Shown: positions 1-64,000 of the stretch, in pieces
How the letters are laid out: each line of letters opens with the position of its first letter
How positions within the stretch are numbered: the first letter of the stretch is position 1
Program-made: the position numbers and the translations under genes
NCBI GenBank assembly: GCA_037481815.1
Contig: JBBFKX010000001.1
Span: 512,001 to 576,000 of the forward strand
DNA: 64,000 bases
Direction: 5' to 3'
Source of the DNA: a candidate division WOR-3 bacterium
GTDB lineage: Bacteria; Hydrothermota; 32-111
Notes under the pieces: generated by a model
Seen by the model: the letters and a program-made list of their open reading frames with translations, nothing else
Databases searched by the model: none
What the model was told of the DNA's origin: nothing

Positions 1-702
1 AGAATCTTTTTTATAGGTGATTCCAACACTGAAGGTGAAGATCTCCATTCTTTCCCATACATTCTTCAAAAAAGATTTGAAAAAGAAGGAAGAAATAATA
101 TCAAAGTTATAAATGCTGGAGTAACAGGTTACACTTCCTATCAGGGGCTTTTAAGGTTTAAACATTATATATTAAAATTTTCTCCAGATATCTTAGTCGT
201 TTCATTTGGATGGAATGATGCCTCCACATTTTTTTATGGGTATGACAGACATAGACAATTTCCACCTGGATTGTTATATCTTTATGATCATCTAAAAAAC
301 TATAATTTCGTTAAATTCATTATATCACAGAAAATAAAAATATCTTCAAAAAAGGGGCTCGATGATCTTCCGAGAGTATCACCTCAGGACTACGAAAACA
401 ATATTCTTGAATTTTTAAACTTATCTAAAAACAGGAAATTTGAAATTATTTTACTCACAAGACCTTACAACATAAATCAATACAAAAGTGAAAAAGATTT
501 TCGAAAAAATGTTACCATTTATAATGAGATTTTGAGGAAAATTTCAAAAGAATATCGAATAAAACTAATAGATCTTGAGAAATTTTTTAACGAGAAAGAG
601 GATAAGAGTAGATATTTTGTAGATGACTGTCACAACAACTATCTGGGATTTGAACTCATTTCTGAACTCTTATATGATTCTTTACAAAATTTTCTAAAAT
701 AA
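1..702 (+). CDS. SGNH/GDSL hydrolase family protein (5' truncated by window)
   Basis: Frame 1 is open from base 1 (RIFFIGDSNTEG, GDS block I), with NAGVTGYTS block II, GWND block III and DDCH block V; same frame as track ORF 271..702. Confidence 0.85.
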   Translation, partial: RIFFIGDSNTEGEDLHSFPYILQKRFEKEGRNNIKVINAGVTGYTSYQGLLRFKHYILKFSPDILVVSFGWNDASTFFYGYDRHRQFPPGLLYLYDHLKNYNFVKFIISQKIKISSKKGLDDLPRVSPQDYENNILEFLNLSKNRKFEIILLTRPYNINQYKSEKDFRKNVTIYNEILRKISKEYRIKLIDLEKFFNEKEDKSRYFVDDCHNNYLGFELISELLYDSLQNFLK

Positions 703-765
703 AATTCTTGATATTTAAGAAAATTTAAGGTAAAATTTTGATTATTATAATAAAAGGAGTTATTT

Positions 766-1980
766 ATGATAAATTATGAAGAACTTTTTTCAGATAACAT
801 TAAATCGATGAAAAGATCGGTCATAAGAGAACTGTTAAAATTGACACAAAAAGATGGGATTATATCTTTTGCCGGTGGACTCCCATCAACAGAATCGTTC
901 CCTGTTGAAGAACTGAAAACGATAACACAGGAAGTTTATGACAAATATGGAGCAAAGGCGTTGCAATACGGCTCAACAGAAGGACTTCCGATGCTTCTTT
1001 CGGAACTGATAAAACTTATGAAAGAGAGTGAAAATGTATCTGTAAAAGAGGAGAATATAAGTATAACGATTGCAAGTCAGCAGGGACTTGATCTTGTCGG
1101 TAAAATTTTTCTGAATCCACAGGATACATGTATAGTTGAATCTCCAACCTATGTTGGTGCTATAAGCGCTTTCAACAGTTATAGAAGCAGAATGGTTGAT
1201 GTTGAACTAGACGAAGAGGGTATCAAAACAGATCTTCTTGACCTGACGATCAACAGGTTAAAAAAAGAGAATATAAAACCAAAATTCATCTATGTTATTC
1301 CCGATTTTCACAATCCTGCAGGTGTAACAATGTCATTAAAACGAAGAAAAGAATTACTTGAAATCGCAACAAGAGAAAAGATTATGATAATAGAGGATTC
1401 TCCATACAGAATGATAAGATATCGAAACGAGAACATTCCTTCACTTCTTTCACTTGACAAAAATAACCTTGTTATCGCTTTGTTCACATTCAGTAAAATA
1501 TTTGTTCCGGGCTTTAGATTGGGATGGGCTGTTGCACCAAAAGAGATAATCGATAAATTCATAGTTGCAAAACAGGCAACAGATCTATGTACCCCCCCAT
1601 TCAACCAGTTCATAGCAGCATTATTTTTGAACAGAGGACTTTTGAAAAAAACAGTTGAAAGGACCATATCAATCTATAAGGAAAAGAATGAACTTATGCT
1701 TGAATCACTTGAAAAGTATATGCCAAAAGACAAAGGAATAAAATGGACAAAACCTGATGGTGGATTGTTTTTGTGGGTTTCATTACCTGAGGGCTATGAT
1801 TGTGATGAGATGTTCAAATTTGCAATAGAAAAAAATGTAGCATACGTTGTGGGAAGTGCTTTCTATGCACATGGAAACAAAAAGAATTCGTTCAGAGTTA
1901 ACTTCTCATACCCAACAAAAGAAGAGATAGTTGAAGGTGTCAAAAGACTTGCTGATGTTATATCAGATTATGTGAAATAA
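766..1980 (+). CDS. PLP-dependent aminotransferase class I/II (LysN-like)
   Basis: ISFAGGLP, IPDFHNPAG, EDSPY and TFSKIFVPGFRLGW (PLP lysine) motifs; SD AAGGAG. Confidence 0.9.
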   Translation: MINYEELFSDNIKSMKRSVIRELLKLTQKDGIISFAGGLPSTESFPVEELKTITQEVYDKYGAKALQYGSTEGLPMLLSELIKLMKESENVSVKEENISITIASQQGLDLVGKIFLNPQDTCIVESPTYVGAISAFNSYRSRMVDVELDEEGIKTDLLDLTINRLKKENIKPKFIYVIPDFHNPAGVTMSLKRRKELLEIATREKIMIIEDSPYRMIRYRNENIPSLLSLDKNNLVIALFTFSKIFVPGFRLGWAVAPKEIIDKFIVAKQATDLCTPPFNQFIAALFLNRGLLKKTVERTISIYKEKNELMLESLEKYMPKDKGIKWTKPDGGLFLWVSLPEGYDCDEMFKFAIEKNVAYVVGSAFYAHGNKKNSFRVNFSYPTKEEIVEGVKRLADVISDYVK

Positions 1981-1996
1981 TTATATTCCCAATAAT

Positions 1997-2025
1997 GATA
2001 TAGAGAGGTAAATCCTCTCTATATC
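1997..2025. terminator. Perfect 12-bp hairpin between convergent genes (probable bidirectional terminator)
   Basis: GATATAGAGAGG-TAAAT-CCTCTCTATATC; overlaps the era stop codon; no strong U-tract. Confidence 0.6.
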
Positions 2026-2891
2026 TGATCCCACATTTTTCTAATAATATTTTTCTTGTTTTTCCAATCAGGTGAAACTTTAACAACAAGTTCAAGAAAA
2101 ACAGATCTTCCCAAAAAATCTTCTATAAGTTTTCTTGATTCAATTCCAACATTTTTTATCATCCTTCCTTTTTCACCGATAAGAATTTTCTTCTGTGATT
2201 CCCTTTCTACAAGTAGGATAATTTTTATGTAATCCTTTCCATCTCCCCTTTCTTTAAATTCATCAACAATTACACCTGTTGAATACGGGATCTCCTGTCC
2301 ATAAGTTTCAAAGATAACCTGTCTTACAAATTCGGCAACAAAAAATCTTTCAGGTTTTTCACTTATTATATCTTCAGGATAAAATAAGGTGTCATGGGGA
2401 AGTTTAGATTTGATCTCCTCTATCAACCTATCGATGTTGTATCCTGTTAAAGCTGAAACAGGTATGACTTCAAGGGAATATTTTTCCCTTAGATTATCTA
2501 AAATTATGTTTGCCTCTTCCTGGGTAATCAGGTCAATTTTATTCAAAACAACGAGTTCAACAGCATCCTTCTTTTTTTTAAAATCGATTCTATCATCTAC
2601 CCAGTTTTTGATATCGTGAATATAGATTATTATATCGGATCCCTTGATCACTTTTTCTATATCTTTCATCATCTCTTCTTCTAAAAGATTTTTACTCTTT
2701 ATTATTCCTGGAGTATCATAAAAGATTATCTGTGAAGTTTCATCGTTATATATTCCAAGAACAGCAGATCTCGTTGTCTGCGCTTTTTTACTTACAGCGG
2801 AAATGTTAACTTTCAAAATCCTGTTCAAAAGTGTTGATTTACCTGTGTTGGGTTTACCTATTATAGAAACATATCCTGACTTTTTCATCAT
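2019..2891 (-). CDS. era: GTPase Era
   Basis: GKPNTGKST, QTTR, DTPG, NKID and KH domain (EIPYS, QKKILIG); start moved to the ATG overlapping the apgM stop. Confidence 0.95.
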   Translation of the reverse strand: MMKKSGYVSIIGKPNTGKSTLLNRILKVNISAVSKKAQTTRSAVLGIYNDETSQIIFYDTPGIIKSKNLLEEEMMKDIEKVIKGSDIIIYIHDIKNWVDDRIDFKKKKDAVELVVLNKIDLITQEEANIILDNLREKYSLEVIPVSALTGYNIDRLIEEIKSKLPHDTLFYPEDIISEKPERFFVAEFVRQVIFETYGQEIPYSTGVIVDEFKERGDGKDYIKIILLVERESQKKILIGEKGRMIKNVGIESRKLIEDFLGRSVFLELVVKVSPDWKNKKNIIRKMWDQI

Positions 2892-4093
2892 GCACCAAAC
2901 TTCTTCAATTTTGATGAAGCGGCAAGCATTAAAACTATAAGTTCTTTTGAATAGATTTTTCCAATCGATCCTTTCAAACACTCCTTTTCAGAAAAACCTG
3001 TTACATCAACGGGTCTTGGGTATTTATTGATGAAAAGCAAAGGAACATAATGGTATGAGTGTCCTTTCATGACCGATGGGGTTGAATGATCTGAAGTTAT
3101 AGCAACAACTTCAAAACCAAGAGATAGTATTTCTGGAAGAAGTTTATCAAACTCTTCTATAACTTTCACCTTATTTTCAAAATCACCATCCTCTCCGTAG
3201 GAATCGGTTTTTTTTACATGGAAAAAGAAGAAATCATACTTATCATAACTTTCCTTTAAAGTTTCAATTTGATCTTTTAAACTTTCCCCTGTTTTTAAAA
3301 TATCCATTTTCACGAGTGATGCCAACCCCTTGTACATTGGATATGTTGCTATACAAGCTGGTTTTAAACCATAGCGTTCCTGAAATGGCTCTATTGACGG
3401 CATTTTTGAGATACCCCTGAAAAGTATGCAGTTTGCCTTTTTTTCATCTTTTAAAATTTTCAAACCTTTTTCAAAGATCTCATTTATGATGTTAGCACAT
3501 TCTTCACTATCCCCTTTAATCGATTTCGCTTTTAAGGGTTTCTCCATAACAACCTGAGGATCCGTATCGTTAACATAAGCATCCTTTTCAATCCCTCTTA
3601 TCACAACAACGAACCTGTGCTCTTTTCCTGAATAGAATTCAACTTTATATTTCCCAAAATCTTTGAAATTCTCATTCAATTTTTTTACCAACCTTAGATT
3701 CTCTTCACTCGATATCCTTCCAGCTCTCCTGTCGATTATTTTACCTTCTGCATCTATTGTAGCGAAGTTGCACCTTGCAGTAACGGTTTTTTCATCTATC
3801 CTTATATCGAGTCCCAACGCTTCAAGAATACCTCTACCGATAGGATACTCTGTTGGCTCATATCCAAATACAGCAAGATGACCCGGGCCACTTCCTGGCG
3901 TTATACCTATATCAACTGGAACCATATAACCAAGATCGTTTTTCTTTGCAAGTTCATCCATATTTTTTTTGTTCGCTTTTTCAAGTTCAGTCATTTTTGA
4001 ATCATCAGGTATTCCTCCAACTCCATCGAGTATCACAAGAAGCATCTTTTTATCGTTCTGTTGAATCAAACTCTTTAAAAGTTCAATATTCAT
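2888..4093 (-). CDS. apgM: 2,3-BPG-independent phosphoglycerate mutase, ApgM type
   Basis: ILDGVG, TPGSGPGHLAVFGY, DRRAGRI, TSDHSTP motifs. Confidence 0.9.
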   Translation of the reverse strand: MNIELLKSLIQQNDKKMLLVILDGVGGIPDDSKMTELEKANKKNMDELAKKNDLGYMVPVDIGITPGSGPGHLAVFGYEPTEYPIGRGILEALGLDIRIDEKTVTARCNFATIDAEGKIIDRRAGRISSEENLRLVKKLNENFKDFGKYKVEFYSGKEHRFVVVIRGIEKDAYVNDTDPQVVMEKPLKAKSIKGDSEECANIINEIFEKGLKILKDEKKANCILFRGISKMPSIEPFQERYGLKPACIATYPMYKGLASLVKMDILKTGESLKDQIETLKESYDKYDFFFFHVKKTDSYGEDGDFENKVKVIEEFDKLLPEILSLGFEVVAITSDHSTPSVMKGHSYHYVPLLFINKYPRPVDVTGFSEKECLKGSIGKIYSKELIVLMLAASSKLKKFGA

Positions 4094-4902
4094 AGATTCC
4101 TCCATGCATTATAGAATTCCTCAAAATTCAAACTGTTCAAACCATATTTCTGGTATTCTCCATCTCCGTGAAAATCTGTACCACCTGTTATCAACAGAGA
4201 ATTTTTAAACGCCTTTTCGCGCAGAAAGTCGATGTTGAACTGATTATTCTTTGGTGAAAAAACTTCTATGCCATCTATATCAAAATCTATTATCTCGTCG
4301 ATGAACTCAACAACATTATTTTCATAAGGATGTGCGAGAATGGCTAAACCTTTATAATTATGTATCATATCAACAGTTTCTTTAACGGTGAACTCTTTTT
4401 TTGGTACATAACACGGTTTATCATCCCCTATATATTTTTCAAATGCTTCTTTTAGATTCGATACAAAACCTCTTTTCACCATAACCCTTGCAAGATGAGG
4501 TCTTCCGATTGATTCAGAATACTTCGCTTCGAAAAAGAGATCCTCTTTTTCTATATGAATGTTGAAATTTTTCAAAAGCTCAACCATTTTCAATATTCTT
4601 GAAAATCTATCATTTTTTCTCAACTCAAGTTCTTTTCCGATCTCAACCATGTTTTTCCCATAAAAGAGGATATGGACCTGTCTTTTTTTATGAACTGTTG
4701 AGAACTCGATTCCAGGGAAATATTCAAGTTCATATCTTTTAGAGTTCAACTTTGCATCATCATAAGATCTGTTTGAATCATGATCGGTTATCGAAAAATA
4801 TTTTATCCCTTTTATCTTTAAAAGTTTACATATATCTTCAACGGAAAGATTACCATCAGAATAATTTGAGTGGATATGTAAATCTGCAACGATATTATTC
4901 AT
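4090..4902 (-). CDS. PHP domain phosphoesterase (TrpH/YciV-like)
   Basis: DLHIHSNYSDG, ITDHD, GRPHLA, LAHP, GGTDFHG. Confidence 0.9.
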   Translation of the reverse strand: MNNIVADLHIHSNYSDGNLSVEDICKLLKIKGIKYFSITDHDSNRSYDDAKLNSKRYELEYFPGIEFSTVHKKRQVHILFYGKNMVEIGKELELRKNDRFSRILKMVELLKNFNIHIEKEDLFFEAKYSESIGRPHLARVMVKRGFVSNLKEAFEKYIGDDKPCYVPKKEFTVKETVDMIHNYKGLAILAHPYENNVVEFIDEIIDFDIDGIEVFSPKNNQFNIDFLREKAFKNSLLITGGTDFHGDGEYQKYGLNSLNFEEFYNAWRNL

Positions 4903-5717
4903 TTCAAGCCCATATCCGAAGATATCTGTTTGATTATATCCTCATCGATGAACTTTTTCTTCTCAATAAAAGCTTCAAGTAAAGCGTTATCACAAATAGT
5001 GTTGATCAACCTTGGTTTACCTTTTGAAAAGGTATGGATGAGTTTCAAAGCACCTTCAGAAAAGAGAGGTTCTTCTCTTCCTGCTATTTTGATCCTGTGG
5101 TTTATATATCCTATGGTTGATTCAAGATCAAGAGGATTCAATGTCAATTTCACACTTATCCTTTCGTAAAGTGGTGGATCGAGTTTCAAATTCTCTTCGG
5201 TTTCAGGCATACCAAACAGAAGGAATGTGATCAGATGTCCATCGTTATCAACTATATTTAAAAGTCCTCTCAGCTCTTCCATTATCTCTTTGCTCTTTAA
5301 CATATTCGCTTCATCTATCATAACAACAGGTCTTTTTCTTTTCTCTTTAAGATAGGAGAGTTGCTTGTAAACATGTCCTATTATATCTATCTTGTTATCG
5401 GTTTCAACTCTGGCACCAAGTTGGATAGCAATCTTTTTCAAAAGCCAACCTGCTGTTATCTCAGAATGTATTATCACAAGAAGTGAAACTTCAAAAACAT
5501 CACTCTTTGAGGAAAAATAGTCAAGAAGTTTTCTTGATATCATTGTTTTTCCTGTTCCGATATCTCCTATCAAAACAGCAAGACCCCTTCTCTGTTCAAC
5601 AACATGTAAAAGTTTGATTATCGCTTTTGAATGATAGGGAGAATTGTAGTAGAATCTCTCATCAGGAGAACTTGAAAACGGTGCTAAATTAAAACCAAAA
5701 TAATTGTTGTAATCCAT
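4899..5717 (-). CDS. ExeA/GspA-like AAA ATPase
   Basis: PFSSSPD N-terminus, Walker A GDIGTGKT, Walker B IDEAN, GKPRLINTICDNAL. Confidence 0.85.
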   Translation of the reverse strand: MDYNNYFGFNLAPFSSSPDERFYYNSPYHSKAIIKLLHVVEQRRGLAVLIGDIGTGKTMISRKLLDYFSSKSDVFEVSLLVIIHSEITAGWLLKKIAIQLGARVETDNKIDIIGHVYKQLSYLKEKRKRPVVMIDEANMLKSKEIMEELRGLLNIVDNDGHLITFLLFGMPETEENLKLDPPLYERISVKLTLNPLDLESTIGYINHRIKIAGREEPLFSEGALKLIHTFSKGKPRLINTICDNALLEAFIEKKKFIDEDIIKQISSDMGLK

Positions 5718-5718
5718 A

Positions 5719-7839
5719 TCACATATAACTTATCTTGTTATTTTTTCCTTTATCACTTTTTGAATCATCAAAAGAGTCGATGTTGAAATCATCAACATTA
5801 AAATCATCAAGATTGAAATCTTCTCCTATTTCCTGTTTTAAAATTGAGGAGAAATCAATGAACTCTTCCTTTTTCGTTTCTTCTTTTTTATCTGAAACTT
5901 CTATTTTAGGTTTTTCGACCTGCTTTGTTAAATTTTTCAAAGTGTTTATCCTTTTCTCTACATCTTCAAATTTTGAATCAACAGCATAAATTTCATTGTA
6001 GAGTTTTAGCGCTTCTTTGAACATATTTTTTCTTTCATAAAGTTTCCCAATAGTATATTTTATACCAAGATATTCAATTTCGGCTTTTCCTTTCATCGAA
6101 AGTGCTTTAATCAAACTTTCTTCTGCTAGTTCAAGTTCACCTTTTTCAAGGAAACATTGCCCAAGCATTTCAAGTGATTTCATTTCAAAATCTTTATTCT
6201 TTACGGATTTTTGAAATTCCTCGATAGCCATATCGTAAAGTCCCATCTCCTTAAAGGATAAACCGAGATCATAATGGCTCGACACATCCTCTTCTGAAAT
6301 ATTTTGATTGAGACCATCTTTCAGCTCATCAAGCAATTCCTGTAAAGACCAGAACGACTCATCTTTGGTTTCTTTTTGTCCTTCCTCAACTTTGAATTTT
6401 GGTCTACCACCTTCATTTTTCCCTTTCAAAATATCCGCTGCTGTTAAATGTTCACTCTCTTTAAAAATATCCAAACTTTCAGATTCTTTTAAAACATCCT
6501 CTTTAAAAGATGAAAGAAAGTCCTCAACTTTTTCTTCTTTCTGCTGTTTTGGAACTTCTGTGTGTTGAATTTTTTCAACTGGTTTTTTCGGCTCCTCAAA
6601 AACAGGTCTTTCAAAAACAGCAGGTCCCCGTTCAATTTCGCTTTTTATCTTTAATGCTTCTTTATTCGTTGGGTCAACTCTCAAAATCGTATCTATGTAA
6701 TATTTTGCTTTTTCTTTTGATTCATTTTTAACCTTGTTCGCATAATAAAGAAAAACCATTATAGCACCTTTAAAATCACCTGTCTTGTTCGAAAGTTCAA
6801 TAATTTTTTCAGAAGCTATTTTCTGTTCATTATCAAGTTCAAATATTCTTGTATAAATTTCAAGTGCTCTTTTTAAATTCCCGGCATTATAATATGCTTC
6901 AGCACCCTGATAATAATATTCTATAGCACTCTTTATATCGAGATCTTCCTGAAGTTTCCCAAGTTCAACATACGATTCTATACTTGTAGCATCCTCTTTG
7001 AATATTGATGAGATGTCTTCAACTTTTTCCTCTTCAAGATTCTTTTTCTCTTCCTTCCGTTCCGACTTTGTTTCGAAAACATCACCAGAGAATGTTTCAT
7101 CAAGTTGTTTTGCTAAATCTTCGGTGAGTTCAGTTAGGTCGACTTCAAGATTCTCTTCAACAATCTCTTTCTTTTTTTCTTCAAACTTTGGAGGTTCTTT
7201 TATCGGTTCTTTTATTTCCTCTTTTCTTATTCCAAGTTTCGATTCTATCTGGGAGATCCTTTTCCGTGTCATGGATGCCTGTGGTAAATCTCCCCTTTTT
7301 AAATAAAATGATTCTACATCTTTTAAATATTCGAGAGCAAACTCAAGGTTGTTTTCCTGAATATAAAGATCTATAAGTTTCTCTTTTATCTCGACCTTCT
7401 CTGGAACGAGTTCAAGTGTCTTTTTGAAACCTTCTATGGCCATCGTGATATTTTTTTGCTGAATCGCTTTTTCTGCAAAAAGAATATAAGAATTCAACGC
7501 TTCTCCAATTGATCCAGCTTTTTTCTGGAGATCAGCAACAGTTTCATACATTTCAAGTTGATCGGGGTCAAGTTTGATGATCTTTTTCGCCATCGCTATC
7601 GCAAGAGGAAACCATGTCTGTTGAACATAAATATTCATCGCCATCCTGTAGTTTTCAATAGCTTCAGATTTTTTCTTTAGATTGTTAATATAAAGATCAC
7701 CAATTTTGTTATATATTGCAGGATCCGGTTGCCCCTTTGTCGCGGCAATAATTTTCATATAGATTTTTATAGCATCCTCATATCTTCCACTCTTTTCAAG
7801 TTGTAACGCTTTTTCCTTCGCTTCACTTAAAGTTGCCAT
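5719..7839 (-). CDS. Large TPR protein, SgmX-like
   Basis: N-terminal and central TPR blocks separated by charged linkers; C-terminal SHYDLGLSFKEMGLYDMAIEEF TPR module. Confidence 0.7.
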   Translation of the reverse strand: MATLSEAKEKALQLEKSGRYEDAIKIYMKIIAATKGQPDPAIYNKIGDLYINNLKKKSEAIENYRMAMNIYVQQTWFPLAIAMAKKIIKLDPDQLEMYETVADLQKKAGSIGEALNSYILFAEKAIQQKNITMAIEGFKKTLELVPEKVEIKEKLIDLYIQENNLEFALEYLKDVESFYLKRGDLPQASMTRKRISQIESKLGIRKEEIKEPIKEPPKFEEKKKEIVEENLEVDLTELTEDLAKQLDETFSGDVFETKSERKEEKKNLEEEKVEDISSIFKEDATSIESYVELGKLQEDLDIKSAIEYYYQGAEAYYNAGNLKRALEIYTRIFELDNEQKIASEKIIELSNKTGDFKGAIMVFLYYANKVKNESKEKAKYYIDTILRVDPTNKEALKIKSEIERGPAVFERPVFEEPKKPVEKIQHTEVPKQQKEEKVEDFLSSFKEDVLKESESLDIFKESEHLTAADILKGKNEGGRPKFKVEEGQKETKDESFWSLQELLDELKDGLNQNISEEDVSSHYDLGLSFKEMGLYDMAIEEFQKSVKNKDFEMKSLEMLGQCFLEKGELELAEESLIKALSMKGKAEIEYLGIKYTIGKLYERKNMFKEALKLYNEIYAVDSKFEDVEKRINTLKNLTKQVEKPKIEVSDKKEETKKEEFIDFSSILKQEIGEDFNLDDFNVDDFNIDSFDDSKSDKGKNNKISYM

Positions 7840-7851
7840 AGATTTTACCTC

Positions 7852-8700
7852 TTACAACTCCCTTTTAAAGTTTCCAAACTGCTTTTTAAGACCAAGAGAT
7901 TCAGACACCTCTTCTATCATCATTGAATCAATTGGGACCCTCTGCAAAAAAGCTGCTTCAAGAAGAGCATTATCACAAATAGTATTTATCAACCTTGGTC
8001 GTCCATTTGAGTATGAATGAATAAGATCTATACTATCGGGTGTAAAAATAGATGAGATGTTCGCTCCAACAACAGATAACCGGTACTTTATATAACCATA
8101 AGTTTCTTCTCTTGAAAGTGATTTCAGATAGGTTCTCGCTGCAATCCTTTGCTGTAAAGATTCGTTCTGAAGTATATGTCTTTCAAGTTCAGGAACTCCT
8201 ATGAGTATAAAGGTTATGATCCTTCGATCGTTCAGTTCAAGGTTTAAAAAACCTCTGATCTGCTCAACTATTCTGCTATCTGAAAGTTTGTTCGCTTCAT
8301 CTATAAGAATCACAGTTTTTTTACCTTCTCTATCGAGATTTATAAGTTGTCTCGTGAGAATGTTCATCGGATCCTTCATAAGGTTCGTTGTATCCTTTAA
8401 TCCTATTATCTGTGCTATCCTTGTAAAAAGCCATTCTTCAGAAAAATTTTCATGTGTAAGAACTATAAGACCTGTTTGAAATTTTGGATTTCTTGTAAGA
8501 TATGTTAGAAGTTTTCTTGCAACCGTAGTTTTGCCTGTTCCCACATCTCCAACAAGAAGAGCAAAACCTCTCATCTTGTCAGCAGCATGCATCAACCTTA
8601 AAAGAGCCATCCTGTGTTGATTCGTTTCAAAAAAGAACCTTGTATCCGGGATATTTGCAAAAGGTTCAAAGGACATTTGAAAGAATGACTCATAATTCAT
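7852..8700 (-). CDS. ExeA/GspA-like AAA ATPase (second paralog)
   Basis: PFANIPD, GDVGTGKT, IDEAN, GRPRLINTICDNAL. Confidence 0.85.
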   Translation of the reverse strand: MNYESFFQMSFEPFANIPDTRFFFETNQHRMALLRLMHAADKMRGFALLVGDVGTGKTTVARKLLTYLTRNPKFQTGLIVLTHENFSEEWLFTRIAQIIGLKDTTNLMKDPMNILTRQLINLDREGKKTVILIDEANKLSDSRIVEQIRGFLNLELNDRRIITFILIGVPELERHILQNESLQQRIAARTYLKSLSREETYGYIKYRLSVVGANISSIFTPDSIDLIHSYSNGRPRLINTICDNALLEAAFLQRVPIDSMMIEEVSESLGLKKQFGNFKREL

Positions 8701-8710
8701 AAATCCTCAC

Positions 8711-9514
8711 TTATAAAAAGTGAATATGATTTTCATTTTGATCTTCTCTTTGAAGATCAAAAGTGTCTTCAGTATTTTTAATATTATACTCTTTTCTTTG
8801 ATTTGTCAATTTACTTATTTTCTCCTGAACATCGAGAAAGTCCGGATCATATTTCAAAATTTTTTCATAAACCTGTAATGCTTTCATGCCATCTTGCGAC
8901 TCATAAATTGAAGCGAGTTTATACATGAGTTGAAGAAAATCACTATCGAGCTGGTTTATATGATAAGTCAAAATCTCTATAGATCTTTCCTCTTTCCGCT
9001 CCTTTAAAAGGATATCAGAGTATCTTAATATCACTCTGATTTTTGCTTCACCCGATGAATAATCTATCGCTTTTCTAAAAAATGTATCATTTATTTCACT
9101 ATCAATCAGACCTCTCGATCTGACAGCAAGTTCATAGTAAGAAGAACCCATAACATCTTTTTTTTGACTCAACAGATTCAGATCTTTTTTTATCTCTTCA
9201 ATATTTTTATTTGAAAAATTTTCGGGCAACCGATACTTTAAAGATAAAGAAAAAAAGTCATTTTCTCTCTCTTTTAGGTATCTTAAAAAATTTAAACTTT
9301 CTTCATAAAGCTTTAAATGTAAAAAATGGTTGAACAGATGAAATATAACCTGAAATCTGTCATCAAAAATATCGAAAAGATTATAAAGAACTATTATCGA
9401 TCCATAATAATCTCTGTATTTTACTTTAGAGAAAAGGTCTATAAAAAATTCACTTCTTTGTGTTAACGATTCAATATTTTTGCCTTCATAAACCAAATCT
9501 TTAAATTTTTCCAA
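8711..9514 (-). CDS. TPR-containing protein
   Basis: Helical protein with C-terminal YKLASIYE...YEKILKYDPDFLDVQEKI TPR; overlaps the end of hutI. Confidence 0.6.
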   Translation of the reverse strand: MEKFKDLVYEGKNIESLTQRSEFFIDLFSKVKYRDYYGSIIVLYNLFDIFDDRFQVIFHLFNHFLHLKLYEESLNFLRYLKERENDFFSLSLKYRLPENFSNKNIEEIKKDLNLLSQKKDVMGSSYYELAVRSRGLIDSEINDTFFRKAIDYSSGEAKIRVILRYSDILLKERKEERSIEILTYHINQLDSDFLQLMYKLASIYESQDGMKALQVYEKILKYDPDFLDVQEKISKLTNQRKEYNIKNTEDTFDLQREDQNENHIHFL

Positions 9515-10733
9515 AATCCAACATCTCCCCTTTTAAAATAACAAGATCAGGTTGATCATCTCCCGTGAAATAGAATAGTTCTTTAAAATCATCTCTCTTA
9601 AACATTAAAATATCAGCATCCTTTCCCTCATGGAGGGAACCTTTGTTTTTTAGATCGAGTGAAAAAGCAGGATTTAAAGTTATTCCATAAATGAGTTCCT
9701 CATATGTTAAACCATAATTTATCATCCCAATGGTTGCTGAGAGAAGTAACGAATAACATGGAGAGGAACCAGGATTAAAATCTGTTGATATAGCGATGAT
9801 ATTCCCCACTTCCCTCATCTTTTCGATCGGTGGTCTACCTTTTAATTTTAAAAAGAAGTTTGTAGCAGGAAGAAGTGTTATTACAGTGTTGTTTTCTTTA
9901 AGGTATTGTAAATCTTGTTCATCGGGAAAATTAAAATGATCGACCGATTTTGCTTTCAATTTTCTTGCAACAAAAGAACCACCGGAGTTTTCAATCTCAT
10001 CCGCATGAACTCTCGCTTTTAATCCATATTCGATTCCCTTTTCAAGAATCTCAATCGCCTCATCTTTTGTAAAAACACCTTTTTCACAAAAAACATCGAT
10101 AAAATCTGCAAGTCCTTCCTGTGCAACAAAAGGTATCATCTCTTCTTTTAAAAATTTTAAATAGTACTCTCTTTTATCTTTAAACTCCTCAGGTATCTCA
10201 TGTGCACCCAGAAATGTGGATCTGATCTCGATAGGAAAAATTTTTTTCAACTCTTTGATCACTTTCAACTGTTTTATCTCTGTATCCCTGTCGAGCCCAT
10301 ATCCAGATTTTATTTCAATCGATGTTATCCCCTTTTTCAAAAATTTTTTAAGGCGCTCTTTTGATTCCTCTAAAAGATTTTCAAAACTGACATCTCTTGT
10401 GAACCTTACGCTTTTTTTTATTCCACCACCACTTTTTGCAATCTCCTTATAAGCAACTCCCTGTGCTCTCATCAAAAACTCATCTGCTCTTGAACCTGAG
10501 AAAACAAGATGTGAGTGAGATTCGACAAATCCGGGAGTCACAATAAATGAAGAGCAATCTATCGTTTTATCTGCTTTTTCTTCAATATCTTTCCCAATCC
10601 TTTTTATTTTTCCGTTTTCTATCACTATCGTATTTGCTGAAGATAGAGGTGAATTAAAATTGTCAAGAGTAACAAAACCCCTTTTATCATAACATGAAAC
10701 GATCTGTTTGATATTTTTTAAAATAGTTCTCAT
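9501..10733 (-). CDS. hutI: Imidazolonepropionase
   Basis: PGFVESHSHLVF, EIKSGYGL, FLGAH, DVFCE, HADE, TDFNPGSSP. Confidence 0.95.
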   Translation of the reverse strand: MRTILKNIKQIVSCYDKRGFVTLDNFNSPLSSANTIVIENGKIKRIGKDIEEKADKTIDCSSFIVTPGFVESHSHLVFSGSRADEFLMRAQGVAYKEIAKSGGGIKKSVRFTRDVSFENLLEESKERLKKFLKKGITSIEIKSGYGLDRDTEIKQLKVIKELKKIFPIEIRSTFLGAHEIPEEFKDKREYYLKFLKEEMIPFVAQEGLADFIDVFCEKGVFTKDEAIEILEKGIEYGLKARVHADEIENSGGSFVARKLKAKSVDHFNFPDEQDLQYLKENNTVITLLPATNFFLKLKGRPPIEKMREVGNIIAISTDFNPGSSPCYSLLLSATIGMINYGLTYEELIYGITLNPAFSLDLKNKGSLHEGKDADILMFKRDDFKELFYFTGDDQPDLVILKGEMLDFGKI

Positions 10734-10736
10734 GAT

Positions 10737-12395
10737 CTATTGATCGAGCATTGGCATTTTTATCTTTTCTTTTTTTGCTGTATCTATAGCTATCTGATAA
10801 CCTGCATCAGCATGTCTTACAACACCAAGCCCGGGATCGTTTGTTAAAACCCTTTCAATCTTCTTCTCCTGAAGTTCTGTTCCATCAGCAAGTATAACCT
10901 GCCCAGCATGTATCGAATAACCTATTCCAACACCACCCCCATGGTGCAAAGAAACCCATGTGGCTCCAGATGCAACATTAAGCATCGCGTTTAAAACAGG
11001 CCAATCAGCAATAGCGTCCGAACCATCCTTCATCGCCTCTGTCTCTCGGTTTGGTGATGCAGCACCACCGGTATCATGATGATCTCTACCGATCACAACA
11101 GGGCCAGATAATCTTCCCTTTTTGACCATATCGTTTATCATAAGACCAAATCTGGCTCTTTCTCCTTGTTTCAGCCAGCAGATCCTTGCAGGTAGTCCCT
11201 GAAATCTCACCAATTTTTCAGCCATCTCAATCCATTTCCTTAAATGTTCATCATCAGGGAAAATTTCAAGAAGCGCCTTATCAGTTTCAAAAATATCTTT
11301 TTCATTCCCTGTCAAAGCTACCCACCTGAAAGGACCACTACCTTCTGAGAAAAGATCCCTTATGTAAGCAGGCATATAACCAACTATTTTAAAAGCATCT
11401 TTCACTCCATTATCAAAAGCTCTTTGCCTTAAATTGTTTCCATATTCAAAAACGTTAACTCCCTTTTCCTGCATTTTTAACATCGCTTCCACATGTTTTG
11501 ATATCGAATCGTAAACCTTTTTCAAATATTCATTTCTATCCTTTTCCCTAAGAACAGCCGCTTCTTCAACAGAATAACCTGATGGAATATAACCATACAA
11601 AGGGTCATGTGCTGCTGTTTGATCTGTCAAAACATCGGGATATATTTCCCTTCTTACAAGTTCAGGCAAAATATCGGCGATATTTCCTAAAAGTCCAATC
11701 GAAAGTGGTTTCTTTTCTTTGAGTGCCTGATCTTTCATCTTTAACGCCTCATCGAGTGACTTTGCTTTGACATCACAATATCTTTGTGCTATCTTTCGAT
11801 CTATATGTGATTCATCAACCTCAACAACAATAACAACTCCATCGTTCATAACAGCAGCAAGTGGTTGTGCTCCTCCCATCTCTCCAAGTCCAGCTGTTAA
11901 AACCCATTTTCCTTTCAATGTCCCACCATAAAGTTTTTTTGCTATAGCATAAAATGTTTCATAAGTTCCCTGGAGTATTCCCTGAGTTCCAATATAGATC
12001 CATGAACCAGCAGTCATCTGCCCATAACATGTGAGTCCCATCGATTCCAATCTTAAAAACTCCTCAAGTGTTGCCCATTTCGGAACAAGTAAAGAGTTTG
12101 TTATTAAAACTCTCGGTGCCCATTCATGTGTTTTGAAAACAGCAACCGGTTTTCCTGATTGCATTATCAACGTTTCATCGTTATCCATATTCTGTAATGT
12201 CTCTATTATCTTATAATATGATTCCCAGTTTCTTGCCGCTTTTCCTCTTCCACCATAAACTATTAGATTTTCAGGATCCTTGGCAACATCCGGATCAAGA
12301 TTGTTCATAAGCATTCTCATCGGTGCTTCAAGTTGCCATGATTTGCAGGAAAGTTTTGTTCCTCTTGGGGCATGTATTGGTTTATACTCTCTCAT
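10737..12395 (-). CDS. hutU: Urocanate hydratase
   Basis: [41 protein letters not shown]. Confidence 0.97.
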
Positions 12396-12403
12396 AAATA
12401 CTC

Positions 12404-13924
12404 CTATTTTAATTTCAAATAATTTTCAACTTTTTCCACAACTTTACCTGAGTATGTCAGTTCGAATATCTTTTCAACATCCTTATAGAAAGCTCTATCA
12501 CCATCGATAGGTTTTATATTTTCAAAAAACCAAACCATCAGTTCATTTAAAGGTTTTGAACTTAAAAGGGGCCTTCTTAAATACAAAGCTGTCATAGCAG
12601 CAAAAAGTTCTATCGAAAGTATATAAAAACTATTTTCAATAACATCTCTGAGTTTTCTCGCAGAAATCGTTCCCATTGATACATGATCCTCCTGTCCCAG
12701 TGATGTTGGAATAGAATCAACACTTGCAGGATGCGCAAGCACTTTATTCTCGGATACAAGGGATGCTGTTGTTACCTGCAACATCATAAAACCACTGTTT
12801 ATACCAACATCCTTTATTAAAAATGGATAAAGTCCAGTCTGCACAGGATCAAGTAATCTGTACAATCTTCTATCGGAAATGTTCCCGAGTTCACACAAAC
12901 CTATTTTCAAAGAGTCCAAAACTGTTGCGATTATCTGACCATGAAAATTCCCGCCGGAAATTACTTCTTTCTCTTTTATAAACACGAGGGGGTTATCAGT
13001 TGAAGAGTTGAACTCTTTCTCTACCACACCTTTAGCAAAATAATAAACTTCTCTCGCTGCACCATGAACCTGCGGTATACATCTGATCGAATATGGATCC
13101 TGAACCTTGGAACAATTCCTGTGAGATTTTCTTATCTGGGATCCTTTTAAAAGATTAAAAATATTATAAGCACTATCAGCCTGTCCCTGATGATTTCTGA
13201 TATCCGAAATCCTTTTTTCAAATGGGATATCCGTTGATAACAATGCATCGGCCGATGCTGCTGCAACGATATCTGAAAGTTTCAACAGTATCTCACCTTT
13301 CACAAGAGAATACCCTGCAATTGATGTCATCATCTGAGTTCCATTTATCAAGGCAAGCCCTTCTTTTGGTTTCAGTTTAACAGGTTTAATTTTATTTTTA
13401 TTTAACACGTTTATACTCTTCACTCTTTTACCATTTTCTATACATTCGCCCTCACCTATTAAAACCAATGCTATATGGGCAAGTGGTGCAAGATCACCAC
13501 TTGCTCCAACAGAACCTTTCTGTGGAACGTATGGATATATTTTTTTGTTCAAAATCTGAATCAAACCATCCAGAGTATCAATGGAAACCCCACTGTTCCC
13601 TCTAATGATCGTATTGATTCTCAAAAGGATCGCTCCTCTGACTTCATAAAAGGAAAATGGCTCCCCAACGCCAACAGAATGTGATCTTAGAATGTTTTCC
13701 TGTAAAATTTCTATTTTATTTTTCGGAATAGTCACATCAACAAGTTTTCCAAAACCTGTTGTAACCCCATAAACCCTTTTGTTTTCTTTCACGATTTTTT
13801 CAATGATACTATATGACTCTTTTACTCTTTTTAAAGCGGAATCAGATATTTTTACCTCTTCAAGATCAAAAACAATCCTTTTGAATTTAACAAGATCAAG
13901 GTTAAAACCATCAAGTAAAACCAT
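12404..13924 (-). CDS. hutH: Histidine ammonia-lyase
   Basis: [11 protein letters not shown]-forming [23 protein letters not shown]. Confidence 0.97.
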
Positions 13925-13959
13925 TTTTCTCCTTTTTTAATTTATTAATTTGGTTTTTT

Positions 13960-13988
13960 ATTATAATTGAGATTCTTTAAATAATCAA
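13960..13988 (-). promoter_or_regulatory. Putative sigma70 promoter of the hut operon
   Basis: Minus strand TTGATT-N17-TATAAT upstream of the hutH SD. Confidence 0.5.
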
Positions 13989-13991
13989 GAA

Positions 13992-15590
13992 TCAAAATGT
14001 CACATTGTAGATTATGAGATTCGATCGCTTTCTGAAAGTTTTTGCCTTTAAAATTACTGTATCTTTTAAGATCATCATCTGTTTAAACTCTAAAAACTGT
14101 TTTTCATCCTTTTTTACACCTATACATATAGAGTCATTCAATATCAATTCTGCAAATTCGCTTCCCTCAACATCAAGAAACATTTTCAAATTCCTGTATT
14201 TTGTAATAAAATTTTTTAGTTTTACATAAGAAAGATCTGACATCCGTAAAGACAGATAATGTGAAAAAGGAGAATAGGTTTTAATGTTCAGATCAATGAA
14301 TCTATCCTTAGAGAATTCAACAATATCGTTCGATATTATAACCTGTTCAAAAAAGTTTTTTTCTGTTCTATCATAATTTTTCAAAGGTATAAACACAACA
14401 AAAAAAATAATCGATATAGCAACTAATGAAAAATTTTTCAAAAAATTTACAGGTTTGGTTGATATAACTTTGTCTCTTTCTCTTAATAATAAAACAAAGA
14501 GTATGAATGTAGAAAAAAATGATATGAATGAAAAAATTAAAAAAATGGTTTTATCAAAAAAATTAAAAAAGAAAAAAATCAGATTCATTATGGAGACAAA
14601 ATAGAAGAGTAAAAATAAAAATTTATATTCTTTACTTTTTCCATCAATCGAAAGAAATAAAAAAAACAGAGGGTAAAGTATATGATTCTCTCTTAATCCG
14701 ATCATAAAATTGAACCAGATCAAAGAGAATAAAGATAATTTTTTAAATATACTTCCATTCGCAAAAAAACCTATAAAAATCGATATGGAGATTACCAGTA
14801 GCAGAGAATAGGAAGTTAAAGATATGTTAAAGAAATTTTTTACTGGATCCAAAACATGATTGTAGGAAATGATTGAAAGCAGGTTAAAAGAATAACCTGA
14901 AAATGGTAACATGTACGTTGAATTTTCATATATCAACCTCAAAGTTTTAAAAAACCTTCCTGCAACAACGAATGGAAGAAATATTAAAAATGTCGTTCCT
15001 AAAAATGTTAAAAGGGTTTTAAAGAAAAAAGTTTTATTAAAATTTTTTTTAAAATAATGCAAAAATATAAGCAACACAAAAAAAGGTGCTGTTTGTTTAC
15101 TGAAAAAAAGTAAAGTTAAGATAAAAGTCCCACAAACAAAATCTTTTCTTTCAAATAAGAAGATAGTAACAAACATAAAAAACAGAATAATTATATCAAA
15201 TTGGCCATTTGATACGATCGAAATATAGAAAGGAACAATCAAAATTACAATTTTAAACAAAGATAGTTTATCTTTATAAAGAAAAAGAAACAGAGAAAGG
15301 AGGATAACGAGAGGAAAAATTTTATAAAAATTCAAATAGGGAACCGACATAAGTTTCAAAGGAGTAAAAAATGAAATTATTCTTCCCTGAAAAATTGCGA
15401 TGTAAGATCCAAAAGGAAGATAATCACAGAATCTGTCAAAATAGTTGTTTCTGTTATAAATTTCATCGAGTCCATACTTTAAGGAGTTGTATGCCCAGAC
15501 ATGGTATGAATATACATCATACTGAAATATGAAAAGAAAAGGTATAACAAAAAAAAGTATAGATAAGAGAACAAGAGCAAATCTTTTCAT
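13992..15590 (-). CDS. Polytopic membrane protein, probable GT-C glycosyltransferase
   Basis: Many TM segments; DVYSY..W, DYLP, GQFD, KQ and RENHILY motifs resemble GT87/PIG-M-like mannosyltransferases. Confidence 0.55.
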   Translation of the reverse strand: MKRFALVLLSILFFVIPFLFIFQYDVYSYHVWAYNSLKYGLDEIYNRNNYFDRFCDYLPFGSYIAIFQGRIISFFTPLKLMSVPYLNFYKIFPLVILLSLFLFLYKDKLSLFKIVILIVPFYISIVSNGQFDIIILFFMFVTIFLFERKDFVCGTFILTLLFFSKQTAPFFVLLIFLHYFKKNFNKTFFFKTLLTFLGTTFLIFLPFVVAGRFFKTLRLIYENSTYMLPFSGYSFNLLSIISYNHVLDPVKNFFNISLTSYSLLLVISISIFIGFFANGSIFKKLSLFSLIWFNFMIGLRENHILYPLFFLFLSIDGKSKEYKFLFLLFYFVSIMNLIFFFFNFFDKTIFLIFSFISFFSTFILFVLLLRERDKVISTKPVNFLKNFSLVAISIIFFVVFIPLKNYDRTEKNFFEQVIISNDIVEFSKDRFIDLNIKTYSPFSHYLSLRMSDLSYVKLKNFITKYRNLKMFLDVEGSEFAELILNDSICIGVKKDEKQFLEFKQMMILKDTVILKAKTFRKRSNLIIYNVTF

Positions 15591-15596
15591 ATATAA

Positions 15597-15624
15597 ATTA
15601 TAAAAACAAAAAATTTTCAGTCAA
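15597..15624 (-). promoter_or_regulatory. sigma70 promoter, leaderless-type
   Basis: TTGACT-N16-TATAAT with the ATG 6 nt after the -10 box and no SD. Confidence 0.6.
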
Positions 15625-15637
15625 CAAACAAAAAATC

Positions 15638-15665
15638 TTGACAAAAATATTTTTTCGATTATACT
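15638..15665 (+). promoter_or_regulatory. sigma70 promoter of the ars operon
   Basis: TTGACA-N16-TATACT. Confidence 0.65.
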
Positions 15666-15676
15666 TAAAAAAAAGT

Positions 15677-15700
15677 TTATATAAGGATTTCTTTATATAA
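15677..15700. promoter_or_regulatory. Putative ArsR/SmtB operator
   Basis: Imperfect 24-bp palindrome TTATATAAGGAT/TTCTTTATATAA between the promoter and arsR. Confidence 0.6.
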
Positions 15701-15748
15701 GTAAAATTTTATAAAATGTGCTTATAATTAGAATCTGGAGGTTCATCG

Positions 15749-16069
15749 ATGAAATATAGTGACAGGGTTTTAAAAAAATTGAAAGCACTTTCAGATAAAA
15801 CAAGGTTGGAGATAGTTTCTTTATTGATCGATAAAAAAATATGTGTTTGCGAATTATCCAAAATTTTAAAAATGTCACAACCGAGGATATCAAGACATTT
15901 AAAAATCTTAACAGAAAGTGGTATATTAAAATATGAAAAGGTAGCCCAAAAAGTTTTCTACTATATAAACAGAAAAGATAAAACAAATAAATCGATCATA
16001 AACCTTATTGAAAGGGAGTTGTATGAAGAAAGAAAAAATAAAAGTCCTGTTTGCGTGTGTAGAAAATAG
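15749..16069 (+). CDS. arsR: ArsR/SmtB family repressor
   Basis: LKALSDKTRLEI, ICVCEL metal site, SQPRISRHLKIL HTH. Confidence 0.9.
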   Translation: MKYSDRVLKKLKALSDKTRLEIVSLLIDKKICVCELSKILKMSQPRISRHLKILTESGILKYEKVAQKVFYYINRKDKTNKSIINLIERELYEERKNKSPVCVCRK

Positions 16070-16430
16070 TTTTAGGAGTCAGATAGCAGAAGGAGTTGCG
16101 AAAAAATTTTTTTCTGATTACATTGAAGCATATTCTGCTGGTTCAAAACCTACTCATACGATAAACCCTAAGGCAAAAATAGTGCTTGAAGAGATAGGTT
16201 TTGATACATCAACATTAAAACCAAAAGGTTTTTTTGATCTACCGGAAGTTGAGTTTGATTACCTGGTGACGATGGGTTGTAAAGAGGTCTGTCCAATATT
16301 CCCTTCCAAAAAAAGTTTAAACTGGGAACTTGATGATATAAAAAACGATCCAATCGAAAAAATTCGTGAAATGAGAGAACTTATAAAAAGTAAAATTCAA
16401 GAAATTGTTGATGAGGAGTTTAAAAATTAA
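16023..16430 (+). CDS. arsC: Arsenate reductase, thioredoxin-dependent LMW-PTP family
   Basis: VLFACVENSFRSQIAEG P-loop, SAGS, MGCKEVCP cysteine pair. Confidence 0.8.
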   Translation: MKKEKIKVLFACVENSFRSQIAEGVAKKFFSDYIEAYSAGSKPTHTINPKAKIVLEEIGFDTSTLKPKGFFDLPEVEFDYLVTMGCKEVCPIFPSKKSLNWELDDIKNDPIEKIREMRELIKSKIQEIVDEEFKN

Positions 16431-16482
16431 AATCTGAATTTTTCAAAAATATTTGTAAAACAAAAATTTTAGGAGTAAGAAA

Positions 16483-17775
16483 ATGAGTGAAGATTTAAAA
16501 AAGTTATTTTTGATGATCTTTATTTTTTTGTCAGCATACTTTTTACCGTTAAATTCAAAGACAATTCAGGATGCGATATTATCCTCCTTCTTTCTCTTAC
16601 AGGATTATGCTCAAAAACATGTGATTTTATGTCTCATTCCTGCATTTTTTATAGCGGGTGCTATGGGTGTTTTCATATCATCGGATACTGTTTTAAAATA
16701 TCTTGGAAGTAAAGCAAATCAAATTGTTGCATACTTTATAGCTTCAGTTTCTGGAGCGATACTTGCAGTTTGTTCATGCACCGTTCTTCCACTATTCGCA
16801 GGCATATATAAAAAAGGTGCGGGACTTGGGCCTGCTATTGCATTTTTGTATTCAGGGCCTGCTATAAATATTCTTGCGATAATTCTAACCGCTAAAGTTC
16901 TTGGATTTCAGATGGGTCTTTTTAGAGCAATATTTGCTGTATCACTTTCGATAATCATAGGTCTTCTTATGTCTTTAACTTTTAGAGAAAAAAAGGAAAC
17001 ATCTGATAAAAACGATTCTACTGAGAAAAATATTGACAGAAAAAGATATTTTCTCTTGAATATGATCCATTTTATCGCAATGATTGGAATACTTGTTTTC
17101 TCGAACTGGGCAAAAACTGATAATCTAACAGGACTCTGGTTTTTTGTTTACAAAATAAAATGGATTTTGGTTTCTGTTTTTACAATACTTTTGGGTTTTT
17201 CATTAAACAAACTTTTAAATATAAAAGTATTATACCTTTTAATTTCTTCCGTCGTTCTTTTAATCATTTATTTAACATTTAAATCTCCAATTATAACTTT
17301 TACAACAGGAATAATAATCCTTGTTTTACTTTTACTCAAAGGTAACGAAAAATCTCAAATCTGGCTTGATACCACAAAAGATTTCGCTTTCCAAATAATG
17401 CCGCTTCTTTTTTCAGGTATACTTATCGCCGGATTTTTGCTTGGAACACCTGATGGGAGGATTGGTCTTATTCCAAAACATTGGATCTCAAAACTCGTCG
17501 GTGGGAATTCGATCTTTTCAAACCTTTTCGCTTCAGTTGTTGGAGCTTTTATGTATTTTGCAACTTTAACAGAAGTCCCAATAATACAGGGCCTTATGAA
17601 CTCAGGAATGGGAAAAGGTCCAGCTTTATCTCTTCTTTTAGCAGGTCCCGCTCTTTCCTTACCTAATATGCTTGTTATAAGAAGTATACTTGGAACGAGA
17701 AAAACTTTTTTTTATGTAGGTTATGTTATAGTTCTTTCAACTATAGCAGGATTTGTTTTTGGTTTTACAAATTAA
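16483..17775 (+). CDS. ArsP/DUF318 permease
   Basis: AVCSCTVLPLF, SGPAINIL, MYFATLTEVP, GPALSLP. Confidence 0.85.
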   Translation: MSEDLKKLFLMIFIFLSAYFLPLNSKTIQDAILSSFFLLQDYAQKHVILCLIPAFFIAGAMGVFISSDTVLKYLGSKANQIVAYFIASVSGAILAVCSCTVLPLFAGIYKKGAGLGPAIAFLYSGPAINILAIILTAKVLGFQMGLFRAIFAVSLSIIIGLLMSLTFREKKETSDKNDSTEKNIDRKRYFLLNMIHFIAMIGILVFSNWAKTDNLTGLWFFVYKIKWILVSVFTILLGFSLNKLLNIKVLYLLISSVVLLIIYLTFKSPIITFTTGIIILVLLLLKGNEKSQIWLDTTKDFAFQIMPLLFSGILIAGFLLGTPDGRIGLIPKHWISKLVGGNSIFSNLFASVVGAFMYFATLTEVPIIQGLMNSGMGKGPALSLLLAGPALSLPNMLVIRSILGTRKTFFYVGYVIVLSTIAGFVFGFTN

Positions 17776-17788
17776 AAGGAGGTCTGGT

Positions 17789-18034
17789 ATGAAAATTCAG
17801 ATTTTAGGGAAAGGTTGTCCAAAATGTAAAAAACTTGAAGAAAACACCATAATTGCAGCAAAAGAGTTAAATCTTGAATACGATATTGAAAAGGTTCAAG
17901 AGATTACTAAAATTGTAGAGATGGGAGTAACTATAACACCAGCACTGGCAATCGATGGAAAGGTTTTAATATCAGGGCAAGTTTTATCACCAGAAGCGAT
18001 TAAAAAAATTTTAAAAGAGCATTTAAACCTTTGA
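17789..18034 (+). CDS. Small redox-active disulfide protein (thioredoxin_3 family)
   Basis: MKIQILGKGCPKC and TPALAIDG; SD AAGGAGG. Confidence 0.9.
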   Translation: MKIQILGKGCPKCKKLEENTIIAAKELNLEYDIEKVQEITKIVEMGVTITPALAIDGKVLISGQVLSPEAIKKILKEHLNL

Positions 18035-18960
18035 ATATGGAACATCAATCCCATTTCCATCAGAATTCAATCGATGATAAAGATCGACAAAACATCGATC
18101 GTAACATAGTTTTTAAATTTACCATAACAATATTCTTAAACCTTCTGATAACAATTTTTGAAATACTTGGTGGGTTTATTTCCGGATCCCTGATGTTAAT
18201 TTCAGACAGTTTACATAACTTTGCTGATTCATTTTCGTTGTTCCTTTCTTTTTTCGCTATAAAAATATCAAAAAAAGAAAAAAATAAAAGAAAAACTTTC
18301 GGGTATAAAAGAGCTGAGATCATCGTTTCACTATTCAACTCATCCTTCCTTTTGATAATCTCTTTTTCTATAATCTGGGAAAGTATTAAAAGGTTCATAA
18401 GACCAGAAATCATAGATTCGAACATCCTTCTTTTCGTTTCATCTGTTGGATTTCTGGGAAACCTGATTTCAGTTTTCATTTTACATAAAGATTCTTCGAA
18501 AAGTTTAAACATAAGATCCAGTTATCTTCATCTTTTTTCTGATACTTTGAGTTCCGTTGGCGTAATCATCGGAGCCATTTTCATTAAACTTTATAAAATC
18601 TATTTCGTTGATTCAATTCTTTCATTCTTAATATCCTTATATATAATTTTTCAAACTTATTCCATATTTAAAAAATCGATAGATATACTTATGCAATCGT
18701 CAGTTGAACTTGATTATGACTCTATAAAACACGATATAGAAAAGATCGATGGAGTCAAAAATATTCATCATGTACATACATGGATGACAAATGAAACGAC
18801 ATTCTATTTTGAAGCGCATGTAGAACTTGAAGACATGATGTTATCTCAAACATGTAGAATCTTGGAAGAAATCGAAAAACTTCTAAAAGAAAAATATGGA
18901 ATAAATCACACAACAATTCAGTTTGAAACAAACAAATGCGAAAAAAAAACTATGTTTTAA
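18031..18960 (+). CDS. Cation diffusion facilitator (CzcD/ZitB-like)
   Basis: SDSLHNFAD, TFGYKRAE, YLHLFSD, HHVHTW, HTTIQFE. Confidence 0.9.
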   Translation: MNMEHQSHFHQNSIDDKDRQNIDRNIVFKFTITIFLNLLITIFEILGGFISGSLMLISDSLHNFADSFSLFLSFFAIKISKKEKNKRKTFGYKRAEIIVSLFNSSFLLIISFSIIWESIKRFIRPEIIDSNILLFVSSVGFLGNLISVFILHKDSSKSLNIRSSYLHLFSDTLSSVGVIIGAIFIKLYKIYFVDSILSFLISLYIIFQTYSIFKKSIDILMQSSVELDYDSIKHDIEKIDGVKNIHHVHTWMTNETTFYFEAHVELEDMMLSQTCRILEEIEKLLKEKYGINHTTIQFETNKCEKKTMF

Positions 18961-19420
18961 GGATTCTATCAAAGTCAATTTTTTGAGATTCATCCAGTAT
19001 ATTCTTAAACATTCTATTCAAACAGAAGGTGTATTTTATTTTACCATTTTTCTCTTCTATTATTTTTTTCATGATTTTGATTGCTCTGTTTCCTCCCATC
19101 CAGCTAAAAGGAAAAGCCATTGTTACAAACAAGATAAAATTTTTCTCTTGAATATTTTTTAGCCCTTTTAGAAAAGTTAACACAGGATAATTTATTCCAA
19201 AAGCCCAAACAGGTCCACCAACAATTATCAGATCGAATTTTTCAATAGAAGGATATGAAACAATTTTAAATTCGCTTTTTATATTTTTTTCTGAAAGTTT
19301 TGGTTCAGTTTGTAACTCAAAAACTTCAACAGAGTTATTTTTTTCTAGTTTTTCTTTAAAAATTTCAACAACTTTTTTTGTTATTCCAGACAAAGAGTAG
19401 TAAACGATTAAAATTTTCAT
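18950..19420 (-). CDS. Flavodoxin-like protein
   Basis: VYYSLSGITKKV FMN loop, IVGGPVW. Confidence 0.75.
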   Translation of the reverse strand: MKILIVYYSLSGITKKVVEIFKEKLEKNNSVEVFELQTEPKLSEKNIKSEFKIVSYPSIEKFDLIIVGGPVWAFGINYPVLTFLKGLKNIQEKNFILFVTMAFPFSWMGGNRAIKIMKKIIEEKNGKIKYTFCLNRMFKNILDESQKIDFDRILKT

Positions 19421-19947
19421 AGAACTCCCTTTTTTAAATTACTATCAAAAATCTTTTTAAAAATTTCAAAAGTTGTATCATCGTATAACACCAGATAGAT
19501 TTTTTCGAAAACTTTACCATTCTTTTCTAAGAAATCAAAAATTGATTTAAAAGCGATTTTTGCTGCTTCATCCTTCGGGTACCTGTAAGCTCCCGTTGAG
19601 ATGGCAGGGAAAGCGATGGTTTTTAGATTATACTCGTTTGCTAATTTTAAAGAATTGTAAAAGGCATTATAAAGCAGTTTATCCTCTCCACTCTTTCCAT
19701 TTGAATAGATGGGGCCAACAGTATGTATTACATATTTTGCTTTCAATCTGTAACCTTTTGTTATTTTTGCTTCCCCTGTTTTGCAACCATTTAACTTTTT
19801 ACATTCCTTTAAAAGTTCAGGACCTGCTTTTCTATGTATAGCACCATCAACACCTCCTCCTCCGAGAAGTGTTGTGTTTGCTGCATTCACTATACAATCA
19901 ACATCTATTTCTGTTATATCACCTTTTATGATCACAACGTTTTCCAT
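19417..19947 (-). CDS. Macro domain O-acetyl-ADP-ribose deacetylase (YmdB-like)
   Basis: GDIT, VNAAN, GGGGVDGAIH, HTVGP, AFPAISTGAY. Confidence 0.92.
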   Translation of the reverse strand: MENVVIIKGDITEIDVDCIVNAANTTLLGGGGVDGAIHRKAGPELLKECKKLNGCKTGEAKITKGYRLKAKYVIHTVGPIYSNGKSGEDKLLYNAFYNSLKLANEYNLKTIAFPAISTGAYRYPKDEAAKIAFKSIFDFLEKNGKVFEKIYLVLYDDTTFEIFKKIFDSNLKKGVL

Positions 19948-19975
19948 ATTTTAATTTTACCACCAAAAATAAAAT

Positions 19976-20470
19976 TTACCAGTAGTAATTATCGTTAGCA
20001 AGATCGTTCGAAATCGGATAAGGTTCTTCCTGATAATTGTCAACATACCAGAAATCATATCCCCAATCTCCATCAAGATCGTTGCCATCCCAGACTGATG
20101 CTATACCATAAACACAAATATAATCATAAGTAAACCATTTGTACCAAAAAACATAGTATAAATACCTTGATTTTTGTGGAAATTTGAAAGGAAGTTTTTC
20201 AAGTTCGATATCTTCAGGATAACAACTGTTGTCAGGATTCACAACAAGGTAACCCCAATAATCACCATTATCTGGAAAGTAAAGACCTGTTTCAAAAAAA
20301 TTCAACCTTTCATAATTGTAAACCGTTTTAATCGCATGTTTCATAATCGTTTGTCTGACAATACCTCTGACTCTCATAAAAGATGGTATCGATAAGGAAA
20401 CAAGAATACCAAGTATTGCGATAACTACTGTTAACTCAACAAGAGTGAAACCTTTTTTTTCTTTCAACAT
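19976..20470 (-). CDS. Type IV prepilin
   Basis: KKG|FTLVELTVVIAILGILVSLSIP class III signal with E5 and P22; SD AGGAGG. Confidence 0.9.
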   Translation of the reverse strand: MLKEKKGFTLVELTVVIAILGILVSLSIPSFMRVRGIVRQTIMKHAIKTVYNYERLNFFETGLYFPDNGDYWGYLVVNPDNSCYPEDIELEKLPFKFPQKSRYLYYVFWYKWFTYDYICVYGIASVWDGNDLDGDWGYDFWYVDNYQEEPYPISNDLANDNYYW

Positions 20471-20481
20471 AATTCCCTCCT

Positions 20482-20985
20482 TTATTTCTGTACAATTATT
20501 CCTTTAGCTGAAAATGCTGGAGATTTTATGGAATCGTTTTTGATTTTCAGTATAAATCCAAAATTTTCATCCTTTTTGTAATAAAGATGTCTGGGTTCAG
20601 AAACATTATAACTTTTAGAAACTTCCTCTAAATTTTCAGGGAAAAATTTTTTGTTTTTTCCATAATCTAGGATCAACCTGTTGAAAAGTATCAATTCCTG
20701 ATACGGGTTTAAAGAATCCATCTGAAGAAGAGTTACTTTTTCAATCTGGTTTGAAAGTTGTTTTGAATGGGTTCCCTTATAAAAAAATAATATAAAAATT
20801 TCAAACAGGATTATCGGAATACTCAAAAAAATGAAAATATAAACGAACGAGAATCGTTTTTTCCTGTTTTTCGTTTCCTTTGATTTTTCAAACTCATCCG
20901 CTCTCTTTTCCGCTTCCTCTATTAAAGTTTTGTAATCTCTTTCCAAATTTCCACTATCCCATTTGGATTTTTTTTCATCTTCCAT
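20482..20985 (-). CDS. Single-TM hypothetical protein with a pseudopilin-like helix
   Basis: Charged N-terminus, one TM segment, then ILDYGKNKKFFPENLEEV; SD AAGGAGG. Confidence 0.55.
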   Translation of the reverse strand: MEDEKKSKWDSGNLERDYKTLIEEAEKRADEFEKSKETKNRKKRFSFVYIFIFLSIPIILFEIFILFFYKGTHSKQLSNQIEKVTLLQMDSLNPYQELILFNRLILDYGKNKKFFPENLEEVSKSYNVSEPRHLYYKKDENFGFILKIKNDSIKSPAFSAKGIIVQK

Positions 20986-21011
20986 AACACCTCCTTTTCA
21001 AAAATCTTAAA

Positions 21012-21026
21012 ACATAAATTGTGCCA
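21012..21026 (-). promoter_or_regulatory. Putative sigma54 (-24/-12) promoter
   Basis: TGGCACAATTTATGT against consensus TGGCACGNNNNTTGC; positioned to start transcription just upstream of the SD at 20990-20996. Confidence 0.5.
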
Positions 21027-21120
21027 GATATTAAATCTTATCTTTTTTTACTTATAGAAATTTCTCATAAAAAAAATATGTTTTATCCATTACACTGTAA
21101 TAGAATCTTTACATTTTCTA

Positions 21121-21149
21121 TTGACTTAGATTTAATACAAATATAAAAT
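21121..21149 (+). promoter_or_regulatory. sigma70 promoter
   Basis: TTGACT-N17-TAAAAT upstream of ORF 21167. Confidence 0.55.
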
Positions 21150-21166
21150 AACCAAAAGGATTTATT

Positions 21167-22231
21167 ATGATGGAGTATACATTTTATTTGATCGCTTCTA
21201 TCTCATTATCTTTTTCACTCTTTATAATCTTCAAACTCATACCGATTACAGGTTTTTTCATCCCCGGTATGATGGGTTTTGTTTTTACAGCATCGATGAT
21301 TTTTCTTTTGTTTGAAAAGAAAATAATTTTAGGTTTTAAAAATAATTTTAAAACTGGTCTATTATTATCGATTCCATCGGTTGGATTTTACATTTTATTA
21401 TTATTCCAGTTGAAATTTTTTGATCCATTTACAATAATCTTTATACTTTTCTTATCCTATAAAATTTCATCGGAACAATTTTTAAGAAAAAAATATGACA
21501 TTATTTATGTTTTAATCATGTTGGTGATTTTTATATTTTTGAACAAACTTTACATGGATTTAAAACTTTTCGCTCACTCTTTTATTTCTTTTGTTATTCA
21601 GATTCTTCTTTTCAAACTTTTGAAAAAAACTCAAAAGTTCAATATATCTCCTGTTGAAAAAATATTTTATCCTTATCTTTCAGGTGCAATAGTTTTAACC
21701 ACATTATATTTTTTCAATAAACCAGAACAAACCCCCGAAATTAACCAATTGAATCAGATATTTTTATCCATTTACGTTTTTATATCAAATTTTTTACTCT
21801 CATTATTTATGATAAAATTTGAAGATCTGGATTTAAAAAAAATAAATAAGGATTTTCTTTTCTCCTGTGCTCTATTTTTTACTCTATTTCTGTTTTTGAA
21901 TATTCCAAACATTATTCTTTTCTTTTTGGTTCTCATCTTAGTGATAAAAGAATTTTTCTTAAAGAAAAGAATGAAAAAAGGTTTTGGTGTTAGTGAATAT
22001 ATTGCTATACTAACAATGGCTGCAATAATTTTTTCTCTTCTGATTCCATCGATCAAAATAGTTAAAAACAAGATTGTTGCGATGCATGACTGCGAAAAAT
22101 TGAACAACAGTAAAGGTGATTTAAGAAATGTATATCAAATAGATGGTATCTATATAAAATTTATCAACAGAAAGCCTTCATTCATATACACAAAAACAAA
22201 AGATAGATTCAGATACCTCTCTATCCAATAA
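21167..22231 (+). CDS. Polytopic membrane protein with a C-terminal prepilin-like domain
   Basis: About 9-10 hydrophobic segments followed in frame by KKRMKKG|FGVSEYIAILTMAAIIFSLLIP. Confidence 0.6.
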   Translation: MMEYTFYLIASISLSFSLFIIFKLIPITGFFIPGMMGFVFTASMIFLLFEKKIILGFKNNFKTGLLLSIPSVGFYILLLFQLKFFDPFTIIFILFLSYKISSEQFLRKKYDIIYVLIMLVIFIFLNKLYMDLKLFAHSFISFVIQILLFKLLKKTQKFNISPVEKIFYPYLSGAIVLTTLYFFNKPEQTPEINQLNQIFLSIYVFISNFLLSLFMIKFEDLDLKKINKDFLFSCALFFTLFLFLNIPNIILFFLVLILVIKEFFLKKRMKKGFGVSEYIAILTMAAIIFSLLIPSIKIVKNKIVAMHDCEKLNNSKGDLRNVYQIDGIYIKFINRKPSFIYTKTKDRFRYLSIQ

Positions 22232-23897
22232 TTTTATAAACATCATCCTTCACTTTTTCACATCTTTCTTTTATCTGGTCAAGAATACTTTTTGCCTTTG
22301 TTTTTGTACTCTCTTTATATTCTGAATCATCGAGATTTTTTAAATTGATAAGAATATTCATATATGCACCTTCAGCACATGAGAGAAGATTCAAAGATGC
22401 TACACCCGCATCAGAGATTGAGTTTACATTCCCGATCTTTGTTATCTTTTCAAGATAGGGTAAAAGTTCATTTATGGTTTCCAATGTCTTCATCGGAACA
22501 TCTATGGCTTTTTTTGTAGCATCCTTCAATTTTTCATCCCTGATCCTTTTTTCTTCCTCACTCTTTTTAGGCAATTTAAAAACCTCCATATAATAGTTGA
22601 AAGCTTCGGTATCAAGATCGATAAGTTCGAGCATCAGATCCTTTATCCTTTGCGATTGAGAAGAAATCTCTTGAGTATCTTCGTTATATTTTTCATATCC
22701 TTTCTTTCCGAAAGTCAAATTAGCAACCATTGAAACAAGGGATGCAGATATAGAACCTGACAATGCAGCGACACTACCTCCACCAGGGGCTGGAGAATCC
22801 GTCGAAAGTTCATCACAAAAATCTTTCAAATTCATATCGATAAGTTTTTTCTTTTTCATCTTACTTTCATAAGCATACTCTATAACTTTTTTGTTTACAT
22901 CAAATGGATAAAGAGTATCGAGTCCTAAAGATTTAATCGCTATATAAAGGATCTCCTTTTCAGGAATACCTATAGATTTTCCCTGCTTTTTCAGATAAAA
23001 TTTACCTGCCTCAATTAAAGCATTTTTCGGTATCAAACCAACAAGTTCTGAACCGGTTACTTTAACACCGATTTTATTTGCTTCCTCTGTTGCTTTTTCA
23101 TAAGCGATATGAGGAGGAGTAACTTTCCAGTTCGTTAGATTTATTGATATCTGTGCAATATTATAATCATCAACAAACCAGCCGATAGCTCTACACTCTT
23201 TTAAGAGGCCAGGGACATAAACCGTATTCCCATTTTCATCTTTTACGATTTTCCCATTCTCATCCTTTTTAGGATATCCTTTCTCTCTTATAACATTTGC
23301 GATCTGCGTTGCAAGTTTAGCATCTTTCGTGTTAAGGTTTATATTGTATGCGATCAAAAAATCCCTGACACCTATGACGGTGGCACCACTTTTTGGGTTG
23401 AATTCAGCCTTACCAAAATCTGGTTTCCAGTTTGGATCTTTTATTTTATCTTTAAGTCCCTCGTATTCACCTTCTCTTATATTCGCCAAAGATTTTCTTT
23501 TTGGTTCAGTTGCAGCATATTCATAAAGATAAACTGGAATGTTCAACTCGTTTGCAACCCTTTCTCCAAGTTTTCTTGCAAGTTGAACACATTCTTCAAC
23601 ACTGATTTCACTCACTGGAACAAAGGGACAAACATCACATGCTCCCATTCTTGGATGTTCTCCTTTATGTTTTGACATATCTATAAGTTCCGAACCCTTT
23701 TTTATAGCAAGAAATGCTGATTCAAGAACAGATTCAGGAGTTCCAATGAAAGTTATCACTGTTCTGTTTGTCGCTGCTCCGGGATCAACATCAAGAAGGA
23801 TTGTTCCACTTACTGATTCTATAGCATCAGTTATCTGTTTTATAACATTCATATCTTTACCTTCAGAAAAATTTGGTACACATTCAACTAATTTCAT
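22221..23897 (-). CDS. ftcD: Bifunctional glutamate formiminotransferase / formiminotetrahydrofolate cyclodeaminase
   Basis: LVECVPNFSEG, HPRMGACDVCPF and C-terminal SPAPGGGSVAA cyclodeaminase domain. Confidence 0.93.
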   Translation of the reverse strand: MKLVECVPNFSEGKDMNVIKQITDAIESVSGTILLDVDPGAATNRTVITFIGTPESVLESAFLAIKKGSELIDMSKHKGEHPRMGACDVCPFVPVSEISVEECVQLARKLGERVANELNIPVYLYEYAATEPKRKSLANIREGEYEGLKDKIKDPNWKPDFGKAEFNPKSGATVIGVRDFLIAYNINLNTKDAKLATQIANVIREKGYPKKDENGKIVKDENGNTVYVPGLLKECRAIGWFVDDYNIAQISINLTNWKVTPPHIAYEKATEEANKIGVKVTGSELVGLIPKNALIEAGKFYLKKQGKSIGIPEKEILYIAIKSLGLDTLYPFDVNKKVIEYAYESKMKKKKLIDMNLKDFCDELSTDSPAPGGGSVAALSGSISASLVSMVANLTFGKKGYEKYNEDTQEISSQSQRIKDLMLELIDLDTEAFNYYMEVFKLPKKSEEEKRIRDEKLKDATKKAIDVPMKTLETINELLPYLEKITKIGNVNSISDAGVASLNLLSCAEGAYMNILINLKNLDDSEYKESTKTKAKSILDQIKERCEKVKDDVYKIIG

Positions 23898-25411
23898 TTT
23901 TCCTCCTCAATTTTATCGTTCTTTCTTTCAATATTGTATTCTTTTAGTTTATAATGTAAAGTTCTTAAACTGATTCCCAGAACCTCTGCTGTTTTTTTCC
24001 TTGAATAATCGTTTTCCCTCAACACATTTAAAATATGTTCTTTTTCAACATCCTTTAACTTTTTTGAATAGAATTCCCTTTTTATTTTTCTTTTATTCAG
24101 AATTTCTTCAGGTATATCATCGATAGTGATTATATCATGTTGAGCCATAACTATAGCATGCTGTATCACATTTTCAAGTTCTCTTATATTCCCTGGCCAG
24201 TCATATTTAAGTAGTGCTGCCATCGCCTCACTTGACACTCCTTCAATATTCTTATTTTTCCCACTCAATTTGTGGATAAGATACTTAACGAGAATCGGAA
24301 TGTCTTCAATCCTCTCACGTAAAGGTGGTATTACTATTTTTACAACCTTTAATCGATAATAAAGATCTTCTCTGAAAGTGCCTTTCTTCACCTCTTCTTC
24401 AAGAACTCTGTTTGTAGCTGAGATTATTCTGACATCAACATTTCTGTCTTCTGTATCCCCAAGTCGCCTGATCTTATGTTCCTGTAAAACTCTTAAAAGT
24501 TTTGTTTGGGTGGAAATCGTAAGATCTCCGACCTCATCAAGAAAAAATGTCCCACCATCTGCAGCTTCAAAAAGTCCCATCTTATCAGTTAAAGCTCCTG
24601 TGAATGCTCCTTTCACATAACCAAAGAGTTCACTTTCAAGCAAAGTTTCAGGTAAAGCACCACAATACTGTGTTATGAATTTTTTATCTTTTCGTGGAGA
24701 ATTAAAATGGATCGCTCTTGCGATAAGGCCTTTCCCGGTTCCACTTTCACCCTCAAGAAGAACAGGGACATCACTATTTATAACTTTTTCGATCAATCTT
24801 AAAACATCCCTCATCTTTTTACTTGTTCCAATAATATCCTCAAAATTGTATAAAGACGAAATTTCCCTTTTTAAACTTAAATTTTCCATTGCAAGTGAGT
24901 TTGTCAATTTAGCGTTCTCTATACTCAAAACAGCGAGGTTTGCAAATGCATTCATAAACTCTATCTCTTCTTCAGAAAAAATCTTTTTGTTTGTCTGGGT
25001 ATCGAGGTATATGACTCCAATTATTCTGTTCAACCTCTTTAATGGAACAACCAAAATCGAGCGAAGATTGTAAAGTGCTATCGATTGTGATTGTGAAAAA
25101 CGCGGATCAGTTTTCGCATCTGAAGTTAAAACGATCTCTCCCTCCTGCAATGCTTTATATACTGATGTCATAGAAATCTCTTTTGAGTTTATGATGTTTT
25201 CCTTATGAAGGTTTCTGGCGACTTCTACTTTCATCTCCCCACTTTTATCTTCAAGTATCATCAAAAATCCTCTTTCAGCTTCAAGAACATTCAAAGTTAT
25301 ATCCATTATCTTTTCAAGGAGTTCATTGTAATCTCTTATTGAGTTGATAATCTCACTTGCTTCATAGAGAGATTTTAAAACTTTCACATTTTCCGGTAAA
25401 TTTTTTGCCAT
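23894..25411 (-). CDS. sigma54-dependent enhancer-binding protein (GAF-AAA+-Fis HTH)
   Basis: N-terminal GAF, GESGTGKG, ESELFG, GAFTGA, FREDLYYRL, WPGNIREL, C-terminal HTH. Confidence 0.93.
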   Translation of the reverse strand: MAKNLPENVKVLKSLYEASEIINSIRDYNELLEKIMDITLNVLEAERGFLMILEDKSGEMKVEVARNLHKENIINSKEISMTSVYKALQEGEIVLTSDAKTDPRFSQSQSIALYNLRSILVVPLKRLNRIIGVIYLDTQTNKKIFSEEEIEFMNAFANLAVLSIENAKLTNSLAMENLSLKREISSLYNFEDIIGTSKKMRDVLRLIEKVINSDVPVLLEGESGTGKGLIARAIHFNSPRKDKKFITQYCGALPETLLESELFGYVKGAFTGALTDKMGLFEAADGGTFFLDEVGDLTISTQTKLLRVLQEHKIRRLGDTEDRNVDVRIISATNRVLEEEVKKGTFREDLYYRLKVVKIVIPPLRERIEDIPILVKYLIHKLSGKNKNIEGVSSEAMAALLKYDWPGNIRELENVIQHAIVMAQHDIITIDDIPEEILNKRKIKREFYSKKLKDVEKEHILNVLRENDYSRKKTAEVLGISLRTLHYKLKEYNIERKNDKIEEEK

Positions 25412-25421
25412 AGAAACTCCT

Positions 25422-26378
25422 TTATTGTGAAAAAAATCTTACAGAGTTTTCTGAAAAATTTCCAAAAAGATCATAAACCCTGACAACAAATCTATATCCA
25501 CCTTCTTTAAGGATCTGATCATAAACAAACAGAGTATCATAAATTGAACAAGTATCAGAGAAAATTATACTATCGTTTTCATCTTTTATCGAGAGGTTTA
25601 TATAAGAAGAATAGTAGGGTTTATCGGTTCTGAACCTGAAAATGTATGGATAATCCATCTGTTGTTCCTCATCTGGATAATAGATAGAAGGTATATACTC
25701 AACAAACCTTATAAGTGACAGATTTTTGACACTCAAACTTTCTCCGTAACCATCTATGATTTTAACGGAAGCATTCTCTCCTATCAGATCATAGATGTTT
25801 AATGGTGAACTTATTTTGTTGAAATTCAAAGAACATTTGATAAAATCCCCTTCATAAATTTTGATAAAAGAGTACTCTCCAAAATCGAATTTTATTGAAG
25901 CGACAGAAATATCATCTATCGAATCTTTTTCCTGAATCTTTACTATAAAATTCACATCGTAACTTAAACTATCGAGTATATCATATGTTCTTTTAACAGA
26001 AGAATAAACATACGATGTTTCAACTTGAGGTATGAAATTCAAATATTCTACCAATTCAAGGGGAATACCTGAAGCAAGGAAAGTATCAAGATATAATGTT
26101 GAATATCCCTCTTTATAAAATTTTATTTTTATATCACCTTTCAAAATGTTTGAAAAAGAAACATAACCATTAATATCGGTTACCTTTGATAATGTATCGT
26201 TAATAATTACTTCAACTTCTGGGAGTGGGTTATGGAAATGATCATAACATAATATTTTAACTGTACTTTTTCCAAATCGATTTTCAGGATCCAGTAACGC
26301 TTCATGAGGTTGATCTATATAACAACCCTGATATAAAAAAATACAAAAAATAAAAATTTTCAAAAATTTTTTTACCAT
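25422..26378 (-). CDS. Putative lipoprotein, beta-rich
   Basis: Signal peptide ending LYQG-C; TDINGY...KEGY carboxypeptidase-regulatory-like domain. Confidence 0.55.
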   Translation of the reverse strand: MVKKFLKIFIFCIFLYQGCYIDQPHEALLDPENRFGKSTVKILCYDHFHNPLPEVEVIINDTLSKVTDINGYVSFSNILKGDIKIKFYKEGYSTLYLDTFLASGIPLELVEYLNFIPQVETSYVYSSVKRTYDILDSLSYDVNFIVKIQEKDSIDDISVASIKFDFGEYSFIKIYEGDFIKCSLNFNKISSPLNIYDLIGENASVKIIDGYGESLSVKNLSLIRFVEYIPSIYYPDEEQQMDYPYIFRFRTDKPYYSSYINLSIKDENDSIIFSDTCSIYDTLFVYDQILKEGGYRFVVRVYDLFGNFSENSVRFFSQ

Positions 26379-27043
26379 ACAATATCAAAAATGTTAAAAA
26401 TATAAACAGAAAACGAGATATCAAGAAAAAACCGATTAACTTTCGACCAGCTGTTATAAATATTGTAATTCTTTATGGCTTCATCTTCAGTAGTTGATTT
26501 CATATACATATCCTTCATATTCAGAGTAAAAATATAAGAAGTTACACTTCCTATAACAGAAGAAAGAAAAATCGATCCCAAAACAATCGACTTATTTTTC
26601 TCCCCAATAGACATCTGTCCCCATCCAGGGAATACCATCGATTTAATGATAATACCTTTCTTATTTATATTCGAATTGTTTTCTGTTTCAATTTTAAAAT
26701 ATGATGGTGTTTCCTTTATCAAAAAATTTATCCTTTCTTTTGCTTTCAAGAAAACCTGAACTATTTTAGGAGAAACAAATTCTTCATTCAAAGTATAATT
26801 GTTATCAAGAGTTAAAATATTTTCAAAATATCTCTGACCGTTTATCGTATCCCCTAAAGCGATATAAGAAAATGCTATATATGTTTGCAGATTGATAAGA
26901 TCATCTTTACCCATATCATCTTTAAAATCTTTTAATATTCTTTCTCCTTCTGAGATAACCTTATCATATTCTCCAGTTTCATAATAAATTATTATATCGT
27001 TGATCGTAGTTGAAAATATGAAGAATGGAATGAGCAAAATCAA
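26372..27043 (-). CDS. TPR plus DUF5683-like exported/membrane protein
   Basis: N-terminal hydrophobic signal, TPR-like helices, SMVFPGWGQ motif. Confidence 0.55.
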   Translation of the reverse strand: MILLIPFFIFSTTINDIIIYYETGEYDKVISEGERILKDFKDDMGKDDLINLQTYIAFSYIALGDTINGQRYFENILTLDNNYTLNEEFVSPKIVQVFLKAKERINFLIKETPSYFKIETENNSNINKKGIIIKSMVFPGWGQMSIGEKNKSIVLGSIFLSSVIGSVTSYIFTLNMKDMYMKSTTEDEAIKNYNIYNSWSKVNRFFLDISFSVYIFNIFDIVW

Positions 27044-28704
27044 AAGGAATAGATTTTTTTTAATAATTCCTCCTCTTTAATGAAAATTTCATCCTCTATC
27101 GTTTGATACGCCGGATTTTCAATTTTGATCCTATGTGGACCGATCAAAAGTTTAATAGAATCACCGATTGGGGTAAGTCCAATAAAGTTATCATCTATGG
27201 TCACCTTTCCCCATGGTCTTACAACTATTTTTAGATAACCAAATGCTTTTTCAAGTTCAACATCAATTTTTGAAACTTTATCTTTTTCAATAAAAATCTC
27301 TTTTGAATACTCTTTTCTGTTAGGATGTTTCAACTTTATCAAATGTTTTCCAGTTTTCAGTTTAATATTTTTCGAAAGGGGTGTTCGATCGATAAAAATA
27401 TCATCTATATAAAGATCAGCCCATGGGACCACATTTACAGCAAGATAACCATACTCTTCTTTGATCTCCTTCTTTTTCATTTCAAAAAATATTGAATCAT
27501 TTTTTGTAAGTTCAAAATTCGTATCTATTTTTTCATATTCTGGATTCAAAGATGAAATTCTGTATTTACCTTTTTCGAGAGAAATTTTTTGAGGTGTTAA
27601 TACAACTATGGAATCGTTTATTGATATCTGAATATCTTTCGGTTGAGTTACTATGAAAAGAGAAAATTTTTCAACCTGTTGTTCCTTTACATAGATAGTT
27701 TTTATTCTTTCATTTTTTGTAAAAAAGTAGAATTGATAAAAGATAAGGGACAAAAGAACGAAAAGTAAAAAAATAAAGATAACCAATTCTGTATATTTAC
27801 CTTTCTTTTTTATCTTAACTTTGATATAGGATTTAAAATGTTGATTCTGTTCTTTTTGAGAAAAAACAAACTCTTTTAAATCATTTTTTGTAATTGGGAT
27901 TTGGAATTTATCTATCTTCTCAATTATTTCATCACAGGAAGAAGGTCTTTTGGATGGATCCCTGTTTAACATCAAATTTATGAGTTCTATAAAAAGTGGT
28001 GGGATATTATTGGGATCATAATCAAAATCCAATTTTCTAAAATAAAGAATATTGTTTATCGTTTCAAATTGATCTTTTCCTTCAAAAGGATTTTTACCTG
28101 TTATCATTTCAACAACCGTGATTCCAAGAGAAAATATATCTGATGAAACGGTTATCTCTCTTCCAGAAAGTTGTTCTGGAGGGAAGTATGCAGGGGTTCC
28201 AATATATGTTCCAGGATTGGTGACATTAATAAGTTCTTTTCCAAATGCGAGTCCAAAATCTGTAATTTTAACGGTTCCATCATCAGATAGCATTATATTA
28301 TCAGGTTTTAAATCTCTATGTAAAATCTGTTGTGAATGGATATATGATAACCCCTTTAAGACCTCTTTTAAAATAAAAATTGTATATTCAAAAGGTATCG
28401 TTTTCTTCTCATTTATAAGACTTTTTAAAGATTTACCTTTTATATACTCCAGAACAATGAATTTATCATCATCTTTTTCATAAAAATCGATAATTGAAAC
28501 TATATTTTCATGTTTCAATTTTCCAAGGATCGATGCTTCCCTTTTAAATCTTTTTACAAAATTTGCATCCTGACTTAAATGTGGGTGCAATTTTTTAATC
28601 ACAACTTCCCGGTTGAGAGAAATTTGCACACCCTTATATATTGTTGCCATTCCTCCTGTTGCAATTGTTTCCTTTATAATATATTTATTTTCATTCATAT
28701 TCAT
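27040..28704 (-). CDS. Hanks-type Ser/Thr protein kinase with TM segment and PEGA domains
   Basis: GGMATIY, VIKK, HRDLKPDN, DFG, GTPAYFPPEQ; TM; three PEGA-like repeats (PWADLYID, PWGKVTID). Confidence 0.92.
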   Translation of the reverse strand: MNMNENKYIIKETIATGGMATIYKGVQISLNREVVIKKLHPHLSQDANFVKRFKREASILGKLKHENIVSIIDFYEKDDDKFIVLEYIKGKSLKSLINEKKTIPFEYTIFILKEVLKGLSYIHSQQILHRDLKPDNIMLSDDGTVKITDFGLAFGKELINVTNPGTYIGTPAYFPPEQLSGREITVSSDIFSLGITVVEMITGKNPFEGKDQFETINNILYFRKLDFDYDPNNIPPLFIELINLMLNRDPSKRPSSCDEIIEKIDKFQIPITKNDLKEFVFSQKEQNQHFKSYIKVKIKKKGKYTELVIFIFLLFVLLSLIFYQFYFFTKNERIKTIYVKEQQVEKFSLFIVTQPKDIQISINDSIVVLTPQKISLEKGKYRISSLNPEYEKIDTNFELTKNDSIFFEMKKKEIKEEYGYLAVNVVPWADLYIDDIFIDRTPLSKNIKLKTGKHLIKLKHPNRKEYSKEIFIEKDKVSKIDVELEKAFGYLKIVVRPWGKVTIDDNFIGLTPIGDSIKLLIGPHRIKIENPAYQTIEDEIFIKEEELLKKIYSF

Positions 28705-28761
28705 GTTTATGTTTTTAATTTTAACATCACAAAGAAAATAGTCAATAAATCGATTTCACAA

Positions 28762-30582
28762 TCAATAAAAGGTTATTCCAAACCAATCGTATCTATCGTT
28801 TCTATTTTTATCAAAGGTTATAAAATCAATCTGTTTGTTCTTCACTGATAATAAACCATTCCCATATGTTCCAACCAGGAACTCTTCAGTTTCACCATCG
28901 GAATAATGAACAAGCACTTTTATTCCATCAGAATCTTTCAATACTCTGTAATCATCAAAAAAAGATACTTTTATTTTTTCAAAATTTTTTTCTTTAACTT
29001 TTACTGTATCAATAATTTTCGAAAGAATAACAATTTCACTCCTTATAAAAGCCAACTTTTCCTTATAAGCAAGAAAATTAGGGTTTCCATTTTTTAAAAA
29101 TAAATATGCTGTATGAGATATAGAAAAGTCGTTTCCAAAAGAGAACGGTAAAACACCATAAAGATCGGTATAATAACCACAACGATTAATTTTTGATAAA
29201 GTTTTAAAGAAAAAATTGTTTAAAGATTCACTATTGAGAGGTTTTAAATGAACTATGAAATCTTTATCCGGGCTATACATCCTTTCAAGGTCTGAAATAT
29301 AAACAAGAGAAGATTCTGGTAAAGAAGTCGATAATCTTTTTAAAGGTTTCAACCCATTTCTTTCAGCTACATACCTATAACCCCACTCACCGATAAAATA
29401 TCCATTTTCGGTTTTGTTAAATTTTAAATTTCTGTAGCCGTTTGTTGTCAAAAGATCAGAATATAGCAGGAAAAATATTAGAACGAATGTCGAAAAAAAA
29501 GAAAAATTTAAATTAAGATTTTTAAAAAATAATTTTGAAAAAATTAGAAAATAAAAAAAGTAGGAGATGTAAAGATATCTTCCAATTATCATTGGTGACA
29601 GTGATATTATTGCTAATGAAAACAAAGCAAAAAATATTTTCATTTTTCTATCATCACTCTCAAACATAACTCTGTAAATTGAAAATAGACCAATCGAGAG
29701 CAATAGTGTTCCAATGAGAATATTGACTATATTCTGCTCTATAACGATGAAATAAATTAGCGAAATAACAGTTGATAGATAAAGTAATGGATTTTTCAAA
29801 TCCCAAAAGGATATAAAAGGCAATGTAAAAAGACCGATCCATAAACTATAACCGATAATTTTTTTTAAAGTTTTATGATAGTTTAAAAACCTCTCAGATC
29901 CTTCCCATTTTAAAGACCGAAAAATATCTGCACCCAGATGGAAAACTTTGATAAAAAGGAGAAGGGAAATTAAAAAGATCAAAAAACCAATAAAGTATCC
30001 TTTTCTTAATTTTTTTAACTGAAAAAAAAATATAAGAACTAAAAAAAGATTTATGTAAGATAAAAGAATGGAAAATGAAAAAAAGAAAAGAAATATTAAA
30101 AAACTTTTTATATTCTGCCTTTCAAAAAAGTTTTCAAGTAAAATATAAGACACAAGAAATGAAAGGAAAAACAAACCATCCATCATAAAAGAATTGTAAT
30201 ATATAGCGAACGCTGGAGTTAAAGTGAAAAGAAACGCAATAAAATCATGATCGTCTATTTTTGATTTTTTCAGATAAAAAGATATTAAAACAAATATCAA
30301 AACAGCGATAGAATAATACAAAAGATGTAAGATCACTATCTTTCCATTGCATATCTTATAAAAAAAATGAAAAATCAGATAAGGCAAAACAGTATGTGTT
30401 CCATCAGAAGGTGTCCGTTCTAAGCCGTTGAAAACAAATTCTGTTTTTTGAAATTCAAAAATATTTTTGTTCTCTAAAATGTTGGAAGAAAAAAAATAAA
30501 GATAATCATCATAGTTCACATATCTACTTGAGAATATAGATAAAAAGATTATAATAAGAAATATGAAAAAAAATTTTTTCAT
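28762..30582 (-). CDS. Polytopic membrane protein, probable GT-C glycosyltransferase
   Basis: N-terminal TM then NYDD loop, FMMD, GRYL; many TMs and a soluble C-terminal domain. Confidence 0.5.
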   Translation of the reverse strand: MKKFFFIFLIIIFLSIFSSRYVNYDDYLYFFSSNILENKNIFEFQKTEFVFNGLERTPSDGTHTVLPYLIFHFFYKICNGKIVILHLLYYSIAVLIFVLISFYLKKSKIDDHDFIAFLFTLTPAFAIYYNSFMMDGLFFLSFLVSYILLENFFERQNIKSFLIFLFFFSFSILLSYINLFLVLIFFFQLKKLRKGYFIGFLIFLISLLLFIKVFHLGADIFRSLKWEGSERFLNYHKTLKKIIGYSLWIGLFTLPFISFWDLKNPLLYLSTVISLIYFIVIEQNIVNILIGTLLLSIGLFSIYRVMFESDDRKMKIFFALFSLAIISLSPMIIGRYLYISYFFYFLIFSKLFFKNLNLNFSFFSTFVLIFFLLYSDLLTTNGYRNLKFNKTENGYFIGEWGYRYVAERNGLKPLKRLSTSLPESSLVYISDLERMYSPDKDFIVHLKPLNSESLNNFFFKTLSKINRCGYYTDLYGVLPFSFGNDFSISHTAYLFLKNGNPNFLAYKEKLAFIRSEIVILSKIIDTVKVKEKNFEKIKVSFFDDYRVLKDSDGIKVLVHYSDGETEEFLVGTYGNGLLSVKNKQIDFITFDKNRNDRYDWFGITFY

Positions 30583-30636
30583 TTTTAAATGAATTATAAC
30601 TTTCTAAACATATTTAGTCAATAATAAGGAGTTTTT

Positions 30637-31758
30637 ATGATGATAGATCAAAGAATAAAAAAATGGGCAAAAACCCTCGTTGATTATTCAACTGGTATAA
30701 AAAAAGGCGAAAAAGTTTTTTTGAGAGGTTCAAGTGAAACCATACCACTTTTAAAAGAAGTGTATAGAGAGATAACCAAAAGAGATGCATTCTGCGAAGT
30801 TAAAATTGTTGATAACGAATTCACAGAAATATTCTATAAGGAAGCAAGTGAAACTTTGATTGAATTCGTTTCACCTATCGATGAATATATATTCAAAAAT
30901 TTTGATGTTTTAATCTCCATAGGTGGCGAGAAAAACTCTAAAACACTTTCAGGTGTTGATCCATCAAAAATAAGAAAATCTATGAAAGCACGGGAAAATT
31001 TGAACAAGATTTTTTCTGAAAGGGTTTCAAAAGGAAATATGAGATGGGTTTTAACATACTATCCAACTTATGCCGGTGCACAGGAAGCGAATATGTCTTT
31101 ATCTGAACTTGAGGATTTTGTAATCGATGCATGTTTTTTAAACAAAGATGATCCAGCAAAAGAATGGAAAAGGATACACAAAGAGCAGAACAAAATAATA
31201 GATTTTTTATCAAAAAAGAAGAATTTCAGAATGATCGCTAAAGATACGGATTTATATTTTTCAACAAACGGAAGAAGATGGATAAACTCTGATGGACATA
31301 ACAATTTCCCCTCAGGAGAAGTTTTCACAAGCCCGGTTGAAAACAGTGTTAATGGAAAAATAAGGTTCACTTTTCCAGGTATTTATATGGGGAAAGAGAT
31401 AGAGGATATATATCTTGAATTCAAAAATGGAAAGATCGTAAAATATAAAGCTAAAACTGGAGAGGGACTTTTAAAAGAACTGATAAAAGTCGATGACGGA
31501 GCTTCAATCGTTGGAGAAGCAGCGATAGGAACAAATTATGGAATTAAAAAATTTATAAAGAATATGCTTTTCGATGAAAAGATTGGTGGAACAATACATC
31601 TAGCTTTAGGTAATGGGTTTAAAGAAGCGGGATCAAAAAATTTCTCTTCACTCCACTGGGATCTTTTATGTGATATGAGAGAATTTGGAGAAATATATGC
31701 TGATGGCAAACTGTTTTATAAGAATGGAAAATTCTTAATAGAAGGAGTTAAATTATGA
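30637..31758 (+). CDS. Aminopeptidase, M29 family (AmpS/AmpT)
   Basis: NFPSGEVFT, GEAAIG, LFDEKIGGTIHLALG, SLHWD. Confidence 0.92.
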   Translation: MMIDQRIKKWAKTLVDYSTGIKKGEKVFLRGSSETIPLLKEVYREITKRDAFCEVKIVDNEFTEIFYKEASETLIEFVSPIDEYIFKNFDVLISIGGEKNSKTLSGVDPSKIRKSMKARENLNKIFSERVSKGNMRWVLTYYPTYAGAQEANMSLSELEDFVIDACFLNKDDPAKEWKRIHKEQNKIIDFLSKKKNFRMIAKDTDLYFSTNGRRWINSDGHNNFPSGEVFTSPVENSVNGKIRFTFPGIYMGKEIEDIYLEFKNGKIVKYKAKTGEGLLKELIKVDDGASIVGEAAIGTNYGIKKFIKNMLFDEKIGGTIHLALGNGFKEAGSKNFSSLHWDLLCDMREFGEIYADGKLFYKNGKFLIEGVKL

Positions 31759-32051
31759 ATGAAAAAAACATAAATATCAAAATCGATAAAGAAGTCGCAG
31801 AGGGAGAATATGCAAACCTTGTGTTGACAGTTCATTCATCATCAGAATTTATTTTTGATTTTGCGAAACTTTTACCAGGCATTACTGAAGCAAACATTCA
31901 TACGAGGATAATCATGACTCCTGCCCATGCGAAGATGTTCTATAAATCATTGAAGGATAGTATCGAAAAATATGAACAAAATTTTGGTGAGATAAAGATC
32001 GAAGAGGATCTTAAGCAGAAAAATATCGGTTTTAACAAAAACAACGGTTGA
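31755..32051 (+). CDS. DUF3467 family protein
   Basis: GEYANL...HSSSEFIFDF...RIIMTPAHAK...YEQNFGEI. Confidence 0.8.
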   Translation: MNEKNINIKIDKEVAEGEYANLVLTVHSSSEFIFDFAKLLPGITEANIHTRIIMTPAHAKMFYKSLKDSIEKYEQNFGEIKIEEDLKQKNIGFNKNNG

Positions 32052-33384
32052 TTTTTAAAATCACATAAAGAAAAATTATTGAAGAAAAAATGAATGAGGA
32101 TTTATACTTTTTGTAAAACAATGTGATTAAACTCAACTCCCAGAAAACAAAGATAAAAAGGTCAATCTGAAATTCATACATCAAAAACATTTTCTCAGAA
32201 CAAGATACAACCTTTTCAATAAACTTAAAAATATAAATAACGGGGTATTCAAGAAAACCAAATAATGGCAAAAGTGAAATTAAAGATAAAGGTATAAAAA
32301 ATGAAAAAGGAAGATAGAGCACTGTTGTGAAAATAGGTGACCCAATAGATATATATTTAAACTGATACATCATATAAGGTGTAGTCAAAATTAAAACCAC
32401 AAAAGAAGTTAATAAAATTTTTAAAAGTCCTCCTTTTAGGTTTAAAACTTCGTTTGAAATATAGATACCATAAACAGCAAGGAAGGATAGAGAAAACCCA
32501 TTATCTTTAAAATTACTATCGTTGAACACCAGCATAAAAATCAATGTTAAAAAAATTAAACTCTCTTTATCAACCCTTTTCTCCAGTAATTCTCCAAGAA
32601 GAAAAATGGTTATAAAAATAACAGATCTCACGACTGGTGGATTATTGTATGTCAAAAAAGAGTAAAAGATAAGAACAAGTATCGATATGATCACTTTTAT
32701 TTTTTTCTTGATCGGTAAAAAATAAAGGAGAAAAAAAAGAAAAGAATAAATTATCAAAACATGTTGACCACTTATGGCCAGAAGATGGATAACTCCAGAA
32801 TTTATGAAATCTTTTTTCAAATGTGAATCGAGATCCTTTCGATAACCAAAGATAACTGAATTTATAAAACCTGAAATCTTAGTATCAAAATATTTTTCTT
32901 TTACTCTGTTAACGAGAATCGTTCTTAATCTTTCAACCGACTTTTCACTTTTAACAGAATCTATCTGTAAAATTGTAGATTTAAAAAAAACATCATAAGT
33001 TTCAAGAAATTTTTCATCATCATTTTTAAAATCTATCTTTTCAATTTTGAATTTTCCATATATATTATCACCTTCAAGAAAATTCAGATCACTATTTAAA
33101 AAAATTTTCATACCTTCACTATCGGTTATATAACCGTATTTGAACCCTCTCTTCACAGAAAGTTCGAGTTCATAAAAACCTTCATTCAAATTAATATTTT
33201 CTTTTAAACCTAAAATATGACCTGATAAAAAAACTATCAACAACGATAATGAAAATAAAAATTTTTTTAGGGATAAAGTATAAAATATTAAAAATAATAC
33301 AGGAATGATCAAAAAATTGTTTGTGTTATAGAAATAACCAAAATATATCGAAAATATGTATAGAAAAAAATAGAAAGTCATCAA
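32032..33384 (-). CDS. comEC: ComEC/Rec2 competence protein (no MBL domain)
   Basis: GVIHLLAISGQHV, PPVVRS, GFSLSF. Confidence 0.8.
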   Translation of the reverse strand: MMTFYFFLYIFSIYFGYFYNTNNFLIIPVLFLIFYTLSLKKFLFSLSLLIVFLSGHILGLKENINLNEGFYELELSVKRGFKYGYITDSEGMKIFLNSDLNFLEGDNIYGKFKIEKIDFKNDDEKFLETYDVFFKSTILQIDSVKSEKSVERLRTILVNRVKEKYFDTKISGFINSVIFGYRKDLDSHLKKDFINSGVIHLLAISGQHVLIIYSFLFFLLYFLPIKKKIKVIISILVLIFYSFLTYNNPPVVRSVIFITIFLLGELLEKRVDKESLIFLTLIFMLVFNDSNFKDNGFSLSFLAVYGIYISNEVLNLKGGLLKILLTSFVVLILTTPYMMYQFKYISIGSPIFTTVLYLPFSFFIPLSLISLLPLFGFLEYPVIYIFKFIEKVVSCSEKMFLMYEFQIDLFIFVFWELSLITLFYKKYKSSFIFSSIIFLYVILKINRCFC

Positions 33385-33749
33385 CTATAAAGAACAGGTG
33401 AGAGCTCTCCTGCAAGTCTTTTGATCTCATATCTTGCAAGCCCAACATTCTGTTCTTTTCCAGTTAAAGCGTAATAGATATAGTAATCCTTCCCTATCAT
33501 TCCTGTAACAATCGTCATTTTCCCAGTAATGAGTATTATTTCAGCCATCTCACCAGCACCTATCTCCTTCGAGATTTTTTCTGCTGTGATCGCAAGTGTT
33601 GCGAGCTCTGCATCGGCAAGAGATAGATCCGCCTGAGGATATTTCGTATAGGAAGCAAGCGCTATACCATCAGTCCCAACAAGTGAAACAGCTACACATC
33701 CAGTTATCTTTTCTCCACTATCTTTTAGAATCGAATCAAAATCCATCAC
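33381..33749 (-). CDS. Roadblock/LC7 domain protein (MglB/MglC-like)
   Basis: About 120 aa; [12 protein letters not shown] and NVGLARY roadblock pattern. Confidence 0.8.
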
Positions 33750-34408
33750 TTCCTCCCTAAAATTATATCGAGTAAACTTCTCTTCTTTTTAAAATATTTT
33801 TGTTTTATAAGAAAAGCCCTTTTACTTTTAGGGTTTAAGTTCAAAGCCAATTTAAAAAGTTCTTTCGCCTTTTCATCTTTACCCATTTCAAAATATGCTT
33901 CAACAAGATTTAAAATTATTTCCTGATCGGAAAAATTGGAAGAAGTCAAAGAACTGTCCATAAATTCTATGCCTTTCTTTTTATCGACTCCCGAAAAGAA
34001 TAAAGAATAACCATAAAGAGAAAAGAATTCATCAGATGGTTTCTTGTTTTTGTACTTATAATGCATTTCCAGCTTTTTAAATAGATCGATTGCTTCCTTG
34101 AATTTTTTTTCTTTAATTTTCTTTTTCGCTTTCAGATAATAATTTTCAAACTTTTCATCATTTTTCTTTTCCTCTAAATTTATCCCCTCTTTAAATTTTT
34201 TCAGTTTTTCATCATACTCTTCTCTTTTTTTATCATCAGACAGAACATCGTATGCTTCTGCGATATCTGCAAATATGTTCTCATCTTTGTTTCCCTCCTG
34301 AGCAAGTTTGTCAGGATGATATTTTTTTGCAAGAGCAAAATAAGCCTTCTTTATATCGGCTTTTGAAGCATTCTCAGGAACATTTAAAATTTCATAATAA
34401 TTTTTCAT
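33746..34408 (-). CDS. J-domain plus TPR protein
   Basis: [24 protein letters not shown], then TPR helices. Confidence 0.85.
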
Positions 34409-34415
34409 AAAAAAT

Positions 34416-34443
34416 ATTATATTGTTAAGAATTTTTAAGTCAA
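34416..34443 (-). promoter_or_regulatory. sigma70 promoter, leaderless-type
   Basis: TTGACT-N16-TATAAT with the ATG 7 nt after the -10 box and no SD. Confidence 0.6.
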
Positions 34444-34450
34444 CAAAATG

Positions 34451-36517
34451 TTAAAAAATACCTAACTCGGTTTTGACCTTTGTGAGTTTTTCTTTCGGTA
34501 TCTCTTTGAATTGCAAAAACTCCATATTGAAAACACCTCTTCCCTGAGTTAAGGTTCTTAAATCGTTCATGTAACCGAACATTTCGGAAAGAGGAACTTC
34601 ACAATCTATCGTTGTCATTCCATTCCCTTTTGAAATACCTTTTATCGTAGCATATCTTGAATTTATATCGTTGATAACAACTCCGACAAACTCATCCGGA
34701 ACAAATATATCCACCTTCATTATCGGTTCAAGGAGATAGTTTGGAACCTTTTTTAAAGCATCTTTGAATGCCATTGAAGCTGCGAAATTAAACGATTGCT
34801 CGTTTGATGAATTGATATCATATTTTGCTTCAACAAGAATTACCTTTATGTTCACCACAGGAAATCCAGCTATTATTCCGCTTGAACTTGTTGATTTTAC
34901 TCCATCCTCAACAGCTTTGATGAATTCAAGAGGTAAGATGTCTTTAGAAACTCTTGATTCAAATGAGAAATAATCTTTTTCATTTTTCTCAATCAGTAAT
35001 TTAACATAGGCGAAAACTGTTTTCTGCCCTATAACCTTGTTTAACTCGTATTCACCTTCTGTTCTATCCTTTATCGTTTCACGATAGGTGACTATGGGTT
35101 TTCCGACTCTTGGATCCACATTGTATTCTCTTTTCAACCTATCAACAACTATTTCAAGATGTAATTCTCCCATTCCTGAGATCAACAGTTGTCCTGTATC
35201 TTTATTCATAAATACTTTGAATGTTGGATCCATTTCCTGCATATTCTTCAACGCTTCATTCAGTTTTTCTTCTTCATCCTTTCTTCTCGGTTCAACTGAA
35301 ATTGAAACTACAGGTTCAGGAAAGATCGGCTTTTCTAGTGCAATAGGATGTTTTGGATCTGATAGAGTTGATCCAGTGATTGAACTTTTCAATCCAACCA
35401 CACCGCAGATATCGCCAGCTTCACATTTTTCAACTTCTATCCTCTTATTGGAATGTATCATAAAGATCTTTGTGATCCTCACTTTCTCGTTAAAAGTTGT
35501 ATCCAGCACCTGATCTTTCAATTCAAGTTTTCCGGAATATACTCTCATATACCCAAGTTTCCCAAAATGCTTATCTATTTCAATTTTATATATTAAACCA
35601 CAGAATGGGTTTTTTTTGTCAAGATGTCTTAAAATCTCCTCTCCTGTTTTCGGGTTGATCCCTGCGATTGGAGGTCTGTCAAGAGGAGAAGGTAAAAAAT
35701 AACATATCGCATCGAGTAACATATGAACACATTTGTTCTTTTTAGAAGAACCTGCAAAAACCGGAACTATCTTACAACTTATTACTCCTTTTCTGATAGA
35801 ATTGATGATCTCTTGTTCAGTTATGTTTTTACCATCAACAACTTTTTCAAGAATCTCATTATCAAAGTTAGCCAACCTTTCTATCAACAATTCTCTTTCA
35901 TTTTGACTTTTTTCTTTCAAATCGGCAGGTATTTCTGTCACGATATATTTATGTTCATCAAGTGGGTCATTGTATAAATAAGCTTTCATTTCGATCAGAT
36001 CAACAACACCTACAAATTCTTCTTCTTTACCAATCGGGATCTGTAGTGGTAATATTTCTGAAGAAAACTTTTCTTTCATACTTTCAACAACTCTATAAAA
36101 ATCAGCACCACTTCTATCCATTTTGTTTATGTACGAGATCCTTGGAACATTATATCTATCAGCCTGTCTCCAGACAGTTTCAGATTGCGGTTCAACACCT
36201 TCAACACCACTGAAAATAACAAGAGCACCATCGAGAACTCTTAAAGACCTTTCAACTTCTGCAGTAAAATCGATGTGCCCTGGAGTATCTATGATATTTA
36301 TCCTGTAATCTTTCCAGTTAACAGATGTAACTGCGGATGTTATAGTTATTCCTCTCTCTTTTTCCTGTTCCATCCAATCCATCGTTGCAGTTGCATCATC
36401 AACTTCCCCAATCCTATGTATTTTACCTGTATAAAAAAGAATCCTTTCGGTAGTTGTTGTTTTACCTGCATCTATATGGGCTATGATTCCAATGTTTCTT
36501 ATAATGTTCTGTTCCAT
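34451..36517 (-). CDS. fusA: Elongation factor G (divergent domain IV)
   Basis: [34 protein letters not shown]; follows rpsG; start set at MEQNIIRN. Confidence 0.92.
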
Positions 36518-36519
36518 AT

Positions 36520-36550
36520 AAAAAAAAAGCCCATTGTTGAATGGGCTTTT
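36520..36550 (-). terminator. Intrinsic terminator between rpsG and fusA
   Basis: AAAAGCCCATT-CAAC-AATGGGCTTTT with a 9-U tract. Confidence 0.8.
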
Positions 36551-36565
36551 CAAAAATATAAAAAA

Positions 36566-37039
36566 TTAAAATCTGAAATGAGCGTAGGCCTTGTTCGCTT
36601 CTGCCATTCTATGAGTATCTTCACGTTTCTTCAAAGCTGCACTGTTCTCTTTCTTATAGCATGCTAAAAGTTCATTCGCCAGTTTTTCCGCCATGGAATG
36701 ATCGTTTCTTGCATGAGCAGCTTCAAGAATCCATCTTATCGCAAGAGCAAGTTTTCTTTCCGGTTTAACTTCCATCGGAACCTGATATGTGGCTCCACCG
36801 ATCCTTTTCGGTCTAACTTCGACAACAGGTTTAACGTTGTTTAAAGCTTTTTCAAAAACCTGATAACCATCTTCTCCTGTTTTTTTTGCAAGGATTTCTA
36901 AAGCATCATAAAAAATTTTAAGTGCTACAGATTTTTTTCCTTTTTTCATAATATTGTTGATGAATTTACCCGCAGTTAAACTCTTGTATCTTGGATCAGC
37001 ATACTCTCTCTTTGGCAGAACTCTAATTCTTCTTGGCAT
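36566..37039 (-). CDS. rpsG: 30S ribosomal protein S7
   Basis: RIGGATYQVP, HRMAEANKAYAH. Confidence 0.98.
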   Translation of the reverse strand: MPRRIRVLPKREYADPRYKSLTAGKFINNIMKKGKKSVALKIFYDALEILAKKTGEDGYQVFEKALNNVKPVVEVRPKRIGGATYQVPMEVKPERKLALAIRWILEAAHARNDHSMAEKLANELLACYKKENSAALKKREDTHRMAEANKAYAHFRF

Positions 37040-37054
37040 ATTTTAAAACCCCCT

Positions 37055-37435
37055 TTATGTTGTTTGTTTTGGTTTTTTTGCACCGTAAAGGGACCTTGAT
37101 CTTCTTCTATTTTCAACTCCAGCGGAATCGTAAACACCTCTTATAACATGGTATCTTACTCCAGGAAGATCTTTAACCCTTCCACCTCTTATCAAAACAA
37201 CAGAGTGTTCTTGAAGATTGTGACCTTCACCGGGAATATATGCTGTGACCTCATACCCATTTGATAATCTAACTCTTGCAACCTTTCTTAAAGCTGAGTT
37301 TGGTTTCTTAGGTTTGGTTGTGTAAACTCTTACACATATCCCTCTTTTCTGAGGTGCCGCTTTCAAAGCCGGTGATTTTGTCTTTTTGGTTACCTTTTTC
37401 CTTTTACTTCTTACAAGTTGATTAATTGTTGGCAT
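37055..37435 (-). CDS. rpsL: 30S ribosomal protein S12
   Basis: [31 protein letters not shown]. Confidence 0.99.
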
Positions 37436-37440
37436 ACAAT

Positions 37441-40400
37441 TTACTCCTCCGTTACAGATGTTTGTTGATAAAGTTCATTATCTGTAGAAATTTCTTCTAT
37501 ATCCTCTTCTTCAATTTTTCTAAATTTCCTGAAACCGGTTCCAGCAGGTAACAGGTTTCCAATTATAACATTCTCTTTTAAACCATTTAAATAATCTATG
37601 CTACCATTTATTGCTGCGTCTGTCAATACTCTTGTTGTTTCCTGGAAAGATGCAGCCGATATGAATGACTTCGCGTTCAAGGATGCTTTTGTGATACCCA
37701 TCAACAATCTTGTGTAAAGAGCAGGTCTTTCTCCCCTTTCTCTTACCCTTTCATTCTCAAGATCTACATCTTTCTTTTCAACTATTTCCCCCTGAATAAA
37801 ATCTGTTTCACCGGGATCGGTAATTTTCACATATTTTATCATCTGTCTGATAATAACTGAAATATGTTTGTTATCGATGTTAACTCCCTGTGCTCTGTAA
37901 ACTTCCTGTATCTGGTTCATCAAAAAGTTCGCAACATCACCGATATCTTTGATTCTCATCAGATCATGTGGATCAACAGATCCATCGCAGAGTTTATCAC
38001 CCGCTTTAACCTCTTCACCTTCATAAACGAGAATATGTTTACCTCTTGGAATCCTGTACTCTTTTTTACTTCCATTCGGTGTTATAACATAAACTATCTG
38101 CTCTCCTGTTCCCTTCTTTGTTTCTCCAATTTCAACTACTCCATCAACTTCTGAGATCACCGCTTTCTCTTTTGGTACCCTCGCATCAAACAGTTCTGTC
38201 ACTCTTGGAAGTCCACCGGTTATATCACTCGCTGTTGCCTTTGCTTTAGGAGTTTTCAATATTATAGTCCCGGGCTCAACTTTCATTCCATTTTTGACCA
38301 TTATGTATGAACCGACTTTCACCGAAACGCTTCTCAAAACATTGTTATTTGCTTTATCTATTATTTCAACTCGAGGATTCAAACTTTTATCCTTTGTTCC
38401 AATTACAACAAAGATCTCATCGTTACCAATTATTTCACTTCTAACATTGTACTCTTCTTTAATATCTTTAAATCTTACGATTCCAGAATAGTTCGCAAGT
38501 TCCACCGTTGAATAAGGATCCCTTGTGAAAAGTTCAGTATCCTTTGTTACCATCTGTCCATCTTTGACAAGAATATGTGAGGCAGGTGGAACACTAAGAT
38601 CGTATTTAACCTTGTTGTTTTCATCAAGTATCTGTATCTTTGCATCCTTACCAGCACTTATATCTTCACCTCTTTCATTTTTCAAAATCTTCAGATGAAC
38701 AAATTTTACTTTTCCTTCCTCTTTCGCTTTTATTGAGGTTTCTTCAGCCAATCCTCCAGCAGTTCCACCGATATGGAAGGTTTTCAATGTTAACTGTGTT
38801 CCCGGCTCTCCAATCGATTGTGCAGCCATGACTCCCACCGCTTCGCCGATCTCAACCAATCTTCCTGTTGCAAGATTTCTTCCATAACATTTCTGACAGA
38901 GTCCATGTTTCGCTTCACATGTTAGAACTGATCTTATCTTTATCTTTTCTATTCCTTCTTCGTCCAATCTTAATGCCTTTTCATGAGTGATCTCTTCATT
39001 CTCATGAACGATTATTCCCTTTTCAATATCCTTTCCATAAACATCTTCAAGTGAGAATCTTCCTTCAACAAGTTCGCTCAACTTTTTAACAACACCTTTT
39101 TCTCTTATAGGTGTTACCTCAATACCGAGTATCGTTCCACAGTCCTCTTCTGTGATAATAACATCCTGTGCAACATCGACAAGTTTCCTTGTGAGATAAC
39201 CTGCTTCAGCGGTCTTTAACGCTGTATCGGTTAAACCTTTTCTTGAACCGTGTGTTGAAATAAAGTATTCAACAACCTGTAATCCTTCTTTGAAGTTTGA
39301 TTTCACCGGAGTTTCAATAACCTCTTCACCGGTTAATTTTTTTTGTGGTCTCTGCATCAAACCTCTTATACCGATCAACTGTCTGACCTGTTCTATATTT
39401 CCTCTCGCTCCCGAACCAACGATCATATGTATCGGATTGAAACCATTTTTATCCTCTTTTAACCTTTTTTCAACGATCTTCTGAATGTCATCTGTTGCTT
39501 TTAACCAGGCACTCTTTACCCTTTCATATCTTTCCTTTTCAGTTGTTGTTCCACCTTTACTGTGTTCTTTGTTTATCCTATCAACCTCTCTCTGTGTTCT
39601 TTCGATTATCTCGTCCTTTTCTTTTGGAACGATCATATCATCGATTCCAAAAGTCAAACCTGAGATCGTTGAGAAATAGAATCCTTTTTCCTTTATGTTG
39701 TCAAGAAGTTCTATCATTTCCCTGTTGGAAACATTCCAGAAAGCGTTGTAAAGAAGTTGTTGTAATTTCTTCTTATCGACTGTGTCGTTTATAAATCTTA
39801 ACTTCTCAGGTAAAAAACTGTTAAATATTATTCTACCAACAGTGGTTTCCAATATCTGGTTTTTGTACACAAATTTCACAGGAGTATGAATTTTCAAAAT
39901 TTTATTTTCATAAAGATAGTATGCTTCATCAAAACTATCAAGAATCTTTTCCCCAACTTCTTTTTTCAATTCATCCTTTTTAGCAGTAAGATAGTACATC
40001 CCCACAACCATATCGTGTGTAGGAGTTACAATTGGACCACCATGCGCTGGTGACAAAAGATTGTTTGCAGAAAGCATTAAAAGTTGTGCTTCAATTCTTG
40101 CTTCATACGAAAGTGGAATATGAACAGCCATCTGATCACCATCGAAATCAGCGTTGAACGCGGTACAAACGAGAGGATGCAATCTTATCGCTTTACCTTC
40201 GATCAAGACCGGCTGGAACGCCTGAATGCCCAATCTGTGTAAAGTTGGGGCTCTGTTGAGAAGAACAGGATGATCTTCGATTATCTCTTCGAGAATTTTC
40301 CAGACCTCTTTTGATTCTGCATCTATGATCTTTTTAGCATTTTTTATTCCACTTGCTATTTTCCTTTCCTCAAGTTTTTGTATTATAAATGGCTTGAAAA

Positions 40401-41535
40401 GTTCAAGAGCCATCTCTTTTGGAAGTCCACATTGATAGATTTTCAATTCAGGGCCAACAACGATAACACTTCTTCCGGAATAGTCGACTCTCTTTCCTAA
40501 AAGATTCTGTCTGAATCTACCATTCTTACCTTTTAATGAATCTGTCAGAGATTTTAACGCTCTGTTTCCTCTACCTTTTATCGGTTTTCCTCTCTTTGTG
40601 TTATCTAAAAGTGCATCAACAGCTTCCTGTAACATCCTTTTTTCATTTTTCAAAATTATATCTGGAGCATTCGTCTGGATAAGATTTTTCAATCTATTGT
40701 TTCTTGAGATCACTCTTCTGTAAAGATCGTTAAGATCACTTGTCGCGAACCTTCCACCATCGAGAGCTACAAGGGGTCTCAGATCTGGTGGAATAACAGG
40801 TAATCTGAAAAGGATCATCCATTCTGGTTTATTTCCGGATTTTCTGAACGCTTCAACGAGTCGCAACCTTTTCAAAATCTTTTTCTTTTTATCTGAACTA
40901 TCACTTCCACTCTCGTTCCTTACCTGCATTCTCAACTCTAAAGAAAGTTCATCAAGATTTAAATCTTTCAAAAGTTCGTAAATCGCTTCAGCACCCATCA
41001 ACGCTTTAAAAGTATCTCCATACTCATCCAGAAGTTGCTGATATTTTTCTTCTGTTATCACATCACCTTTTGCAAGTCCAGTTTTTCCGGGATCTATTAT
41101 AGCATAAGCATTATAGTAAAGGATCTTTTCGAGATCCTGAGTTTTCATATTTAAAAGAATACCTATTCTACATGGAGTTGACTTATAAAACCATACATGC
41201 GCTATTGGAACAGCAAGTTCAATATGTCCCATCCTTTCCCTTCTGACTTTAGATAAGGTTACTTCAACTCCGCATCTTTCACAAACGATACCTCTATATC
41301 TTACATGTTTATATTTACCACAGTTACACTCATAGTCCTTTACAGGTCCAAATATCCTCTCACAGAAAAGCCCATCTCTTTCCGGTTTTTGAGTTCTATA
41401 ATTTATGGTTTCAGCTTTTAAAACTTCACCACTTGAAAGTTGTAGAATTTTTTCAGGTGATAAAAGTTTTAACTGTATATAATCAAAATCTATAGGTCTG
41501 AGGATTTTTTTCTGTTTGATTTTATCTTCAGCCAT
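37441..41535 (-). CDS. rpoC: RNA polymerase beta' subunit
   Basis: [10 protein letters not shown], Zn-finger CERCGVE. Confidence 0.99.
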
Positions 41536-41548
41536 TTTTTTCTCCTTT

Positions 41549-44500
41549 TTATTCTAAAGGTTCTTTTCTCTCGTTACGTTCGTTTTTCAGATCTTCCTCT
41601 TTTCCTAAAATAACATCAAGACACAATCCGTTCATCTCTTTTACAAGGACATTGAACGCTGCAGGTAGTCCTGGTTCTGGTGGATTTTTTCCTTTTACTA
41701 TGGATTCGTATAGATCGGTTCTTCCTTTGACATCATCTGATTTGACTGTCAACATCTCTTGTAGTGTGTATGCGGCTCCATATGCTTCAAGAGCCCACAC
41801 CTCCATTTCACCGAACCTCTGACCTCCAAACTGTGCTTTTCCTCCAAGGGGTTGCTGGCTGATTAACGAATAAGGACCAGTAGCTCTTGCATGTATTTTA
41901 TCTTCAACCATATGAGAAAGTTTCAACATGTACATGTTTCCAACCGTAACGGGCTCATCAAACGGCTCACCTGTTTTTCCATCATACAAAACCATTTTTC
42001 CAGTTGGATTTCCAACCTCACTTAAAAGTTTTTTTATTTCATCGATTGTTGCACCTTCAAAAACGGGTGAGGAATATTTTTCACCTTTTTTGTATCCTAC
42101 ATAACCGAGTAAAGTTTCAAGCACCTGTCCGATATTCATTCTGCTTGACACTCCAAGTGGATTTAAAACTATATCTATCGGTGTTCCATCAGCCATGTAT
42201 GGCATATCTTCAACAGGCACTATTTTGGCTATCACACCCTTGTTACCATGTCTTCCTGCAAGTTTATCCCCAACCTGTATGTTTCTTTTCTGTGCGATAA
42301 ACACTTTGACAACCTTTAAAACACCGTTTGGTAACTCATCCCCATGTAATTGATCTATCGAGTCCTCTCCGATCCTATTTTTTATTTTGTTTATTGCATT
42401 ACTTGCATCCCTAATTATTTTGTTAACTTTTTTATAATCATCAGGTAGAACTTCCTTATCGAATATTATCTTTGAGAAATCAAGTTTTTTGATCATCTCA
42501 GGAGTTATTCTGGTACCTTTTCTAACAACAACTTTACCATAAATATCTTTTAAAGATTCATTCAATTTTTTATCAACGAGAAGTTCTTTTAAGTACTCAT
42601 TTCTTTTCTTTATAATTCTTTTAATCTTTTCTTCAACTTCTTTTATCAGTTGTTTTTCAACCATCTCTTTCTTTTTGCTTTCTCTTGAAAGAACTCTAAC
42701 ATCAACGACAACTCCACTGATTCCTGGTGGAACTTTGAGTGAAGTGTCTCTAACATCACTCGCCTTTTCTCCAAATATCGCTCTTAAAAGTTTTTCTTCG
42801 GGAGTGAGTTCAATTTCTCCTTTTGGAGTAACTTTACCGACAAGGATATCTCCAGGTTGTACTTTTGAACCTATCATTATTATTCCATTGGCATCAAGGT
42901 TTGCAACAGCATCTTCGCTTACACTTGGAAGTTCTCTTGTGAACTCTTCTGGTCCAAGTTTTGTTTCCCTTAAAACGATTTCAAGTTCTTTTATGTGTAT
43001 CGAAGTGAAAGCATCTTCGGTTAACAACCTTTCAGAAACAACAATGGCATCCTCAAAATTGTAACCATACCATGGCAAAAACGCTACAAGAACATTCTGT
43101 CCCAAAGCGAGTTCGCCTTTCTCACATGAATGTCCATCAGCGAGTATATCTCCCGCCTTTACTTTCTGACCAACATTTACAAGTGGTCTTTGAATTATCG
43201 TTGTGTCCTGGTTGGTTCTTTCAAAATTTTTCAACCTGTATATATCATATCCAGCTTCCTCATCGAAAATATTTTCTGTTGTTCTGTTATCAAGTTTAAT
43301 TTTTATATAGTCAGCGGTTACCTCTTCAACAACCCCATCATTTTTTGCTATAACTAAAGCACCGGAATCGATCGCAATCTGTTTTTCAACTCCAGTTCCC
43401 ACTATCGGTGAAGATGGTTTCAACAAAGGAACCGCCTGTCTTTGCATGTTTGATCCCATCAACGCTCTGTTCGCATCATCATGCTCTAAAAATGGTATGA
43501 GCGATGTTGAAGGACTTACTATCTGTTTTGGAGAAACATCTATATAGTCAACCTCTTCAGCCGGTACAAGAGGATACTCACCTTTTTTTCTACAAAGAAC
43601 CATTTTGTTTTTAAATGTCCCGTCTTCATTCAAAGGTGAGTTCGCCTGTGCTATAAAATATTTATCTTCTTGATCAGCTGTTAAATATTCAACGGTGTTC
43701 GTTACTTTACCTTTTACAACCTTTCTATAAGGTGTCTCAATAAATCCATACTCATTGATTCTTGCATAAGTTGAAAGTGAAGTGATAAGTCCTATGTTCT
43801 GCCCTTCAGGTGTTTCGATAGGACAGATTCTACCATAATGTGAATGGTGGACATCACGAACCTCAAATCCAGCAGTTTCTCTTGTTAAACCACCTGGACC
43901 TAACGCTGAGATCCTTCTTTTATGTGTCAGTTCAGCAAGTGGGTTTGTTTGTTCCAAGAATTGTGATAACTGACTTGTTGAGAAGAATGAAAGAATCGTT
44001 GAAGATACAAGTCTTGCATTTATAAGTTCTTTTGGTGTAACCTGTTCCTTCATCATCATTCTTTCCCTGATATTTTTAGCCATCTTTGCAAATGCCTGTT
44101 CGAATTGGTTTTCGAGTAGTTCCCCAACCCTTCTTATCCTTCTACTTCCAAGATGATCTATATCATCAAATTCAAACTGGTTTTTCTGATCAACAGCATA
44201 AAGTAATTTTTTGATCGAATGTATCAGATCCTCTTTTGTAAGAGCAAAATTGTTGGGATCAATTTTATGTTCCAATTTTTCATTCAATTTCAATCTTCCA
44301 ACTTTTCCTAGTTCATACCTTTCAACAGTAAAAAATGCTGCTTCAAAAAATTTCTGTGCGATTTCCGTTGTCGCTGGATTTGTACCTTTTAGATAAAAGA
44401 AGATTTTTTCAAGGGCATCTTCCATTCCCGTTGTTGGATCCTTTTTAAGAGTATTCAAAACAACGTTTAACGCTGTTTCATTTTCAGTTTTTACAACTTT

Positions 44501-45346
44501 TATTTTGGAAATTTCTCTATCAAGTAACGAATTCAGAACTGCTGGAGTGATAACGGTTCCAGCTTCAAAAAGAACTTCACCCGTTTTCTTATCGATTATA
44601 TTTGAAAACAAAATTTTCGAATTGAATTCCTGCCCAAAATTTTTTACATCTTTTTCTGTAAAAGACAATTCTTCTTTTGAAAATAATAGACCAAAAATCT
44701 TTTCAACACTATCATAACCAAACGCTTTTAAAAGAATCGTCGCAGGAAACTTTTTCTTTCGATCAAGGTTTGCATACATTATCTCATTTGTATCAACATT
44801 GAATTCAAGCCAGGACCCTTTGTTTGGTAATATCTGCGCTGTATAATAATATTTCCCACCCTCCATCTCATCCATGGTAAAAAATATTCCAGGTGATCTA
44901 TGAATCTGACTCACAACGACCCTTTCAATACCGTTTATCAAAAAAGTGCCGTTTTCTCCCATCAATGGAATACTACACAAAAATACATCCTGTTCGATAA
45001 CATCCTTAATGGTTCCGGTTGGTTCACCGGTTTTTTCGTTGAAGTTTTTATATATCATTTTCAATGTAACTTTCAAAGGTGCAGCATATGTTAACCCTTT
45101 ATATTTGCATTCTTCAAAAGAATATATCGGTTCTTCGAGTTCATATTTTACAAAATCCAAACTGAACCTTGAATTCGTATCATCTATTGGGAACGCATCT
45201 TTAAGGACCTTTTGTAATCCCTGATACTTTCTCTTATCAGCAGGAACATCTGCCTGTAAAAATTGTTCAAAAGATTCCTTTTGTATCGTCAACAGATATG
45301 GTAATTTCACATTTGAATTAAACTTTGCAAAAGATATTCTTTTCAT
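41549..45346 (-). CDS. rpoB: RNA polymerase beta subunit
   Basis: [21 protein letters not shown], RifR cluster [18 protein letters not shown]. Confidence 0.99.
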
Positions 45347-45351
45347 TTAAC

Positions 45352-45398
45352 CACAACTCCTTTTTTGTTGTGAAGGAGGGGTTAAAAACCCCCTCCTT
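45352..45398 (-). promoter_or_regulatory. Two hairpins in the rplL-rpoB spacer (possible attenuator)
   Basis: AAGGAGGGGG-TTTTTAA-CCCCTCCTT hairpin, then CACAAC-AAAAAAGGA-GTTGTG enclosing the rpoB SD. Confidence 0.5.
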
Positions 45399-45407
45399 TA
45401 AAAAGTT

Positions 45408-45788
45408 TTACTTCAACTCTACAACTGCTCCTGCCTGTTCAAGTTGTTCTTTTATCTTTTCAGCTTCCTCCATTGGAACATTTTTCTTTATCTCTTTTGG
45501 TGCAGCATCAACTATTTCTTTTGCCTCTTTGAGTTCTATGTTGAGAATCGCTTTAACAACCTTTATCACCTGGAGTTTCGATTGTCCTGCTGAATGTAAA
45601 ACTACTGTTGCTGTTGTTTTTTCAGCTTCTGCTGCCTGCTGTCCACCACCCTGTGCTACCTGAGCAACTGCAACTGGAGCTGCTGCTGTAACCCCAAATT
45701 TTTCCTTTAATGCTTCAACTAGTTCTGCAAGTTCAAGAACCGTCATCTTCTCGATCATCTCTATGATTTTTTCTTTATTTTCAGACAT
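45408..45788 (-). CDS. rplL: 50S ribosomal protein L7/L12
   Basis: [29 protein letters not shown]. Confidence 0.97.
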
Positions 45789-45797
45789 TTTTCCTCC

Positions 45798-46337
45798 TTA
45801 CTGATTATTCTCTTTTTTTTGTTTGATAGCTTCAACCGTATAAACGAACTCACTGATGATGCCGTTTAGAGTCCAGACAAAATTGTAGATGGGTGCCTGG
45901 ATTGAACCGACAAGATTGGAAAGCAATTCCTCTTTTGATGGAATCTCCGCAAGTTTGTCAACCGCTTTTTGATCGAAAAATTTCCCATCAACAATTGCCA
46001 TCTTCGCTTTCGGATTTTTATATTTTTTGAAAAACTCTTTTATCGTCTTAGCAGGTGTGACTGGATCTCCATATGAGAAAGCAACAGATGTGTTTCCTTT
46101 TAGAGCAATATCGATGTTTTCCTGTGGGAAGACCTCTTTGAAAGCAAAATAGAGTGTACTGTTTTTTATCACTTTGTACTCTATTTTGTCTTTATCAAAA
46201 GTTCTTCTCAACTCGTTTACCTGTTCAACAGTCATACCTTTAAAATCCGAAAGATAGACCCCTTTTGCATCTTTCAGTTTTTGAGCAATCGTTTTTACGG
46301 TTTCCTTTTTGAGTTCTAATTTTTTAGGATTGCCCAT
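45798..46337 (-). CDS. rplJ: 50S ribosomal protein L10
   Basis: DFKGMTV, KVIKN, LAEIPSKEEL; operon position. Confidence 0.95.
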   Translation of the reverse strand: MGNPKKLELKKETVKTIAQKLKDAKGVYLSDFKGMTVEQVNELRRTFDKDKIEYKVIKNSTLYFAFKEVFPQENIDIALKGNTSVAFSYGDPVTPAKTIKEFFKKYKNPKAKMAIVDGKFFDQKAVDKLAEIPSKEELLSNLVGSIQAPIYNFVWTLNGIISEFVYTVEAIKQKKENNQ

Positions 46338-46346
46338 TTTTACTCC

Positions 46347-47048
46347 TTACTTGATTGAATTTATTTCCCCTGTATCGAGAGGAACTCCTACACCCATGGT
46401 TGTCGACAATGTGACACTTTTGAAATAAGTGCCTTTGGCTGACTGAGGTTTTGCGCGTTTTATCTCAGTCAGGAGATGGATTATATTTTCTTTTAACTGT
46501 TCCTTACTGAAAGAAATTTTTCCAACGATCGTATGAAGGTTTGCATTTTTATCGATCTTATATTGAACTCTTCCCTTTTTTGCCTCAGTAACAACCTTTG
46601 AGATATCGTTTGTTACAGTTCCAACCTTTGGATTTGGCATTAAACCTTTTACTCCAAGGATCTTTCCAAGTTTTCCGATCTTTTTCATAAGATCTGGTGT
46701 TGAAATAACAAGATCAAAATCCATAAATCCGTTGGAAATTTTTTCGATGAGATCATCTTCTCCAACATAATCAGCTCCTGCTTCAACCGCTTCTTTTGCT
46801 TTATCTCCGTTAGCAAAAACAAGTACTTTAACTTTTTTGCCTGTTCCATGAGGAAGAGTTGTAGCACCTCTAACCATCTGATCCGATTTCTTTGGATCAA
46901 CCCCAAGAAGTATGGCAAGTTCAACAGTTTCATCAAATTTTGCTTTTTTACTGCTTTTCAAGATATCTATAGCTTCATCTATAGAATACCTTTTCGTTTT
47001 ATCAACAAGTTTTTTGTTTTCAATGACTCTCTTTCCTCTTTTCATCAT
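46347..47048 (-). CDS. rplA: 50S ribosomal protein L1
   Basis: [26 protein letters not shown]. Confidence 0.98.
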
Positions 47049-47470
47049 TCCTCCACTGTGATGCCCATACTACGAGCTGTTCCTTTGATCATTTTTATTG
47101 CACCTTCAAGATCTTTCGCATTAAGATCTGGCATTTTCAACTCAGCAATTTTTTTCACATCCTCAAGTTTAACCTTTCCAACCTTCTGTTTGTTTGGAAC
47201 ACCTGAACCTTTTTCAAGTCCAGCCGCTTTCAAAAGAAGAACAGAAGCTGGAGGGGTCTTAGTGATAAATGTGAAAGATTTATCCTGATAAACAGTTACA
47301 ACAACTGGAATTATCAAACCTTTCTGCTTTTCTGTTTTTGCATTGAAATTTTTACAGAACTGCATCAGGTTTATTCCATGTTGTCCAAGTATAGGTCCAA
47401 CCGGTGGTGCTGGAGTTGCGGCTCCTCCGGGAACCTGTAATTTTACGATAGCAACTACTTTTTTTGCCAT
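47045..47470 (-). CDS. rplK: 50S ribosomal protein L11
   Basis: [22 protein letters not shown]. Confidence 0.98.
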
Positions 47471-47487
47471 TTATCTCCCCCTTGCTT

Positions 47488-48021
47488 TTATTTGCCTATC
47501 AATTCGGCCTGTGTGAATGATAGTTCAACAGGTGTTGATCTACCAAAAATTGTTACTGTTACCTTCATCTTTTCTTTATCCTTATCTATTTCTTCAACTA
47601 CACCATTAAAATCCCTAAAAGGACCCGAAATTATCTTCACATTATCACCTATTCTGAAAGGAATTTCGAGAACCTCTCTAACATTATCCTTGTTGTTCAA
47701 AAGTTCATCTATTTTTTTTGCATCCTCTGTTTTCAACTTTACAGGTTTCTTTCTTCCTGATATGAATGTTGTCTGTGCACATATCTGTGTTAAAAACTGG
47801 ATCATCTCTTTTGAATCCTCCATATGGATAAAAACATATCCAGGGAACAGATTTTTTTCAAGAACCACTTTTTTACTTTTTCTGATCCTGACAACATTTT
47901 CAACAGGTATGAAAATCTGATCAACTTTATCCTGAAGATCTTTTATTTTCAACTCTTCTTCAATCAACTTTTTCGCTCTTTTTTCATACCCAGTATAAAC
48001 TTGCAACATAAACCAATCCAT
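47488..48021 (-). CDS. nusG: Transcription factor NusG
   Basis: LFPGYVF, KOW motif GPFRDF, IFGRSTPVEL. Confidence 0.97.
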   Translation of the reverse strand: MDWFMLQVYTGYEKRAKKLIEEELKIKDLQDKVDQIFIPVENVVRIRKSKKVVLEKNLFPGYVFIHMEDSKEMIQFLTQICAQTTFISGRKKPVKLKTEDAKKIDELLNNKDNVREVLEIPFRIGDNVKIISGPFRDFNGVVEEIDKDKEKMKVTVTIFGRSTPVELSFTQAELIGK

Positions 48022-48023
48022 AA

Positions 48024-48215
48024 TTACCTCGTAAATAGACTAAAAATTTTCGAAATAAGAAGATCAAATCCTCCTACAACAAAACCTAAAACGATTGAAA
48101 CAACTATAACAACAAGTGTTGATCCCCAGAGAGATTTTGAATCAGGTAAAACAACCTTTTTCAACTCGATTTTAACTTCTCTGAGATACTCAATAAAATT
48201 TTTCCACCATTTCAT
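48024..48215 (-). CDS. secE: Preprotein translocase SecE
   Basis: EVKIELKKVVLP plus a single TM; lies between tRNA-Trp and nusG. Confidence 0.93.
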   Translation of the reverse strand: MKWWKNFIEYLREVKIELKKVVLPDSKSLWGSTLVVIVVSIVLGFVVGGFDLLISKIFSLFTR

Positions 48216-48231
48216 AAATTCTCCTTTTATT

Positions 48232-48305
48232 CAGGGCAGGAGGGACTCGAACCCCCAACATTCGGTTTTGGAGACCGACGCTCTACCAATTGGAGCTACT
48301 GCCCT
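48232..48305 (-). tRNA. tRNA-Trp(CCA)
   Basis: Cloverleaf with anticodon loop CT-CCA-AA and T-loop TTCGAGT. Confidence 0.95.
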
Positions 48306-48311
48306 AAACAT

Positions 48312-48461
48312 TTATTTTGCCTCTTTATGAAGCGTATGTTTTCTACAAAATTTACAATACTTTTTTAGTTCAAGTTTATCTGTCTGTTTTTTCTTATTCT
48401 TTGTTGTCATATAGTTTTTTCTTTTACATTCTGAACAAACCATTGTTATTATCTCTCTCAT
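48312..48461 (-). CDS. rpmG: 50S ribosomal protein L33 (Zn-ribbon type; not in ORF track)
   Basis: Hand translation [49 protein letters not shown]. Confidence 0.97.
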
Positions 48462-48471
48462 CTTTTCCTCT

Positions 48472-49671
48472 TTATTCTAATATTTCAGTTACAACACCGG
48501 CACCAACAGTTCTTCCACCCTCTCTTATAGCAAACCTTAACTCCTTCTCCATCGCTATCGGTGTTATCAATTCAACTATAAACTCTGTGTTCTCCCCTGG
48601 CTTCACAAACTCCTGTCCAGGTGCCAACTCTATCGACCCTGTAACATCTGTAGTCCTGAAGAAAAATTGCGGCCTGTATCCACTCTTGAACGATGTACTC
48701 CTTCCACCTTCCTCTTTCGTCAACACATACACCTGACATTTAAACTTCTTGTGTGGTGTAACCGTCCCTGGCTTCGCCAACACCATACCCCTCTCTACTT
48801 CATCCTTATCTATACCCCTCAACAAAACTCCCACATTGTCCCCCGCCTCAGCATAATCCAGTATCTTCTTAAACATCTCCAACGATGTAGCCACCGTCTT
48901 CTTGTGTGCACCCAATCCTATTATCTCCACTTCATCTCCTGCCTTTATCTGCCCTCTCTCCACTCTTCCAGTAGCCACAGTACCCCTTCCAGTTATACTG
49001 AATACATCCTCTATACTCATCAAAAATGGCTTATCCTTCTCTCTCACTGGATCTGGAAAATAATTGTCCACCGCATCCATTAATTCCAATATACATTTAT
49101 ACTCAGGTGCATTTATGTCCTGACTAGTACTCTCCAACGCCTTCAACGCACTTCCCCTGATCACAGGTATCTCATCACCCGGAAACTTGTTCGCCTTCAA
49201 TGTGTCCCTTATGTCCATCTCCACTACATCCAATATCTCCGGATCATCCACCATATCAACCTTGTTCATAAACACTACTATACTCGGAACATTAACCTGC
49301 CTCGCCAACAATATATGCTCCCTCGTCTGGGGCATCGTTCCATCATTCGCACTCACCACCAATATAGCCCCATCCATCTGTGCAGCCCCCGTTATCATGT
49401 TCTTTATATAGTCAGCATGCCCAGGACAATCAACATGCGCATAATGCCTCTTATCCGTCTGGTACTCTATGTGTGCAACATTTATCGTTATACCCCTAGC
49501 CTTCTCCTCCGGTGCCTTATCTATCTGATCGTACGCTGTAAACTCAGCATACTTCTTCAAAGATAACACCTTCGTGATCGCAGCTGTCAACGTCGTCTTA
49601 CCATGATCCACATGCCCGATCGTCCCTATGTTCATATGAATCTTCGTCCTTTCAAATTTCTCCTTCGCCAT
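48472..49671 (-). CDS. tuf: Elongation factor Tu
   Basis: [26 protein letters not shown]. Confidence 0.99.
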
Positions 49672-49688
49672 TTAATCCTCCTTTTTTA

Positions 49689-49761
49689 AGCCCATGACCA
49701 GGATTGAACTGGTGACCTCATCCTTACCAAGGATGTGCTCTACCAACTGAGCTACATGGGC
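49689..49761 (-). tRNA. tRNA-Thr(GGT)
   Basis: Anticodon arm CATCC-TTGGTAA-GGATG. Confidence 0.95.
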
Positions 49762-49835
49762 ATGTTTTTAGTTTTTTTATCTATATAAAAAAAAACATTC
49801 CTCAAACAGTTCAACCCTTTTGAGGTTTTTAAAAG

Positions 49836-49908
49836 AGCGGGAGACGGGATTCGAACCCGCGACATTCTGCTTGGAAGGCAGAAGCTCTACCAACTGAGCT
49901 ACTCCCGC
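49836..49908 (-). tRNA. tRNA-Gly(TCC)
   Basis: Anticodon arm TCTGC-CTTCCAA-GCAGA. Confidence 0.95.
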
Positions 49909-49918
49909 GATTTTAGTG

Positions 49919-50001
49919 TGGAGAGAGTAGGATTCGAACCTACGAAGACATCAGCCAGCAGATTTACAGTCTGCCCCCTTTGACCGCTCGGGAATCTCTC
50001 C
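49919..50001 (-). tRNA. tRNA-Tyr(GTA)
   Basis: Anticodon arm GCAGA-CTGTAAA-TCTGC and a long variable arm. Confidence 0.95.
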
Positions 50002-50005
50002 ACAT

Positions 50006-50077
50006 AGCTGGTGGAGGGATTTGAACCCCCGACCAGTGGTTTACAAAACCACTGCTCTACCCCTGAGCTACACCAGC
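50006..50077 (-). tRNA. tRNA-Thr(TGT)
   Basis: Anticodon arm GTGGT-TTTGTAA-ACCAC. Confidence 0.95.
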
Positions 50078-50096
50078 AAGCTGTCTTGAATTTTTT

Positions 50097-50124
50097 AGTA
50101 TATATTTTTTTTTAAATTTGTCAA
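50097..50124 (-). promoter_or_regulatory. sigma70 promoter of the tRNA-tuf operon
   Basis: TTGACA-N16-TATACT; the -35 box overlaps the upstream gene's TGA stop. Confidence 0.7.
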
Positions 50125-51836
50125 GTATTTATATCATTCTGTTTTATGTATGAGATAAGAGTAAGAGGTTGTGTTTTTTCTTTTAGGTTACCACTCTGGT
50201 AAAGTTTTACACAATCCTCTTTTAAATCACCTTTTAAGATATCTATATTATCGTAAAAATATTTATCAAGAGTTTCCATAAGTATGGGGTTTTTCTTCAT
50301 CCATTTATCCCAAGGATTTTTAGAAGGTCTGTAACCTAAAAGCATCGTCGCTAACTTTTTCTTAGATTTTCTTAAAAAGATCTCAAAACTTGAACCGCTT
50401 ACTTTAGCACCAGCTATATGTTCCCAAGGATAATTTATATTTGGTATCTTTTTCAAAACCCATTTTCTGTATATATAAGCGTTATATTTCAGTGTTGGAT
50501 CTATCTTCATTATGTACTCAAGAGTTGGAGCATACAAAGAAGGTGAAGAAAATTCTGTGAAATGTTCTATATTTCTGAAAGCGTTATACATTCCATTCAC
50601 ACATTTTTCATAGAAAGCGAGTTCTTCCATCGTTTCATATTTTTTAGAAAGTTCTTCCAGTATATGTTCAACTTTCTTGATCAATTTTGAAGAGTAAAAA
50701 ATTCTTTCTATTTTGTCTTTCGATGGTTTTTCATGATAATCATATTTCAAAGAAGTGTAGAGCACTTCATTTCCTGCAACACCTGTGTGAAGTAGACCAT
50801 AATTGGTGAAATTCAACAATGAAAACATTTCATACATGTAAGATGAACCAGAATAGAATATTAGACCATCGTTTGCTTTAACAGGATTTTCAATATCCAT
50901 AAGGTATTTACCATTGTTTAAAGAATAAAACATATAATAATCTAAAAAATCTGAGGCAATTTTTTTAGATATCTTCTCATCAAGATAATCGTTCTCTGAA
51001 AAGCATAAACATAAAACATCTTTATAACCTAAACGATGTGCTGTTAAAAGATTTGTTCTTGAATCAAGCCCACCAGAAAGTGTTGCAACATGCTTGTATC
51101 CATAATCAATATCTTTGTTATATTCTGCCTTTACGGATTCTATAAAGAGATTATCAAGTTCTTCAATGATAACCTTTTCATCTTTTTTCCCAATAGGGTA
51201 AGAAGATATTTTGAAGAAAATGTCTTCTTCAATCATCTCTCCATCAAATTTAAAAATGGTTGCTGGTTTAAGTTTATTTACATTTTTAACAAGGGTTCTC
51301 TCTCCAATCATGTAACCAACAGTTATCAAACAGTATGCTCCATCTTGATCAAGTTCAACCTCATACCCGTTGGATTTCATAACCTCAATCACATATCTTA
51401 AACTGTTTCCAAAAATCAAAAATTTTTCTTTATCATCATAAAAATAGAAAAGTGTTTTTGTTCCATTTTGACATGTAAAAAGATATATTTTGTTTTCCCT
51501 TTTATCATAGATAAAACCTGTATAATTACCGTACACCTTTGACAGAAAAGAATTTTTCGATTCATAAAAAAGTTTTTTCAACAAAGAAAAATTATCATTT
51601 ACAGAATTCTCTTTTCTCAGTTCATTATGATTAAAAAATAAACCCTCAAAACATATAAAAATATCCTCATCTTCAAAAAAAACTTTATCATCTAAAAATT
51701 TGTTCAAACTGTTCTGAAAAATAAATCCTTTTTGAAATTCTTTTCTTCTTTTAACAATGTTAGTTGAAATCAACTCTTCCAATTCAACCTTTTTAAAATT
51801 TTTACCGAATGACCACACTCCCCAAAATCCAGGCAT
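50121..51836 (-). CDS. Asparagine synthase-like amidotransferase (glycan amidation)
   Basis: LSGGLDSR PP-loop and Ntn-like N-terminal domain; directly follows rfbA. Confidence 0.75.
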   Translation of the reverse strand: MPGFWGVWSFGKNFKKVELEELISTNIVKRRKEFQKGFIFQNSLNKFLDDKVFFEDEDIFICFEGLFFNHNELRKENSVNDNFSLLKKLFYESKNSFLSKVYGNYTGFIYDKRENKIYLFTCQNGTKTLFYFYDDKEKFLIFGNSLRYVIEVMKSNGYEVELDQDGAYCLITVGYMIGERTLVKNVNKLKPATIFKFDGEMIEEDIFFKISSYPIGKKDEKVIIEELDNLFIESVKAEYNKDIDYGYKHVATLSGGLDSRTNLLTAHRLGYKDVLCLCFSENDYLDEKISKKIASDFLDYYMFYSLNNGKYLMDIENPVKANDGLIFYSGSSYMYEMFSLLNFTNYGLLHTGVAGNEVLYTSLKYDYHEKPSKDKIERIFYSSKLIKKVEHILEELSKKYETMEELAFYEKCVNGMYNAFRNIEHFTEFSSPSLYAPTLEYIMKIDPTLKYNAYIYRKWVLKKIPNINYPWEHIAGAKVSGSSFEIFLRKSKKKLATMLLGYRPSKNPWDKWMKKNPILMETLDKYFYDNIDILKGDLKEDCVKLYQSGNLKEKTQPLTLISYIKQNDINT

Positions 51837-51848
51837 TTTGCCTCCTTT

Positions 51849-52721
51849 TTAAATTTCTTCAAAAATTTTTAAAAGGTAATCCTTATATTCAGAGTTGGGA
51901 TATCTGTTAACCAACTTTAAAAATTTTCTTCTACTCAAAAACCCCATTCTCAAACACACCTCTTCTATACAACCAATCTTGAGATTCTGTCTCTGTTCGA
52001 TAGTCCCGATGAAAGAACTCGCCTCAAGCATCGAACGTGGAGTTCCTGTATCAAGCCATGCTATCCCTCTGCCCATAATCTCCAGTTTCAACTCTTTTCT
52101 TTCAAGATAAATTTTGTTAAGATCGGTTATTTCAAGTTCTCCCCTGTTAGACGGTTTTAGTTTTTTTGCATACTTTGAGCAATTTGAATCGTATATGTAA
52201 AGACCACAGACAGCATAGTTACTTTTTGGTTTTTTAGGTTTCTCTTCAATAGATATTATATTTTTGTTATCATCGAATTCTATCACTCCATATCTTTCAG
52301 GATCGGAAACATAGTATCCAAAAATTGTTGCATGTTGATTTTCTATCCGTGCTTTTCTTAAAAAATCCATATCACCATAAAAAATGTTATCGCCGAGTAT
52401 AAGCATAACATCATCTTTACCGATAAAGTTTTCTCCAATGATCAAAGATTCTGCTATCCCTTTCGGTTTCTCCTGAACAGCATAATCTATCTTTAAACCA
52501 AAATCTTTACCATCATGAAAAAGATTTTTGAAAAGTGGAATGCTCTTTGCTTTTGAGATTATTAAGATCTCGTTGATACCAGATAGAATCAAGGTTGATA
52601 ATGGATAGTATATCAGAGGTTTATCATAAATTGTTATGAGTTGTTTTGTGTATATACTTGTAGTTGGAAACAACCTCGTTCCCTCTCCACCTGCAAGAAC
52701 TATTCCCTTAGTTCTTTTCAT
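51849..52721 (-). CDS. rfbA: Glucose-1-phosphate thymidylyltransferase
   Basis: GIVLAGGEGTRL, LGDNIFYG, RGELEITD, WLDTGT. Confidence 0.96.
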   Translation of the reverse strand: MKRTKGIVLAGGEGTRLFPTTSIYTKQLITIYDKPLIYYPLSTLILSGINEILIISKAKSIPLFKNLFHDGKDFGLKIDYAVQEKPKGIAESLIIGENFIGKDDVMLILGDNIFYGDMDFLRKARIENQHATIFGYYVSDPERYGVIEFDDNKNIISIEEKPKKPKSNYAVCGLYIYDSNCSKYAKKLKPSNRGELEITDLNKIYLERKELKLEIMGRGIAWLDTGTPRSMLEASSFIGTIEQRQNLKIGCIEEVCLRMGFLSRRKFLKLVNRYPNSEYKDYLLKIFEEI

Positions 52722-53742
52722 CGAATTTCTCCCTGTAATTTTTCACATAATATTTTTTAAAATCTTCATCAAGACATTTTTCAACCCATTTAAGATTTTT
52801 TTTATACCATTTAACAGTTCTTTCAAGTGATGGATAAAAATCAAAAATGTTTTTGTGTTTCAACTCTTTTTCGATCTTTGAACAATCAAGTGAATATCTC
52901 CTGTCATGTGCTGGTCTATCTTTTACAAATGTTATAAGTTTTTCATCCTTTTTTAAAATTTTCAAAATCATTTTAACAAGTTTTATGTTCTCTATCTCAT
53001 TGTTTCCACCAATGTTATAGATATTCCCGATTTTACCATTTTCAAAAACATTCAAAATCCCTCTAACATTATCTTCAACATATATCCAATCTCTCACATT
53101 TTTTCCATCACCATAAACTGGTATCTTTTCGTTTTTCATTGCCTTCAAAATTGTAAGTGGAATCAACTTTTCAGGGAACTGGAATGGGCCAAAATTGTTC
53201 GATGATCTTGTTATCACAATGTCCAATCCATATGTTTTATTATACGAAAGCGCTATAAGATCAGCTGATGCTTTTGAAGAAGAGTATGGGGAGTTTGGTT
53301 TTAAGATCGAGTTCTCTGTAAACTTTTCTTTTGAATCAAGTTGAAGATCACCATAAACCTCATCGGTTGAAATCTGTAAAAATCTTTTAAAAAATCCCAT
53401 TCTGAAAATTTCTAAAAGGTTAACAACTCCCAAAATATTTGTTTCTATAAAATCTCTTGGAGATATTATACTTCTATCAACATGTGATTGCGCTGCAAAA
53501 TTGATCACACCATAAACATCTCTTTCTTTCTTAAAAAATTGTAACAGAAAATCAAAATCCCTAATATCGCCCTTTACAAACTCATATCTTTTTTCTTTCG
53601 TAAACTCTTTTATATTTTCTTTACTACCCGAAAGAAGTAAAAGATCAATGTTTACAATGGAATAATCCCTGTTTTTCAAAATATATCTTATGAAGTTTGA
53701 TCCAATAAATCCCGCTCCACCAGTTACAACGATTTTTTTCAT
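52708..53742 (-). CDS. rfbB: dTDP-glucose 4,6-dehydratase
   Basis: TGGAGFIGSNF, SHVDRSI, STDEVYG, YSSSK. Confidence 0.96.
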   Translation of the reverse strand: MKKIVVTGGAGFIGSNFIRYILKNRDYSIVNIDLLLLSGSKENIKEFTKEKRYEFVKGDIRDFDFLLQFFKKERDVYGVINFAAQSHVDRSIISPRDFIETNILGVVNLLEIFRMGFFKRFLQISTDEVYGDLQLDSKEKFTENSILKPNSPYSSSKASADLIALSYNKTYGLDIVITRSSNNFGPFQFPEKLIPLTILKAMKNEKIPVYGDGKNVRDWIYVEDNVRGILNVFENGKIGNIYNIGGNNEIENIKLVKMILKILKKDEKLITFVKDRPAHDRRYSLDCSKIEKELKHKNIFDFYPSLERTVKWYKKNLKWVEKCLDEDFKKYYVKNYREKFDEKN

Positions 53743-53771
53743 AATGTTTTAAGTTTAATTAAAAAAATAAC

Positions 53772-55262
53772 TCAGTCAATAATCTTTTTATAAAATCTTA
53801 TAGTTCCATAACCACTGGTGGATAATGAATCATATTGAAAAAAATTTTTTTCTGCGTACCGTTGTGTTTTATTATAAAATGTAACAAAATCGTTTAACGA
53901 CCCTTCTTTTTCCTTTTTATTTGAAACACCGGTAACTCCTTCTGTTAAATAATCACTGATCACAATATAGTCGACTTTATTCGATTTTATCAAAGAATCC
54001 AGAGTTTTAAATTCTGTCAACTTGTAATATGTATAATCATTATAGAATTCGTTATCCTTAAACGGAAAATAAAAAACGATATTCGAAAGAACCACTTTAC
54101 CTTTTTCAACATTTTTTTCGCAATATTTTTCGATCAGAGAATATGAAGTCAGATCCCTGTCCCTGTACATCAGATAAGATATTGCAAGAAAATTGTTAAC
54201 AAGATAAACAGAAGAAAGAAGAATAAAAACAGTTTTAAATTTCCTGTTCTGTAATTTTTTATAGATCATAGTTAACACAAGAATCGAATAAAGTATTATA
54301 GATATAAAACCTCTTGTAACAAACCTTTCCATAAACAAAAAACCAAGAATAAAATAGAAAAATCCTATAAGGGAAACGATTTTTAACATTCTATCTTTTC
54401 TAAAGAATATTAAACCAAAAGGGAAAATCAAAATTTCAAACAAAAATATGTACAACCTTTTTAAACCTAAAGCGTAATCGTTGTAAAGGTTTTTCATTTT
54501 GAAAAATATTTCGCCAAACAAAGAGCCCTTGTATGCTGAAAGCCTTCTTCCGTAAAGAAAATAGAATTCTTCAAAAGAGGATTTTTTTATGAAATATAAA
54601 AAATAAAGATAAAAAAGAGAACACAAGATTACAACAGATAAAAAATAGAACACAGGTCTAAAATTTTTTTGTTTTATCGAATAGATTGTGATTATTATAA
54701 AAAATATTAGTGTAAAAAATATTTCATCAGGATGGGTAAGTACACCACACAAAGAAAAGAATGTTGAAATAATAAAATATTTTTCATCTCCCTTTAAACC
54801 TTTTATGAGAAAAATTAAAGAGAGCAGTGAAAATAGAATTTTTAATGCTTCAGGTCTTACTGTTCTATACACCAGAAATACTGTTGAAGAGAAGAGAAAA
54901 AATGTTAAAAAAATAATTTTCTCCTGTTTCCCAAAGGATAATTCTTCTGCAAGAAAAAAGAAAAAGGTTAAAAATAAAATTCCGAGGAGATATGAAAAGA
55001 TTTTTGAAACTAAAAGATTACATCCGAAAAATTTATAAAAAATTCCCAAAAACAGAGTATATCCAAAAAGATAATCACCACCGTAAAGTCCAATTACATT
55101 TTGATTCGTAAAACCCAGACCTTTTGAAAAATTGTATGCTGTCCCAGCATACCAGACCTCATCGACCCAAACTTTTGGAACCCTATCTATAAGAGGCAAC
55201 TCTAATAATGTGAATATTGTTAAGAAAACAAACAAGATTATAAGGTTTTCAGATCTCTTCAT
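53772..55262 (-). CDS. ArnT/PMT-like (GT39/GT83) membrane glycosyltransferase
   Basis: WVDE in the first loop, RTVRPE, THP, multiple TMs. Confidence 0.7.
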   Translation of the reverse strand: MKRSENLIILFVFLTIFTLLELPLIDRVPKVWVDEVWYAGTAYNFSKGLGFTNQNVIGLYGGDYLFGYTLFLGIFYKFFGCNLLVSKIFSYLLGILFLTFFFFLAEELSFGKQEKIIFLTFFLFSSTVFLVYRTVRPEALKILFSLLSLIFLIKGLKGDEKYFIISTFFSLCGVLTHPDEIFFTLIFFIIITIYSIKQKNFRPVFYFLSVVILCSLFYLYFLYFIKKSSFEEFYFLYGRRLSAYKGSLFGEIFFKMKNLYNDYALGLKRLYIFLFEILIFPFGLIFFRKDRMLKIVSLIGFFYFILGFLFMERFVTRGFISIILYSILVLTMIYKKLQNRKFKTVFILLSSVYLVNNFLAISYLMYRDRDLTSYSLIEKYCEKNVEKGKVVLSNIVFYFPFKDNEFYNDYTYYKLTEFKTLDSLIKSNKVDYIVISDYLTEGVTGVSNKKEKEGSLNDFVTFYNKTQRYAEKNFFQYDSLSTSGYGTIRFYKKIID

Positions 55263-55932
55263 AAAAGAACCTACCTAACCTTAACATGTTCGAATTGTTT
55301 TTTAGAGCCAGAATGTAATCGTCACTCATCCCCATTGAGAGTATATTAAAATTTGTAAAAGATTCTTTTAACATCAAAAAAATTTCATTACCTTTTTTAA
55401 AAGATTCCTCAATCATTCTTTTGTCTTGAGTATTTGGCCCAATACACATCATACCCTTTAAATTCAAAAAATCAAATTTTACAAGATTTTCTTTCAAATA
55501 TTTTAACTCTGAAAAATCAAATCCATGTTTCGTTTTTTCATCTGAAATTTTTATTTCAACAAGTACATCTATAACTCTATTTTTCTTTTTATAAAAATCG
55601 TTAACAACACTTGCTTTTTCATAAGAATCTATCGACTGAATCAGGTCAACATTTTCAAAAAGATATTTCAATTTATTACTTTGAATGTTTCCAATAAAAG
55701 ACAATTTTATATCTTCCTTTGAATAGAAAAAATTTTTATCTCGAATTTCCTGAGCAATGTTTTCTGCAAAATGTCTAAAACCTTCTTCATAAAGAATATT
55801 TATCTTTTCCAAACTCTGTTTTTTCGAAACGACAACAATTTCAACAGGTCTGTTAACAGCGTATAGTTCAATTTCTTCATAAAGTTTTTTTATTTTATCT
55901 TTTAACCTATTTAAAGATCGTTTTTCCAACAT
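55249..55932 (-). CDS. yggS: PLP homeostasis protein, YggS family
   Basis: VVSK, FIGNIQSNK, GMMCIGP, LSMGMSDDY. Confidence 0.92.
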   Translation of the reverse strand: MLEKRSLNRLKDKIKKLYEEIELYAVNRPVEIVVVSKKQSLEKINILYEEGFRHFAENIAQEIRDKNFFYSKEDIKLSFIGNIQSNKLKYLFENVDLIQSIDSYEKASVVNDFYKKKNRVIDVLVEIKISDEKTKHGFDFSELKYLKENLVKFDFLNLKGMMCIGPNTQDKRMIEESFKKGNEIFLMLKESFTNFNILSMGMSDDYILALKNNSNMLRLGRFFYEEI

Positions 55933-57043
55933 AGGTATAACTCCCTTTCTGATCTAATAAAGATTGGTTTGAAAAGATACAGAAACCTAAAACAGGGTAT
56001 TTGTACAACTCTTTCACATTGTTTACCATGTTATAAATTGTTTGATTGTAAGATGCAACTCCAACAACAATTTTCGAGAGTACAGTTTTTGCCTGAATCT
56101 TGTCGAGTTGTTTTTTTATAACTGAAAGAGAAGGTGAATACGCCATTATGTTCACATAATCGATATAACCTTCATTCAACCATTCCCACCAATTCTGATA
56201 AAAACTCATACCTGCGATATCAACATCTGCAAAGACCGCAGATGATAACTGGATGTTCGGATTATGATTTTTAACAAGAAAATAGATATCTTTTATCAGT
56301 TTGTTGAGTTCCTCTTTTGGGAAATTTTGCCATTCATTCAAAAGCGCGTTGACTCCCTTTTCACCAAAAAGTTTTAAAGATAGATCACTCTTTATCTCAA
56401 AAGGATCCACAAAATATTTTTCGATGAAATTGGATCTTAAAAAAACATCATAAACAAACTCTCTTCCGGGGAACCTTGAATAATCAAGATGTATTCCATC
56501 GATATTGTAATTCAAAAGTATTTCATCTATTAAAAAGAGTATATAATCTTTAACTATGTCTGAAGAAGGTGAAACAAAAAATCCTTCTATGTTTCTTATT
56601 TTCATCTTTTCGATCGAATAATCGAGCAAGGAAATATTTTTATCATCAACAAGCACAGAAGTTGGATATCTTTTTAGAATATGTTTTTCATCATCCACCA
56701 TCTCTCTTCTATCCCACATGTAAAGAAGGTTTATCCATGCATGGACTTTAATGTTCTTTGAGTGTGCTTTCTGGATAAATATTTCAAGTGGATCAAAATC
56801 TTTATATTTTACTGGCGCTATCTTTGAATTAAAAAAAGCATAACCTGATCCATATACCTGAACATAAGCATCACTCACATTAGCGATGGATAAAGAATCG
56901 AGTATACATTCTATTTTTTCTGGAGAATACAAGTCCCACCTTGTGATCCAGACACCTTTTATTTCAAAAGATTTAAGATTCAAAAATGAAAGAATAGATA
57001 ACAAAAAAGCCCATAAAAATGGGCTTTTTTTTAAAAAAAACAT
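55907..57043 (-). CDS. Exported family 10-like glycoside hydrolase (GHL10/DUF187)
   Basis: GVWITR, FDPL...AH...VHAWIN, DGIHLDYSRFP, QNWWEW; start moved to MFFLKK. Confidence 0.8.
   Translation of the reverse strand: MFFLKKSPFLWAFLLSILSFLNLKSFEIKGVWITRWDLYSPEKIECILDSLSIANVSDAYVQVYGSGYAFFNSKIAPVKYKDFDPLEIFIQKAHSKNIKVHAWINLLYMWDRREMVDDEKHILKRYPTSVLVDDKNISLLDYSIEKMKIRNIEGFFVSPSSDIVKDYILFLIDEILLNYNIDGIHLDYSRFPGREFVYDVFLRSNFIEKYFVDPFEIKSDLSLKLFGEKGVNALLNEWQNFPKEELNKLIKDIYFLVKNHNPNIQLSSAVFADVDIAGMSFYQNWWEWLNEGYIDYVNIMAYSPSLSVIKKQLDKIQAKTVLSKIVVGVASYNQTIYNMVNNVKELYKYPVLGFCIFSNQSLLDQKGSYTYVGKTIFK
57003..57030 (-). terminator. Intrinsic terminator after rplQ
   Basis: AAAAAAGCCCAT-TTTT-ATGGGCTTTTTT. 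Confidence 0.7.
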
Positions 57044-57047
57044 ATTC

Positions 57048-57446
57048 CTATTTCTTTTTCTCTTTTTTCTCTTTTTCTTTCTTTTCGGGTTTTTCAACAA
57101 GTTCAAGAATCGCTGTTGATGCTCCATCTCCCCTTCTGACTCCAAGATTGATGACTCTTGTGTAACCACCTTTTCTCATCTTATATCTTGGGGCTATCTC
57201 TTCAAAAAGTTTTTGAACAATTTTTCTTGATTTCAACCTTTTTGCGACCTCTCTTCTTGAGGATACAGAGTCATCATTTTTTGCAAAAGTTATAAGTTTT
57301 TCTGCAAGTTTTCTTGCTTCTTTTGCCTTTGCCGTTGTAGTTATAACAACGTTCTTTTCAAAAAGTGAGGTTACAAGATTGTTAAGCATAGCATTTCTAT
57401 GCTCAGCGGTTCTTGAAAGTTTCTTTACTTTATCATTATGACGCAT
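57048..57446 (-). CDS. rplQ: 50S ribosomal protein L17
   Basis: MRH, TTTAKAKE, GGYTRV, RRGD. Confidence 0.98.
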   Translation of the reverse strand: MRHNDKVKKLSRTAEHRNAMLNNLVTSLFEKNVVITTTAKAKEARKLAEKLITFAKNDDSVSSRREVAKRLKSRKIVQKLFEEIAPRYKMRKGGYTRVINLGVRRGDGASTAILELVEKPEKKEKEKKEKKK

Positions 57447-57455
57447 TTTTCCCCC

Positions 57456-58433
57456 TTAACTGTTATCATCCTTAAAATATTTTGAAACATCCATTCCAAA
57501 ATGAAGCCCAAGTTCTTTCAATTTTTCTTCAAGTTCAGTTAACGATTGTTTTCCAAAATTTTTGTATTTCAACATTTCATCTTTTCTTTTTGAAACGAGA
57601 TCCTTTAATGTCTGAATATTGTTTGCCTCAAGACAATTTTTTGCTCTAACTTTAAGTTCAAGGTCTGTCACCTTCTTCATAAGAAGTTCTCTCATCTTCA
57701 AAACATTATCATCTTCAAACTCTTCTGTAATAACAGGCAACTTTTTATCTTCGATTTCAAAAACCTGCAGGTGTCCTTTTAAAATTATCGCCGACTGTTT
57801 CAAAGCATCACGAGGAGATATTGTTCCATCCGTGAAAATCTCAAGAACAAGTTTATCATAGTCAGTTCTCTGCCCAACTCTCATGTTCTCTACGGAGGTA
57901 ACAACTCTTTTTATAGGAGAGAAGAAAGCATCAAGTTGAATAGTTTTTATACTCTTATCTGGAACTATGTATTGGGATTGCAGATAACCTCTCCCCCATT
58001 CAAGGTATATATCTATCTTGACTCCAACATTTTTAGTTATTGTGAAAAGGTAAAGATCTTTATTTACAACTTCAACACCAGGTGGAGTGATTATATCACC
58101 TGATACCACTTCTTTGGGACCTTTTATCTGGAATGTGATCTTCACATCATCAAGATCCTCATCCATTTTAAATCTGATCTTTTTTATATTAAGAACGATA
58201 TCGGCAACATTCTCTTTAACTCCATCTATCGTTGTAAACTCATGGTTTGCATTTTCAAACACAAGTTTTGTGACACCAACTCCATGGATACTCGAAAGGA
58301 GTATTCTTCTAAAAACATTACCCATGGTTATTCCAAAACCTCTTTCAAAAGGACCAATGATGTATTTTGCGTAATTTTCTTTTTCATCCACAACCTCTAT
58401 TTTTTGTGGAATCTGAAAAGGTTTTATCTTCAT
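57456..58433 (-). CDS. rpoA: RNA polymerase alpha subunit
   Basis: PFERGFGITMGN, RVGQRTDYDKL, KNFGKQSL. Confidence 0.98.
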   Translation of the reverse strand: MKIKPFQIPQKIEVVDEKENYAKYIIGPFERGFGITMGNVFRRILLSSIHGVGVTKLVFENANHEFTTIDGVKENVADIVLNIKKIRFKMDEDLDDVKITFQIKGPKEVVSGDIITPPGVEVVNKDLYLFTITKNVGVKIDIYLEWGRGYLQSQYIVPDKSIKTIQLDAFFSPIKRVVTSVENMRVGQRTDYDKLVLEIFTDGTISPRDALKQSAIILKGHLQVFEIEDKKLPVITEEFEDDNVLKMRELLMKKVTDLELKVRAKNCLEANNIQTLKDLVSKRKDEMLKYKNFGKQSLTELEEKLKELGLHFGMDVSKYFKDDNS

Positions 58434-58456
58434 TTGTTAACCCCTTCCGTTAATTG

Positions 58457-59083
58457 TTATTTTGAATATAGCTCTATTATCAACTGCTCTTTTATATCAG
58501 CATCTATATGGTATCTCTGAGGCAATTGAACAACTTTCGCACTCATTTTTGGAAGATCGAGTGACAACCATTCAGGTGTCTGTGCTTTACTCTTTGTGAT
58601 AGTTTCATTTATCATATCAATGGTTCTCGATTTTTCCCTTACGGAAATCTCATCGTTTTCATTCACAAGATAACTTGGAATGTTAACGCTCTTTCCATTT
58701 ACAAGAATATGTCCATGATTTACAAGTTGTCTTGCTGCTGCTCTCGATGGAGCGAATTTCAATCTGTAAACGACATTATCCAATCTTCTCTCAAGTAACT
58801 GCAAAAGTATCTCACCTGTAACACCTTTCTTTCTTGATGCTATAAGGTAATACCTTTTGAACTGTCTCTCATTAACACCATACATCCTTTTAACTTTCTG
58901 TTTTTCTCTTAACTGAATTGCATAACCTGATAGTTTTTTCCTGATCTTTTTTGCCACTTCTCCAGGTGTATTCTTTTTCCTTTCAAGAGAACATTTATCT
59001 GTCAAACATCTATCACCTTTCAAAAAAAGTTTTACTCTTTCCCTTCTGCAAAGTTTACATTTCGCCTCTATATATCTTGACAT
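58457..59083 (-). CDS. rpsD: 30S ribosomal protein S4
   Basis: CKLCRRE, QLREKQK, LERRLDNVVYR. Confidence 0.98.
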   Translation of the reverse strand: MSRYIEAKCKLCRRERVKLFLKGDRCLTDKCSLERKKNTPGEVAKKIRKKLSGYAIQLREKQKVKRMYGVNERQFKRYYLIASRKKGVTGEILLQLLERRLDNVVYRLKFAPSRAAARQLVNHGHILVNGKSVNIPSYLVNENDEISVREKSRTIDMINETITKSKAQTPEWLSLDLPKMSAKVVQLPQRYHIDADIKEQLIIELYSK

Positions 59084-59094
59084 TTAGCTCCTCC

Positions 59095-59493
59095 TTAAAC
59101 TCTTCTTCTTTTTGGTGGTCTGCATCCATTATGTGGAATAGGTGTTACATCCTTTATCGCTGTTATTTTAAATCCTAAATTGTGTAAAGCTCTTATAGCT
59201 GTTTCTCTTCCTCCACCAGGGCCTTTTATCCAGACCTCAAGTTTTTTTATTCCAAGGTTCAAAGCATTTTTTCCAGCTTTTTCAGCAGCTACCTGTGCTG
59301 CAAATGGAGTGGATTTTTTTGTCCCTTTATATCCTACATTTCCCGCGGAGGACCATGTAACAACATTTCCCTTTGAATCGGTTATCGTAACTATCGTATT
59401 GTTGAATGAAGAGTGAACATGACATATACCTTGAGATTCTACACTTTTAACTTTCTTTTTAACTCTTTTACGAGTTTTCTTTTCCGCAGCCAC
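59095..59493 (-). CDS. rpsK: 30S ribosomal protein S11
   Basis: [24 protein letters not shown]. Confidence 0.98.
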
Positions 59494-59505
59494 TATATCC
59501 TCCTT

Positions 59506-59889
59506 TTATTTCTTAGGTGCTTTTTTCTTCAAAGCGATACTACCTTTAGATGGGCCCTTTCTCGTTCTTGCATTCGTTCTTGTTCTCTGTCCTCTTACAG
59601 GAAGTCCTTTTATATGTCTTATACCCCTGTAACATTGTATCTCTTTTAACCTCTTTATATTTTCCGCAATTTCAGCTTTGAGCATTCCTTCGACTTTGTA
59701 ATCCTTTTCTATTATCTTCCTTATCTTTTCAACATCTTCATCTTTCAAATCTTTAACTTTGATCGAAGGATCAACGTTAGCTTCTTTTAAAATTTTTAAA
59801 GAGGATGATAGCCCAATACCGTAAATATAAGTCAAAGCTATCTCAATCCTTTTATTTTTAGGCAAATCAACACCTGCTATACGAGCCAA
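59506..59889 (-). CDS. rpsM: 30S ribosomal protein S13
   Basis: [26 protein letters not shown]. Confidence 0.98.
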
Positions 59890-59900
59890 ATTAACCTCCT

Positions 59901-60014
59901 TTAACCTTGTCTTTGCTTATGTTTTGGATTTTCACAAATAACTTTTACAACACCTTTTCTTTTTATTACCTTACATTTATTACATATTTTCTTAACAGAA
60001 GATCTGACTTTCAT
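59901..60014 (-). CDS. rpmJ: 50S ribosomal protein L36 (not in ORF track)
   Basis: Hand translation [37 protein letters not shown]. Confidence 0.97.
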
Positions 60015-60024
60015 TTTTCCTCCA

Positions 60025-60240
60025 TCATTTGAATCTATAAATTATTCTTCCTTTTGACAGGTCATAGGGAGAAAGTTCAACTGTCACCCTATCACCTTTT
60101 GCTATCTTAATGTAGTTCATTCTCATCTTTCCAGATATGTGTCCAATGACTATATGGTTGTTGTCGAGTTGAACTTTAAAACAAGCATCAGGTAAAAGAT
60201 CTATAATTGTTCCTTCAACGAGAATACCCTTTTTTGCCAT
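60025..60240 (-). CDS. infA: Translation initiation factor IF-1
   Basis: [20 protein letters not shown]. Confidence 0.98.
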
Positions 60241-60242
60241 AT

Positions 60243-60881
60243 TTAAAGAACCACCTCTTTTATTTGTTCAAAAATCTCTTCAGGTTTTCTATTTCCATCT
60301 ATTCTGATGAGTTTTCCTTTTTTTTCATAATAATCAAGAAGTTCTAAGGTTTCCTCTTGATAAACTTTTATCCTGTTTTTTATAACATCGATGTTATCAT
60401 CGGTTCTTTTTATAAGTTTGTTATGACAAATAAAACACTCATCATCATCATAGGTCCCAGGATAAATCTTTTTGCAACCCGAACAGACCAACCTGTTCGA
60501 CAACCTTTCAATTATTGTTTGTTCATCAACATCAATAAGAATCGCACAGTCGATTCCACTTTGATTTTTTGAAAGTTCTTCTTCGAGTTTTTCCGCCTGG
60601 AAATTTCTTCTTGGAAAACCGTCAAAAACCACATTCTTTCTATAAAGATCATTCTTTTTTATATAGTCAAGAATAAAATCTACTATCAAACTGTCCGGCA
60701 CGAGTAAACCTTTATCGATATAATTTTTTATCTCTTTACCAAACTCGGTTTTGTTTGATATTTCATTTCTCAAAAGATCACCCGTTGCAAGATGCACAAA
60801 ATTCTCTTTTAAACTTAAAAGTTCTGCCTGTGTTCCTTTTCCTGAACCGGGAGGCCCAAGCAAAACTATTTTCTTCATCAA
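60243..60881 (-). CDS. adk: Adenylate kinase
   Basis: [15 protein letters not shown], Zn LID CSGC/CFIC. Confidence 0.96.
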
Positions 60882-62194
60882 AATCTTCCTTTTATTTTTC
60901 CTTTCTTTAAAAAACCTTCATAACTTCTCATCATCAGATATGATTCTATCTGAGAAACCGTCTCAAGTATAACTCCAACAACTATCAGTATAGATGTTCC
61001 ACCGAAATATACAGGTATTCTCATCCTGTCTATAACTATAATTGGAAGTATAGCGATCAGAGCAAAAAAGATAGCACCAGGTAAAGTTATCCTTGTTACA
61101 ACTCTGTCTATATAATCCCTCGTAGGTTTTCCCGGTCTTATTCCAGGTATGAAACCACCATATTTTTTCATATTCTCAGACATATCCTGTGGATTTATGA
61201 CAACCGAAGTATAAAAGAATCCAAAGAATATTATCAAAAGTCCATACAATGTTAAATAAACTGGATGTGATGGTTTGAATATCTCAAGGATGAAATTTGA
61301 TACCGAACTGTTTTTAAAAAAGTTTGCGAGTGTTGAAGGAAACATTATTATAGATTGTGCAAAGATTATTGGAATAACACCTGCAGCGTTAACATTCAAG
61401 GGAATGTATGTTGCCTGTCCACCGTAAACTTTTCTTCCAACAACTCTTTTTGCATACTGAACCGGGATCCTTCTCTGCGCCTGTGTAACAAGAACAACAG
61501 CAGCGGTTATTCCAACAGCCAGTGCTAAAAATATTATCACAAAAACTATGTTCAAAGTTCCAGCGAACACAAGTCGGGCTACATCCATTATTTCTTGTGG
61601 CATCCTTGCAACGATACCAACAAGGATTATTATTGAAATACCATTACCTATTCCTTTTTCAGTAATTCTTTCTCCAAGCCACATAACAAACATCGTTCCG
61701 GATGTAAGAGTTATGAGAGTGAGCATTCTAAAACCGAATCCAGGATTTGGAACGATTCTATAACCTGAAAGTGCAAGTCCTTCAAGAAAAATAGAGATAC
61801 CATAAGATTCTATCATCGCTATAAAAATTGTTAGATATCTTGTATACTGTGTTATCTTCTTTCTACCTTCTTCACCTTCCTGCTGGAGTTTCTGCAAATA
61901 TGGCCAGATCGCCCCGAGGAGTTGCAGGATGATAGAAGCAGATATATAAGGCATTATTCCAAGAGCAAAAATCGTTGCTCTTTGAAGGTTTCCACCTGCA
62001 AAAACATCATACAATCCAAGTATTCCACCTGCTTGAGAGGTAAACCAGTTGGAAAGTGTTGTAATATCAATCCCTGGCAAAGGAATATGACTACCGATTC
62101 TATAAACTCCAAGTAGAATCAAAGTATAGATGATTTTTTTTCTCAGTTCAGGAATCTTAAAGGTGTTTTGAAATGTGGATATAAGATTTATCAA
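60878..62194 (-). CDS. secY: Preprotein translocase SecY
   Basis: LGIMPYISASII, GIGNGIS, IPGIRPG. Confidence 0.98.
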   Translation of the reverse strand: MINLISTFQNTFKIPELRKKIIYTLILLGVYRIGSHIPLPGIDITTLSNWFTSQAGGILGLYDVFAGGNLQRATIFALGIMPYISASIILQLLGAIWPYLQKLQQEGEEGRKKITQYTRYLTIFIAMIESYGISIFLEGLALSGYRIVPNPGFGFRMLTLITLTSGTMFVMWLGERITEKGIGNGISIIILVGIVARMPQEIMDVARLVFAGTLNIVFVIIFLALAVGITAAVVLVTQAQRRIPVQYAKRVVGRKVYGGQATYIPLNVNAAGVIPIIFAQSIIMFPSTLANFFKNSSVSNFILEIFKPSHPVYLTLYGLLIIFFGFFYTSVVINPQDMSENMKKYGGFIPGIRPGKPTRDYIDRVVTRITLPGAIFFALIAILPIIVIDRMRIPVYFGGTSILIVVGVILETVSQIESYLMMRSYEGFLKKGKIKGRF

Positions 62195-62661
62195 CCTTCA
62201 CCTCCAAAACTTTTCTTCTTTTCAGAAATATGAACTTTTCCACCTTTTTGTTCTACAACTTCCTTTGCCTTTTGAGAACATTTTTCTACATATATTTCCA
62301 GTTTCTTTTCAAGATTACCATCACCTAAAAGTTTCACCGGTTTTTCAAGAGAAGATATCAAATTGTTCTCTTTTAGATTTTCCTTCCTTATGATATCACC
62401 ATCGTTGAATATGTTCAAATCTTCCACATTAACAACCTGATAAATTTTCTTGTTAAAATTTTTAAAACCTCTTTTTGGTATCCTTCTGATAAGGGGCATC
62501 TGACCACCTTCAAAACCCCATTTCGCAGAATAACCACTTCTTGCTTTTTGACCTTTTTCTCCCCTTCCAGCAGTTTTTCCATTACCACTCCCAGGGCCCT
62601 GTCCCTTTCTTTTTCTATCTTTTACTGCACCTTTTGGTGGATGTAATTCGTTCAACTTCAT
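62191..62661 (-). CDS. rplO: 50S ribosomal protein L15
   Basis: GKTAGRGEKGQ, FEGGQMP; start set at MKLNEL. Confidence 0.97.
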   Translation of the reverse strand: MKLNELHPPKGAVKDRKRKGQGPGSGNGKTAGRGEKGQKARSGYSAKWGFEGGQMPLIRRIPKRGFKNFNKKIYQVVNVEDLNIFNDGDIIRKENLKENNLISSLEKPVKLLGDGNLEKKLEIYVEKCSQKAKEVVEQKGGKVHISEKKKSFGGEG

Positions 62662-62662
62662 T

Positions 62663-62854
62663 TTAAACTCCATCTTTAATTTCTTCAACTTTTACAAGAT
62701 GTTTAACCTTTTCTATCATTCCTCTTATCGATGGTGTATCTTCTTTGATCACAGAATGATGAAGTTTTTTAAGACCTAAAGCTTTTATCGTTCTTTTCTG
62801 CGTTATATCGTAATCGATTTCACTTCTTATTTGAGTTATTTTCAATTTAGCCAT
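62663..62854 (-). CDS. rpmD: 50S ribosomal protein L30
   Basis: [26 protein letters not shown]. Confidence 0.96.
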
Positions 62855-63383
62855 TTACAACCTCCTTCTCAACATCTGAAACCTTGCCTTTTTTCATACT
62901 GTAAATCTCCTCAGGTGAGAGCACAGAAGTTATAGCGTTTAAAGTTGCTTTTGCTAAATTGACGGTTGTGTTTGAACCAAGAGATTTTGTCAATATGTTC
63001 CTTATACCTGCAAGTTCGAGAATATTTCTTACTATCTCGGTCGCTATAATTCCAGTTCCTTCAACAGCAGGTTTTAAGAGAATCTTTGATGCACCATGTT
63101 TACCGACAACTTCGTAAGGTATACTTCCATTTTCACTGTTTATATAAACTTTCACAATATTTTTTCTTGCTGCTTCAGTTGCTTTTTTTATAGCATCAGC
63201 TGTTTCTGTTGCTTTCCCGATTCCTATTCCAACATAACCATTTTTGTTACCAACAGCCACAAGTGCTCTGAGTTTAAATCTCCTTCCACCTTTCACAACT
63301 TTCGCAACCCTTTTTATATCCAGAACCGATTCTGTTAAATCTAAAGTTGTTAGATCGATTTTAGTTCTTAAATTCTTTTTCAC
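62847..63383 (-). CDS. rpsE: 30S ribosomal protein S5
   Basis: [18 protein letters not shown]. Confidence 0.97.
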
Positions 63384-63398
63384 TTTTCCTCCAATTTT

Positions 63399-63761
63399 TT
63401 AAAAATCGAGTCCACTTTTTCTTGCACCATCGGCTAAACTTTTAACCCTTCCATGATATTTGTAACCATTTCTATCAAAAACGATCTGTTTTATACCCTT
63501 TTCAAGAGCTCTCTTTGCAAGTATTTCACCCACTTTAAACGCTTTCGCTTTTTTATCACCTTCAACTTTTGGAAAATCTTTATCAAGTGTTGAAGCGGAA
63601 CACAGAGTTACACCTTTTGAATCATCGATTATCTGAGCGTATATATGTTTCAAACTTCTAAAAACAACCAACCTTGGTCTTTTTGAATAAACAAGAATTT
63701 TCCCTTTTATTCTTCTGTGTCTTTTCTCTTTCTTGATTCTTTTTTCAATGTTCTTATCCAT
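63399..63761 (-). CDS. rplR: 50S ribosomal protein L18
   Basis: [21 protein letters not shown]. Confidence 0.98.
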
Positions 63762-63763
63762 TT

Positions 63764-64000
63764 TTATACTCCAGTCTTTCTCTCTTTCTTTCTAACTTTT
63801 TCGCCTTTATATTTTATACCTTTACTTATATATGGTTCCCATTTTCTTAATTTTTTAATTTTATCCGAAATTAGTCCTACAACCTGTTTATCTATTCCTG
63901 AAACTATTACTCTCTTCTCTTCTGGAACTTCAAATTTTATACCTTCAACCGCCTGAATCGTTATCGGATGAGAAAATCCTAAGGAGAGTTTTAAATTCTT
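63764..64000 (-). CDS. rplF: 50S ribosomal protein L6 (C-terminal part, truncated by window)
   Basis: Hand translation [12 protein letters not shown]...[10 protein letters not shown]...RKKERKTGV*. Confidence 0.93.

Follow-up and report, generated by a model that had tools for sequence, protein, structure and literature searches.

The window analyzed here, a stretch of 64,000 nucleotides from a candidate division WOR-3 bacterium, is part of a 1.58-Mb assembly that is 95% complete. At 21167..22231 (+), it carries a single open reading frame encoding 354 amino acids followed by a stop codon, in which a pilin cleavage signal, normally N-terminal, is located approximately 270 residues inside the protein. 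The frame continues past a hydrophobic part of about 265 residues as ...LVLILVIKEFFLKKRMKKG|FGVSEYIAILTMAAIIFSLLIPSIK, and the linker KKRMKKG precedes FGVSEYIAILTMAAIIFSLLIPSIK. The N-terminal part of this DMT-pilin fusion protein, residues 1–265 (21167..21961, +), is a 10-TM domain with a DMT/EamA fold as modelled. It is followed by residues 266–272 (KKRMKKG; 21962..21982, +), a basic linker that is predicted to be cytoplasmic, takes the place of a prepilin leader, and ends in the invariant glycine at position −1. Residues 273–294 (21983..22048, +) form an alpha1N-like hydrophobic helix with F+1, E+5, A+8, S+18, and P+22, and residues 295–354 (22049..22228, +) comprise the remainder of the long helix (to residue 313) and four beta strands (322–352) that make up a small pilin-like "head". 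In the pilin numbering used throughout, G272 is −1, F273 is +1, E277 is +5, and P294 is +22, and the putative mature pilin, which begins with F273, has a length of 82 aa (21983–22228). An in-frame ATG (M269) is present at 21971..21973 (+) and, if used as a start, would give MKKGF..., and TAG-TGA-TAA is present at 21939–21947 in the +1 frame. When the sequence was re-read, the coordinates and sequence of the frame, the internal ATG, and the +1-frame stops were all as described in an earlier, sequence-only reading of this DNA. The fusion gene looks monocistronic. A candidate promoter-like site, TTGACT-17-TAAAAT, with 10/12 consensus matches lies 18 nt before the start codon at 21121..21149 (+); 11 promoter-like sites were found in the region overall as compared with 10.5 expected, which is no enrichment, and the site at 21121–21149 is regarded as a candidate.

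The sequence-only reading had allowed for two genes fused by an indel or an assembly error, in line with the T-runs and the +1-frame stops that adjoin the junction, and had proposed inspecting related genomes for fused homologues. In a search of 41 related genomes, the fusion protein was found in 13/13 other genomes of its candidate division WOR-3 family and in 0/27 genomes outside it. None of the matches contained a stop; 11 covered nearly the whole query, and those of G007 and G011 were pieces at contig ends. When 201 genomes of the phylum were searched with a profile, 13/13 family genomes were again recovered, 12 of them with full-length or nearly full-length proteins, that of G007 being cut by a contig end, while G011 gave only pieces at contig ends. 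The thirteenth family genome, the one without a full-length frame, is a 330-contig assembly. The 187 genomes outside the family in the same search gave two weak partial matches, one DMT-only and the other pilin-like. Eight near-length matches were obtained among 5.8 billion clustered proteins, all of 352–354 aa and with a coverage of 97–100%. Among 1.84 billion representatives, 11 matches at E < 1e-30 (307–360 aa) covered the whole profile, the 307-aa one lacking the N-terminus. A stand-alone module was sought among proteins shorter than 194 aa matching residues 262–354; none was found, and no split form was seen.

The junction was also examined in Logan contigs, which are assembled contigs rather than raw reads. 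In four runs, two of which may be the source of the assembly and two of which are from other studies, the contigs show the stretch free of insertions and deletions. Contigs of the independent runs X3 (21912–22180) and X4 (21863–22044) both span the junction with 0 differences and 0 gaps. The same single frame, shared by 12/13 other family genomes at 22–83% identity, together with indel-free contigs across the junction from four runs, two of them independent of the source, rules out two genes fused by error. The fusion is one real gene and not an assembly artefact, and the chance that an indel or a misassembly joined two genes is negligible. The homologues in related genomes are thus fused, as the caveat had left to be checked, and the caveat itself is rejected.

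The AlphaFold2 model, computed on 15 homologues, had a mean pLDDT of 84 and a pTM of 0.77 and showed ten helices up to residue 266. When compared with 48,161 PDB representatives by VIA-align, residues 1–268 adopted a 10-TM DMT fold, the top eight chains all belonging to the DMT superfamily (Z 17.5 to 10.9) and the next match having a Z of 7.9. The triose-phosphate translocator (TPT) 5y78_A ranked first (Z 17.5, 256 aligned, rmsd 3.9), and SLC35B1 9gry_A (Z 16.7), PfCRT 6ukj_A (Z 13.9), LicB 7b0k_A (Z 13.9), YddG 5i20_A (Z 13.5), and CMP-sialic acid and nucleotide-sugar transporters (Z 12.3 to 10.9) were also matched. Foldseek analysis of the N-terminal domain placed the same DMT proteins on top with E values of 0.011 and up and a probability of 1.00. 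The family profile reached two 300-aa proteins over positions 6–280 only (P0021, E 2e-8; P0032, E 6.3e-4), both of which are EamA by Pfam. The ESM Atlas returned EamA/DMT clusters with a score of only 0.82, which is below the trustworthy level. Pfam and NCBIfam gave no family for the whole open reading frame or for its C-terminal part, and PF00892 (EamA) was unmatched at E ≤ 1; matches to DUF1317, Bap31, and TadF had E > 0.01 and were dismissed as noise. A prepilin peptidase was also considered for the N-terminal domain and rejected, as there was no Peptidase_A24 match, no GxGD among the invariant columns, and the fold was that of DMT proteins. As judged from the model, the N-terminal domain has the DMT/EamA fold, although it does not fall within the Pfam EamA family, and the earlier guess of an "EamA/DMT-like" N-terminal part was right at the fold level. 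What the protein has in common with DMT/EamA transporters (PF00892; YddG, LicB, TPT, and SLC35B1) is the 10-TM fold over residues 1–268; it differs from them in adding an eleventh helix and a predicted periplasmic head and in having no Pfam EamA match.

In the accessible text of two reviews, class III signals are placed at the N-terminus, where a hydrophilic leader of 6–26 aa ends in Gly (or Ala) and is followed by 20–25 mainly hydrophobic residues, usually with Glu at +5 (PMC10191384, PMC4471445); no residue other than Gly or Ala is permitted at the end of the leader (PMC10191384). The window protein has the basic leader-like residues and the hydrophobic stretch of such a signal, with the motif starting at residue 266 of 354 instead of following a short N-terminal leader. 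In an alignment of 15 sequences with 22–83% identity to the window protein, only 15 columns were invariant, and five of them, G−1, E+5, A+8, S+18, and P+22, lie in the pilin-like stretch. Position −2 was K or R in 15/15 sequences, and +1 was F, I, or M in 14, the remaining sequence having T. When four more representatives were inspected by eye, all had E+5 and P+22, three had G at −1 and one had A, and one had Thr at +1. The helix 273–294 had a mean pairwise identity of 54% as compared with 34% for the DMT part, where only TM2 was equally conserved, and its alpha1N small-residue stripe consists of A+8, T+11, A+14, and S+18. Within the head, D308, I330, and Y341 were invariant and K331 was nearly invariant across the 15 sequences. 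Positions +2 to +4 of the family (GVS, SKI) deviate from the usual TLI.

Whether this resemblance could be that of an ordinary TM helix unrelated to pilins was considered, because spurious profile matches arise with hydrophobic helices. A strict pattern, [KR]G[FIMLVT]xxxE followed by 16 uncharged non-Pro residues and then P, had five matches among the 8,591 frames that are 50 aa or longer (1.03 million aa) in the organism's own genome, namely four canonical N-terminal prepilins and the internal site, and 20 within-frame shuffles of all frames gave one match in total. With a module profile built from the C-terminal 90 residues of 13 family proteins, pilins ranked 1–3 among 177,635 PDB sequences (9egp_A, E 4.5e-5; 7tgg_A, E 0.0053; PilA 9laa_A, E 0.35), and all three alignments were in register at the basic residues, G|F, E5, and P22. 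Searched against the 8,591 own-genome frames, the profile recovered itself and then 5/7 canonical prepilins (E 6.5e-5 to 3e-3) and nothing else up to E 10. Profile positions of approximately 270–344 were also matched by short proteins in the 1.84-billion library; four of them (P0022, P0026, P0029, and P0031) were scanned and all were PF07963 proteins, three with the motif within the first 10 residues. Separately, the short DUF1559-type library proteins P0022, P0024, and P0025 were seen to carry two complete prepilin motifs in tandem within 131–196 aa, and may be frameshifted duplicates or true tandem prepilins.

The curated prepilin models PF07963 and TIGR02532 gave no match to the window protein at E ≤ 1, while the neighbouring pilin was matched at 2.3e-7, and PF07963 matched 0/13 family members even at E ≤ 10. 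Type IV pilins have a "lollipop" fold, in which an alpha1 helix of ~50 residues bears a head based on an antiparallel sheet. For the full-length protein and for the module alone (pLDDT 82.5), AlphaFold2 predicted a 41-residue helix at 273–313 with four strands after it. Foldseek analysis of the C-terminal model against the PDB gave no meaningful match (best E 0.9). VIA-align of this small model was weak, with GspK first (Z 5.6, 68 aligned, rmsd 2.3); among the 50 matches listed, seven were pilins or pseudopilins, including TT_C0855, GspH, and PilA4, all with Z < 6 and interleaved with RelE/ParE-type toxins at Z of about 4. These weak fold matches of the head would suit a chance resemblance, against which stand the strict motif, found with four prepilins in the genome as compared with one match in 20 shuffles, and the profile, which found only prepilins among 8,591 frames and placed pilins first of 177,635 PDB sequences. 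A chance origin is accordingly highly improbable, and the match of the internal site to the class III signature is more than chance. We conclude that the C-terminal module is a divergent pilin homologue, the alpha1 helix being well supported and the head less so. The "complete class III signal" of the sequence-only reading is borne out by G−1, E+5, and P+22 in 15/15 homologues.

The module shares with type IV prepilins the basic residues, G−1, a hydrophobic +1, E+5, about 21 hydrophobic residues, P+22, and in-register profile similarity, and its predicted long alpha1 with an antiparallel sheet would resemble theirs. It differs from them in that ten TM helices precede its signal, which begins at residue 266, and in that the curated HMMs are unmatched. 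The best PDB sequence match was Geobacter PilA-N ("Geopilin domain 1"; 9egp and 7tgg), aligned over the leader, alpha1N, and alpha1C, and both proteins are very short pilins. Geopilin occurs as a separate, entirely helical N-terminal prepilin with about 61 mature residues, whereas the fusion module has a four-stranded head and a transporter domain in front.

The family-averaged number of K+R was high (3.6–4.3 per loop) in the loops 50–62, 99–110, 153–165, 218–230, and 261–272, and alternate loops had 0.3–1.7. DMT transporters have both ends inside the cytoplasm. The ten helices and the positive-inside pattern therefore place the KKG linker, like the two termini of the DMT domain, in the predicted cytoplasm and the head in the predicted periplasm, which agrees with the cytoplasmic KKRMKKG that the earlier reading had called for. 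Residues 268–271 of the linker are the only stretch with pLDDT < 50. A complex prediction of the DMT domain (1–265) with the pilin module (266–354) gave scores of 0.01 and 0.02 as compared with a mark of 0.32 and was given no weight for or against any reading.

Cleavage as imagined in the sequence-only reading requires a prepilin peptidase, and the genome has one: a 260-aa open reading frame (L014:1390-2169, −) with A24_N_bact (2.1e-36) and Peptidase_A24 (5e-11), which is a bifunctional prepilin peptidase. Peptidase_A24 was above the cut-off in 12/14 family genomes, and assembly fragmentation is greatest in the other two (300 and 330 contigs). The genome also encodes PilC, four PilB-like and two PilT-like ATPases, a secretin, and seven canonical prepilins, four of which have the leader MKKGF. 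Outside the window, three prepilin genes are clustered at G000:C1:416618-420000, one of them in an 862-aa open frame that would make a giant pilin, probably a minor or tip one with a large head.

The neighbourhood of the fusion gene was examined for a link to pili. An orphan prepilin gene at 19976–20470 (−), encoding 164 aa (N_methyl, 2.3e-7), and a 167-aa gene are located next to it. This pair (19976–20985, −), in which the 167-aa partner has one hydrophobic stretch and no family, is far from the main pilus cluster, which is on another contig. Among the loci with a visible upstream flank, the pair was found only in the window, L002, and L003. The latter two are the closest relatives of the window locus, and the pair therefore looks like a recent insertion beside the fusion gene; in L005 and L006, a macro-domain gene is the direct neighbour. 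The earlier description of the gene as divergent from the pilin operon is thus correct in that a divergent pilin gene adjoins it; what adjoins is one orphan pilin gene with a 167-aa gene, the main cluster lies elsewhere, and the link is not conserved. The only conserved neighbour is a convergent formiminotransferase-cyclodeaminase gene that overlaps the 3′ end by a few bases, present at 11/11 loci examined and at L008. Behind the cyclodeaminase gene, a sigma-54 activator is encoded in the window and in the four loci whose flank reaches there. The context gives no functional link of the fusion gene to pili.

Several other gene groups were recorded in the window. The formiminotransferase-cyclodeaminase gene (22221–23897, −) lies 8 kb from other histidine degradation genes at 9501–13924 (−), which encode an aromatic amino acid lyase (HutH-like), urocanase, and an amidohydrolase (HutI-like). 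A metal/arsenic-type resistance row at 15749–18960 (+) comprises an ArsR regulator, a low-molecular-weight phosphatase (arsenate reductase type), an ArsP_1 permease, a small thioredoxin-fold protein, and a cation-efflux (CDF) transporter. At 4899–8700 (−), a gene for a 706-aa TPR protein lies between two AAA_22/TniB-like ATPase genes, and a Ser/Thr protein kinase with PEGA domains is followed by two open reading frames without a Pfam family (318 and 223 aa) at 25422–28704 (−).

The analysis establishes how the gene is built, that this build is conserved, that the C-terminal module is homologous to pilins, and that the N-terminal domain has the DMT fold; the processing step is proposed. The gene product is best seen as an 11-helix inner-membrane precursor whose 10-TM DMT-fold domain has both ends in the predicted cytoplasm. 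Its short basic linker, predicted to be cytoplasmic, mimics the leader of a prepilin and is followed by a complete miniature type IV pilin, with an alpha1 helix and a four-stranded head in the predicted periplasm. The prepilin peptidase/N-methyltransferase of the genome may then cut after G272 on the cytoplasmic face; the released 82-aa pilin would join type IV filaments as a low-abundance subunit, and the DMT transporter would be left behind at a 1:1 ratio and at the same membrane site. Cleavage by the prepilin peptidase after G272 with release of the pilin is considered the most probable single reading, with a likelihood that falls short of an even chance. The complete proposal, one gene giving rise to a DMT transporter and an 82-aa minor pilin in a fixed 1:1 ratio by a peptidase cut inside a polytopic precursor, is put forward tentatively. 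Cleavage is favoured because the class III determinants are all kept while the DMT part falls to approximately 18–25% identity, because the linker is flexible and cytoplasmic, because the enzyme is present, and because Glu5 is invariant. In the accessible text of one review, Glu5 is dispensable for processing and needed for filament assembly (PMC4471445), and its invariance in the family therefore points to assembly. Against cleavage, there is no known precedent, the curated HMMs fail, the residues at +2 to +4 and the Thr seen at +1 in two proteins are atypical, the fold matches of the head are weak, the pilus genes are not conserved neighbours, and the "leader" is a 271-residue polytopic domain as compared with the hydrophilic leaders of 6–26 aa given in the portions of the reviews consulted (PMC10191384, PMC4471445). 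Fission has also never been seen though it would be easy, the closest relatives even having Met at −4, and the lack of a split form suggests that the covalent link itself is selected.

That the fusion is kept in every family genome searched, with no split form found, is what would be expected if the junction stays uncut and the module remains bound to the 10-TM domain. The alpha1N helix with E+5 and P+22 would then dock on free pilins or on the filament base. Such a protein would have Glu5, would lack a free N-terminal amine, and could not be extracted from the membrane, properties with which it could terminate or anchor a filament or sense the membrane pool of pilins. Docking beneath a filament is conceivable because the partner of Glu5 is the N-terminal amine of the overlying subunit, according to the accessible part of a review (PMC10191384). 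The alpha1N helix, together with TM2 the best conserved and carrying the small-residue stripe, also fits this arrangement. However, a permanently tethered pilin has no known precedent, the restriction to G or A at −1 is unexplained by it except as a tight loop, and it shares with the cleavage reading the difficulty that pilus genes are not conserved neighbours; it is regarded as rather unlikely. Somewhat less probable still, and unlikely in our view, is that a pilin captured long ago has been domesticated and is now just an eleventh TM helix with a periplasmic accessory domain, having no link to filaments or to the peptidase. The failure of the curated prepilin HMMs would be natural for such a module, the invariant D308, I330, and Y341 and the near-invariant K331 suggest that the head has a function of its own, and the only conserved neighbour is the convergent formiminotransferase-cyclodeaminase gene and not pilus genes. 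A membrane-embedded Glu, moreover, is a working residue in some DMT/SMR transporters. What a mere anchor would not be expected to show is that −1, +5, and +22 are exactly the residues held invariant while the DMT part diverges to 18–25% identity. Translation could also start from the ATG at 21971 and yield a separate 86-aa prepilin, MKKGF..., from inside the transporter gene, with the same leader as in four canonical prepilins of the genome. This is very unlikely, as Met is present only in the window protein and its three closest homologues (4/15), and neither a strong Shine-Dalgarno sequence before 21971 nor a promoter-like site just upstream of it was found.

Modular pilins keep their class III signal at the N-terminus and carry an additional domain after the pilin. 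The fusion protein resembles them in combining a pilin with an extra domain and differs in that this domain comes before the signal and is a polytopic membrane one; it has no module behind a pilin with an N-terminal signal. In the modular pilins PilB and PilC of Streptococcus sanguinis, as described in the accessible text of a review, the pilin is joined to a domain that also occurs outside pilus biology (PMC10191384). The tandem precursor Arg5,6, which the mitochondrial processing peptidase cleaves internally according to the part of the source consulted, offers a functional analogy for a cleaved polyprotein, in that a presequence peptidase acts on a second, internal copy of its site within a precursor that combines two proteins (PMC8734313). 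The enzyme, compartment, and proteins are unrelated, and the substrates are soluble. Full-text literature searches, with most subscription journals outside their scope, found neither a DMT/EamA-pilin fusion nor an internal prepilin-peptidase site. The fusion protein descends from, and putatively works like, two known kinds of protein, DMT transporters and type IV pilins. In one of the features that define a prepilin, an N-terminal signal with a short hydrophilic leader, it departs from that family, and the curated models of both families are unmatched.

The family has kept a class III signal through deep divergence, placed behind a ten-helix transporter domain, and the architecture comes from an uncultured hot-spring bacterium of candidate division WOR-3. 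If the junction is not cut, the protein would be a natural case of a pilin permanently tethered to the membrane and could show how filaments end, are anchored, or are sensed. If it is cut, the substrate range of the prepilin peptidase would be wider than assumed, and predictors limited to N-termini would miss a class of substrates. Class III signals would then not need to be N-terminal, and transporter and pilus functions would be coupled in this lineage.
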